A stretch of 35,467 bases of DNA from assembly GCA_937915965.1 (NCBI GenBank), contig CALGHC010000490.1, positions 1 through 35,467 on the forward strand, in the 5' to 3' direction. The notes below the pieces were generated by a model that searched no databases, had not been told where the DNA came from, and was given only the letters and a program-made list of their open reading frames with translations. The number at the start of each line of letters is the position of its first letter. The stretch's first letter is position 1. The translations under genes and the position numbers were made by a program. Shown here in pieces: positions 1 to 35,467 of this stretch. The stretch is from an uncultured Myxococcales bacterium. Its GTDB lineage: Bacteria > Myxococcota_A > UBA9042.

Positions 1-29
1 CAGCCGCTCTGTTTCGTCGGCGCCCGGCT

Positions 30-91
30 CGGCTCGGCTCGCCTGCGCCCCGGCTCGCCTCGGCTCGGCTCGCCTGTGCCCCGGCTCGTCC
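30..91. repeat. 31-bp direct tandem repeat x2, built from CGGCTCG heptamers, upstream of lspA
   Basis: 30-60 cggctcggctcgcctgcgccccggctcgcct is followed directly by 61-91 cggctcggctcgcctgtgccccggctcgtcc (2 mismatches). Confidence 0.8.
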
Positions 92-225
92 ATCCTGGGG
101 CTCGGCTTGCCCCTGCTACTTCGATTGACGCGATCCAACCGCCCACCTACCCTCTGCGTGCCTTCACGTTGCCCTCCCGCGCGGTCCTCTCTCCGCGACG
201 GCACGAGCCGCCGAAGACGGATCCG

Positions 226-1131
226 ATGTCGCCACCCACACCGCGCACCCGTTGGCTGGTTCTTGCGCTTGCGCTCTGCGTGACTGGCGTGGACCTGTGG
301 ACCAAGCAGCTCGTCGTCGACCATCTCGCCAGTCCCAGCCACCCGATCGCCGTCACTGGCACCGCTCCGACCGTGGCCGCGCGCCTGGCCGAACGCGGCC
401 TGAGCCGCGACGCAGTCGATGCCGCTGTCGCTGCGCGCCTGGTTTGGCGCTACCGCCCTGCGCCGGCGTTCGCTGTCGACCGACCGATCGACGACGAGAT
501 CGCCCACCTGCAGTTGCTCGCCCTCGCCGGCACCCGCCTGCCCGCACCGCGCCGCCTGCGCATCGATCCGGCCGCAGGAGCGTTCGACCTCGGCCACGCC
601 GTCATGACCTCGTTCGGCGTCGACCGCGCGACCGCGGCTCGGATGCTCGACGGCGAATTGTGGCGGCCCGAGGCCCCCGTGCGCGCCGCAGACGAGCCCG
701 TCGCAGCCGACGAGACCCTGGTCTTGCTGCTGCACGAGGCCGAGCTGGTCCCCGGCTTCATGAAGCTGGTCTACGCGGAAAACCCCGGCGCCGCGTGGAG
801 TTTCCTTCACAACGCCAACCCCACGTTCCGACTGATCTTCTTCTCGCTTGTCTCGACGATCGCCGCCCTCGCCATGCTGTGGGCGATCTGGACCGGCTGG
901 ATGGGCAGCCCCCTGGCCACCTGGGCGCTGGGCGCTGTGCTCGGCGGCGCGCTGGGCAACCTGGTCGACCGTCTTCGCTTTCGGGTCGTCATCGACTTCG
1001 TCTTGAACTACGTCGGCGATCTGCGCTGGCCCGTCTACAATGTCGCCGACATCGGCATCACCGTCGGCGTCGCCCTCATCGTCGTCGAGCTGATTCGCAA
1101 TCGTCCTGCGACTGGCGAGACCGCCGACTGA
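226..1131 (+). CDS. lspA: Lipoprotein signal peptidase (signal peptidase II), with a large extra-membrane insertion
   Basis: Lies in ORF 76..1131. SPase II hallmarks: TM1 plus DLWTKQ, AENPGAAWSF, GGALGNLVDRL and YNVADIGITVG (the two catalytic Asp motifs). Start moved to ATG 226 because TM1 follows immediately and third-position GC is visibly poorer in 76-225. The GTG at 76 remains possible. Confidence 0.9.
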   Translation: MSPPTPRTRWLVLALALCVTGVDLWTKQLVVDHLASPSHPIAVTGTAPTVAARLAERGLSRDAVDAAVAARLVWRYRPAPAFAVDRPIDDEIAHLQLLALAGTRLPAPRRLRIDPAAGAFDLGHAVMTSFGVDRATAARMLDGELWRPEAPVRAADEPVAADETLVLLLHEAELVPGFMKLVYAENPGAAWSFLHNANPTFRLIFFSLVSTIAALAMLWAIWTGWMGSPLATWALGAVLGGALGNLVDRLRFRVVIDFVLNYVGDLRWPVYNVADIGITVGVALIVVELIRNRPATGETAD

Positions 1132-1198
1132 CGGTCGCCGCCTCGCCGCTCTCTGTGGTCCGCTGTGGTCGCGCAGTTCTTCGCTGGATCGCTCTTCA

Positions 1199-1240
1199 GC
1201 TCTTCGCTCTTCGCTCTTCGCTCTTCGCTCTTCGCTCTTC
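1199..1240. repeat. Perfect heptamer tandem repeat (GCTCTTC)x6 in the lspA-lgt intergenic spacer
   Basis: Six contiguous perfect gctcttc units at 1199-1240. Degenerate copies flank them (1191-1197 gctcttc, 1241-1248 gctggttc, 1176-1190 gttcttcgctggatc). Confidence 0.9.
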
Positions 1241-1265
1241 GCTGGTTCGCTCGACACGAGGCCCC

Positions 1266-2252
1266 GTGCACCCATCCTTTGACCTCGGCTTCACGTCCCT
1301 GCCGGCCTACTTCAGCTTGCTGATGTTCGGCTTCACCCTCGCCGTCCTGCTCGCCCACCGCGAGGGCGCGCGCCGCGGCATGGACGGCAACTCGATCCTC
1401 GACCTGGGCCTCCTCATGATGGTCTGCGGTCTGGTCGGCTCGCGCGTCCTGCACGTGCTCGCCGATGGCCACTTCTGGGACTACGTACACCTGTGCACGG
1501 ACCCATCCCAGGTCGCCGGCCTCGCCCTGGGCGGCGGCCGCCGCTGTGTCGACGACGCCCAGTGTCTGCAAGCCGGCCTCGGCGATCTCTGCGAAGCCTC
1601 GACGGGCCTGTGCCGCCAGGCCCAGGACTGCCTGCGTGTCGCTAAGATCTGGTACGGCGGCTACGTCTATTACGGTGGCCTCCTGCTCGCCGTTCCGGTC
1701 GGAATCTGGTTCGTGCGCCGGCGGCGGATGTCGCTGTGGGCGATGGGCGATCTGGCTGGTTTCGGCATTCCGCTTGGCCTGGTCTTTGGTCGTCTGGGCT
1801 GCTACCTCGCCGGCTGCTGCTTCGGTGGCACCTGCGCCAGCCCCCCCGGCATCGCATTTCCGCGTTGGTCGCCCGCGTGGCACGCCCACCTCGACGCCCA
1901 CCTGATCCCCGCGACCGCGGCCGCCTCGCTGCCGGTGCACCCCACCCAACTCTACGAGGCCATCTTCTCCCTGGTCATATGCCTCTGGCTGTGGCGCCGC
2001 CATCACCGCGGCGTTCGATTCCTAGGCGAGAATTTCTTCCTTTTCATCGGCTCCTATGCTGTGTTTCGCTTCAGCGTCGAGTTCATCCGCGCCGACGAGC
2101 GTGGCGCGTGGCTCGGGGGCCTGCTCAGCACATCACAGCTGATCAGCGTGCCCCTCTTCGCTTGGGCCGCGTGGGTACTGCTGCGCGGTCGAGCGTGGCC
2201 CCACGAACCGGCGCTGCCTGGCGCCGATAGCGACGCCGCGACGGAGGACTGA
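1266..2252 (+). CDS. lgt: Prolipoprotein diacylglyceryl transferase, with a Cys-rich loop insertion
   Basis: 3' part of ORF 252..2252. Lgt-like blocks: GSRVLHVL, WYGGYVYYGGLL, GRLGCYLAGCCFGG, HPTQLYEA, FRFSVEFIRADE. No in-frame ATG lies between the lspA stop and the conserved N-terminus, so in-frame GTG 1266 (VHPSFDLGF...) is taken as the start. The upstream part of the ORF overlaps lspA in another frame and is Arg/Pro-rich junk. Confidence 0.88.
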   Translation: MHPSFDLGFTSLPAYFSLLMFGFTLAVLLAHREGARRGMDGNSILDLGLLMMVCGLVGSRVLHVLADGHFWDYVHLCTDPSQVAGLALGGGRRCVDDAQCLQAGLGDLCEASTGLCRQAQDCLRVAKIWYGGYVYYGGLLLAVPVGIWFVRRRRMSLWAMGDLAGFGIPLGLVFGRLGCYLAGCCFGGTCASPPGIAFPRWSPAWHAHLDAHLIPATAAASLPVHPTQLYEAIFSLVICLWLWRRHHRGVRFLGENFFLFIGSYAVFRFSVEFIRADERGAWLGGLLSTSQLISVPLFAWAAWVLLRGRAWPHEPALPGADSDAATED

Positions 2253-2256
2253 GACA

Positions 2257-3117
2257 ATGGTGGTGCGCGTCGTCACGGGGTTGGTGCTCGCGCCGCTGGT
2301 CATCTGGCTGGTGCTCTTCTCGCCTCAATGGGCTGGGCTCCTCTTCTTTGGTCTCATCGCCTGGTTGGGCACCGACGAGCTGCTGCGGATGTGGCCCGAG
2401 AACGGTCGCCTCGGTCGCCTCCTCGGCTGTTTCGGGGCCGCCCTCGTCGCCGTCTGGCCGGCAATCGACGCAACGACCCTGCTGGCGATCTTCGCGCTGG
2501 TCCCCGTGCTGCTGCTCGCGGCGAGCCTGCTCGACGCGGACGATCTCGATGTCGCCGTCAAGCGGGCGACCAGCAGCGTGCTCGCGATCGGCTACGTCGG
2601 CCTGATGTGCGCGACCCTCGTCGCGATCTGGCAACTCGATGGTCCGATCGTCCCTGCTGGCGCTCCCCAACCCGCCGCCGCTGGGATCGGCCTGGGCAGC
2701 TATACGTTTGGCCGTGGCGCCGTCATGTTCCTGCTCGTCGCGGTCTTCTGTGGCGACACTGGCGCGTATTTCACTGGCCGGACCCTGGGCCGCCACAAGC
2801 TCTTCGCCGCCGTCAGCCCAAAGAAGACCGTCGAGGGCGCGATCGGTGGCCTCGTCGCCTCGACCTTCGGTGGCTGGGCCGCGGCATTGGTCGTCCTGCC
2901 GGCACTGGGCCACGTCGAGGCGCTCGCGATCGGCGGTTTGTGTGGCCTCGTTGGTCAGATCGGCGATCTCACCGAGTCGCTCTTCAAACGCGCCCACAAC
3001 ACCAAGGACAGCGGTCGCCTGCTTCCCGGTCACGGTGGCGTGCTCGATCGCCTCGACGGCGTCCTCTTCGCCGCCCCCGTGCTGTACGCTTGGTTGGTGT
3101 TGCTGCGGGTCGGTTGA
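2257..3117 (+). CDS. cdsA: Phosphatidate cytidylyltransferase (CDP-diglyceride synthase)
   Basis: Multi-TM protein with the CdsA signature SPKKTVEG ... SLFKRAHNTKDSGRLLPGHGGVLDRLD. GGAGGA at 2243-2248 lies 8 nt before the ATG. Confidence 0.93.
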   Translation: MVVRVVTGLVLAPLVIWLVLFSPQWAGLLFFGLIAWLGTDELLRMWPENGRLGRLLGCFGAALVAVWPAIDATTLLAIFALVPVLLLAASLLDADDLDVAVKRATSSVLAIGYVGLMCATLVAIWQLDGPIVPAGAPQPAAAGIGLGSYTFGRGAVMFLLVAVFCGDTGAYFTGRTLGRHKLFAAVSPKKTVEGAIGGLVASTFGGWAAALVVLPALGHVEALAIGGLCGLVGQIGDLTESLFKRAHNTKDSGRLLPGHGGVLDRLDGVLFAAPVLYAWLVLLRVG

Positions 3118-3123
3118 TCGGCC

Positions 3124-3936
3124 GTGGCACCGAAGCCCGATGAATCGCGGGCACCCAAGCCCGATGCGCCTACGCCTGACGAACCGGGAGAAGCGCGAAC
3201 GCCAGCGCCTGCCGTTGGGCTGCTCAGCGGGCTGCCCTGCACCTTCTCTGGTCGGCTCGACTTTGCTGAAGCCACCGCCCGCAACGCCGCGATGGTCGCG
3301 GCGGTTGCCGCCGGCGCCAGCGGCTCCGTGCTGCTCTTCGAGCCCGCCGCGCCGGTCTTCACCCTCGGCCGGCGTGCCCGCGAAGGCGCCGATCGTGCCG
3401 CCCTCGCCGCCACGGTGGCCCTGTGCGCCGCGCGCGGCATCGACATCCTCGAGGTCGACCGCGGCGGCTTGGGGACGCTTCATCTGCCAGGCCAGCTGGT
3501 TGTCTTCGTCGCGGTGCCCTGCGGTCGCGCCCAGATCGCCGCTCTGGTCGACGAGCTGCTCGCCACCGCCCAGCGAACCGCCGCGGCGCTGGGCGTCCCC
3601 TCGGTCGTCGGCGCAGAGGACCGAATCGGCCTGTGGCATCCGACCGGCAAACTCGCCAGCATTGGACTGCGGCACGCCATCGGGGTTGCCCGCCACGGGC
3701 TGGCACTCGGCGTCGACCTGCCGGCGGCGGCAAGCGATGGCCTCCTGTTGTGTGGGCTGCCCGACGCCCATCTCACCTCGGTCGCTGCCTGTCTCGGCGC
3801 GAGATCGCCGCTTTCAGTCGCGGCGCTGGCAGCCCGATTTGCGGCCGAAGCGGGCCTCGTCGTCATGCTGCCCCACGGTGGCCCGTTCCCGCCCGCTCTC
3901 GCGCCGGCGCGCCCCTCGCCCCGGCCCAAGCGATGA
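3124..3936 (+). CDS. lipB: Octanoyltransferase (lipoyl(octanoyl) transferase), divergent LipB family
   Basis: Aligns by eye to E. coli LipB blocks. FEPAAPVFTLGRR matches HYPVFTQG. VDRGGLGTLHLPGQLVVF matches SDRGGQVTYHGPGQ. GKLASIGLR carries the catalytic Lys block, HGLALGVDL follows, and LLCG carries the catalytic Cys block. GTG start at 3124. The N-terminus is a low-complexity APKPD repeat. Confidence 0.72.
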   Translation: MAPKPDESRAPKPDAPTPDEPGEARTPAPAVGLLSGLPCTFSGRLDFAEATARNAAMVAAVAAGASGSVLLFEPAAPVFTLGRRAREGADRAALAATVALCAARGIDILEVDRGGLGTLHLPGQLVVFVAVPCGRAQIAALVDELLATAQRTAAALGVPSVVGAEDRIGLWHPTGKLASIGLRHAIGVARHGLALGVDLPAAASDGLLLCGLPDAHLTSVAACLGARSPLSVAALAARFAAEAGLVVMLPHGGPFPPALAPARPSPRPKR

Positions 3937-3948
3937 ATGAACAACTGC

Positions 3949-3977
3949 TTGCCTTGCAGTGCTTGCTTTGCTACCGT
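3949..3977 (+). promoter_or_regulatory. Possible sigma-70-like promoter for the giant gene (TTGCCT-17 nt-TACCGT)
   Basis: ttgcct at 3949-3954, a 17-nt spacer, then taccgt at 3972-3977, in the only lower-GC stretch between lipB and the giant CDS. Pattern match only. Confidence 0.2.
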
Positions 3978-4188
3978 CTGCTGTCTGAGGACTACCAGCG
4001 TCCGCCCCCCCAATGACGCTGGTGATCAAAGTGTTCCGAGTCGAGGCAAGGGTATGTGCCGCTCCTCCCCGGTCGTTCCCACGCCTGAGACGGTAGACGC
4101 GGACTGGTTGTCGGTTCGAAATGGCGCCGCGATCCCCTGCACTGCGTCGAAACGATGGCCCGGAAGGCCAACGGGTCATTCGTTCGTT

Positions 4189-4194
4189 AGGAGG
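4189..4194 (+). promoter_or_regulatory. Shine-Dalgarno AGGAGG for the giant lipoprotein gene
   Basis: aggagg at 4189-4194, 6 nt upstream of ATG 4201. ATG 4195 abuts the SD and is less likely. Confidence 0.65.
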
Positions 4195-4200
4195 ATGGGT

Positions 4201-7200
4201 ATGCGGAACGAGCACCTCACTCGCGCGCTCCGCGTTGCGTTGGTTCTCTTTGCCTTCGTAGCAGCGAGCTGCGCAGAGCAAGAACCCGACGCAGCGTCTC
4301 CAGGACTGTTGACGGACTACGCCGCCGGCGTCGATGCCGAGTTCGGCGTCGAAGCCTTCGCGCTTGGTTCACCAGCGCTGGGTGTCAGCAATCCGGGTCC
4401 TTTGGCCTTGTTCCCGATCGAATCGGGCGGCTCGGCCAACATCGACTTCGAGTTCACCGTCGACAGCTTCTCGCTCGGCAAGGTGAACTGCTACCTCGAT
4501 GGCGTCGCGGTTGGCTCGAGCAAGACCTCGCCGTACACCTTTGTCGCCGTGACGCTGGGCGTGCATACGCTCGGTTGCGTCCTCGCCGATGATGGTGGCA
4601 CCGAGCTGGTCAACGCCGAGGCGCGGGCCGTGGTTCAGGTCAAGGTGGTCGCCCCGTGCGCCGTGCCGAGCGACTGCGACGACGGCAACGCCTGTTCCCA
4701 GGAAGGCTGCACCGACGGCGAATGCACCTACAACATCGTCGGCACCTGCTGTGGTTCAAAGTTCGACTGCTCGGCGGGCGAGCTGTGCCTTGAGGCCAAC
4801 ACGCTCGACGCGCAGTGCTCGACCTGCGTGGGCGACCTCGACTGCGACGACGAAGAGAGCTGCACCACCGACAAATGCGACCTCAGCGGCGAGAAGGGCG
4901 TCTGCTCCAACAAGAAGTCCAACCCCGAGTGCTGCTCGACGGCGGGCGATCCTTGTGACGACACGCTCAGCTGCACGATCGACTCCTGCAACGTCCTCGA
5001 CGGCGTGTGCGAGCACGTCAAGCCCGAGGGCGCGTGCTGCACCGCGGCCGAGTGCGTCTCCGGCGACACCTGCAAGGTCGGCGACTGCGTCGACAACGAG
5101 TGCCGCTACGGCCCCGACAACTCGAAGCCGGACTGCTGTTCCGCGCAGAGCAACCCAGACTGCGACGACGACTACTACTGTTCGCTCGACTACTGCGATC
5201 AGCCCCAAGCCGGTGGTTGGACCCAGTGCCGCCACGAGGCCGACCCCGACAAGCCGATCTGCTGCGACATCACCAAGCCCGTCGGCGAGTGCGTCGACGG
5301 CGAGGCCTGCACCTTCGACTTCTGCGAGAACTGGGAGTGCTACCACCAGCAGGTCGAGGAATGCTGCACGGCCAACGAACAGTGCGACGACGCCAAGTTC
5401 TGCACCGATGACCTGTGCGCGCTGGCTCCAGATGCCGTGGAGGGCGACACGGGCTCGTGCCTGCACGAATGGCAGCCCGGCTGCTGCATGGACACCCCTG
5501 ACTGCGACGACGGCAAGTTCTGTACGTTGCAGAGCTGCCAACCGGGCACGTTCACCTGCGTCTACGGCAAGCCCGACGCCACGTGCTGTGACGACGTCAG
5601 CGAGTGTGATGACGGCAAGTTCTGCACGGCCAAAGCCTGCGTGAACCACAGCTGCGTCTTTGGACAGGACAACTTCAAGCCCGGTTGCTGCGATGACGTC
5701 GCGGATTGCGACGACGACAACGCTTGCACCATCGACACCTGCGACAACGAGACCACCCAGTGCGTTCACATCGACGTCGAGGACGCGGAGTGCTGCAACA
5801 CCGCGCTCGACTGCGATGACGGCGACTGCACCACCGACGACTTCTGCGACGCCAGCGACAAGTGCGTCTACAAGCCCTCCCTGGGCAAGTGCGCCGAGGC
5901 GACCGCCGCGATCGACTGCGACGACGGCGTCCCCTGCACGATCGACGCCTGCGTGGTTGTCGACGGTTGCGGCACCTGCCAGTACGCCAGCGACCCGACC
6001 TGCTGCGACGGCGACATCGACTGCGATGACGACAAGGTGTGCACCACCGATGTCTGCACGGACAACGTCTGCAGCCACGACGGCACCGCGGACTGCTGCC
6101 TGGACGACCAGGACGCCCTGACCGCTTGCGACGACAACAACGCATGCACCACGGAGTACTGCGTCAACAACACCTGCCGGCACACGGCTCCCGCCGGCGG
6201 CTGCTGCGCCAGCGTCGACGACTGCACGCCCGACGGCTGCTCGACGGCCTCTTGCAAGAACATTGTCAATGGCATCGGCGCATGTGAGTACGTGACCAAG
6301 GAAGATTGCACCTGTACGCAGTTGGACTACGCCACCGTCTGCGATGACAACAACCCGTGCACGGTCGAGGGCTGCTCGGACTTTGGTGATTGCCAGCACA
6401 GCGCCCTGGACGGCTGCTGCCTCGACAAGTTCGACTGCGACGATGGCGTGCCCTGCACGTACGACGCTTGCATCTTCAACGAGTGCCTGAACTACGAAGC
6501 CGCGGGCGGCGACGCGCCGCTGTGCTGCACCGTCGAGACCGAGGCGGTCGACTGCGCGTATCTCAACGCCGAATGCGCCAACGGCAAGTGCATCGAGCAG
6601 CCCGACGGCACGCGCGCTTGCGTCGCGGTCGAGAAGGCTACCTGCACCGTCGACATCGGCTACTGCCAGGACTTCGAGGGCGGCGACAGCCTCAAGGCGA
6701 TGGGCTGGAATCCGAACGACCTCGCAGGCTCGGCCTCGGGCAACTGGGGCCTCGGTACCGCCGGTGGCCTCGGCCCCGACCAGAACGCGCGCCTGACCTG
6801 GACGCCGACCAAGGTCAACTTCGACACCTGCCTGCAGTCTCCGGTCATCCAGGCGGCTGGCGCGGACACGGTGACGATCCAGTTCGACCGCGAGTTTGTG
6901 CTCAACGTGGGCGACCTCGACGCGATCTACGTGCTGGGCTCCCTCGACGGCGAGAACGTCGACTGGACCAACTCGCTGACCGTCGACATCGTTCCCAAGC
7001 CACAGAACTTCGGTCCCGAGACCTACGACCTGAAGCTGCCCTCCGAGCTGAGCGGCTCCAATGGCCTGCGCCTGGCGTTCTGCGCGGCCGGTCCGAGCAC
7101 CTTCAACCTCACGCGCTTCGCGGTCGACAACATCTGCGTCGTCAAGGGTACCGCGCCGACCTTCACCCAGTGCCCGGCCAACCAGACCGTCGAGGTGAAC

Positions 7201-10200
7201 CAGACGGCGCTGATCCCGATCAAGGCGCTCGACTCAGACATCGCCGATATCATTTCGTTCTCCCTGGTCAAGGCGCCGAGCTTCGTCAAGCTCACGTCGG
7301 CCCTGTACTTCTGGCTGGACGAGTCGTGGAACGCGAACCTGACGATCGCACCGGACGATCTGGCCCAGGTCGGCGAGCACGAGGTGACCATCAAGGTCTC
7401 GGACGGCTACCTCTACAAGCTGTGCACGTTCAAGGTCACCGTGACCTACCAGGGCGGCGTCCTCATCTGGAAGCCCTCCGAGGTCCCAGAGGGCAACGCG
7501 ACGCCGGTGAAGGAAGCGGTCATCGATCTCGGCAAGTTCGCCCAGATCGTCGACGACATCTCGCTGTACCCCGACCTCACCAAGTTCGACGCCGTGTTCG
7601 TGCTGCTTGGCGTCTATCCCTACAACCACGTGCTGGTCGAGGGCGAAGTCAACGGTCTGAAGCTCTATCTCGCCAAGGGCGGCAAGCTCTACATGGAAGG
7701 CGGCGAGACCTGGTTCTTCGATAACCCGACCACGCTGCACGCCTTCTTCAAGGTCACCGGCGACGTGGACGAGTCGCCGGCGGGCGTCACCGGGCCACTC
7801 GATGGCTACGCGGCCTACGCCGACGTCAACGTGACTCCGACCAAGCACTTCCAGTGGAACTACAGCCAGGACTTTGACTGGAACAACGCCAACGACCTCA
7901 TCAAGGCAAAGACGACCGTCCAGCGTACCCGCAAGATCCTGCAGTCCAGCGGTGGGCAGGTGTTCACGACTCAGGTGGGCCACGATGACCTGATCGCGAA
8001 GTACCGATCCATCGGCTCGTCGATCCTCTTTGGTGGTGTGCTTCCGGGCCCGCTCGACACGGCCGGCGACATGATGGAGCGGATCTTCTGGTTCTTCGAC
8101 AACGGTTTCGTCGATTGCACCAAGCACAGCGACTGCGACGATGGCAACGACTGCACCGACGACATCTGCCAGGACGGCGAGTGCAGCAGCGCCAACACCT
8201 GCCTGTGCCAGGGGCTGGCCGGGCCAGAGTGCAACGGCGCCGCGCTGACCAAGCTGATCACCAACGGCGGCGGCTCGACCGACGTCGTCGACAGCTACTC
8301 TTGCGATCCTGGCGTGTGGCTCGGCAAGGAGTCCGCGTTCGCCTACAAGAGCGACGACTCGCGCCAGGTTAGCGTCCAGCTCAGCAACATCTCGAACACC
8401 AACGCGCGGATCTTCATCCTGCGCGAAACCGAGAAGGGCTGCGACCCGACCAACTGCATCGTCTCCGGCAGCGACAGCGTCGACTTCACGGCCGTCGGTG
8501 GCGTGCAGTTCTACATCGTCGTCGACGTGCCCGGTCAGGCCGAGACTGCACAGTTCGACATGGCTCTGACGTGCGCCGACCCGGAGATCTGCGACAACGG
8601 CGTCGACGACAACGCCAACGGCCTGATCGACTGCGCTGACCTTGGCTCGTGCTGCGGCGACGCGGCCTGCGCCGAGACCTGCGACGGCATCGACGACGAC
8701 TGCGACGGCCAGGTCGACGAGGACTGCGACGACGACGGCGACCAGTTCTGCGACGCCTCGATGGTCGTGAAGGGTACGCCGGCGATCTGCGTCAAGGGCG
8801 GCGGCGACTGCGAGGACCTCGACGGCACGGTCAACCCGAGCTCGGTCGAGATCTGCCTCAACGGCAAGGACGACAACTGCAGCGGCAGCCCGGACGAAGA
8901 GAACGCTGACGGCTGCGTGCAGTACTACAGCGATCTGGACTCCGACGAGTACGGCACCGGCGCGCCGAAGTGCTTGTGCGCGCCCAGCGGCAGCTACAAG
9001 GCGCTCGCCGGCGGCGACTGCAACGACGCCAACAAGAACGTCAACCCGGGCACGACTGAGCAGTGCGACACCGAGGATGACGACAACTGCGACGGCTCGA
9101 ATAACGATCTCAACGCCGACGGCTGCAGCAACTTCTACACCGATCTAGACGACGACCTGTGGGGCACGACGCCGTTCAAGTGCATCTGCGTCGCGGACGG
9201 CGTCTTCAAGTCCGGCAAGCCGGGCGACTGCAACGAGTCGGACGCCAGCATCAACCCCGGCATGGCCGAGAGCTGCAACAACATCGACGACAACTGCAAT
9301 GGTCAGATCGATGAAGGCTGCGACGACGACGGCGACCTCTACTGCGACATCGATCCCGTCTATGCACCGCCGCCGGGCGGCGCGCCCGACATCTGCCCGA
9401 AGGGCCCAGGCGACACCGACGACACCGACCCGTCGATCAATCCCGAGGGAATCGAGATCTGCGACGGCCAGGACAACGACTCCAACGGCCAGGTCGACGA
9501 GGGCTGCGACGACGACAGCGACGGCTTCTGCGACACCGCCATGATCACCATCGGCACGCCGCCGTCCTGTCCCGGCGGCGGCGGCGACTGCAACGACACG
9601 GACGAGCTGGTCAACCCAGCGGTCAAGGAAGAGTGCAACACCGTCTACGACGACAACTGCAACGGATCAATCAACGATCTCAATGCCTTGAACTGCACCC
9701 CGTGGTTCCGCGATGCCGACATCGACCTGTGGGGCACCAGCGACAACAAGTGCCTGTGCTTCCCGGTCGGTCAGTACAGCGCGGTCAACCCCGGCGACTG
9801 CAACGACAGCGATCCGGTGATCAACCCGGCCGCGACCGAGATCTGCGACAACATCGACAACGACTGCGACGACCTGACTGACGAGGGCTGCGACGAGGAC
9901 GGTGACGAGTACTGCAACACCGAGATGGTCATCCTCGGCGTGCCGACCGTCTGTCCCAACGGCGCGGGCGACTGCAATGACAGCGACGCCACGGTCAACC
10001 CGTCGCGCATCGAGGTCTGCGCCAACGGCAAGGACGACAACTGCAACGGCACGCAGAACGATCAGGACGCCACCGGCTGTACCATCTACTACGTTGATGA
10101 GGACAGCGACACGTTCGGCACCACCTCGTCGAAGTGCTACTGCGAGCCTTTCGGTACGTTCAAGTCGACCAACAACGAGGACTGCGACGATGGCGTCGCG

Positions 10201-13200
10201 GCCGTCAACCCCGCGGCGCTCGAGATCTGCGACAACATCGACAACAACTGCGACGGCGTCATCGATGAGGGCTGCGACGACGACAACGACGACAACTGCG
10301 ACGCCTCGATGACGACGATCGGAACGCCGATTACGTGTCAGGGTGGCGGTGGCGACTGTGACGACAACGACGCAAGCATCTACAAGGCCAAGACGGCCGA
10401 GGTCTGCGACGACGTCGACGATGACTGCAACGGCGTGATCGACAATGGCTGCGACGACGATCAGGACGGCTTCTGCGACGCCAACCTGCTCGTGGCGGCG
10501 AAGACCCCATCGGTCTGCCCCAAGGGAGCCGGCGACTGCGATGACGTCAACGACGACGTCAACCCAGAGGCCGCCGAGGTCTGCGGCAACAACCTCGACG
10601 ACAACTGCAACGGCAGCCAGAACGACGAGGACGCGCTGGGTTGCAAGGCCTTCTTCTTCGACAGCGACGAGGACTTCTACGGTCTGAATCTCTCGAAGTG
10701 CCTGTGCGTGTCGGCCGGCGCCTTCACCGCCTCCCAGGGTGGCGACTGTGACGACATCGAGAAGACGATCAACCCCAACGCGGTCGAGGTCTGCGACGAC
10801 GTCGACAACAACTGCGACGGCGTGATCGACGAGCCCAACGCTGGGGGCTGCACGCCGCTGTACTACGACGGCGACGGCGACAGCTACGGCATCGACCTGA
10901 CCTCGTGCGTGTGCAAGCCGACGGTGCCCTACACAGCCACGATGAAGGGCGACTGCAACGACACCAACGCGGACATGAACCCCGGCGCCTCGGAGCTTTG
11001 CAACAACATCGACGACAACTGCGATACGCAGGTCGACGAGGGCTGCAACGACGACGGCGACAAGTTCTGCGACGCCGCGATGACGACGATCGGTCAGCCC
11101 GCGGTCTGCGCGCTGGGCGGCGGCGACTGCGACGACGAAGACGCGTCGATCAGCCCGATCGGCAACGAGGCGTGCAACGACAAGGACGACAACTGCAACG
11201 GCACCACCGACGAGGGCTGCGATGACGACCTCGACGGCTACTGCGACGCCAACCTGGCGACGACGGGCAACCCGGCGGCGTGCTCGAGCGGTGGCGGCGA
11301 CTGCAATGACCTCGACAACGCGATCAACCCCGGCAAGGACGAGATCTGCGGCAACACCGTCGACGAGAACTGCTCGGGTTCGGACAACGACGAGGACGCG
11401 GTCGGCTGCAAGGTCTTCTACGAGGACGGCGACCAGGACACGTGGGGCGCCGACGGCGGCGACTCGAAGTGCCTGTGCAAGGCCGAGGGCATCCTGGTCG
11501 GGACCAAGGACGGCGACTGCGACGACAACAACGAGCTCGTCTACAACGGCGCCGTCGAGATCTGTGACGGCATCGACAACAACTGCGAAGGCACCATCGA
11601 CGAGGGCTGCGACAACGACTCGGATGGCTACTGCGACTCGGCGATGACCACCATCGGTACGCCGCCGAGCTGCCCGTACGGTGGCGGCGACTGCGAAGAC
11701 GAGGACGAGGCGATCAACCCGGGCAGCAAGGAGATCTGCGCAACGCCGTATGACGACAACTGCGACGGCAACCTCAACGACGTCGGCGGCGACTCGTGCA
11801 CGACGTACTATTACGACAGCGACGGCGACGGTTGGGGCGTGGGCGTGACGCAGTGCCTGTGCGCACCGGACGGCAAGTTCACCGCCGACAAGTCGGGTGA
11901 CTGCGACGACACCGATGTGGGCACCAACCCGGCAGCGGCCGAGGTCTGCGGCGACGGCATCGACAACAACTGCAACGGCAACCCGAACGAGGTTGGTGCC
12001 GAGAACTGCTCGCAGTTCTTCAAGGACGGGGACAAGGACGGCTACGGCTTCGGCGCCTCGGTGTGCATGTGTGTGGCCTACGGCGAGTACATCGCCGCGA
12101 TCGGCGGCGACTGCAACGATGGCGACAACGGCGTCAACCCCGGTACGGACGAGCTGTGCGACGGCAAGGACAACAACTGCCTCGCCGGCATCGACGAGGA
12201 CTGCGACGGCGACGGCGACGACTGGTGCGCCGCCGACAAGCAGGTCGTCGGCAAGCCGCCGGTCTGCCCCAACGGCGGCGGCGACTGCAATGACCAGGTG
12301 CCGACCACCTACCCGCAGGCCGAGGAGATCTGCGACAACGTCGACAACAACTGCGACGACGTCACGGACGAGGCTTGTGACTCCGACAAGGATGGCTGGT
12401 GCGCGACCGGCAAGACGGTCATCAACAACCCGCCGGTCTGCGACGGCGGCGTCGATGACTGCAACGATCTCAACAGCCAGGTGTACCCGGGCAAGGTCGA
12501 GATCTGCGATGACATCGACAACAACTGCGACGGAGTCACCGACGAGGGCTGCGACGACGATGGCGACAACTACTGCGACCTGAACATGTTCCTCGCTGGC
12601 TTCCCGTCGACCTGCACGGCCGGCGGCGGCGACTGCGACGACACCAACGCGGTGGTCAACCCGGGCGCTCCCGAGATCTGCGACAGCCTCGACAACAACT
12701 GCTCTGCGGGCATCGACGAGGTCTGCAACGACGACGACGGTGACGGCTACTGCAAGGGCAGCGCGACGGTCAGCCCGGGCTGCCCCAAGGGCGGCGGCGA
12801 CTGCAACGACGGCAATCCGTTGATCAACCCCGGCCAGACGGAGGATTGCAACACCGAGTTCGACGACGACTGCAACGGGTCCCTCAACGAGTCCGGTGCG
12901 GCCAACTGTGTGACCTGGTACCAGGACGCGGACGTCGACGGCTACGGCACTGGCGCGGGCACCTGCCTGTGCTTCCAGAGCGGCAACCTGACGGCGGCGG
13001 CGCCGGGCGACTGCGACGACACCAACGGCAAGGTCAACCCGATGGCCACCGAGTACTGCGATGGCATCGACAACGACTGCCAGGGACTCGACAGCGGCTG
13101 CGACGACGACGGCGACAAGTACTGCGACGCCAACCTGCTCGTGAAGAAGGGCGCGACCTGCGTCAACTCGACCGTGCCCGGCGACGACTCGTCGATCCCC

Positions 13201-15903
13201 GGTGACGACTGCAATGACGAGAACGCAGCGTCGAAGCCCGGCGGCCTGGAGCTGTGTGACGACGTCGACAACAACTGCAACGGCATCGTCGACGAGGACT
13301 GCGACTCGGACAACGACAACTTCTGTGACGCCAGCGCCGAGCTGCTCTTCGGTAACTGCTGCGACGCGCACGTCGGTAAGGGCTGCACCGACGCGACCGT
13401 CCAGGCGTGCGTGTGCAATACGTATGCGACCTGCTGCAACACGGCGTGGGACGCTTCGTGCGCCCAGGCGGCCAGCGATCTGGGTTGCAGCACTTGCGAC
13501 TTCCCGTCGACCTGCACGGCGGGCGGAGCGGACTGCGACGACGACTCCAACTCGATCAACCCCGACGCGCTGGAGAACTGCAGCACGCCAGACGACGACA
13601 ACTGCAACGGTCTGACGGACGAGATCAACGCGGTGGGCTGCACGAAGTACTACTACGACAACGACGGCGACGGCTACGGCACGGCGCAGTTCGAGTGTCG
13701 CTGTGTCGCCAACGGCAAGTTCAACGCCACACAGGCTGGCGACTGCGACGACAACGATCCGACCTCGTACAGCGGTGCGGCGGCCGAGATCTGCGACGGC
13801 AAGGACAACAACTGCAACAGCGTCATCGATGAGGGCTGCGACGCCGACAAGGACGGCTACTGCGACGCCGGCCTGCAGGTGACCTCCAAGGTCGCGTGCC
13901 CCAGCACGACGATCACAGGCGGCAAGGGCGACGACTGCGACGACGCCGATCCGAAGGTCCATCCGGGCGCCAACGAGCTGTGTGACGGCGTCGACAATGG
14001 CTGCAACGGTCAGATCGACGAGAACTGCGACAAGGACGGCGACAAGTTCTGCGACTCGGCGTTGGTCACGGTCGGCACACCGCCGGTCTGCCCCTACGGC
14101 GGCGGCGACTGCAACGACAACGCCGCGGGCCAGAACCCCAACAGCCAGGAGATCTGTGACGGCAAGGACAACAACTGCAACAACGTCACCGATGAGCCAG
14201 GCGCGCTGGGCTGCTCGACGTACTTCTACGATGGCGACCAGGACGGCGTCGGTACGGCCTCGTGGTTGTGCCTGTGCACGGCCGACGGCTTCTACAACTC
14301 GACGAAGACCGACGACTGCGACGACACCTGCCCGACCTGCTACCCAGGCGCGACCGAGGTCTGCGATGGCAAGAACAACGACTGCGACGGCTACGTTGAC
14401 GAAGGTTGCAACAGCGACCCCGATGGCTACTGCACTTCGGCGATGGTGACCATTGGAACGCCTCCGGTCTGTCCGAAGGGCGGCGGTGACTGCAACGACC
14501 TCAATGGCTCGATCAACCCGGGCGCCATCGAGCTGTGCAACAACATCGACGAAAACTGCAACGGCAAGATCGACGAGGGCGCAGGCGACAGCTGCGACCT
14601 GCCAGCGGCGACCGCGACCTGCGTGGCCGGCCAGTGCCAGATCAAGGATTGCGCCGACTACTTCTACAACCTCAACAGCAACCACGCCGACGGCTGCGAG
14701 TGCAACGGCAACGACGTCTACGAGCCCAACGATACGTGCGGCACCGCGACGAACGACGCGATCCCCGCGCTGAGCGACAAGGCGCCGGGCGACTACACCA
14801 GCGTCTCGGGCATGGTCGTGACGACGCAGGATGAGGACTGGTTCCGCTTCCAGGCGACCGACACGGCCGATACGGGCGCCAGTGGCTGTGATCGCTTCAA
14901 CGTGCGGGTGCGCTTCTTGAGCAACCCGGGCAGCCTGGCCATGGAAGTCCACCGGGGCGCGTGCCCGACCGGCAGCAACACGCCGACGGTGTGCTGCGGT
15001 CAGACCGACTTCACCTGGTTCACCAACTTCGCGGGTGGCAAGGTGCCGTCAGCGGCGCATTCCGAGTACGGCGAGTGCCCGTGCACCACCGACAACGCCA
15101 AGTTCGACCAAAGCCAGACCGGCTGGAACTACGGCCCGTCGCAGGGTGGTCCGTATTGCAAGAAGTGGACGAACGGCAAGTGCATCCCGACCGGCTACGA
15201 CCAGACCTGGTGCAACAACGACTCTGCCGAGTTCTTCGTGCGCATCTACAACAAGACGGGCGCGGCGATCTGTGCCCCGTATCAGGTCGAATTCAGCAAC
15301 GGTGTCTACGGCGCGCCGACCACCCAGGGCTACAAGGTTGTCGCTGGCGACCTCAACCTCGCTAAGGGCGGCGGGTCGAACTTCTCGGGCGGTAGCCTGG
15401 TGAACTCGTCGGATGGCACCAAGCTCAACGGCTGGTACGGCAACGCCGGTCAGGCTTGGCAGCTGTGCTACAAGCGCTCGACTCACGGCTACAGCTCGTA
15501 CACCTTCCACAGCCTGTGCAACGGCAAGGGGCCGACCATCACGGTGGTGAGGTCGATCTACAACAGGCTCTTCGGCGGCTACAACGCGTCGTCCTGGTAC
15601 AACGGCTGCGGCTACAACAACAACGGTTCGAACTGGTTGTTCTCACTGACGAGCAACACCAAGCACACGGTCTACCGCTACCCGCAGTACGCGACCTACA
15701 ACTGCAGCCACTATGGACCGACGTTTGGCGGCGGCCACGACATGTACATGGATTCGTCGATGAACTACATGTACACCAACCTGGGCCACACCTATCAGTG
15801 CCAGCCGGGCCAGGGCTACGGTTCAAGCGCCTGCCGCAACTACCTTGCGGGTACGTACAGCGGCAATTACATCAGCGAGGTTGAGGTCTACTACAAGCAG
15901 TAG
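4201..15903 (+). CDS. Giant (~3,900 aa) secreted Cys/Asp-rich repeat lipoprotein. Order: Myxococcus-type Cys repeats, MAM-like, Ig-like and alpha/beta cassette, MopE-like metal-binding array, PPC, TLDc
   Basis: Uninterrupted ORF 3937..15903. Start placed at ATG 4201 for three reasons: the strong SD, the sequence MRNEHLTRALRVALVLFAFVAASC (a signal peptide with a lipobox-like AASC), and codons in 3937-4200 that frequently end in A/T, unlike the rest of the gene. See the sub-features. Confidence 0.9.
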   Translation: MRNEHLTRALRVALVLFAFVAASCAEQEPDAASPGLLTDYAAGVDAEFGVEAFALGSPALGVSNPGPLALFPIESGGSANIDFEFTVDSFSLGKVNCYLDGVAVGSSKTSPYTFVAVTLGVHTLGCVLADDGGTELVNAEARAVVQVKVVAPCAVPSDCDDGNACSQEGCTDGECTYNIVGTCCGSKFDCSAGELCLEANTLDAQCSTCVGDLDCDDEESCTTDKCDLSGEKGVCSNKKSNPECCSTAGDPCDDTLSCTIDSCNVLDGVCEHVKPEGACCTAAECVSGDTCKVGDCVDNECRYGPDNSKPDCCSAQSNPDCDDDYYCSLDYCDQPQAGGWTQCRHEADPDKPICCDITKPVGECVDGEACTFDFCENWECYHQQVEECCTANEQCDDAKFCTDDLCALAPDAVEGDTGSCLHEWQPGCCMDTPDCDDGKFCTLQSCQPGTFTCVYGKPDATCCDDVSECDDGKFCTAKACVNHSCVFGQDNFKPGCCDDVADCDDDNACTIDTCDNETTQCVHIDVEDAECCNTALDCDDGDCTTDDFCDASDKCVYKPSLGKCAEATAAIDCDDGVPCTIDACVVVDGCGTCQYASDPTCCDGDIDCDDDKVCTTDVCTDNVCSHDGTADCCLDDQDALTACDDNNACTTEYCVNNTCRHTAPAGGCCASVDDCTPDGCSTASCKNIVNGIGACEYVTKEDCTCTQLDYATVCDDNNPCTVEGCSDFGDCQHSALDGCCLDKFDCDDGVPCTYDACIFNECLNYEAAGGDAPLCCTVETEAVDCAYLNAECANGKCIEQPDGTRACVAVEKATCTVDIGYCQDFEGGDSLKAMGWNPNDLAGSASGNWGLGTAGGLGPDQNARLTWTPTKVNFDTCLQSPVIQAAGADTVTIQFDREFVLNVGDLDAIYVLGSLDGENVDWTNSLTVDIVPKPQNFGPETYDLKLPSELSGSNGLRLAFCAAGPSTFNLTRFAVDNICVVKGTAPTFTQCPANQTVEVNQTALIPIKALDSDIADIISFSLVKAPSFVKLTSALYFWLDESWNANLTIAPDDLAQVGEHEVTIKVSDGYLYKLCTFKVTVTYQGGVLIWKPSEVPEGNATPVKEAVIDLGKFAQIVDDISLYPDLTKFDAVFVLLGVYPYNHVLVEGEVNGLKLYLAKGGKLYMEGGETWFFDNPTTLHAFFKVTGDVDESPAGVTGPLDGYAAYADVNVTPTKHFQWNYSQDFDWNNANDLIKAKTTVQRTRKILQSSGGQVFTTQVGHDDLIAKYRSIGSSILFGGVLPGPLDTAGDMMERIFWFFDNGFVDCTKHSDCDDGNDCTDDICQDGECSSANTCLCQGLAGPECNGAALTKLITNGGGSTDVVDSYSCDPGVWLGKESAFAYKSDDSRQVSVQLSNISNTNARIFILRETEKGCDPTNCIVSGSDSVDFTAVGGVQFYIVVDVPGQAETAQFDMALTCADPEICDNGVDDNANGLIDCADLGSCCGDAACAETCDGIDDDCDGQVDEDCDDDGDQFCDASMVVKGTPAICVKGGGDCEDLDGTVNPSSVEICLNGKDDNCSGSPDEENADGCVQYYSDLDSDEYGTGAPKCLCAPSGSYKALAGGDCNDANKNVNPGTTEQCDTEDDDNCDGSNNDLNADGCSNFYTDLDDDLWGTTPFKCICVADGVFKSGKPGDCNESDASINPGMAESCNNIDDNCNGQIDEGCDDDGDLYCDIDPVYAPPPGGAPDICPKGPGDTDDTDPSINPEGIEICDGQDNDSNGQVDEGCDDDSDGFCDTAMITIGTPPSCPGGGGDCNDTDELVNPAVKEECNTVYDDNCNGSINDLNALNCTPWFRDADIDLWGTSDNKCLCFPVGQYSAVNPGDCNDSDPVINPAATEICDNIDNDCDDLTDEGCDEDGDEYCNTEMVILGVPTVCPNGAGDCNDSDATVNPSRIEVCANGKDDNCNGTQNDQDATGCTIYYVDEDSDTFGTTSSKCYCEPFGTFKSTNNEDCDDGVAAVNPAALEICDNIDNNCDGVIDEGCDDDNDDNCDASMTTIGTPITCQGGGGDCDDNDASIYKAKTAEVCDDVDDDCNGVIDNGCDDDQDGFCDANLLVAAKTPSVCPKGAGDCDDVNDDVNPEAAEVCGNNLDDNCNGSQNDEDALGCKAFFFDSDEDFYGLNLSKCLCVSAGAFTASQGGDCDDIEKTINPNAVEVCDDVDNNCDGVIDEPNAGGCTPLYYDGDGDSYGIDLTSCVCKPTVPYTATMKGDCNDTNADMNPGASELCNNIDDNCDTQVDEGCNDDGDKFCDAAMTTIGQPAVCALGGGDCDDEDASISPIGNEACNDKDDNCNGTTDEGCDDDLDGYCDANLATTGNPAACSSGGGDCNDLDNAINPGKDEICGNTVDENCSGSDNDEDAVGCKVFYEDGDQDTWGADGGDSKCLCKAEGILVGTKDGDCDDNNELVYNGAVEICDGIDNNCEGTIDEGCDNDSDGYCDSAMTTIGTPPSCPYGGGDCEDEDEAINPGSKEICATPYDDNCDGNLNDVGGDSCTTYYYDSDGDGWGVGVTQCLCAPDGKFTADKSGDCDDTDVGTNPAAAEVCGDGIDNNCNGNPNEVGAENCSQFFKDGDKDGYGFGASVCMCVAYGEYIAAIGGDCNDGDNGVNPGTDELCDGKDNNCLAGIDEDCDGDGDDWCAADKQVVGKPPVCPNGGGDCNDQVPTTYPQAEEICDNVDNNCDDVTDEACDSDKDGWCATGKTVINNPPVCDGGVDDCNDLNSQVYPGKVEICDDIDNNCDGVTDEGCDDDGDNYCDLNMFLAGFPSTCTAGGGDCDDTNAVVNPGAPEICDSLDNNCSAGIDEVCNDDDGDGYCKGSATVSPGCPKGGGDCNDGNPLINPGQTEDCNTEFDDDCNGSLNESGAANCVTWYQDADVDGYGTGAGTCLCFQSGNLTAAAPGDCDDTNGKVNPMATEYCDGIDNDCQGLDSGCDDDGDKYCDANLLVKKGATCVNSTVPGDDSSIPGDDCNDENAASKPGGLELCDDVDNNCNGIVDEDCDSDNDNFCDASAELLFGNCCDAHVGKGCTDATVQACVCNTYATCCNTAWDASCAQAASDLGCSTCDFPSTCTAGGADCDDDSNSINPDALENCSTPDDDNCNGLTDEINAVGCTKYYYDNDGDGYGTAQFECRCVANGKFNATQAGDCDDNDPTSYSGAAAEICDGKDNNCNSVIDEGCDADKDGYCDAGLQVTSKVACPSTTITGGKGDDCDDADPKVHPGANELCDGVDNGCNGQIDENCDKDGDKFCDSALVTVGTPPVCPYGGGDCNDNAAGQNPNSQEICDGKDNNCNNVTDEPGALGCSTYFYDGDQDGVGTASWLCLCTADGFYNSTKTDDCDDTCPTCYPGATEVCDGKNNDCDGYVDEGCNSDPDGYCTSAMVTIGTPPVCPKGGGDCNDLNGSINPGAIELCNNIDENCNGKIDEGAGDSCDLPAATATCVAGQCQIKDCADYFYNLNSNHADGCECNGNDVYEPNDTCGTATNDAIPALSDKAPGDYTSVSGMVVTTQDEDWFRFQATDTADTGASGCDRFNVRVRFLSNPGSLAMEVHRGACPTGSNTPTVCCGQTDFTWFTNFAGGKVPSAAHSEYGECPCTTDNAKFDQSQTGWNYGPSQGGPYCKKWTNGKCIPTGYDQTWCNNDSAEFFVRIYNKTGAAICAPYQVEFSNGVYGAPTTQGYKVVAGDLNLAKGGGSNFSGGSLVNSSDGTKLNGWYGNAGQAWQLCYKRSTHGYSSYTFHSLCNGKGPTITVVRSIYNRLFGGYNASSWYNGCGYNNNGSNWLFSLTSNTKHTVYRYPQYATYNCSHYGPTFGGGHDMYMDSSMNYMYTNLGHTYQCQPGQGYGSSACRNYLAGTYSGNYISEVEVYYKQ
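4651..6660 (+). repeat. About 19 tandem Myxococcus-type cysteine-rich repeats (CC-x3-5-DCDDGxxCTxDxCxxxxC; TIGR02232-like) inside the giant CDS
   Basis: Recurrent units such as CCDDVSECDDGKFCTAKACVNHSC, CCDDVADCDDDNACTIDTCDNETTQC and CCLDKFDCDDGVPCTYDACIFNEC. One extra isolated copy lies at 8116-8210. Confidence 0.8.
6640..7150 (+). other. MAM-like / jelly-roll domain of the giant protein
   Basis: CTVDIGYCQDFEGGDSLKAMGWNPN ... LRLAFCAAGPSTFNLTRFAVDNICVV. This matches the MAM pattern of C-x-F-E start and (I/F)A(I/V)D(D/N)I end. Assigned by eye. Confidence 0.4.
7153..7446 (+). other. Ig-like / cadherin-like domain of the giant protein
   Basis: APTFTQCPANQTVEVNQTALIPIKALDSDIADIISFSLVKAPSFVKL...HEVTIKVSDGYLYKLCTFKVTVT, typical of dystroglycan-type cadherin-like or putative Ig modules. 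Confidence 0.45.
7447..8112 (+). other. Unassigned ~220-aa Cys-free alpha/beta domain of the giant protein
   Basis: VLIWKPSEVPEG...FDAVFVLLGVYPYNHVLVEGEVNGLKLYLAKGGKLYMEGGETWFFD...MMERIFWFFDNG. Contains no Cys and no repeats. The strand-helix-GG-strand pattern recalls GATase1 / ThuA / DUF4159-type folds. Confidence 0.35.
8215..8575 (+). other. PPC-like beta-sandwich domain of the giant protein
   Basis: YSCDPGVWLGKESAFAYKSDDSRQVSVQLSNISNTNARIFILRE...GGVQFYIVVDVPGQAETAQFDMALTC. Confidence 0.35.
8578..14590 (+). repeat. Array of about 30 MopE-like putative metal-binding units (GDCxDxDxxxNPGxxExCDxxDNNCDGxxDEGC; PF11617-like), organised into 18 DEGCDDDGDxxCD super-modules
   Basis: 30 units were counted by eye (GGGDCEDLDGTVNPSSVEICLNGKDDNC ... 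GGGDCNDLNGSINPGAIELCNNIDENCNGKIDEG). 12 interleaved (Y/F)YxDxDxDxxG units are also present. Confidence 0.85.
14701..15300 (+). other. Bacterial pre-peptidase C-terminal (PPC, PF04151-like) domain with a Cys-containing insertion
   Basis: NGNDVYEPNDTCGTATNDAIPAL...DEDWFRFQATD...FNVRVRFLSNPGSLAMEVHRG...AEFFVRIYNKTGAAICAPYQVEFSNG. This shows the classic EPND, DxDW(F/Y)xF and Y-x-(V/L) end. Confidence 0.65.
15385..15900 (+). other. TLDc (TLD, PF07534-like) domain at the extreme C-terminus of the giant protein
   Basis: AWQLCYKRSTHGYSSYTFHSLCNGKGPTITVVRSIYNRLFGGYNASSWY...GSNWLFSLTSN...YGPTFGGGHDMYM. This matches the TLDc pattern W-x-L-x-Y-(R/K)-x-S-x-(D/H)-G-(F/Y)-S ... FH..C(D/N)GKGPT(L/I) ... FGGY ... 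(F/W)LFSL ... GP.FGGG.D(L/M). Confidence 0.7.
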
Positions 15904-15975
15904 GCGAGACCCGCCCGGGCTGCGAGACCAGCCCTGGCTACGAGATCAGCGAGGAGTACGAGACGACGCGGCCGG
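15904..15975. repeat. Degenerate 18-bp tandem repeat x4, starting at the first base after the giant-gene stop codon
   Basis: gcgagacccgcccgggct / gcgagaccagccctggct / acgagatcagcgaggagt / acgagacgacgcggccgg. The (g/a)cgaga(c/t)c core is conserved. Confidence 0.6.
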
Positions 15976-16004
15976 GGTCCATTGGACTCCGGCCGCTGTC
16001 GTCT
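15961..16004. terminator. Long GC-rich hairpin between the convergent giant gene and gatB; probable bidirectional terminator
   Basis: agacgacgcggccggggtcc (15961-15980) pairs with ggactccggccgctgtcgtct (15984-16004). That gives about 20 bp with one bulged T and one G-U pair, and a 3-nt loop. TTGT follows on the plus strand. It lies 58 nt after the giant-gene stop and 32 nt after the gatB stop. Confidence 0.6.
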
Positions 16005-16035
16005 TGTCGGGGCTTGGGGCGTTTGCTGGGCCGGC

Positions 16036-17504
<1,469 letters not shown>

Positions 17505-17508
<4 letters not shown>

Positions 17509-18977
17509 GGTGTCGCCTCCCCGGGCTCGCGGTCCGATCGCTCCAGACAATCGGCGACGCCGAGCAGGGTCGTCTCGTCGAAGGCGCGGCCGATGAGGTG
17601 GAGGCCGGCGGGCATCTCACCGGCGGAGACGGGCATTGGCATCGACAGCGCTGGCAGGCCAGCGAGGTTTACCGCTGTTGTGAAGACGTCCATGAGGTAC
17701 ATGGCCAGCGGATCCCCGGTCTTCTCGGCCAACCGCCACGCTGTGACCGGTGACACGGGGCCGGCTAGCAGATCGCAGTGGCTGAACGCAGCGACGAAAT
17801 CGTCGTGGACGAGGCGGCGCACCTGGCAGGCCTTGCGGTAGTAGGCGTCGTAGTAGCCCGACGAGAGCGCGTAGGTGCCAAGCATGATGCGGCGCTTGAC
17901 CTCGCGGCCGAATCCTTCGCCGCGGCTGCGGGCGATCAGCTGTTCAAGATCACCGCCGTGGGCCGCGCTGCGGTGGCCGAAACGCACGCCGTCATAGCGC
18001 GCGAGGTTGGCGGAGGCCTCGGCGGTGGCGATCAGGTAGTAAGCGGCGATCGACGCGTGGCTGTGCGGCAGCTCGACGTCGACCAGGTCGGCGCCCAGGT
18101 CTCGCAGCCGCTCCAGTCGTTCGCGAACGCGCCGCGACATGGCGGAGTCGAGGCCGTCGGCACCGTCGAGGTGCTCGCGTGCGACACCGACGCGGATCCC
18201 GGCGAGGGACTCGCGGCCGAGGGCGGCTTCGAAGTCGGGGACCGAATGGTCAGCGCAGGTCGAGTCATGTCGGCACGGACCCGCGATGACGCCCAGCAGC
18301 CTGGCGGCGTCGCGCGAGGTCGTGGCGAGGGGACCCACCTGGTCGAGGGACGACGCGAAGGCGACGACGCCGTAGCGCGACACCCGGCCATAGGTGGGTT
18401 TGAGGCCGACGACGCCACATAGGGCAGCAGGCAGCCGGATCGAGCCGCCCGTGTCGCTGCCCAGCGAGCCGAAACCGAAGCCTGCCGCGACCGCGACGGC
18501 CGAGCCGCCGGACGAGCCGCCGGGGACGCGGTCGAGATCGTGCGGGTTGCGCACAGGCCCGAACGCGGATGTCTCGTTGGACGATCCCATCGCAAACTCG
18601 TCGAGGTTGCACTTGCCTATGACGATCGCGCCGGCGGCCGAGACCCGGGCGGCTACGGTCGCGTCGAAGGGTGGTCGGTAGCCCGCGAGGATGCGTGAGC
18701 CGGCCGTCATGGGCATTCCGACCAGGCTGATGTTGTCCTTGAGGGTGATCGGCACGCCACCGAGCCGCCCCAGCGGTTGACCTGCGCGGCGCTGGCTGTC
18801 GATCTGGTCGGCGCGCGCCAGGGCACCTTGAGCGTCGACGTGCAGCAGCGCGCCCAGGCTGGCGTTGTCGCGCTCGACCCGGCCGAGGGCGGCTTCGGTC
18901 GCGGTGCGGCTGGTCAGCTCGCCCGCGGCGATCGCGCGAGCGGTCGCGGTGATGGTCTTGGGGAGGGCCATCGCCAC
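17505..18977 (-). CDS. gatA: Glutamyl-tRNA(Gln) amidotransferase subunit A (amidase signature family)
   Basis: Amidase signature GGSSGGSAVAVAAGFGFGSLGSDTGGSIRLPAA. 490 aa. The start lies 3 nt after the gatC stop. Confidence 0.95.
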
Positions 18978-18980
18978 GAC

Positions 18981-19400
18981 TCAGCTCCTGGGACGGGCGT
19001 CGACGCTGGCGGCGTCGCCGTGGACGAAGCGGGGCAGGACAAAATGCCTGTCCGCTGTGAGCGGCGCGTTGGCGAGGGCCGCGTCGCGGGGAAGACCGGC
19101 TGCGATGGCGTCGGCGCGCTGTGGGGTGGCGGTCCCGGCGGGGTGCAGCATCGGCTCGACGCCCTGCGTGTCGACCGCGGCGAGCTCTGCGACGTAGCCG
19201 AGGATGGCGCTCAGATCGGCGCGCATCGCGGTCGCCTCGGCTTCGTCGAGGTGCAGCCGGGCCAGGCGGGCGACGTGGGCAACCGTCGCCGCGTCGATCG
19301 GCTCGCTCGAGCTGCCAGAGTCGTCCCGCCCGGTGGTCATTCGCCCGGCCGTCATCCGCCCGTTGGTCATTCGCCCGTTGGTCATTCGCCCGTTGGTCAT
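18981..19400 (-). CDS. gatC: Asp/Glu-tRNA amidotransferase subunit C with an N-terminal (MTNGR)n repeat extension
   Basis: The core IDAATVAHVARLARLHLDEAEATAMRADLSAILGYVAELAAVDTQGVEPMLHP is typical GatC. Five in-frame ATGs sit at 19400, 19385, 19370, 19355 and 19340. No start codon lies closer to the core than 19340, so the minimum gene is 18981..19340. Confidence 0.85.
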   Translation of the reverse strand: MTNGRMTNGRMTNGRMTAGRMTTGRDDSGSSSEPIDAATVAHVARLARLHLDEAEATAMRADLSAILGYVAELAAVDTQGVEPMLHPAGTATPQRADAIAAGLPRDAALANAPLTADRHFVLPRFVHGDAASVDARPRS

Positions 19401-19405
19401 TCGCT
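19331..19405. repeat. 15-bp tandem repeat x5 (ggtcattcgcccgtt and variants), each copy carrying an ATG on the minus strand
   Basis: CAT triplets at 19338-40, 19353-55, 19368-70, 19383-85 and 19398-400, exactly 15 nt apart. The repeat encodes MTNGR MTNGR MTNGR MTAGR MTTGR. Confidence 0.9.
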
Positions 19406-20788
19406 CAGCTCCGTGCGCGCCGCGGCGATCGTCGCGACCAGCAGCGCATGAATGCGGTCGCGGCCGGCCTCGCTGTCGGCCTCGGCCCGCAAGACCAGGA
19501 CCGGTCCGGTGTTCGAGGCCCGGACCAGGCCCCAGCCGTCGGCGAAACGCACCCGGACGCCGTCGATGTCGATGACCTCGAGGATGTCGGGATGTCTCTC
19601 GGGCGACAGCATCGTGGTGACCCGGCTGACCACGTCGAACTTGACGCTGTCGGGGCACTCGACCCGCAGCTCGGGGGTCGCGCAGGTCGGGGGTACATCG
19701 GCGAGGAGGCTGGAGAGGGGCGCTTCGGTGCGTGAGAGCAGCTCAAGCAGGCGGCACGTCGTGTAGATCGCGTCGTCGAATCCGTACCAGCGGTGCTTGT
19801 AGAAGATGTGGCCGCTCATCTCGCCAGCGAGGAGCGCGCCCTCCGACTTCATGCGGTCCTTGATGAGGCTGTGGCCGACTCGGCTCATGATCGGCCGGCC
19901 GCCGTGCGCGGCGATGTCGTCGAAGAGCGTCTGGCTGCATTTGACCTCGCCAACGATGGTCGCGCCCGGCTCTTCGGCCAGCAGAGCCCGCGACAGGAGC
20001 ACCATCAGCTGGTCGCCCCAGAGGATGCCGCCCTTCTCGTCAATGACGCCGATGCGATCGCCGTCACCGTCGTATGCGACGCCGAGATCGGCGCCGTGCG
20101 CTGCGACCGCCGCGCGCAGGTCGGCGAGGTTCGCCTCGACCGTTGGATCCGGGTGGTGGTTGGGAAAGTTGCCGTCCAGCTCACAGAACAGCGGCACGAC
20201 GTCGCAGCCCAGGTCGGCGAGCAGGCTCGGCGCGATCGGACCGGTTGGGCCGTTGCCGGCGTCGACGACGAGCTTGAGGCGCCGCTCGCCGAGGCCGATG
20301 TCGCCCTTCACCCTCTCGAAGTAGGGCGTGACGATATCTACGTGCGATCGGCGTCCCGCGTGGCCGTCGTCCCGAACCTCGAAGTCGGCGCTGGCCACGA
20401 GCGTGGCGAGCTTGGCGATGCCCTCGCCGTGCAGCGTGTTCTTGCCGATCATCAGCTTGAAGCCGTTGTCTTGTGGCGGGTTGTGGCTGCCGGTCACCAT
20501 CACGCCGGCGCCGACGTCGAGGGTGTGGACGGCAAAGTACAGCAGCGGGGTCGGTACGATACCCAGATCGATGGTGTCGCAACCGCTCGCCTCGATGCCG
20601 CGCATCACGGCGTCGCGGAGCATCGGGCTCGACAGCCTCGCGTCGCGGCCGACGGCGATGCAGGGCTTCTCACCCTGTCGGCGCGTCATCGTGCCCATCG
20701 CCTGACCGATGCGCTCGACCAGCGTCGGCGTGAAGTCGCGCTGGACCTCGCCGCGGATGTCGTAGGCCCGGAAGATGTGTTTGTTCAT
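19397..20788 (-). CDS. Phosphomannomutase/phosphoglucomutase (alpha-D-phosphohexomutase family)
   Basis: MNKHIFRAYDIRGE...; active-site TGSHNPPQDNGFK; Mg site DGDGDRIGV; sugar loop GEMSGH. Start at ATG 20788 is preceded by GGGAG. The long N-terminal extension of ORF 19397..21784 overlaps manC and is Arg/Pro junk. Confidence 0.93.
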   Translation of the reverse strand: MNKHIFRAYDIRGEVQRDFTPTLVERIGQAMGTMTRRQGEKPCIAVGRDARLSSPMLRDAVMRGIEASGCDTIDLGIVPTPLLYFAVHTLDVGAGVMVTGSHNPPQDNGFKLMIGKNTLHGEGIAKLATLVASADFEVRDDGHAGRRSHVDIVTPYFERVKGDIGLGERRLKLVVDAGNGPTGPIAPSLLADLGCDVVPLFCELDGNFPNHHPDPTVEANLADLRAAVAAHGADLGVAYDGDGDRIGVIDEKGGILWGDQLMVLLSRALLAEEPGATIVGEVKCSQTLFDDIAAHGGRPIMSRVGHSLIKDRMKSEGALLAGEMSGHIFYKHRWYGFDDAIYTTCRLLELLSRTEAPLSSLLADVPPTCATPELRVECPDSVKFDVVSRVTTMLSPERHPDILEVIDIDGVRVRFADGWGLVRASNTGPVLVLRAEADSEAGRDRIHALLVATIAAARTELSE

Positions 20789-20850
20789 CTCGACTCCCAC
20801 GCTGGGGGCCGGCGGCGGCGCGCGCCAATCCCACCAGCAGAAGATGCGAC

Positions 20851-21972
20851 TCAGAGTAGCTCGTCTCGCCCCGCTTGTTCGAGGTGGGTGACGACGCGTC
20901 GCACCTCTTGGGCGCGTTCGACGGGAAGCGCCAGCACGGCGTCGCCGGACACGATGATCGCGACCCCTGGAAGCCCCAGAGCCGCCAGGAAGGGTCCGTC
21001 GGTGACCAGGACGGAGCCAGGCGACTCGAGCGCCAGTACGTCGCCGCGCTCGAAGTGATCCGCGCGCCGATCCTTGTGCTCGAGGAGGCTCTGCCAGGCG
21101 CCGACATCGCTCCAGCCGGCGTCCAGGGGAACGACGCGCAGGTTGCGGGCCTTCTCCGCGATGCCGTGATCGATGCTGATCGACGTCGCAGCGGCGAAGC
21201 TGGCGTCGACGGCGTCGTGGAAAGCAGCGGACGGAAAGGGCACATCGGCCAGCGCGGCCAGCAGCGGCGAGATCCCAAGACCGAGGTGACGGGCAGCCTC
21301 GCGGATCGCCACGTCGGCACGCACCACAAAGACCCCGGCGTTCCACAGGTGCCGGCCGCCGGCGAGGTAGTCGACTGCGGTGTCCTGGTCCGGCTTCTCG
21401 ACAAAGCGCACCACGTCGTAGACGGCGTCGTTGCCGGCGTCTTCGACTATGCGTCCCCGCTCGATGTAGCCGTAGCCCGTCTCGGGGCGGCCGGGCTTGA
21501 CGCCCAGGGTGACGATGTGGCCGCGGTCGGCGTGGTCCGCGGCGATCGCGAGGGCGGCGCGGAATGCGTCGGGGTCGGAGACAAAGTGATCGGCCGGAAG
21601 CAGGGCGATGATCGCCTCGGGGTCGCGGGCGCGCGCTGCGGCGGCCGCCAGTACCATGCAGGGCGCAGTGTTGCGTGGCACTGGCTCGCAGATCGCGTGG
21701 CCGGCAGGTAGGTCGGGCAGCTCGGCGGCGACCGCTGCAGCCAGCCGCTCGGCGGTCACGACGAGCCAGCGCTCCGGGGGACACAGTGGCCGGAGCCGCT
21801 CGGCGGTGGCGCTGAGCAGGCTGCGACCACCGAAGAGCCGGATCAGCTGCTTGGGGCGATCACGTCGCGACAGCGGCCAGAAGCGAGTGCCCGACCCGCC
21901 GGCCATGATGGCGGCATAGAGGCGCTCGGTCGGTGGCCGCGTGCGGCCTGGATACTTCGCAGTGTCGGCCAT
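20851..21972 (-). CDS. manC: Mannose-1-phosphate guanylyltransferase (nucleotidyltransferase-only type)
   Basis: LYAAIMAGGSGTRFWPLSRRDRPKQL..., EKPD, GVFVVRADV. 373 aa. Confidence 0.88.
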   Translation of the reverse strand: MADTAKYPGRTRPPTERLYAAIMAGGSGTRFWPLSRRDRPKQLIRLFGGRSLLSATAERLRPLCPPERWLVVTAERLAAAVAAELPDLPAGHAICEPVPRNTAPCMVLAAAAARARDPEAIIALLPADHFVSDPDAFRAALAIAADHADRGHIVTLGVKPGRPETGYGYIERGRIVEDAGNDAVYDVVRFVEKPDQDTAVDYLAGGRHLWNAGVFVVRADVAIREAARHLGLGISPLLAALADVPFPSAAFHDAVDASFAAATSISIDHGIAEKARNLRVVPLDAGWSDVGAWQSLLEHKDRRADHFERGDVLALESPGSVLVTDGPFLAALGLPGVAIIVSGDAVLALPVERAQEVRRVVTHLEQAGRDELL

Positions 21973-22081
21973 GGCGCCACCCTTGCGCAGGTCGTGCCTG
22001 CTCGGTCAAGATCCCGAGACGGATCGAAGGACTCGGCGCCGGCACCGACGCTGCCCGGCCGCCAAGCGTCCGGAGTGGGCG

Positions 22082-22744
22082 CTAGGCCCGCACGTCGACC
22101 ACGCGGACGTCGTCGGCGACCCGCAGCGGCGCGCCCGTCTTGGCGATGATCTCGTCGATCGAGACGTCGGGGGCGTGTTCTCGCAGCACCAGACCCCCGT
22201 CGGTGACGTCGATGACGGCGAGGTCGGTGACAATGCGCCGGACGCAGCCAATACCCGTGAGCGGCAGCGTGCACTCCGGCAGGATCTTCGGGCGGCCGGA
22301 CTTGTCGGCATGGGTCATCGTCACGACCAGATTGCGGGCGCTGGCGACCAGGTCCATCGCTCCCCCCATGCCCTTGACCATCTTGCCGGGGACCATCCAG
22401 TTGGCGATGTCGCCCTTCTCGCTCACCTCAAGGGCGCCGAGCACGCTGAGGTCGACGTGGCCGCCGCGGATCATCGCGAACGACTCGGCCGAGTCGAAAT
22501 AGGACGCGCCTGGGATCGCGGTCACGGTCTGCTTGCCGGCGTTGATCAGATCGGCGTCTTCGTCGCCCTCGTAGGGGAACGGGCCGATGCCGAGTAGCCC
22601 GTTCTCACTCTGCAAAATAGCGTCGACACCTTCTGGGATGTAGTTCGCGACGAGCGTCGGGATGCCGATGCCGAGGTTGACGTAGTAGCCGTCGTGAATC
22701 TCCTGCGCCACGCGGGCGGCCATCTGCTCTCGAGTCAGCGGCAT
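22082..22744 (-). CDS. scoB: 3-oxoacid CoA-transferase, subunit B
   Basis: [57 protein letters not shown] (catalytic Glu in the SENG motif), ...MGGAMDLV... 220 aa. Confidence 0.92.
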
Positions 22745-22799
22745 GGGGGACTCCTTCGGGCGCCGTCACAGGCGCCAAGGGGGGGCTGCATCGCGGTGG

Positions 22800-24056
22800 C
22801 TACGGAGCGGCTTTGGCTTTGGCGCGCTTGAGGCTGAGTACGGCCCGGGGCGGGTGCGGTGCGACTGCCGGCTTCTCCAACCCCGCATGGACGCGCCACG
22901 CCGTCTCGTCGAGGCCGAGCTGCTTATCGGTCAATGTTTCTAGCGCGTACACGACGTAATTGGCAACATCGCGGGGCTCGCTGCGCAGCAGCGGCACCAG
23001 GGTGGGCACCACTGTGCGATCGCCCAAACGGCCGATGGTCTTGAGCAGGTCGATGCGCTGTGCGACTCCGACGTGCGTCAGGCGCTTGACCAGGGTCGCG
23101 GCGGCGCCCACCGGCTTGAGTTTGATGACCGCGTCGAGCACCCATGTCTGCTCGTCCGGCGCGAGGTCGTCCGCTCCGGCGGTTGCCAGCACGATGGGGC
23201 CGAGATCGCTCAGGCCCATCGCCACGGCGGCCTTCGCCGCTTCGCCTCGCAGTCCCGGTGTCGCCAGACCGAAGCGGATCGCGGGCCTGGCCCAGGGGGT
23301 CGGCACGGCCGCGAGCAGCGCCAACGCGGGGCGACCAACAGAGCGGGCCGGATGGTCGACGAGCTGGGTTGCCACGGGTATCGCAGCCGCAGATTTCATC
23401 CGCGCCAAGGCTGCCATGGCTCGGCTGCGCGCGGGCGTGTAGATATCGGCCGCTCCCGCGACCTCCACGAGTGGCGCCTCGGCGCGGAGGTCGCCGATCA
23501 TGCCAAGGGCGCGGGCAGCGGCGGCGCGCACCCGGCCGTGGCGTTCCTTGTTGCCCATGGTCGCGATCAGGGCCGCGACTGACTCGGGCGCCTTGAGCAC
23601 GGACAGGGCGCCGATCGCGAGAAGGCGTGCGCGGGTGTCCCCGTCATTGACGAGTTCGACCAGCGGGGCGACCGCGCGGTCGTCGCCGGTGCGTCCCGCC
23701 GCCGCCAGCAGCTGGGCGTACAGGCTCGCAGGCTGGCGATGGGCTTGTGCCGCGAGCCAGATCGGCTCGCGCACACTGTCGCCTCCGATGAGGCTGAGCG
23801 CCATCGCAGCCTTGCCGACCTTCTCGTCCGCGGTCTGCGCGGACGACACGATGGCGATCAGGCCGCTGCGCGCCGGCTCCGCTTGCTTTGTCGCCGCAAG
23901 CAACGCCGGACAGTGGCCAATCGACAGGGCCTCGCAGGCGAGGATGTCATCGGCCGGCGAGGCATTTGCCACAGCCGCTTGAGACAGCGCCGTGAACGCC
24001 GCCAGGCCCGCAAGCAGCATCGTGAAATCGCAGAACGTCGGGTGCAGGTCGCGCAT
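22800..24056 (-). CDS. Secreted HEAT-repeat (PBS-lyase HEAT-like) protein
   Basis: MRDLHPTFCDFTMLLAGLAAFTALSQAAVANA looks like a signal peptide. Repeated helical units follow, e.g. ARLLAIGALSVLKAPESVAALIATMGNKERHGRVRAAAARALGMIGDLRAEAPLVEV. GGAGGAG lies 8 nt before ATG 24056. ATG 24020 is an alternative start. Confidence 0.7.
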   Translation of the reverse strand: MRDLHPTFCDFTMLLAGLAAFTALSQAAVANASPADDILACEALSIGHCPALLAATKQAEPARSGLIAIVSSAQTADEKVGKAAMALSLIGGDSVREPIWLAAQAHRQPASLYAQLLAAAGRTGDDRAVAPLVELVNDGDTRARLLAIGALSVLKAPESVAALIATMGNKERHGRVRAAAARALGMIGDLRAEAPLVEVAGAADIYTPARSRAMAALARMKSAAAIPVATQLVDHPARSVGRPALALLAAVPTPWARPAIRFGLATPGLRGEAAKAAVAMGLSDLGPIVLATAGADDLAPDEQTWVLDAVIKLKPVGAAATLVKRLTHVGVAQRIDLLKTIGRLGDRTVVPTLVPLLRSEPRDVANYVVYALETLTDKQLGLDETAWRVHAGLEKPAVAPHPPRAVLSLKRAKAKAAP

Positions 24057-24334
24057 GGTGGTTGGCTCCTCCGACCGCCGAGGATGCCGCCCGCGGCCGC
24101 CGCCGTCCAGCGCAGTCGTGGCCCACGGGTGTGGTTCACAATTCCGCGTCAGCAGCCGCGCCCGTGATCGGCAGCCGTTCGCGTCTCTCTTCTTGGGGGT
24201 CGGGGCTCGACCCCCAGCGGCAAGAAACGTGGTTCTTGCCGCTTCCCCACTGCGTGGCGGCGTTCGCCGCCTGAGACCCGGGATTCGGAACCGCGCCCGT
24301 GGCCCACTGGCCCATTCGCCCATCTCAAGCACAC

Positions 24335-24381
24335 CGTTGGCGGCTCTCGTTGGCGGCTCTCGTTGGCGGCTCTCGTTGGCG
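24335..24381. repeat. 13-bp tandem repeat (cgttggcggctct) x3.6 in a 510-bp structured intergenic region
   Basis: Three perfect copies at 24335-24373, followed by the partial copy cgttggcg. Confidence 0.9.
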
Positions 24382-24412
24382 TACGGCGCGCGATGCCCCG
24401 GCCACAAACCGA

Positions 24413-24446
24413 CGCGCGGTCCCCAGATCGCTCCGGGGACCGCGCG
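24413..24446 (-). terminator. 12-bp perfect GC hairpin downstream of the DUF2330 gene; probable intrinsic terminator
   Basis: cgcgcggtcccc (24413-24424), a 10-nt loop, then ggggaccgcgcg (24435-24446). On the minus strand it is followed by tcggtttgtgg. A second palindrome, aaccgttggcccaacggtt, lies at 24452-24470. Confidence 0.5.
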
Positions 24447-24568
24447 CAGGGAACCGTTGGCCCAACGGTTTGAGTCTCGCCTCTCGGCCTGGGTCCACCC
24501 ACTCGGCTCGGGTCTGCCTGCGGCAGGGCGGCGGCTCGCCGTTTGGATTTCGCCGGGCGGCGTGTTGG

Positions 24569-26437
24569 TCACGCGAGTCGCCGCCTCCATACGAGCAGGC
24601 CCGCCGCCATCGCGATCAGCATCAGCGCCAAGCCGTTGCCAGCCGGAGCGGCTGCCGCGCTGCAGCCCGACGAGCTGGTCGTCGTCGTCGTGCCACCACC
24701 GCTGTCGGTCCCGGCTACGGGCGACGGGTCCCACGTCACGGCCGGCAAGGTGAGGATGAAGTCCGGGTCGAGGCTCTTCTTGCCGACCTGGGCCGTGTTG
24801 AGCTGGGCGTCGACCATCTCGGCTGCGGAGGGGTCGATCACCAGCGGCGCGCCGGTCTCGTCGAGAACCTCGACCCGCAGAGCTGGCTGGCCGCCGGCCG
24901 CGATCGATTCGCCGTCGCCCTTGCCAAAGGGCGCGCTGCCGCCGACTGGTAGGCCCCAGCAGTAGTCGCTGCCGCTATCGGGCAGGGTGATCGTCGTCTC
25001 GGTGCCGTTGGCAAAGGTGAGGATCGCCTGGTGGGGTTTGGTCGAACCTGGCTTGCAGATGGGCTCGGCCTGCGCCGTGTGGACGTTGTCGACCTCGGGC
25101 AGGTCGGCGTTGAAGGCGAAGATCGGGTCCTTGGTCATCTCGTCGGGGTCCACCGTCGTGTACAGCCGGGTGAGCCAGGTCTTCTCGTCAAACGCACCCT
25201 GCACCTTGGCGAGGGGCTCGACGATCATCACCTGGATCTCCTGGGCAAAGGGGACCGGCTCGAAGGTCTGGCCAGCCACCGCCGCGATGTACTTCGGGCA
25301 CTCGCCCCAGGTGCTGGCGTTTTGGATGCAGTTGTAGAACTCGGCATCGCTGACGTCCTTGTAGAGCGCCGGCTTGGGGATGTACTTGCGGATGAGGTCT
25401 TGCATCTGGCTCGTGCGGGGGTAGCCCTCCTGCATCAGCGCCTGGAGGAACTTGCCCGGGTCCTTGATGCCCTCCAGCTGCTGGGGAATCCAGTCGTCGG
25501 AGGCAAAGCGATTGGCGAAGGCTTTGTCGTACTTCTTGGCGTACTCGGTGACAAAGGCGTGTCCCGCCGCCTGATCGACGGCCTTGCTGACCACGTTCTT
25601 GTAGTTCGAGCCCGGGTTCATCCAGTCGATGGTCGCCTCGTTGAGCACGACGTGCAGGAAGTTCTTCGGGATCGCGCGGTGATCGCCGAGCGTCCAGGTG
25701 ACGATCGGCATGTCGGCCGAGGCCGCCAGCTTGGTGAGTCGGATCGGCAGGCAGGGGGCGACCTCTTCGACCGTCAAGACGATTGGCGCGATGTCTCCGG
25801 CGGCCTTGTCGCTCTGCAGCTTCAGAGCCAGGAAGACGTAGTCCTGCTTGGCGTAGACGTCGATCAACGCCTCGGTCTCCTTCGGCTGGACATAGTTGTT
25901 GTCGTTGAGCCACTTGATCAGTTCGGCTCCCGAGGTGCCCTTGATCACGACCGTGTCGTAGGGGCCGACCTTCAGCTCCTGGAGGACCTCGACGCCACCG
26001 CCGCCGTTCTTGCCGTCGCGATCGTCAGTCGGTCCGCCCGCCGAAGCCTCGAATCGGCAGTCGCCGTAGGCGTTGCAGTCCGGCTTGTTCTGCCACTGCA
26101 GGTAGTACTGGGGGGTGGTCATCTGCTCGAGGATCTGGAAGACGCTGTCCGAGCCGATGCCGAGCTGAGGTACGTCGATGAGCGGCAGGATCCACGAGAA
26201 CTGGTCGTCCTCGCCGGTGTAGCTGATCTGGATGTGAACCGTGTATTTGCCTTCGTCGGCCAGATAGAGGACGCGCTCGGCGCTCTGGTCGATCGGCTGG
26301 GTGGAGCAGAAGAAGCCGCCGCACGCCTGGGCCGGGCGCGGCGCCAAAGAGATCGCCGAGGCCGCGATCAGGGCAGCCGCGACGCTCAGCGCGGTGGCAC
26401 GGCCGGTGCGCGGCAGAATGCGGGTGAGGGTGTTCAT
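24569..26437 (-). CDS. DUF2330-family secreted protein with a C-terminal MYXO-CTERM sorting tag
   Basis: N-terminal signal peptide ending ...PRPAQACGGFFCSTQP, the ACGGFF hallmark of DUF2330. The C-terminus SSSGCSAAAAPAGNGLALMLIAMAAGLLVWRRRLA has a Gly-Cys, a TM helix and an RRR tail, i.e. MYXO-CTERM (TIGR03901-like). ATG 26437 lies 6 nt after GGAG. ATG 26443 abuts the SD and is the ORF-track alternative. Confidence 0.8.
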   Translation of the reverse strand: MNTLTRILPRTGRATALSVAAALIAASAISLAPRPAQACGGFFCSTQPIDQSAERVLYLADEGKYTVHIQISYTGEDDQFSWILPLIDVPQLGIGSDSVFQILEQMTTPQYYLQWQNKPDCNAYGDCRFEASAGGPTDDRDGKNGGGGVEVLQELKVGPYDTVVIKGTSGAELIKWLNDNNYVQPKETEALIDVYAKQDYVFLALKLQSDKAAGDIAPIVLTVEEVAPCLPIRLTKLAASADMPIVTWTLGDHRAIPKNFLHVVLNEATIDWMNPGSNYKNVVSKAVDQAAGHAFVTEYAKKYDKAFANRFASDDWIPQQLEGIKDPGKFLQALMQEGYPRTSQMQDLIRKYIPKPALYKDVSDAEFYNCIQNASTWGECPKYIAAVAGQTFEPVPFAQEIQVMIVEPLAKVQGAFDEKTWLTRLYTTVDPDEMTKDPIFAFNADLPEVDNVHTAQAEPICKPGSTKPHQAILTFANGTETTITLPDSGSDYCWGLPVGGSAPFGKGDGESIAAGGQPALRVEVLDETGAPLVIDPSAAEMVDAQLNTAQVGKKSLDPDFILTLPAVTWDPSPVAGTDSGGGTTTTTSSSGCSAAAAPAGNGLALMLIAMAAGLLVWRRRLA

Positions 26438-26517
26438 GGTCATCTCCGTGGGGCCTTGGGGTCGGTGTTGGCGTGCAAACAGAGCAGCCGTTCTACCCGC
26501 TGGTTCTATCCCTTAGT

Positions 26518-26533
26518 TGCAAACTCCTTGCCA
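26518..26533 (-). promoter_or_regulatory. Sigma-54 (-24/-12) promoter upstream of the DUF2330 gene
   Basis: The minus-strand sequence TGGCAAGGAGTTTGCA matches the consensus TGGCACG-N4-TTGCW at 11 of its 12 specified positions, with correct GG/GC spacing. It lies about 80 nt upstream of the start codon. Confidence 0.6.
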
Positions 26534-26678
26534 ACCTCGACCAACACCGTGCGATCGTGATCAGCATCTCGTTTGTTGGCACGCTCCAGCCGCCGCTGAT
26601 GCCGCACCGCCGCCCTGGTGCTGTGGCATAAATCAACAGATCGGTGTGGCTATGTTTATGAATTGAACGCTCTGCCCG

Positions 26679-29258
26679 CTAGCCGTTGCGGGTCTGCACG
26701 AGCCGTTCGAGTCGCTCCTCGAGATCGCGCTGACGGCGCTCGACGGCGCCGACATCTTCCTTGAAGCCGTCGATCTGTTTGCCCGTCGCGCTGGCCTCGC
26801 GCAGGTTGCGGATGCCCTCGGCGACGCGCCGTTGGATTCGGCTATCGTCCCGGGCCTCGCCCACCTGCTTCAGTACGGTGATTGCGCGCGCATCGCCCAG
26901 CTGTTCAAGCGACGCCGCCATTGTCAGGGCAAAGCGCCAGGCCCGGTCACGCACATAGGGCGCGAGCCGCTCGAGCGCCGCGGCTGGCTCGCTGCGGAAG
27001 CTGGTCAAGCAGCGCACGGCGCCACAGCGGCCGAGGAGGTGATTGGCGGGCGCGAGGAAGGGCGCGACCTCGTCGAGGGCGCGCGCGTCGCCCAGGGCGG
27101 CGAGACCGTCGAAGACGCCGATACGGATCGTCTCGTTCCAACTCTCGCGGACCAGCCCCGCGCGCAGCGGTTCGAATGCCCGGGCGCGCCGGGTTCGGCC
27201 GAGGCTGCGGGCGAGCTCGGCTTCGACCAGATACGACGCGTCGCCTCCGCCGAACGCGCTCGCGAGCAGGTCGGCGGCCGCGTCCGTATGGAATGAACCC
27301 AGGGCGGCCGCCACCGCGCGGCGCACCTTCGGCTGGGCGAGCGCCAGGCCAAGGCGCAGGGCCTCGAAGCAGCGGTCGGTGCCGATGCGGCCAAGTGCCG
27401 CCGCCACCTCGACCTGGACCGTCCAGTGGGCGCCAGGGCTACTCGGCCGGAGCAGGGCCTCTTCGAGGGCCTCGACGTTGCGCAGAACGGGCCGCTTGGC
27501 GAGGGCAACGGCCGCGTCGATCTGCGCGATCGTGAACGGCGCTTCCAGCAAGAGTTGCCGCAGCGTCGGCTCGCCGACATCGAGCTCAAGCGTCCGTAGC
27601 AGGTCGCCGCAGGGATCGAAGGCGACCAACGCGGGCGCGCTGGGCAGAGCGATGAAGAAGTGCTGGCGCTGCTCCGCCACCCGCAGCGTTCGGTCCACGA
27701 CGCTGCCGTCCTCAAGGCGCAGCCACACACGTAGATCCAGTTCGAAGAGAGCGGCCTCGGCGACGTCCTGCTTCTGCTCGACGGATAGACGCACCTGGCT
27801 GTCGTCGGCGTCCCACCGCGAAGACACGGTGAGCTCGGGGTGACCCCGCCCGACGAGCACCCACTGGTCGAAGAACCTGCCCAGCGAGATGCCGCTGGTC
27901 TCCTCGAATACCCGGCGTAGGTCGTCAGTCTCGGCGGTGCTGTCGGTGTAGCGCTCCAGCCACACGCGAACAGCCTCGAAGAACGTCGCGTCGCCCAGGC
28001 GGCGGCGCAGCATGTGCAGGACCGCGGCGCCCTTCTCGTAGAGGTGAGCGTCAAAGAGGTCGATGGGGTCGTCGTAGTCGCGTGCGACGATCGACCGGCG
28101 GTAGCGGCCGCCATCCTCAGCCATGTACTTGCGGGCGTACTCCAGACGAGCGTGGTCGAACTCCTCGATGCCTTGGGCATGATCGCGCCACAGCAGCTCG
28201 AAATAGGTCGCGAATCCTTCGTTGAGCCAGCCGTGCGCCCAGGTGTGGCAGGTGAGCAGATCGCCGAACCACTGGTGCGCGAGCTCGTGACTGACTAGCG
28301 GCTCGGAGCTGAAGTCGATGTGGGCACGCTCGTCGTGCAGAGTCAGATCCGTCTGGGTGGTCATGGAGGCGTTCTCCATGCCACCAAAGATGAACTCTGA
28401 CACGGCGACCTGCGCGTATTTCTCGAACGGGTACGGCACTCCTGTGAGCTTCTCGAAGTGGCTCACCATCTCCGCCGTGCGGCCAAACGCACGCTCGCCG
28501 TCCGCCTCGCGGCCGGGCAGGACGTAGTAGTCGATGTCGATCGGCTCGGTCTGCTGGCTGACCCGCACGAACGGTCCGACGCAGACGGTGATCAGGTAGA
28601 CCGGGATCGGACGGGCCATCTGCCAGTCGTAGATGCGCTTGCCGGGCTCGTCACCGGGATAGATGTCGCGCAACACGCCGTTGCTGAGCACCGTGAGGTT
28701 GTTGGGGACCGTGACGACGAGGTGCACCCGCTGCTTGTGATTGGGGTGGTCGTGGCAGGGGAACCAGAAGCGCGAGTCCTCGTCCTGGCCCTGGGTCCAG
28801 ACGTGGGGAACGCGCTCGGGGTGGTCCGCGTCGGGCTCAATGAAGTAGATGCCTCGCTGCGGGTCGCGGGTCTCGAAGTCGATGGCGATGCGCAGGGCCG
28901 TGCCACGCGCGAGTGGCGCGCCGGTCTCGATCACCAGCTCGCGACCGTCTGCCCGCCACGTCATCGAGTAGCCGTCGCCGCCATGCACCCCGCCGATGTC
29001 GATTCCCGCGGCGTCGAAGCGCAGGCGCCGAACCTCGGCCTGGCGCACGCGACCCTCGTAGGTCGCGGTTCCGCGGACCGTCCGGGACTCGAGATCGACC
29101 TCCATGACCAGGGTCAGGTCGGTCCAGTCGATCGGTACGTCTGGGGGGTATTTGGCCTTGGTCCCCGGCTCCGCGAAAGCGCGCGGTTTGCCTGCGAGCC
29201 GGTGTAGTTGCACGGCGTTGACTGACTCGATGCCCTCGAAACCACGCTCACTCGCCAT
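26679..29258 (-). CDS. M1-family zinc aminopeptidase (aminopeptidase N-like) with a C-terminal HEAT-repeat region
   Basis: GGMENAS (GxMEN exopeptidase motif) and HELAHQWFGDLLTCHTWAHGWLNEGFATYFE (HExxH-x18-E). The C-terminal ~250 aa are HEAT-like repeats plus a short coiled coil. ATG 29258 lies 6 nt after GGGGAGG. The upstream part of ORF 26679..29597 is junk. Confidence 0.92.
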   Translation of the reverse strand: MASERGFEGIESVNAVQLHRLAGKPRAFAEPGTKAKYPPDVPIDWTDLTLVMEVDLESRTVRGTATYEGRVRQAEVRRLRFDAAGIDIGGVHGGDGYSMTWRADGRELVIETGAPLARGTALRIAIDFETRDPQRGIYFIEPDADHPERVPHVWTQGQDEDSRFWFPCHDHPNHKQRVHLVVTVPNNLTVLSNGVLRDIYPGDEPGKRIYDWQMARPIPVYLITVCVGPFVRVSQQTEPIDIDYYVLPGREADGERAFGRTAEMVSHFEKLTGVPYPFEKYAQVAVSEFIFGGMENASMTTQTDLTLHDERAHIDFSSEPLVSHELAHQWFGDLLTCHTWAHGWLNEGFATYFELLWRDHAQGIEEFDHARLEYARKYMAEDGGRYRRSIVARDYDDPIDLFDAHLYEKGAAVLHMLRRRLGDATFFEAVRVWLERYTDSTAETDDLRRVFEETSGISLGRFFDQWVLVGRGHPELTVSSRWDADDSQVRLSVEQKQDVAEAALFELDLRVWLRLEDGSVVDRTLRVAEQRQHFFIALPSAPALVAFDPCGDLLRTLELDVGEPTLRQLLLEAPFTIAQIDAAVALAKRPVLRNVEALEEALLRPSSPGAHWTVQVEVAAALGRIGTDRCFEALRLGLALAQPKVRRAVAAALGSFHTDAAADLLASAFGGGDASYLVEAELARSLGRTRRARAFEPLRAGLVRESWNETIRIGVFDGLAALGDARALDEVAPFLAPANHLLGRCGAVRCLTSFRSEPAAALERLAPYVRDRAWRFALTMAASLEQLGDARAITVLKQVGEARDDSRIQRRVAEGIRNLREASATGKQIDGFKEDVGAVERRQRDLEERLERLVQTRNG

Positions 29259-29313
29259 GCTAGCCTCCCCGTCTGCCGTGTTGGGCGAAGGAACGGTACG
29301 GCGGCGTCCAGGT

Positions 29314-31629
29314 TCAAGCAAGCCCCCATCGGCGTCGCAGCCACCATTCCAGGCCGAGCAGCACGACAAGAAGCCACCAGACCTCTGCGCGCGACCACAG
29401 CTCGCTGCGCTCCCGGCTGATCCAGTCTGCTGCATAGTTCCGCGCGCCCCGAACCGCCGCCGTCGGGCGCTCAGGCAGCATCTCGCCCCCTGATGCGCGG
29501 ACCAGTAGGCCCAAGAGGCGGCCGTCAGCGTGAACGCCGGTGTCCTCGGCGCCGGCTGCCTCGACGGCGAGCGGTACCGTGGTCTGGTAGGGGACATCGT
29601 CGACTGTGCAACCGATGATCACGTTGTGCCGGCCCGGCGCTTGGGGGGCGAGGCGCAGTGTGACGGTGCCGTCGGCGTCGGTCGTCTGTGGCCAAGTGTG
29701 CGCGGCCCTGGCGAACGCCTCGGCCTCCGCGGTTGCGTCGGCCGGCGACGCCGGGTCGTTCATGGGCACAACCAGCCACCTCACCTGCGCCCCTGCCCGT
29801 GGTTGCAGGTCGGGGCCCCGGACTCGGACCGCCAGTGAGACCTCCTCGCCGGGGAAGAGGGCGCGCTCGGGTCCATCGACGAGCAGAGTCGCCCACGCCG
29901 GGTCGCCGACCAGCCAGCCGAGCAGATGGTCGAGCAGCCGGTGGTAGTCCTGGCGATGTTGGTCGCGGGCGCTCTCGCCGGCATCCGGTGGGAAGGCCCA
30001 GGTCCACAGGCCGTCGCTGGCCACAACCGCGCTGCGCCCCCTTCCCCGCGGCCCAAATGCGATCAACGGGCTGCCGTCACCGGTCACGGCGAGGGTGTGG
30101 CCGGCTCGCCCGATCAGGGCGGTGTTGTGCCCCGGCAGGCGAGCCGCCGCCCACGCGTCGACGTTGGCCTGTGCGTCGTCGCGCACGCGTAGAATCGGGT
30201 GCCCCCGGCCCAGCGGAGTCAACTGTGGTGCGACCAGCCCCTCGTCGTAGCCGTCGTCGGCACCCGTGAGCGCATCGATCGCTACCGGTAGCAGGTCGTC
30301 GAGGCCGCTACCGCGATAGCTACCAGCAGCCAGGGTCGTCGGGCCGCCCACCACCAGGAGGCCGCCGCCCTGCTGCAACCAAGTGGCGATTCGCGGCAAG
30401 TGTTCATCCACGCCAAAAGGACCGAGCGGAAAATCCTGAAGAACAACCAGGTCGAAGCTATCGAGGGCCTCGCCGAAGAGCTCGTTGGTAGGGAAGGGGA
30501 TCAGCGTGGTGTCCTGGCCCTGCACGAACAGGCCCTCGCCCGGGTCGACGAGAACGTAGAATGACATGAGATCCACGCCCGGATCGCCGTGAAGGTGTTC
30601 GCGCAAGAAGCGAGCGTCCCACGAGGGCCGACCGGCAAGGTGGAGGATCCGCACGCGATCGCGAACCACCTGCAGCGTCGTGTGCAGGCTGTTGTTCAGC
30701 GCCGTCGCCTCGTCGGGCAGCGGCACCACCTCGGCACCGAGCACGTAGCGTCCGACGCTGCGGGGTTCGACCTCGAAGTCGACGGTCCGGCTGATCGGAC
30801 CGTCGAGGGACACACGCTCGCTGGCCACCTCGCGGCCGTCGAGGGTAAGCCGCACGGTCGCTTCGCCGCTGCGGCCACTGTAGCCGGTGATTCTCAAATC
30901 GACCGCGACCGGCAGCGCGGTCCGCGCGAAGGCGAAGCTGCTGGCCCGCAGGGCCGAGATCGCGACATCCGTGGCTGGGCCGTCATCGACGATGAGGATC
31001 GCGTGGACCGGCACGCCGAGTCGACCGATCAGCGCGGCTGTGGCGTCGTCGACAACGGCGGGCCGGTCGTCGGTCGAAGCGGGGTTGCGGGCCGCGAGTC
31101 GACCATTGTCGATTCCGTCGCTGATCAGCACGACCGCTGCGAGGCCCGCGGGGCGGTCGAGATCGGTGAGGGCCTCGATCGACGCGAGAAGGTCAGTGGA
31201 CTCGCCGTTGGCCTCGAAAGCCGCCAACCGGGCCGCATCTTTTGCCAGACCGACTGTTTCGCGCAGCGTCCAGACGCGCGTCTGCTGTTGGTTGGCGAGG
31301 GTCGCCGCGGCAGCTCGCGCTCGGTCGAATCGGCTCTGGCCGCCGGCACCCCGGGCCATCGACCGCGATGCGTCGATCACGACCGCGACCAGGCGCCGAC
31401 CCGCCTGCTCCGTCTCGGTGACCCACGTCGGCTGCATGAGCACGGCCACGAGAGCCGCGACCAACAAGCCTCGCAGGCACAGCACGACCGCGCGCCTGCC
31501 GAGTGGCAGAGGCCGGGAGTTCCACCACGCCAGGACCAGCACGGCGATCGCGAGGCCCACGACCAGTACGCGGGGGCCAGCGGACCAACCGAGCGTCCAT
31601 TCCAGGTAGCGGGCCTGATCAGCGCCCAT
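29314..31629 (-). CDS. BatA-like membrane protein: N-terminal double-TM anchor, VWA domain, GATase1-like domain, Ig-like domain and C-terminal TM
   Basis: Two N-terminal TM helices, then the VWA MIDAS motif VVIDASRSMA and VVLISDGIDNG. Next come FDLVVLQDFPLG...WLQQGGGLLVVGG and the C-terminal TM VWWLLVVLLGLEWWLRRRW. It overlaps the upstream DUF4159 gene by 11 nt. Confidence 0.75.
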   Translation of the reverse strand: MGADQARYLEWTLGWSAGPRVLVVGLAIAVLVLAWWNSRPLPLGRRAVVLCLRGLLVAALVAVLMQPTWVTETEQAGRRLVAVVIDASRSMARGAGGQSRFDRARAAAATLANQQQTRVWTLRETVGLAKDAARLAAFEANGESTDLLASIEALTDLDRPAGLAAVVLISDGIDNGRLAARNPASTDDRPAVVDDATAALIGRLGVPVHAILIVDDGPATDVAISALRASSFAFARTALPVAVDLRITGYSGRSGEATVRLTLDGREVASERVSLDGPISRTVDFEVEPRSVGRYVLGAEVVPLPDEATALNNSLHTTLQVVRDRVRILHLAGRPSWDARFLREHLHGDPGVDLMSFYVLVDPGEGLFVQGQDTTLIPFPTNELFGEALDSFDLVVLQDFPLGPFGVDEHLPRIATWLQQGGGLLVVGGPTTLAAGSYRGSGLDDLLPVAIDALTGADDGYDEGLVAPQLTPLGRGHPILRVRDDAQANVDAWAAARLPGHNTALIGRAGHTLAVTGDGSPLIAFGPRGRGRSAVVASDGLWTWAFPPDAGESARDQHRQDYHRLLDHLLGWLVGDPAWATLLVDGPERALFPGEEVSLAVRVRGPDLQPRAGAQVRWLVVPMNDPASPADATAEAEAFARAAHTWPQTTDADGTVTLRLAPQAPGRHNVIIGCTVDDVPYQTTVPLAVEAAGAEDTGVHADGRLLGLLVRASGGEMLPERPTAAVRGARNYAADWISRERSELWSRAEVWWLLVVLLGLEWWLRRRWGLA

Positions 31630-32491
31630 TGCGGCTCGAGGGAGGCGGCAGCCCCTTCAGCCGGCGACGGCGAAGGAGGTGCATGATGTGTGTGTGATCG
31701 TCCTTGTAGTCGAAGCACAGCGCGTACAGGACGAGGTTGATCGCGAGGCGAAACGCCTGCTCGCGCTGCATCTCGCCGCCTGGCACGACGGGCAACGCGT
31801 AGCCGCCAGTGGCCGCCCGTTTGAATGCACCGGCGAGGTCGTTGCGTGTGTAGAGCACCGCGTAGTGCTTTCCAAGGCGCACCCCCTCAAGATTGTGGGC
31901 GTCGGCGCGGCGTCCATACGGGCGGGTGAGACGGTAGAAAGACCGGTAGACGACGTGGGTGTCGGGAACGGGTTCGAGTGGCCGAGAGAGGATGCGTTCG
32001 ACCTGAGCGCGCACGCCGACGTCAAAGTCGGACGACGGTCCACTGCGGCTTGTGTCGTCGATGATCAAGACGCCCCCCGTCGAGAGGTGCTGACGCAGCG
32101 CAGCGACGCCCTGGTCGCTGATCCGCGCCGGCGCCGCGTTGCCGCCCCAATAGAGCAATGGGTAGCGAAACAGGTTCGGGTCTTCGGGGCGGACGCTGGT
32201 AGCCCGCTGGGCGATGTCAACGCTTGTGCGCAGCCGAACTTCCTGTGCCCAGGAAGATAGGGCACCCGCGGAGCTCGGGCTGCTGCGGCCAATTTGAAGG
32301 CGTGCGATGCGGACCATCGACGGTGCGTCCGGCTCAGCGGCGTGGCCACGGGGCGCGAACGCCGTCCACACCAGCGCGAACAGGGCTGATAGCCACACTG
32401 CCCGTGGTGACGAGTTGTTGCCCCTCCCCAGCCCGCGTCGAAGTGGGGCTCGGCTGGGGGATGGAATCAGGCGGTGGCAAGCGCGGCGCAT
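31619..32491 (-). CDS. DUF4159 domain protein
   Basis: ARLQIG...WAQEVRLRTSVDI...PNLFRYPLLYWGGNAAPARISDQGVAALRQHLSTGGVLIIDD...HVVYRSFYRL...NDLAGAF...REQAFRLAINLVLYAL. This matches my recollection of PF13709. An N-terminal signal/TM (VWLSALFALVWTAFA) is present. Confidence 0.78.
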   Translation of the reverse strand: MRRACHRLIPSPSRAPLRRGLGRGNNSSPRAVWLSALFALVWTAFAPRGHAAEPDAPSMVRIARLQIGRSSPSSAGALSSWAQEVRLRTSVDIAQRATSVRPEDPNLFRYPLLYWGGNAAPARISDQGVAALRQHLSTGGVLIIDDTSRSGPSSDFDVGVRAQVERILSRPLEPVPDTHVVYRSFYRLTRPYGRRADAHNLEGVRLGKHYAVLYTRNDLAGAFKRAATGGYALPVVPGGEMQREQAFRLAINLVLYALCFDYKDDHTHIMHLLRRRRLKGLPPPSSRNGR

Positions 32492-32561
32492 GACGCTCCC
32501 ATCCGACGCCAGCTGTTGGCGCAGGGGCGGCCGGCGAGCATAGCAGAGATGGGCGCGCCCG

Positions 32562-35237
32562 CTACCGCACCCGCCAGCTCAGGTCGTAGTGCGTCTCCGC
32601 CTGCAGCGGTCCGACCTCGATGATGTGCGCGCCCTCTTGCAGCAGCCAGCAGCTGACCGACCTGCGGTGCGGCGGCACCAGCCCGATGTCGCCCGCGCCT
32701 GCGGGCGCCAAATCCCAACCGCCTTGCGGGGGCGGCGGCCCCGCGCAGCCTTGGAGGCCCGGGCCGATGACACGAATCGGCGGTGAGGCGACCTGCGAAG
32801 AGGTCGCGCACTCCAGCAGGGCGTCACGCGGCAGCTGCAACACAAAGCGGTCGACGGCGCCCGGGCAGAGGCCCAGCCCCGCCAGCGTCCGCGCCCGCTG
32901 GCCGTCTGCGCCACCGAGTTGGGTCGGTGCGCTCCCCGGCGCTGTGTCGTAGCGGTCGGGGCCGCAGGGCGCTGGTGGTCCGGCCTCGGCGAATAGCGCG
33001 ATCGCCGCGGCGCCCTGGTCAGGCACGCTGAGTTCAAACGCGATTGAGGCCGCGCTCTGCGGGGGCGCGATCAGCGGCAAGGTCCCCTCGGGGCTCGCGA
33101 CACCGGTGGAAACGGCAGCGAGCGTCGAGATACCGTCGGCGGTCTCGACGTCGGTTGCCGGCGCTTCGCCGACGACCAGATCGTCCAAGCCCGCGGCCGG
33201 CAACGCGCGGATGCCGCCAGCGGCCGCAGCTGGCAGCGCGACCGCCAACGCCCGTGCCATTCCCGGCGGGCGGCTGAGCCACAGGCCGAACGCCTGGGGA
33301 AGCCACAACACCCCGGCCGGCCGCTGTACCAGCGGGTCGTCGCGCCAGGCAGCCGTGGCCGGTCCGGTTGCGGCGCGGATCTGCAGCGACACCGCCATGT
33401 TGCCCAGCGGCTGCACCGCGAAGACGTGGGTCTCACCCGGAACCCCGGCGAGGCGCGCATGGGTCGCGCCGGCCGTCGACGCGAATCGCACTGGGGTCGT
33501 GCCGTCGGGGTCGCCCAACACGACGAGAGCTGCCGTCGCGTTGCGCAGATCGAAGCCGACCGGTTCACCGCTGGTCCCGAGGCGCTCGAAGCGTAGCCAC
33601 TCCCCCGGGCAGGCCAGACCCTCGTACCAGCCCTGCGACTCCAGCAGCTGAATTGGGGCGGCGCCAACCGCCTGACCGCATCGTACGTCGCCAAGCACGA
33701 CACGGATCGAGCTGGAGGTGGCTGCGTCGGCTGTCACCCGGATCCGCAGCGTTCTTGGCGCGGCCGACGCCGGCACGTCGCAGGGTGCTCCTGCAGAGTG
33801 GCCAAGGCAGATGGTGTCGTTGGCGTCGCGGACTTCGATAGCGACCGGCGGCCAGCCATCCGGCGTGTCCGCGATGACCCGGACGGACTCGCTCGAGGCG
33901 ACGATCAGGTCGCGTTCGTCGGCCGCGCCGGGGCAGTGTCGGGCCAACCACGCCGGTCCGCGCGCCGCGAGCGCGGTCGCCTCGCCGGCGTCTCCGTCAT
34001 CGACGCAGCCCGACCCGATGCCGACCAGGGCGGCGCCGTGTGTGGGCCAGACCGCTCGGCCGGCGCAACGTCCGAAGAACGGGTCGTCGAGGTCGTCGAC
34101 CTCGACCTGCAGCGCGACGAGCGAGCCCGGCGCGATCAGGCTGAACGGTGCGCTGTTCCCTTGTGGCGGCGCGCCGCCGGTGACCTGCAGGTTCGCGGCG
34201 GAACCAGCGCGAAAGGCCGCTGTCGACGACCAGGCGCGAACAAGCCACGAGCGCGCCCTGCTGTCGAGATCCGTCGCTGCCACCGCGCCAGCCAGCGTCG
34301 TCGTCGTCGCCGACGTCGGCAACTCGACCCGTGGATGGGGCGGTGCGAGCAGGCACGCCGACGCGGCGTCACGAGCTTGAAGGTGAACGCGCAAGGTGTG
34401 CAGGGCGATCGGGGCCTCGACTCCCGGCGACGCGAAGACGAACTCTACGGCGCGCTCATCCGCCAAGTCTGCGTCGTCGGGGCGGTAGCGCAGGACGTAG
34501 GAGCCCTTGCTCAGCTCGACGAGCTCCGCGCCGGTCGGCGCGGGGGCAACGAGCGCGATCGGGGCGCCGAGAAGCGCCGTCGTGTCGGTGCGCACGGGCC
34601 ACCGCCCCGCTCGGCTGGCGTCCAGATTCAGCCAGACGTCATCGGCTGCCTCGATTCCGTCGGCCAGCGTCGAGGGCGTGACCACGACACTGCCCGTGGA
34701 CGTGGCTGTGCGGCCGGCGGCGTCGTGGGCTTCGATCACGATGGGGTGCGGCTTGCTGGCGATCCGGGGCGTCCCCGGTGGGTTGGGGCCCAGCGCGAAC
34801 GCATCCGGGACCCAGATCAAGCGCGCACGTGCGCTGTCAGCACCGCCCGCATCCGTGATCAAGCCGAGGCCCGGCGGCGCCATCACAACGCGCCACGTCA
34901 GCGGCGTGATTACCTCACCGATCGCCTCAAGCGACCGCTCCCAGGCGAGGCCGACCTCGGCTTCCGATGCGCCCAGGGGGGGGAGATAGAATGGCGCCGG
35001 ATCGGAGCCGCAGCCCTGGCCGGCCATGGCCAGCCAGGCAGCGACCAGCACCAGTCCCGCCCAGCGAAAGCGACGATGGATGCTGGCGAACGCCGGCTTG
35101 CGGTGGCAGACTGCCACCCGGTCGGCGCGGCACGCCCCGCCAGGGACGGCAACGAGCCAGCGGCCCAGCCGCGAACCCGGTGATCCCCGCCATGATTCCG
35201 GGATCAAGCTTCCCGCGGCAGGCTGTCGTCCCGGCAT
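32562..35237 (-). CDS. Large (~850-890 aa) Ala/Gly/Pro-rich hypothetical secreted protein, probable lipoprotein
   Basis: Long ORF co-directional with the DUF4159/VWA genes and 70 nt upstream of them. Signal-like HRRFRWAGLVLVAAWLAMAGQGCGSD. The start is uncertain: ATG 35237 or in-frame GTG 35117, which gives MAVCHRKPAFASIHRRFRW.... I recognise no family. Confidence 0.6.
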   Translation of the reverse strand: MPGRQPAAGSLIPESWRGSPGSRLGRWLVAVPGGACRADRVAVCHRKPAFASIHRRFRWAGLVLVAAWLAMAGQGCGSDPAPFYLPPLGASEAEVGLAWERSLEAIGEVITPLTWRVVMAPPGLGLITDAGGADSARARLIWVPDAFALGPNPPGTPRIASKPHPIVIEAHDAAGRTATSTGSVVVTPSTLADGIEAADDVWLNLDASRAGRWPVRTDTTALLGAPIALVAPAPTGAELVELSKGSYVLRYRPDDADLADERAVEFVFASPGVEAPIALHTLRVHLQARDAASACLLAPPHPRVELPTSATTTTLAGAVAATDLDSRARSWLVRAWSSTAAFRAGSAANLQVTGGAPPQGNSAPFSLIAPGSLVALQVEVDDLDDPFFGRCAGRAVWPTHGAALVGIGSGCVDDGDAGEATALAARGPAWLARHCPGAADERDLIVASSESVRVIADTPDGWPPVAIEVRDANDTICLGHSAGAPCDVPASAAPRTLRIRVTADAATSSSIRVVLGDVRCGQAVGAAPIQLLESQGWYEGLACPGEWLRFERLGTSGEPVGFDLRNATAALVVLGDPDGTTPVRFASTAGATHARLAGVPGETHVFAVQPLGNMAVSLQIRAATGPATAAWRDDPLVQRPAGVLWLPQAFGLWLSRPPGMARALAVALPAAAAGGIRALPAAGLDDLVVGEAPATDVETADGISTLAAVSTGVASPEGTLPLIAPPQSAASIAFELSVPDQGAAAIALFAEAGPPAPCGPDRYDTAPGSAPTQLGGADGQRARTLAGLGLCPGAVDRFVLQLPRDALLECATSSQVASPPIRVIGPGLQGCAGPPPPQGGWDLAPAGAGDIGLVPPHRRSVSCWLLQEGAHIIEVGPLQAETHYDLSWRVR

Positions 35238-35303
35238 TGGAAGCCATCTCCTGGAGGAATCTCATGGCTCGAGCCCCAGCTAGCATAACACGCGGCGCCG
35301 TGC

Positions 35304-35330
35304 CCCTGTCGTCCCTGTCGTCCCTGTCGT
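35304..35330. repeat. 9-bp tandem repeat (ccctgtcgt) x3 in a divergent intergenic region
   Basis: Three perfect copies at 35304-35312, 35313-35321 and 35322-35330, between the 891-aa gene (minus) and the partial lipoprotein gene (plus). Confidence 0.9.
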
Positions 35331-35375
35331 GTTTCCGCCCTGAATGCGGTACGATTTTCCATCGGAGGACATCCC

Positions 35376-35467
35376 ATGCGAAAAACCAAGGGCATCGTTG
35401 TCATCGTCATCCTGCTGTTCGCTGCCTGTGGCGGGGGGGACGGGCCCGGGGGCGGAGACGGGGGCGG
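35376..35467 (+). CDS. Lipoprotein, 5' fragment (runs off the window edge)
   Basis: ATG 35376 lies 6 nt after GGAGGA (35364-35369). It encodes MRKTKGIVVIVILLFAACGGGDGPGGGDGG, a signal peptide with the LFAAC lipobox followed by a Gly/Asp linker. It is absent from the ORF track because it has no stop codon. Confidence 0.6.
   Translation, partial: MRKTKGIVVIVILLFAACGGGDGPGGGDGG

Follow-up and report, generated by a model that had tools for sequence, protein, structure and literature searches.

A giant Cys- and Asp-rich predicted lipoprotein with two repeat arrays and a C-terminal TLDc domain in an uncultured Myxococcota bacterium

Myxobacterial genomes commonly encode giant Cys-rich repeat proteins. 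The window considered here, the whole stretch of 35,467 nucleotides from an uncultured Myxococcales bacterium, carries on its forward strand a gene of ~11.7 kb (4201-15903) whose 3,900 codons specify such a protein, and it raises the question of what so long a chain might do for the cell that makes it. A sequence-only reading of the locus had proposed one Cys/Asp-rich lipoprotein of ~3,900 aa with a composite architecture, possibly a surface or matrix fibre serving as an adhesin, a metal sink or a contact-dependent effector. The features of the locus, with residues numbered from the start of the protein, are as follows.

3947..3975, + strand: promoter-like box TTGCCT-N17-TACCGT, ~225 nt 5' of the start codon (sequence inspection)
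4189..4194, + strand: ribosome-binding site AGGAGG, invariant across four aligned orthologue loci (sequence inspection)
4201..4272, + strand: residues 1-24, signal peptide and lipobox, MRNEHLTRALRVALVLFAFVAAS followed by Cys (translation, pattern inspection)
4273..4650, + strand: residues 25-150, N-terminal beta-rich domain, Ig-like (weak Pfam Big_7)
4651..6630, + strand: residues 151-810, first array of ~19 Cys units (Pfam Dicty_CTDC, unit parse)
6631..7155, + strand: residues 811-985, jelly-roll-type domain, choice-of-anchor-J-like (NF038128 below cut-off)
7156..7455, + strand: residues 986-1085, Ig/cadherin-like beta domain (sequence pattern)
7456..8115, + strand: residues 1086-1305, alpha/beta domain, class I glutamine-amidotransferase-like/GIFT-like (AlphaFold2, Foldseek)
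8116..8235, + strand: residues 1306-1345, single Dicty_CTDC-type Cys unit (DNA repeat families D9, D11 and D17 include 8116-8185)
8236..8595, + strand: residues 1346-1465, beta-rich domain, first labelled PPC-like (family conservation, 30-54% identity)
8596..14610, + strand: residues ~1466-3470, second array of ~31 MopE-type modules (PF11617, module parse)
13318..13515, + strand: residues 3040-3105, extra Cys-rich insert beginning NCCDAHVGKGCTDATVQACVCNTYATCCNTAWDASC in one S-type linker (84 aa against the usual 34 aa)
14611..15315, + strand: residues 3471-3705, Cys-bearing beta-sandwich, normally C-terminal (family conservation)
15316..15903, + strand: residues 3706-3900 and stop, linker and TLDc domain after the ancestral C-terminal tail (Pfam TLD)
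15962..16003, no strand assigned: GC-rich imperfect inverted repeat in the spacer that separates the giant gene from convergent gatB (sequence inspection)

The gene and its locus

The giant gene lies in a single uninterrupted frame, open over 3937-15903 and free of stops on translation. Its best start codon is the ATG at 4201, with AGGAGG six bases 5' of it, and the protein begins MRNEH in agreement with the MRNQH start of its homologues. GC content at codon positions 1, 2 and 3 is 0.56, 0.46 and 0.91, a coding signature, and GC3 is uniform along the 11.7 kb. Together with the signal peptide and lipobox described below, the intact frame, the GC3 of 0.91 and the AGGAGG uphold the view of one 11.7-kb gene encoding a lipoprotein of ~3,900 aa. 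The hundreds of Cys and acidic loops that had been expected from the scale of the repeats can also be counted: the whole protein has 353 Cys (9.1%), 563 Asp (14.4%), only 28 His and a net charge of about -570, with 35 DxDxDG-like motifs. The lower GC of the gene (0.64 versus 0.70) is explained by its Asp, Asn and Cys codons, with GC3 at 0.91; with the conserved synteny, this led us to reject horizontal transfer. An antisense ORF at 9667-14952 (1,761 aa, GC3 0.57) was set aside as a shadow of a giant-gene frame rich in GAC, TGC, AAC and GGC. The gene was also found on a second contig, with 1 mismatch in 17.7 kb.

Upstream in the window lie lspA (1-1131) and lgt (1134-2249), and the order lspA-lgt-cdsA-lipB-giant gene is common to close orthologues (five cases). 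The gatBAC genes downstream are likewise syntenic. The TTGCCT-N17-TACCGT box is a candidate promoter; it is kept in two orthologous loci (L001 and L002), the remaining spacer being poorly conserved, and it escaped a simple sigma-70 scan. An Rfam search of the window gave no match, which leaves the 264-nt spacer 5' of the gene without a known riboswitch or leader. The inverted repeat at 15962-16003 was not called by a terminator scan because it lacks a T-run.

The signal peptide and predicted lipidation

Residues 1-24 show the lipobox signal peptide that the first reading had pointed to, with a basic n-region, a hydrophobic core and FVAAS preceding Cys24. The giant protein was scored as carrying a lipobox, defined as an N-terminal signal peptide ending in [LVI][ASTVI][GAS]C. 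Most homologues have a lipobox-type [LVA][AST][GAS]C at the equivalent position, and signal peptide and lipobox recur across ~35 of them. From this pattern we infer that the giant protein is a lipoprotein and a substrate of Lgt and LspA. In Myxococcus xanthus, Lys at position +2 marks inner-membrane lipoproteins and Ala at position +7 marks those released to the matrix (PMC3222651). The predicted mature N-terminus, CAEQEPD, has neither, which favours anchoring in the outer membrane as far as rules from a distant relative apply. Beyond the lipobox Cys there are 352 Cys, an even number.

The N-terminal domain that follows (residues 25-150) is beta-rich and 30-51% identical within the family; its match to Big_7 (E 3e-4, 21.7 bits) falls under the Pfam cut-off of 24.1.

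Two arrays of Cys-rich repeats

The first array contains ~19 units of 33-35 aa with the pattern CC-x5-DCDDG-x2-CT-x-D-x-C..., adding up to 111 Cys and a net charge of -115. Its DNA copies are 63-75% identical (repeat family D9). The number of units agrees with the earlier count, but their assignment to a Myxococcus type does not hold: TIGR02232 matched neither residues 151-810 at E<=1 nor, at E<=0.01, the protein as a whole (NCBIfam 20.0, assumed to include the model), whereas Dicty_CTDC (PF00526) matched residues 151-810 in six stretches with 31.8 bits against a cut-off of 27. Against the whole protein the same model reached 22.6 bits, under its cut-off, and it is precomputed for many homologues too. 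PDB sequence and profile searches with this array found no match. Among the closest named counterparts are the extracellular-matrix and spore-coat proteins of Dictyostelium with 24-residue Cys repeats (PF00526), likewise small, tandem, disulfide-knotted and Asp-rich modules; the giant protein differs in being bacterial and, by prediction, lipid-anchored.

The second array is much longer. PF11617 matches the whole protein with 543.7 bits (cut-off 27) in 30 stretches, in line with the ~30 MopE-like units first noticed. The modules come in two forms, S (58 aa) and L (69-70 aa, with D-x-D-x-D-G-Y-G), each with six Cys that presumably form three disulfides. The array comprises 2,005 aa, 197 Cys and 367 Asp, has a net charge of about -390, and contains all 35 of the DxDxDG-like motifs. 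By analogy, the Asp loops of these motifs probably hold Ca2+; both Ca2+ binding and the rigid rod are analogies, the MopE and CTDC modules being without a solved structure. The extra insert at residues 3040-3105 is kept in 9 relatives and gave no Pfam or NCBIfam match.

The central cassette

Between the arrays lies a Cys-poor cassette (residues 811-1305). Its first segment had been called MAM-like; Pfam MAM (PF00629) gave no match to it at E<=1, and the nearest model is choice-of-anchor J (NF038128, NCBIfam), which covers profile positions 4-162 of 162 with E 3.9e-6 and 27.2 bits, under the cut-off of 30. This jelly-roll-type domain is 48-65% identical within the family. The Ig/cadherin-like domain after it (43-66% identity) had no match in HMM searches of residues 986-1085 (Pfam, NCBIfam), cadherin and He_PIG being absent.

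The alpha/beta domain had been left unassigned, and a fold can now be given to it. Its AlphaFold2 model is of high quality (pLDDT 95.9, pTM 0.93), and Foldseek against the PDB placed the N-terminal domain of IFT52 and the OST subunit Wbp1 first, both GIFT-domain proteins, with the trimerisation domain of beta-galactosidase, ThuA-like proteins and HisH as further matches (E 1e-6 to 1e-5, TM 0.5-0.6, identity 8-13%). Sequence searches found no Pfam and no PDB match to this domain. A class I glutamine amidotransferase enzyme would fit the fold, but the Cys-His-Glu triad lacks its nucleophilic Cys after strand 4, where the conserved motif is instead Y-x-E-G-G-[DE]-T-W. Since the domain is Cys-free and so has no nucleophile, the model confidently indicates a non-catalytic class I glutamine-amidotransferase-like (GIFT/ThuA-like) fold. 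It shares this fold and the missing catalytic Cys with the GIFT proteins (IFT52, OST48/Wbp1, GldG) and the ThuA-like and beta-galactosidase trimerisation domains; it differs from the GIFT proteins in being predicted as extracytoplasmic, in lying inside a giant repeat protein and in having no Pfam sequence match. A profile of the domain retrieved 1,175 cluster representatives. In the window protein and the ten relatives sampled, it lies outside Pfam coverage. Elsewhere it is an accessory module of secreted proteins, among them a Bacteroidales C25-peptidase/T9SS protein, a dockerin/LVIVD protein, and proteins with CBM96 or a P-domain. A widespread accessory domain is now identified as GIFT/amidotransferase-like.

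The pairing of the alpha/beta domain with the single Cys unit behind it is kept in distant relatives. For the beta-rich domain that follows, the PPC-like label finds no support in Pfam: PF04151 gave no match at E<=1 over residues 1311-1480, and neither HMM nor PDB searches matched it. PDB sequence and profile searches with the jelly-roll and Ig-like segments were equally without a match.

The C-terminal end

In nearly all family members the Cys-bearing beta-sandwich (residues 3471-3705) is the extreme C-terminus, ending 8-12 residues past LExSNGxYG. Its EPNDT and D-E-D-W motifs are reminiscent of PPC domains, and it had been taken for a canonical one; no Pfam model, PF04151 included, matches residues 3461-3710 at E<=1, however, and PDB sequence and profile searches gave no match either. 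The AlphaFold2 model of this domain is poor (pLDDT 60) and gave nothing significant in Foldseek, the best matches (E>=8e-3) being generic jelly-roll, P-domain and CUB sandwiches.

The TLDc domain that ends the window protein was read correctly from the start. PF07534 matches residues ~3720-3898 with E 4e-21 to 4e-23, scoring 76.0 bits on the whole protein and 82.8 on the segment (cut-off 24.5), and PDB matches include Skywalker, NCOA7 and mEAK-7 (E 1.5e-3 to 0.1). The related NF038124, a PEP-CTERM-anchored TLD protein, was considered and rejected: it scores 84.5 bits against a threshold of 100, matching positions 16-194 of the 235 in its profile, while the window protein ends in VEVYYKQ with no tail. 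Extracytoplasmic TLDc domains are hereby documented in bacteria; literature searches turned up no work on what TLDc does in bacteria, nor on myxobacterial PF11617 arrays.

A family of giant proteins

By sequence, the architecture is a family trait and not a one-off. Some 43 full-length relatives of 3,600-6,500 aa, all unnamed or 'hypothetical' and all in lake Myxococcota MAGs, are 42-58% identical to the giant protein (for example P0004 with 3,732 aa, P0002 with 5,422 aa and P0010 with 6,193 aa). They are collinear over the N-terminal 1,470 residues and share the C-terminal beta-sandwich, with a MopE array of variable length in between; the order of lipobox, N-terminal domain, CTDC array, jelly-roll, Ig-like, alpha/beta and beta-rich domains, MopE array and beta-sandwich is the same throughout. 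Optional modules appear in the distal half, namely beta-propeller, C-type lectin and TLDc, and the long relatives have inserts of 400-1,850 aa with no equivalent in the window protein. Two beta-propeller-like domains and a C-type lectin, in which a TLDc is nested, are found in orthologues that occupy the same locus. None of the lake giants has a TLDc after the terminal beta-sandwich. On sequence, then, the window protein is unique in its family in placing this domain behind one that is normally terminal, and the junction was found in no other database protein.

How the sequence-only reading fares can be told from this comparison. Its domain order holds overall, with three labels changed (TIGR02232, PPC and the 'unknown alpha/beta'). 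It could match the architecture to no characterised protein, which holds, and had named the same full-length order in a characterised family as what would count against it; that order does exist, but in relatives that are all uncharacterised, so that the objection is half borne out.

A proposed surface adhesin

The reading that we prefer, with a probability of roughly one half, is an outer-membrane-anchored fibrillar adhesin or matrix-like giant surface lipoprotein stiffened by Ca2+ and disulfides. The precursor would be exported by Sec, Cys24 would be diacylglycerol-modified by Lgt and the signal peptide then cleaved by LspA, both encoded just upstream. The remaining 352 Cys would be oxidised in the periplasm, and the protein would then pass to the outer membrane and be exposed on the outside of the cell. 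There, two stiff, strongly acidic rods, the first of ~19 Dicty_CTDC-type units and the second of ~31 MopE-type modules, would position two ligand-binding stations. The central one would be made of the jelly-roll, Ig-like, non-catalytic GIFT/amidotransferase-like and beta-rich domains, the distal tip of the conserved beta-sandwich and, uniquely in the window protein, the TLDc. Their targets would most likely be glycans or the surfaces of particles, prey or sibling cells.

Several observations favour this adhesin. Two families of tandem small modules would form a stalk, and an even number of 352 Cys, six Cys per module, 35 DxDxDG-like motifs and a charge of about -390 suit a stiffened one. The layout of two stalks with globular domains that had been suggested thus stands as two repeat arrays with globular domains beside them and at their end, while their stiffening is a matter of prediction. 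The best folds for the alpha/beta domain are GIFT-domain proteins, which have been proposed to bind sugars (PMC7226087), and the domain is an accessory module in other secreted proteins. Orthologues at the same locus add distal binding-type modules, and the length of the MopE array varies. In the available text of PMC8286594 (Monzon et al.), fibrillar-adhesin-like proteins are described by a stalk, a terminal adhesive region, an anchor and a single chain; the giant protein has two tandem arrays as a stalk, a lipobox anchor and one long chain, and shares with fibrillar adhesins the great length, the tandem-domain stalk, distal globular domains and a surface anchor motif. The same text does not name Dicty_CTDC or MopE stalks or an N-terminal lipid anchor, and the extracellular location of the giant protein is a prediction. 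Several points weaken the adhesin: a lipoprotein of ~400 kDa, rich in disulfides, would have to be exported and no secretion genes adjoin the giant gene, and searches of the whole protein and its segments found no recognised adhesive Pfam domain. The poor model of the conserved C-terminal domain, the analogies behind rods and Ca2+, and sorting rules taken from a distant relative count on the same side. Of the roles first suggested for a surface or matrix fibre, the adhesin remains the most economical; the metal sink, in the sense of copper, and the contact-dependent effector are unsupported.

If the adhesin reading is right, an uncultured freshwater Myxococcota lineage devotes 11-19 kb of a small genome to one surface protein, built of modules better known from slime-mould matrix and methanotroph surface proteins, and this would point to the way in which these members of the plankton fasten to particles, algae or prey. 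Current understanding is not overturned by it. Eukaryotes have Ca2+-binding disulfide rods in the cbEGF modules of fibrillin and the thrombospondin type 3 repeats, to which the arrays are likened by analogy and not by tested homology. Among the database matches to the TLDc domain is a coral protein that unites a C-type lectin, Ca-binding EGF and TLDc. A bolder view, which we hold only as speculation, would see in the family a bacterial equivalent, evolved independently, of the extracellular-matrix fibres of eukaryotes, the S and L modules as an undescribed class of Ca2+-loaded triple-disulfide rod, and the whole as a lipid-anchored chassis that swaps distal cassettes (beta-propeller, C-type lectin, TLDc). 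Were it true, the window protein would present an extracellular TLDc as a terminal ligand-binding or redox-active tip, and would open a first way to the function of TLDc domains in bacteria and of the GIFT-like family of ~1,175 cluster representatives.

Alternative explanations

The giant protein could in theory serve in cell-cell recognition or cohesion, as a homotypic or kin-specific receptor or matrix component whose variable distal half sets specificity. We consider this unlikely. The model would be TraA, the outer-membrane exchange receptor of M. xanthus and presumably about one fifth the length of the window protein. A Cys-rich repeat stalk bearing globular domains on a myxobacterial surface is indeed the layout of TraA (PMC12248028, PMC13184517), and distal architecture does differ among orthologues at one locus. 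However, TraA combines repeats of the TIGR02232 type with a PA14-like variable domain and is anchored through MYXO-CTERM, whereas the window protein is predicted to be anchored at its N-terminus and showed no PA14, MYXO-CTERM tag or TIGR02232 in Pfam and NCBIfam searches of the whole protein and its segments. Moreover, the orthologues vary through domains gained or lost among genomes that are far apart (42-58% identity) and not through allelic hypervariability in one domain, and the carriers are planktonic lake MAGs.

It is somewhat harder to believe that the protein is mainly an envelope polyanion, buffering or storing cations (Ca2+ or Cu) or nucleating minerals, and not an adhesin. Its 563 Asp and net charge of about -570 would suit such a role, as would the 30 occurrences of a motif that bears the name 'putative metal-binding'; CaCl2 stabilises MopE* (PMC3423442), and a structural Ca2+ site in CorA has been modelled by analogy to MopE* (PMC3912023). 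The copper side of this idea, one sense of the metal sink first suggested, lacks support. The MopE/CorA copper proteins of methanotrophs (PDB 2VOV) have in common with the array the ~30-residue motif DCND..(I/V)NPGA.E.C.G.D.NC.G that defines PF11617. Searched against the PDB, the S and L profiles matched only residues 17-45 of MopE* significantly, residues 51-79 of acyloxyacyl hydrolase staying below significance. In MopE* the counterpart of the repeat is the segment 12-46, whereas the crystallographic model begins at Gly47 and the Cu(I) ligands are His132, His203 and Kyn130 (PMC3423442). The shared motif hence lies in the disordered N-terminal stretch missing from the crystal model and away from the Cu(I) site, which leaves copper binding by the modules unsupported. 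The giant protein shows no similarity to the beta-core with its His/His/kynurenine site, and the array is nearly His-free (2 His in 2,005 aa) with no conserved Trp or Met. Reading PF11617 as 'copper-binding' is therefore a habit that is corrected here. A buffer, furthermore, needs neither conserved globular binding-type domains nor a lipid anchor, and the neighbours of the gene are housekeeping genes with no metal-homeostasis genes among them.

Very little speaks for an assembly artefact or a decaying gene, in which collapsed or chimeric repeats would have made the long frame or the sandwich-to-TLDc end. The contig is a metagenome scaffold from short reads, the junction is without a database parallel, and the second contig bearing the same giant gene, being nearly identical, may not be independent. 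Against this, direct repeats within the gene, including the copies of the MopE array, are only 60-80% identical in DNA and no long near-identical copies were found, which makes collapse unlikely; the 11.7-kb frame is intact with uniform GC3; and ~40 homologues run collinear with the protein over its N-terminal 1,470 residues and its C-terminal domain. The ancestral tail (AP..GY) is kept ahead of the TLDc. The TLDc ends exactly where the frame stops and the syntenic gatBAC lies beyond it, so that only two breakpoints within 600 bp could produce a chimera.

That the appended TLDc is the delivered payload of a contact-dependent effector or polymorphic toxin is hardly credible: great size and a variable C-terminal module after a conserved domain would fit, but TLDc is no known toxin fold, it is internal in 11 relatives and once nested inside a C-type lectin, searches of the whole protein (Pfam, NCBIfam) gave no domain of the toxin, pre-toxin, Rhs/YD or CdiA kind, and the stop codon is followed after 132 nt by the convergent gatB instead of an immunity ORF, with no dedicated secretion partner adjacent.

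Gene, start site and export signal

In an ORF scan of the window, a single plus-strand frame without stops spans 3937-15903, and the giant gene has its start at ATG 4201. This start, chosen in the sequence-only reading, is borne out by AGGAGG at 4189-4194 (identical in 4/4 aligned orthologous loci) and by a signal peptide and lipobox immediately downstream; none of these start or signal features occurs in the 88 in-frame codons 5' of the ATG. The N-terminus, MRNEHLTRALRVALVLFAFVAAS followed by C, has a basic n-region, then a hydrophobic core and then a lipobox with its Cys at residue 24 (plus strand). Comparison of N-termini shows that the lipobox is kept across the family. Most members (P0002-P0043) begin with M-R-N-Q-H, which is MRNEH in the window protein (4201-4215), and this start is retained even where a spacer of 25-60 aa precedes the hydrophobic region and lipobox. 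Either an extended-signal-peptide motif or a conserved region for translation initiation could account for it.

The stop-free product is 3,900 aa long, and GC at codon positions 1/2/3 is 0.56/0.46/0.91. Its composition is 14.4% Asp, 10.9% Gly, 9.1% Cys (353 residues) and 7.6% Asn, with just 28 His; minus the lipobox Cys, the Cys count is an even 352. An antisense ORF at 9667-14952 (minus strand, 1,761 aa, GC3 0.57), opposite the MopE (PF11617) array, is not a gene. It is a shadow, because the reverse complement of GAC/TGC/AAC/GGC codons is stop-free.

Domain anatomy and repeat arrays

Domains of the window protein, in residues (gene on the plus strand)
25-150, beta-rich domain, weak Big_7 match
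151-810, about 19 units of 33-35 aa by unit parse, CC-x5-DCDDG-x2-C-T-x-D-x-C-x4-C
811-985, jelly-roll-type domain, match to NCBIfam choice-of-anchor J across the full profile, 27.2 bits (cut-off 30)
986-1085, Ig/cadherin-like segment without HMM match
1086-1305, Cys-free alpha/beta domain
1306-1345, single extra CTDC unit, from DNA repeat comparison
1346-1465, beta-rich domain (first labelled PPC1), no match
1466-3470, MopE array, 30 Pfam MopE stretches, 543.7 bits
3471-3705, Cys-bearing beta-sandwich (first labelled PPC2)
3706-3900, TLDc, Pfam 76-83 bits against a cut-off of 24.5

The units of residues 151-810 match Pfam Dicty_CTDC (PF00526, here CTDC) at 31.8 bits, above the cut-off of 27. 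They had been read as the Myxococcus-type repeat TIGR02232, an assignment that fails, with no NCBIfam family at E<=1 over this region. Likewise, residues 811-985 gave no MAM match in Pfam. The TLDc domain has weak matches in the PDB to Skywalker, NCOA7 and mEAK-7.

The MopE array was parsed into about 31 modules of two kinds, each with six Cys: an S module of 58 aa (DCDD..(5)NPGA.E.CD..DNNCDG..DEGCDDD.DGYCD..M.T.G.PP.CP.GGG.) and an L module of 69-70 aa (...DDNCNGS.N...A.GC...Y.D.D.D.YG.....C.C...G...A...G.). All 35 DxDxDG-like motifs of the window protein lie inside this array. One S linker carries an extra Cys-rich insert of 66 aa (NCCDAHVGKGCTDATVQACVCNTYATCCNTAWDASCAQAASDLGCSTC; residues 3040-3105, window 13318-13515), which is common to nine relatives and matches no family in Pfam or NCBIfam.

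An accessory alpha/beta domain

An alignment of 23 family and remote homologues served as input to AlphaFold2, which returned a model of residues 1086-1305 with pLDDT 95.9 and pTM 0.93. Foldseek against the PDB places this predicted structure in the class I glutamine-amidotransferase-like fold, the top matches (E 1e-6 to 1e-5, TM 0.5-0.6) being the IFT52 N-terminal domain, an OST subunit (6ezn chain G), beta-galactosidase trimerisation domains, ThuA-like proteins and HisH-type amidotransferases. The domain cannot itself be an amidotransferase because it lacks Cys. Its conserved motif, Y-x-E-G-G-[DE]-T-W, follows strand 4 in the 23-sequence alignment. IFT52 and Wbp1 are GIFT-domain proteins, and sugar binding has been proposed for GIFT domains (PMC7226087).

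When 1.84 billion proteins were searched with a profile of the domain, 1,175 cluster representatives matched at E<=1e-3, of which 763 reached E<=1e-10. Among ten members sampled, the domain is left uncovered by Pfam, and the domains that accompany it are Dicty_CTDC repeats, proprotein-convertase P-domains, dockerin and CBM96. Two further carriers are a Bacteroidales C25-peptidase protein, which has a sorting tail for type IX secretion (T9SS), and a Marinimicrobia LVIVD/dockerin protein; the pair of alpha/beta domain and one CTDC unit is conserved. From these partners, carriers and the CTDC pairing it follows that the domain is an accessory module of secreted multidomain proteins. Its family (P0098-P0237) is usually embedded in large secreted proteins, beside Dicty_CTDC, P-domains, dockerins or CBM96.

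Family and domain variation

A full-protein search recovered about 43 collinear relatives of 3,600-6,500 aa with 41-58% identity, all unnamed or 'hypothetical' and all from Myxococcota/Deltaproteobacteria MAGs; the GTDB genome matches come from lakes (Baikal, Tanganyika, Mendota and Swiss lakes). The window protein belongs to a recognisable, entirely uncharacterised family. By segment-wise BLASTP the domain order is fixed: N-terminal domain, CTDC array, jelly-roll, Ig-like, alpha/beta, (CTDC unit), beta-rich, MopE array and terminal sandwich. The distal half is variable, with short forms that have an uninterrupted MopE array and long forms with inserts of 400-1,850 aa. In P0002, the closest orthologue, the insert comprises two beta-propeller-like domains and a C-type lectin with nested TLDc. 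At residues ~4767-5060 of this protein (locus L030), TLDc seemingly lies inside the lectin, with Lectin_C profile positions 2-71 before it and lectin-like sequence after it. A coral protein with Lectin_C, Ca-binding EGF and TLDc is also among the TLDc matches.

With its EPNDT and DEDW motifs the C-terminal sandwich is reminiscent of PPC domains, and it had been called a canonical PPC domain. This label is unsupported, because Pfam gave nothing at E<=1, the family profile found no match in the PDB, and Foldseek returned only generic, non-significant sandwiches for a mediocre AlphaFold2 model (pLDDT 60). Nearly all family C-termini stop 8-12 residues past LExSNGxYG. Eleven relatives have TLDc, upstream of the terminal sandwich in 11/11; in the window protein it comes after the sandwich, joined directly to the retained ancestral tail (APTTQGY, then KVV..., versus AP.H.GYSP and stop in relatives). 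No other database protein was found to span the sandwich-TLDc junction when the last 430 residues served as query (best coverage 59%), and the arrangement is unique within the family. Most members (P0003-P0039) end in an aromatic residue on a short Gly-rich tail after the terminal sandwich (...GKNW, ...SGW, ...SGF, ...KNY), and the appended TLDc buries this tail end in the window protein.

Locus and putative promoter

Genes around the giant gene, in window order
1-1131, plus strand, lspA
1134-2249, plus strand, lgt
2257-3117, plus strand, cdsA
3124-3936, plus strand, lipB-like gene, followed by the giant gene
After the giant gene, minus strand: gatB, gatA, gatC, a mannose-1-phosphate guanylyltransferase-like gene, a CoA transferase, and HEAT-repeat and DUF2330 genes

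The lspA-lgt-(uppS)-cdsA-lipB block also lies 5' of the giant gene in four relatives (P0002, P0004, P0010 and P0035), despite differing downstream genes. Across five genomes, then, the giant lipoprotein gene is linked to lspA and lgt, which serve lipoprotein maturation, and to cdsA and the lipB-like gene. A second subgroup (P0013, P0024 and P0040) has other genes 5' of the giant gene, namely those for an M10 peptidase and a Ser/Thr kinase, plus a small ORF. The giant gene has no neighbours with a role in secretion, toxin immunity or metal homeostasis. A TTGCCT-N17-TACCGT box at 3947-3975, about 225 nt 5' of the ATG, is conserved, whereas the rest of the 264-nt spacer is poorly so, which suggests a dedicated promoter and a long 5' leader for the giant gene. 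Rfam gave no match in the window.

In one locus only (L003, 2135-4180), a P0013-type member is preceded by a 681-aa protein of several thioredoxin/DsbA-like domains, which possibly assists the oxidative folding of a chain that has hundreds of Cys. In the window, a VWA/GATase1_like protein adjoins a DUF4159 protein (29314-32491, minus strand); the pair, which we take to resemble a BatA-like operon, is apparently unrelated to the giant gene.

Proposed function and alternatives

Of the readings considered, the one with most support is that of a fibrillar adhesin or matrix-like protein, lipid-anchored in the outer membrane; export and lipidation signals are seen in the sequence. In M. xanthus, Lys at +2 retains lipoproteins in the inner membrane and Ala at +7 releases them to the matrix (PMC3222651). 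The mature N-terminus, CAEQEPD, matches neither signal, and by these rules, taken from a distant relative, the protein would be of outer-membrane type. The even Cys count suggests that each module would form three disulfides, and the DxDxDG loops, a motif associated with structural Ca2+, would hold this ion. MopE*, a methanotroph copper protein, is stabilised by Ca2+ (PMC3423442). As a rough estimate by analogy with cbEGF-type rods, not computed, the two arrays together might extend ~100-200 nm, with the central cassette and the tip as candidate binding stations. Possible glycan or surface binding is indicated by the lectin and propellers of relatives and by the domains that accompany the alpha/beta domain (dockerin, CBM, P-domain). 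The adhesin reading does not account for the passage of a folded ~400-kDa lipoprotein across the outer membrane. Giant repetitive Cys-rich surface proteins are already familiar in myxobacteria; what is new in detail is the particular stalk chemistry, the lipid anchor at the N-terminus, the conservation of the locus beside lgt and lspA, and the accessory domain of GIFT-like fold.

The protein might have a TraA-like recognition role, although the PA14, MYXO-CTERM and TIGR02232 features that define TraA are all absent from the window protein. Bulk cation buffering is likewise conceivable. Across the MopE array the net charge is about -390, and His occurs twice. For MopE*, the first ordered residue is Gly47 and the Cu(I) site is His132/His203/Kyn130 (PMC3423442). 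The window repeat corresponds to residues 12-46, before Gly47 and apart from the Cu(I) site, and since the array is also nearly His-free, a MopE-like copper function is unsupported.

An assembly artefact behind the giant gene is unlikely. Its DNA repeats are 60-80% identical and TRF detects only short GAC-rich tracts, so repeat collapse is improbable. A chimeric join is also disfavoured, since beyond the TLDc end come a stop codon, an inverted repeat and the syntenic gatBAC genes. In a second contig (35,465 bp) the gene recurs with one mismatch in 17.7 kb, a weak independent support for the gene structure. A toxin role finds no support.

The MopE L-module profile also aligned, below significance (E 0.6-1.9), with residues 51-79 / 192-220 of mammalian acyloxyacyl hydrolase (PDB 5w7a/5w7d; DCNDSDKTVYPG....D.NCNG), which may be the sole ordered solved example of a MopE-type motif.

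What the first reader, a model, noticed from the sequence alone, without database searches (positions are those of the whole stretch)
15385..15900. A TLDc domain, best known from eukaryotes, forms the C-terminal tip of the giant bacterial lipoprotein
The last ~170 aa (AWQLCYKRSTHGYSSYTFHSLCNGKGPTITVVRSIYNRLFGGYNASSW...NWLFSLTSN...YGPTFGGGHDMYM) follow the TLDc signature block by block. TLDc domains are characterised in eukaryotic OXR1, NCOA7 and TBC1D24-type proteins, where they are linked to oxidative-stress protection and V-ATPase interaction. They have no established catalytic activity. Here the domain is predicted to be extracytoplasmic, contains several Cys, and sits directly after a PPC domain at the far end of a ~3,700-aa stalk. 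I know of no function for TLDc in that context, and this position is the one expected for an effector or receptor-binding module.
Basis: partly seen in the sequence, partly recalled or inferred. Interest (0 to 1): 0.72.

Follow-up and report, generated by a model that had tools for sequence, protein, structure and literature searches.

The report
TLDc domain tipping giant bacterial lipoprotein
The last ~170 residues of a 3,900-residue bacterial surface lipoprotein are a genuine TLDc domain, but such exported TLDc domains are common and already catalogued in bacteria, where they most likely act as binding heads on surface proteins.

Summary
Window 15382-15900 encodes a TLDc domain: Pfam PF07534 scores 82.8 bits against a cutoff of 24.5 (E 3.6e-23). 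An AlphaFold model (pLDDT 91.6) matches only solved TLDc structures in the PDB. It ends a 3,900-aa, 9%-Cys lipoprotein (ATG 4201) that carries at least 31 MopE repeats.

The novelty was overstated. One motif scan (PTFGGGHD) found 103 confirmed bacterial loci in Myxococcota, Bacteroidota, Nitrospina, Planctomycetota, Verrucomicrobiota and Burkholderiales. An exhaustive HMMER search gave 6,804 clusters. NCBI already names these 'TLD domain-containing protein' and curates a PEP-CTERM-anchored TLD family.

All complete bacterial examples I read carry export or anchoring signals: signal peptide, lipobox, T9SS tail or PEP-CTERM. Their partner domains are of adhesion type. Tandem arrays reach 7 copies. 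In giant proteins the TLDc lies at or near the end opposite the anchor.

The 'PPC domain' before it is a conserved 250-aa Cys-rich module with no Pfam model; PPC membership was not shown.

Best reading (inferred): a disulfide-stabilised, non-catalytic binding head on a giant surface fibre, not a V-ATPase regulator or injected effector. This is a new member of a catalogued but functionally unstudied kind.

The parts
4201..15903 (+). Gene for the giant lipoprotein: 3,900 aa plus stop, 9% Cys.
   Evidence: ORF list and translation. The RBS and start were checked. The same 3,900-aa product is called in ENA scaffold ERZ23486293. The N-terminal 1,540 aa are collinear at 45-61% identity with the 5.4-6.5 kaa proteins P0015-P0018.
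4201..4272 (+). Lipoprotein signal peptide ending in the lipobox Cys: MRNEHLTRALRVALVLFAFVAAS|C.
   Evidence: Read directly from the sequence. The N-termini of P0015-P0018 also end in ASAC, VTAC, LPGC and MFGC followed by A/T-E. The motif fits the PROSITE PS51257-type pattern as I know it; no predictor was run.
8806..14577 (+). Stalk of at least 31 MopE-type Cys/Asp-rich 'putative metal-binding' repeats (PF11617).
   Evidence: Pfam: 31 stretches, E 2.5e-167. The first repeat was located and the last.
14593..15336 (+). Conserved 248-aa Cys-rich beta-sandwich module ('PPC-like'; EPNDTC...DEDWF motif) with a roughly 60-90 aa Cys-rich insertion. It has no Pfam model.
   Evidence: It is 45-56% identical to modules in L001-L004, L009, L012, L023 and P0015-P0032, where it usually lies at the extreme C-terminus. 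No Pfam hit was found at E<=10 in any of 14 members. The AF2 model has pLDDT 60, with a beta-sandwich core at 70-86. Foldseek gave no hit at E<=1e-3. P0271 and P0272 lack the insertion.
15337..15381 (+). Flexible Gly/Ser-rich linker between the two terminal modules.
   Evidence: Residues 1-26 of the TLDc model have pLDDT 47-55.
15382..15900 (+). TLDc domain. The Pfam envelope is nt 15445-15891. It contains the motif YGPTFGGGHD and six Cys in three co-varying pairs.
   Evidence: Sequence. Fold. Cys co-occurrence and conserved residues.

Best explanation
SHOWN. Window 15382-15900 encodes a bona fide TLDc fold. It is the C-terminal end of a 3,900-aa protein that starts with a lipoprotein signal peptide. 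The protein continues through Cys-rich repeats and at least 31 MopE repeats, and ends in a two-module head: a PPC-like Cys-rich beta-sandwich followed by the TLDc. The TLDc belongs to a large clade with the motif GPTFGGG(H)D. Every complete bacterial member I read carries an N-terminal export signal, a lipobox, a T9SS tail or a PEP-CTERM anchor. These members are fused to adhesion or matrix-type modules and often occur in tandem.

INFERRED. The protein is exported by Sec, lipidated (lgt and lspA lie just upstream) and anchored by its N-terminal lipid, probably in the outer membrane. The disulfide- or metal-stiffened repeats form a long stalk. The TLDc, stabilised by three disulfides, sits at the far end from the anchor as a non-catalytic binding head for a surface ligand. 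That ligand could be a glycan or protein on other cells, on particles, or in the cell's own matrix.

This is the anchor-extender-head logic of giant bacterial adhesins and of the myxobacterial TraA receptor. It is not the cytosolic V-ATPase-regulating role of eukaryotic TLDc proteins. The ligand is unknown.
For: - Identity of the domain: Pfam 82.8 bits. AF2 pLDDT is 91.6, and the 16 significant Foldseek hits are exclusively TLDc.
- Export and anchoring: RBS, signal peptide and lipobox, with the lipobox Cys conserved in homologues.
- Signals in relatives: the complete bacterial ORFs printed mostly begin with signal peptides or lipoboxes. Those that do not were started at the first possible start codon, so their true N-termini are uncertain. 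6/6 Bacteroidota proteins with an N-terminal TLDc end in a T9SS Por_Secre_tail. Three of the four small proteins tested hit the Pfam PEP-CTERM model.
- Position: the TLDc is therefore at the end opposite the anchor both in N-anchored proteins (this one) and in C-anchored ones (T9SS).
- Partner domains within +/-600 aa in 40 loci: MopE, Stig1, HYR, collagen, C-type lectin, cadherin, Ig-like, laminin-G and PATR. No catalytic or toxin family is among the 25 most frequent partner families shown.
- Partners in the wider search: collagen, EGF, B_lectin and TSP3.
- Multivalency: 66 of 138 top relatives carry 2-7 TLDc copies.
- Cys positions co-occur as three pairs (27/27, 4/4 and 29/31), as expected for disulfides in an oxidising compartment.
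- Neighbouring genes are housekeeping (lspA, lgt, cdsA, gatCAB, pgm). No secretion or immunity partners are present.
Against: - No ligand, binding site or localisation was tested; the function is inferred from architecture only.
- H69 (221/233) and D146 (214/224) are almost invariant polar residues. They are specific to this clade and could mark a catalytic or metal site rather than a binding site.
- In the closest full-length relatives (P0015-P0018) the TLDc is internal and the PPC-like module caps the protein. 'Tip' is therefore not a family rule.
- I could not inspect model coordinates, so neither the disulfide geometry nor the surface clustering of conserved residues was checked.
- Surface exposure, as opposed to a periplasmic location, is not shown.
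Confidence: 0.5

Rival explanations
1. The TLDc is an extracytoplasmic enzyme domain, for example a hydrolase or a modifying enzyme acting on envelope or matrix polymers. It would use the clade-specific invariant His (in FH) and Asp (in GGGHD).
For: H69 and D146 are near-invariant in an unbiased set (221/233 and 214/224). The original 'c' in TLDc stood for a predicted catalytic domain (my knowledge). Small proteins made only of a signal peptide, a TLDc and an anchor exist, as they do for many surface enzymes.
Against: No TLDc has a demonstrated catalytic activity (reviews PMC5614904, PMC8608904). Tandem arrays of up to 7 copies and fusions only to adhesion modules are more typical of binding modules. 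H145 is replaced by Y, P or F in about a third of domains.
Confidence: 0.15
2. The TLDc mediates homotypic or matrix self-assembly. It would link fibres of the same protein, or bind the cell's own exopolysaccharide, rather than recognise foreign targets.
For: PEP-CTERM anchoring is associated with exopolysaccharide and floc-forming bacteria (my knowledge), and many small TLDc proteins are PEP-CTERM anchored. Collagen-repeat fusions occur. Several paralogues occur per genome, e.g. three loci in MAG VGRO01.
Against: Nothing distinguishes self from foreign ligands in the data. This is really a sub-case of the binding-head model.
Confidence: 0.2
3. The TLDc is a delivered effector. Like eukaryotic TLDc proteins, it would bind rotary V/A-type ATPases, here of prey or host cells.
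For: The fold is shared with V-ATPase-binding TLDc proteins. The fold-critical Gly/Ser/Glu positions tested in Ncoa7 (PMC8608904) have equivalents here: G62, S64, G91, G142 and E194.
Against: V1 sectors are cytosolic. No translocation, cleavage or toxin-delivery module or partner gene is present. The conserved disulfide pairs argue for a permanently extracytoplasmic domain. The same clade occurs as PEP-CTERM or T9SS surface proteins in many non-predatory taxa. The conserved positions are structural, so they say nothing about V-ATPase binding.
Confidence: 0.03
4. The TLDc has an extracytoplasmic antioxidant or redox role, echoing the oxidative-stress phenotype of OXR1 and NCOA7.
For: There is a historical link between TLDc and oxidative-stress resistance (PMC5614904). 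The protein is extremely Cys-rich (360 Cys).
Against: The Cys in the TLDc co-vary as pairs, i.e. they look like structural disulfides. PEP-CTERM members have no Cys at all (Cys fraction 0.0). The eukaryotic phenotype is now attributed to V-ATPase regulation (PMC8608904, PMC11094088).
Confidence: 0.03

Closest known systems
Eukaryotic TLDc domains (OXR1/Oxr1p, NCOA7, TBC1D24/Skywalker, TLDC1/mEAK7, TLDC2, Rtc5p); Pfam PF07534
   Same: - Same fold: TM 0.83-0.87 to NCOA7-AS (7obp) and OXR2 (4acj).
- Significant sequence similarity.
- Shared fold-determining positions: HG-x-S, FGGY, the GGG bend and the C-terminal E-V-E strand.
- mEAK7 even shares the GGxH of the Gly bend.
   Different: - Only 16-22% identity.
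- Extracytoplasmic rather than cytosolic.
- Three predicted disulfides.
- Clade-specific invariant FH and GPTFGGG(H)D.
- Fused to adhesion-type repeats rather than to TBC, LysM or GRAM domains.
- V-ATPase binding is topologically implausible.
NCBIfam NF038124, 'PEP_CTERM-anchored TLD domain-containing protein', and NCBI's generic bacterial 'TLD domain-containing protein'
   Same: Same TLDc clade: 84.6 bits over profile positions 16-194 of 235. These are also exported, cell-surface-anchored bacterial TLDc proteins.
   Different: The score is below the family cutoff of 100. There is no PEP-CTERM tail. The anchor here is an N-terminal lipid on a 3,900-aa stalk, whereas NF038124 members are about 240-aa single-domain proteins without Cys.
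Giant lipoproteins P0015-P0018 (5,406-6,517 aa; uncultured, probably Myxococcota) and loci L001-L004, L009, L012, L023
   Same: - The N-terminal 1,540 aa are collinear at 45-61% identity.
- The lipobox is the same.
- They share the MopE stalk, the PPC-like module (43-54% identity) and the TLDc (45-59% identity).
   Different: Those proteins are longer. They carry one or two internal TLDc domains and end in the PPC-like module. Only the window protein and L001 have the order PPC-like then TLDc, with the TLDc last.
Anchor-extender-head surface proteins: giant RTX adhesins (e.g. MpIBP, LapA) and the Myxococcus TraA receptor (PA14 head on a Cys-rich repeat stalk). Comparison from my knowledge; not tested.
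   Same: One end is anchored in the envelope, a long repetitive stalk follows, and the ligand-binding modules sit at the far end.
   Different: There is no sequence relationship. The anchor here is a lipobox rather than a T1SS retention module or MYXO-CTERM. The head is a TLDc rather than a PA14 or sugar-binding domain. Binding is not demonstrated.

Membership tests
TLDc domain (Pfam PF07534) | The HMM score exceeds the curated gathering threshold. | tested here: met
   82.8 bits against a cutoff of 24.5, E 3.6e-23, profile positions 25-167 of 170. In the context of the whole protein the score is 75.9 bits.
TLDc domain (Pfam PF07534) | The TLDc fold: two-sheet beta-sandwich with flanking helices, as in 4ACJ and 7OBP. 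| tested here: met
   AF2 pLDDT 91.6 and pTM 0.84. Foldseek: 16 of 16 significant PDB hits are TLDc, with TMt 0.83-0.87 and rmsd 2.2-2.5 A; the next hit is at E 0.16. This is a predicted structure, not an experimental one.
TLDc domain (Pfam PF07534) | Conserved fold-critical residues, i.e. the equivalents of Ncoa7 G815, S817, G845, G896 and E938 (PMC8608904). | tested here: met
   The H-G-Y-S, F-G-G-Y, F-G-G-G and E-V-E-V motifs align to these positions. G62, G91, G142 and E194 are at least 90% conserved in 99 relatives. The mapping of G896 and E938 rests on the profile and fold alignments, not on a pairwise alignment.
Eukaryotic TLDc proteins as V-ATPase interactors | Binds the V1 sector of a rotary V-ATPase. 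| not testable with these tools
   This needs biochemistry. The predicted extracytoplasmic location makes it unlikely.
NCBIfam NF038124 PEP_CTERM-anchored TLD protein | Score above the curated cutoff (100 bits) and a C-terminal PEP-CTERM sorting signal. | tested here: not met
   84.6 bits, below 100. The protein ends ...SEVEVYYKQ* with no PEP-CTERM tail.
PPC / bacterial pre-peptidase C-terminal domain (PF04151), for the module at 14593-15336 | HMM match to PF04151. | tested here: not met
   No hit at E<=10 for the window segment or for any of 13 homologous modules. No PDB sequence hit.
PPC / bacterial pre-peptidase C-terminal domain (PF04151), for the module at 14593-15336 | PPC-type beta-sandwich (jelly-roll) fold. 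| tested here: inconclusive
   The model has pLDDT 60, with a beta-sandwich core at 70-86. Foldseek gave no hit at E<=1e-3. Weak hits include jelly-roll and P-domain-like modules: SIDT2 extracellular domain, the Tk-SP C-terminal domain, furin, CUB and C-CPE. The motif EPNDTC...D-E-D-W-F resembles the PPC signature (read by eye, from my knowledge).
Bacterial lipoprotein | Signal peptide with a lipobox [LVI..][ASTG][GAS]C near the N-terminus. | tested here: met
   MRNEHLTRALRVALVLFAFVAAS-C after an AGGAGG RBS. The Cys is conserved in 4/4 full-length homologues. The same start is used by an independent gene call. No dedicated predictor was available, and lipidation itself was not tested.

The most novel reading that the evidence does not exclude
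The GPTFGGG(H)D clade could be an ancient, mainly extracellular branch of the TLDc superfamily, shared by many bacterial phyla and by marine or aquatic invertebrates (corals, rotifers). In that reading it acts as a new type of lectin-like or protein-binding module, or as a His/Asp enzyme, on cell surfaces. V-ATPase binding would then be a derived, eukaryote-specific use of the fold. Bacterial giant adhesins would offer a tractable route to the long-sought molecular activity of TLDc.
Probability: 0.3. Interest if true: 0.6.

Novelty: new member of a known kind. Interest (0 to 1): 0.38.

Why it matters
TLDc proteins matter in human neurology and kidney physiology, and their only established activity is binding the cytosolic V-ATPase. 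A large clade of disulfide-bonded, surface-anchored TLDc domains exists in bacteria, with close relatives fused to EGF or lectin domains in corals and other organisms. This shows the fold has a second, extracellular use that nobody has studied.

For this particular gene the result is mainly an annotation. It adds one more giant adhesin-like lipoprotein from an uncultured, probably myxobacterial, organism, with a TLDc head. Its value is as an entry point. Several culturable carriers were identified in which the function could be tested: Roseivirga, Sediminibacterium, Massilia, Pseudoduganella, Pelagimonas and Roseibium.

Tried and rejected
- PPC assignment of the preceding module. Pfam gave nothing at E<=10 on the window segment or on 13 homologues. 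PDB sequence search gave nothing. Structure prediction from a 9-sequence alignment reached only pLDDT 60, and Foldseek found no significant match. The label was left as 'PPC-like, unproven'.
- Word-indexed homologue search with the single domain. It gave only 14 hits, mostly fragments. It was superseded by the motif scan, the profile search and the exhaustive search.
- Literature. Five searches for bacterial, prokaryotic, PEP-CTERM, myxobacterial or 'TLD domain-containing protein' found no paper on bacterial TLDc. The Chloroflexus ATP-synthase and Entamoeba marina hits were irrelevant.
- Conserved synteny. tblastn of the window's lgt, cdsA, gatA, gatB and the giant N-terminus against the 80 loci gave nothing at 1e-10. 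The 10-kb flanks mostly lie inside the giant genes, so this says little.
- Catalytic domains elsewhere in the protein. The conserved mid-region (nt 6658-8900) has no significant Pfam family.
- Terminator or promoter consensus between the gene and the convergent gatB: none found.
- Model coordinates could not be accessed, so disulfide distances and surface clustering of H69, D146, Y132 and Y157 were not checked.

Full report
**1. What is at the coordinates**

The window is high-GC (62-72%). A single 3,988-codon ORF spans 3937-15903 on the + strand.

The likely start is ATG 4201. An AGGAGG lies 6 nt upstream, and the product begins MRNEHLTRALRVALVLFAFVAAS|C, a lipoprotein-type signal peptide. 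An independent gene call on the source scaffold (ENA ERZ23486293, scaffold_451) gives exactly this 3,900-aa protein. Its precomputed Pfam annotation already lists MopE and TLD.

The stop codon is at 15901-15903, and the convergent gatB gene begins about 130 nt downstream.

**2. Is it a TLDc domain?**

Yes, by three independent lines of evidence.

- Pfam. On the last 199 aa, PF07534 scores 82.8 bits against a gathering cutoff of 24.5 (E 3.6e-23), covering profile positions 25-167 of 170. The hit survives when the whole protein is scanned.
- PDB sequences. phmmer finds Skywalker/TBC1D24, NCOA7, OXR2 and mEAK7 directly. A profile of bacterial relatives improves this to E 2.6e-9.
- Predicted fold. 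An AF2 model on a 99-sequence alignment has mean pLDDT 91.6 and pTM 0.84. A disordered Gly/Ser linker precedes an ordered domain that starts at about nt 15382. Foldseek returns 16 significant PDB matches, and all of them are TLDc domains. TM is 0.83-0.87 and rmsd 2.2-2.5 A to NCOA7-AS and OXR2. The next hit is at E 0.16.

The positions shown to be fold-critical in Ncoa7 (G815, S817, G845, G896, E938; PMC8608904) have counterparts here. These are G62, S64, G91, G142 and E194 of the 199-aa segment. The four Gly/Glu positions are at least 90% conserved among relatives, whereas the Ser position is variable.

**3. How unusual is it?**

- NCBIfam holds a curated model, NF038124 'PEP_CTERM-anchored TLD domain-containing protein'. 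This domain hits it at 84.6 bits, below the family cutoff of 100.
- A scan of one genome per bacterial or archaeal species with the single motif PTFGGGHD gave 103 tblastn-confirmed loci. They come from Myxococcota (often several per genome), Bacteroidota (Roseivirga, Sediminibacterium, Flavobacteriales, Cyclobacteriaceae), Nitrospina, Bdellovibrio, Planctomycetota, Verrucomicrobiota, Burkholderiales, Acidobacteriota, KSB1 and a CPR lineage. Because one exact motif was required, this is a lower bound.
- An exhaustive HMMER pass over 1.84 billion cluster representatives gave 6,804 clusters at E<=1e-3 and 1,675 at E<=1e-10. The query also included the PPC-like module.
- A profile search returned 2,617 proteins. 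NCBI names them 'TLD domain-containing protein [Myxococcales bacterium]' or 'PEP_CTERM-anchored TLD...'.
- The same clade includes coral proteins (Dendronephthya, Xenia, Stylophora; some with EGF domains) and rotifer proteins (Brachionus, Rotaria; with BTB domains) at 35-38% identity.

No paper in the searchable library discusses bacterial TLDc. The kind is therefore catalogued but functionally unstudied.

**4. Architecture across bacteria**

I extracted the ORF around each of the 80 loci and read the termini of the complete ones. Four patterns recur.

- (a) TLDc as the last domain. There are 27-28 loci of this type, mostly Myxococcota and Nitrospina. Most have signal peptides or lipoboxes at the N-terminus.
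- (b) TLDc directly after the signal peptide of Bacteroidota proteins that continue for roughly 440 to more than 3,300 further residues. 6 of 6 tested end in a T9SS Por_Secre_tail, one of them just under the cutoff.
- (c) Proteins of about 225-300 aa made of a signal peptide, a TLDc and a PEP-CTERM tail.
- (d) Internal TLDc in giant Cys-rich proteins.

All 40 ORF segments scanned pass Pfam TLD. Their neighbouring domains are MopE, Stig1, HYR, collagen, C-type lectin, cadherin-like, Ig-like, laminin-G, NHL and PATR. No enzyme or toxin family is among the 25 most frequent partners shown.

Among the 150 best relatives from the unbiased search, 138 contain a TLDc and 66 of those have 2-7 copies.

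In the giant proteins the TLDc lies at or near the end opposite the anchor. Here the anchor is an N-terminal lipid and the TLDc is C-terminal. In Bacteroidota the anchor is the C-terminal T9SS signal and the TLDc is N-terminal.

**5. The protein's own family**

The first 1,540 aa are collinear at 45-61% identity with four proteins of 5,406-6,517 aa (P0015-P0018). These begin with the same lipobox and the same GLLTDYA...GVDAEF segment.

In those proteins one or two TLDc domains are internal, and the protein ends in the 250-aa Cys-rich module that precedes the TLDc in the window protein. Only locus L001 shares the window's order, PPC-like then TLDc.

That module is strongly conserved, with 49 invariant columns in 14 sequences. 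It has an EPNDTC...DxDW[YF] start and a Cys-rich insertion that is missing in P0271 and P0272. It matches no Pfam family in any of 14 members, even at E<=10. The model is poor (pLDDT 60) and has no significant fold match. 'PPC' is therefore a plausible resemblance, not a demonstrated membership.

**6. Features of the TLDc itself**

The six Cys fall into three pairs whose presence co-varies among relatives. In ORF numbering they are:

- 3844 and 3861: 27 sequences with both, 0 and 4 with one only.
- 3891 and 3923: 4 with both, 0 and 0 with one only.
- 3955 and 3966: 29 with both, 0 and 2 with one only.

This is the pattern expected for disulfides in an exported domain. PEP-CTERM members lack Cys altogether.

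In the unbiased set, the His of the FH motif is kept in 221 of 233 domains. The Asp of GGGHD is kept in 214 of 224, and the His of GGGHD in only 143 of 222. The invariance of PTFGGGHD in alignment A2 is an artefact of how those loci were found and should not be over-read.

**7. Mechanism**

Shown:
- the fold;
- the position of the domain in the protein;
- the export and anchor signals;
- the types of fusion partner;
- the tandem arrays;
- the Cys co-variation.

Inferred: a Sec-exported, lipid-anchored fibre whose distal head (the PPC-like module plus the TLDc) binds an external ligand. This follows the anchor-extender-head logic of giant adhesins and of the myxobacterial TraA receptor (my knowledge).

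I give this reading about 0.5. The rivals are:
- an enzyme using the conserved His and Asp (0.15);
- self or matrix assembly (0.2), which is really a sub-case of binding;
- a V/A-ATPase-directed effector (0.03);
- an antioxidant role (0.03).

The genomic neighbourhood gives no help. It holds lspA, lgt, cdsA and a lipoate-ligase-like gene upstream, and gatB, gatA, gatC and a phosphoglucomutase downstream.

**8. Verdict**

The interpretation overstates rarity and mislabels the neighbouring domain as an established PPC. The 'effector' option has no support.

This is a new member of a catalogued but uncharacterised class of exported bacterial TLDc proteins. The wider class, rather than this gene, is the interesting object.

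Noticed in passing
window 76-1131 (lspA, Peptidase_A8) and about 1266-2252 (lgt), followed by cdsA 2257-3117 and an LplA-B_cat gene at about 3292-3936: The two dedicated lipoprotein-maturation genes (signal peptidase II and prolipoprotein diacylglyceryl transferase) lie about 2 kb upstream of the giant lipoprotein gene, on the same strand. This may be coincidence or functional clustering.
   Followed up: partly
window 14593-15336; also L001, L002-L004, L009, L012, L023, P0015-P0032: A strongly conserved ~250-aa Cys-rich module (49 invariant columns in 14 sequences) usually forms the extreme C-terminus of giant MopE-repeat proteins. It has no Pfam, NCBIfam or PDB match and looks like an undescribed domain family with a PPC-like core and a Cys-rich insertion.
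   Followed up: partly
window 6658-8820 (aa 820-1540 of the mature-numbered protein): This ~720-aa region is 48-61% identical in the giant homologues P0015-P0018 and P0026, yet has no significant Pfam family. Only sub-threshold HYR, He_PIG and Big_7-type hints appear. Its function is unknown.
   Followed up: partly
P0002, P0074, P0205, P0212 (corals); P0264, P0268 (rotifers); The closest named relatives of this bacterial TLDc clade outside bacteria are coral and rotifer proteins (35-38% identity, same GPTFGGGHD motif). Some are fused to EGF domains (secreted) and others to BTB domains. This suggests inter-domain gene transfer or an ancient shared extracellular clade.
   Followed up: no
P0021 (1,833 aa, 7 TLDc stretches), P0034 (6), P0020 (526 aa, 3 motifs); Some proteins consist largely of tandem TLDc domains. 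66 of the 138 top relatives with a TLDc have at least 2 copies.
   Followed up: partly
L001, L003, L005, L022, L024, L025 (record titles): High-GC, MopE-rich loci are labelled 'uncultured Enterobacteriaceae', 'Rickettsiales' or 'Enterobacterales' in co-assembly MAG records. These labels look wrong for the sequence content, which is Myxococcota-like.
   Followed up: no
window 4001-16000 versus the flanks: The giant gene has lower GC (0.62-0.66) and strongly positive AT skew compared with its neighbours (0.68-0.72). This probably reflects its Asp/Asn/Cys-rich composition rather than foreign origin.
   Followed up: no
window 22800-35237, minus strand: This stretch holds a HEAT-repeat protein, a DUF2330 protein, an M1 peptidase with HEAT repeats, a VWA/GATase1-like protein, a DUF4159 protein and an 891-aa ORF with no Pfam hit. 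The VWA plus DUF4159 pair resembles Bat/aerotolerance-type envelope clusters. It is unrelated to the finding.
   Followed up: no
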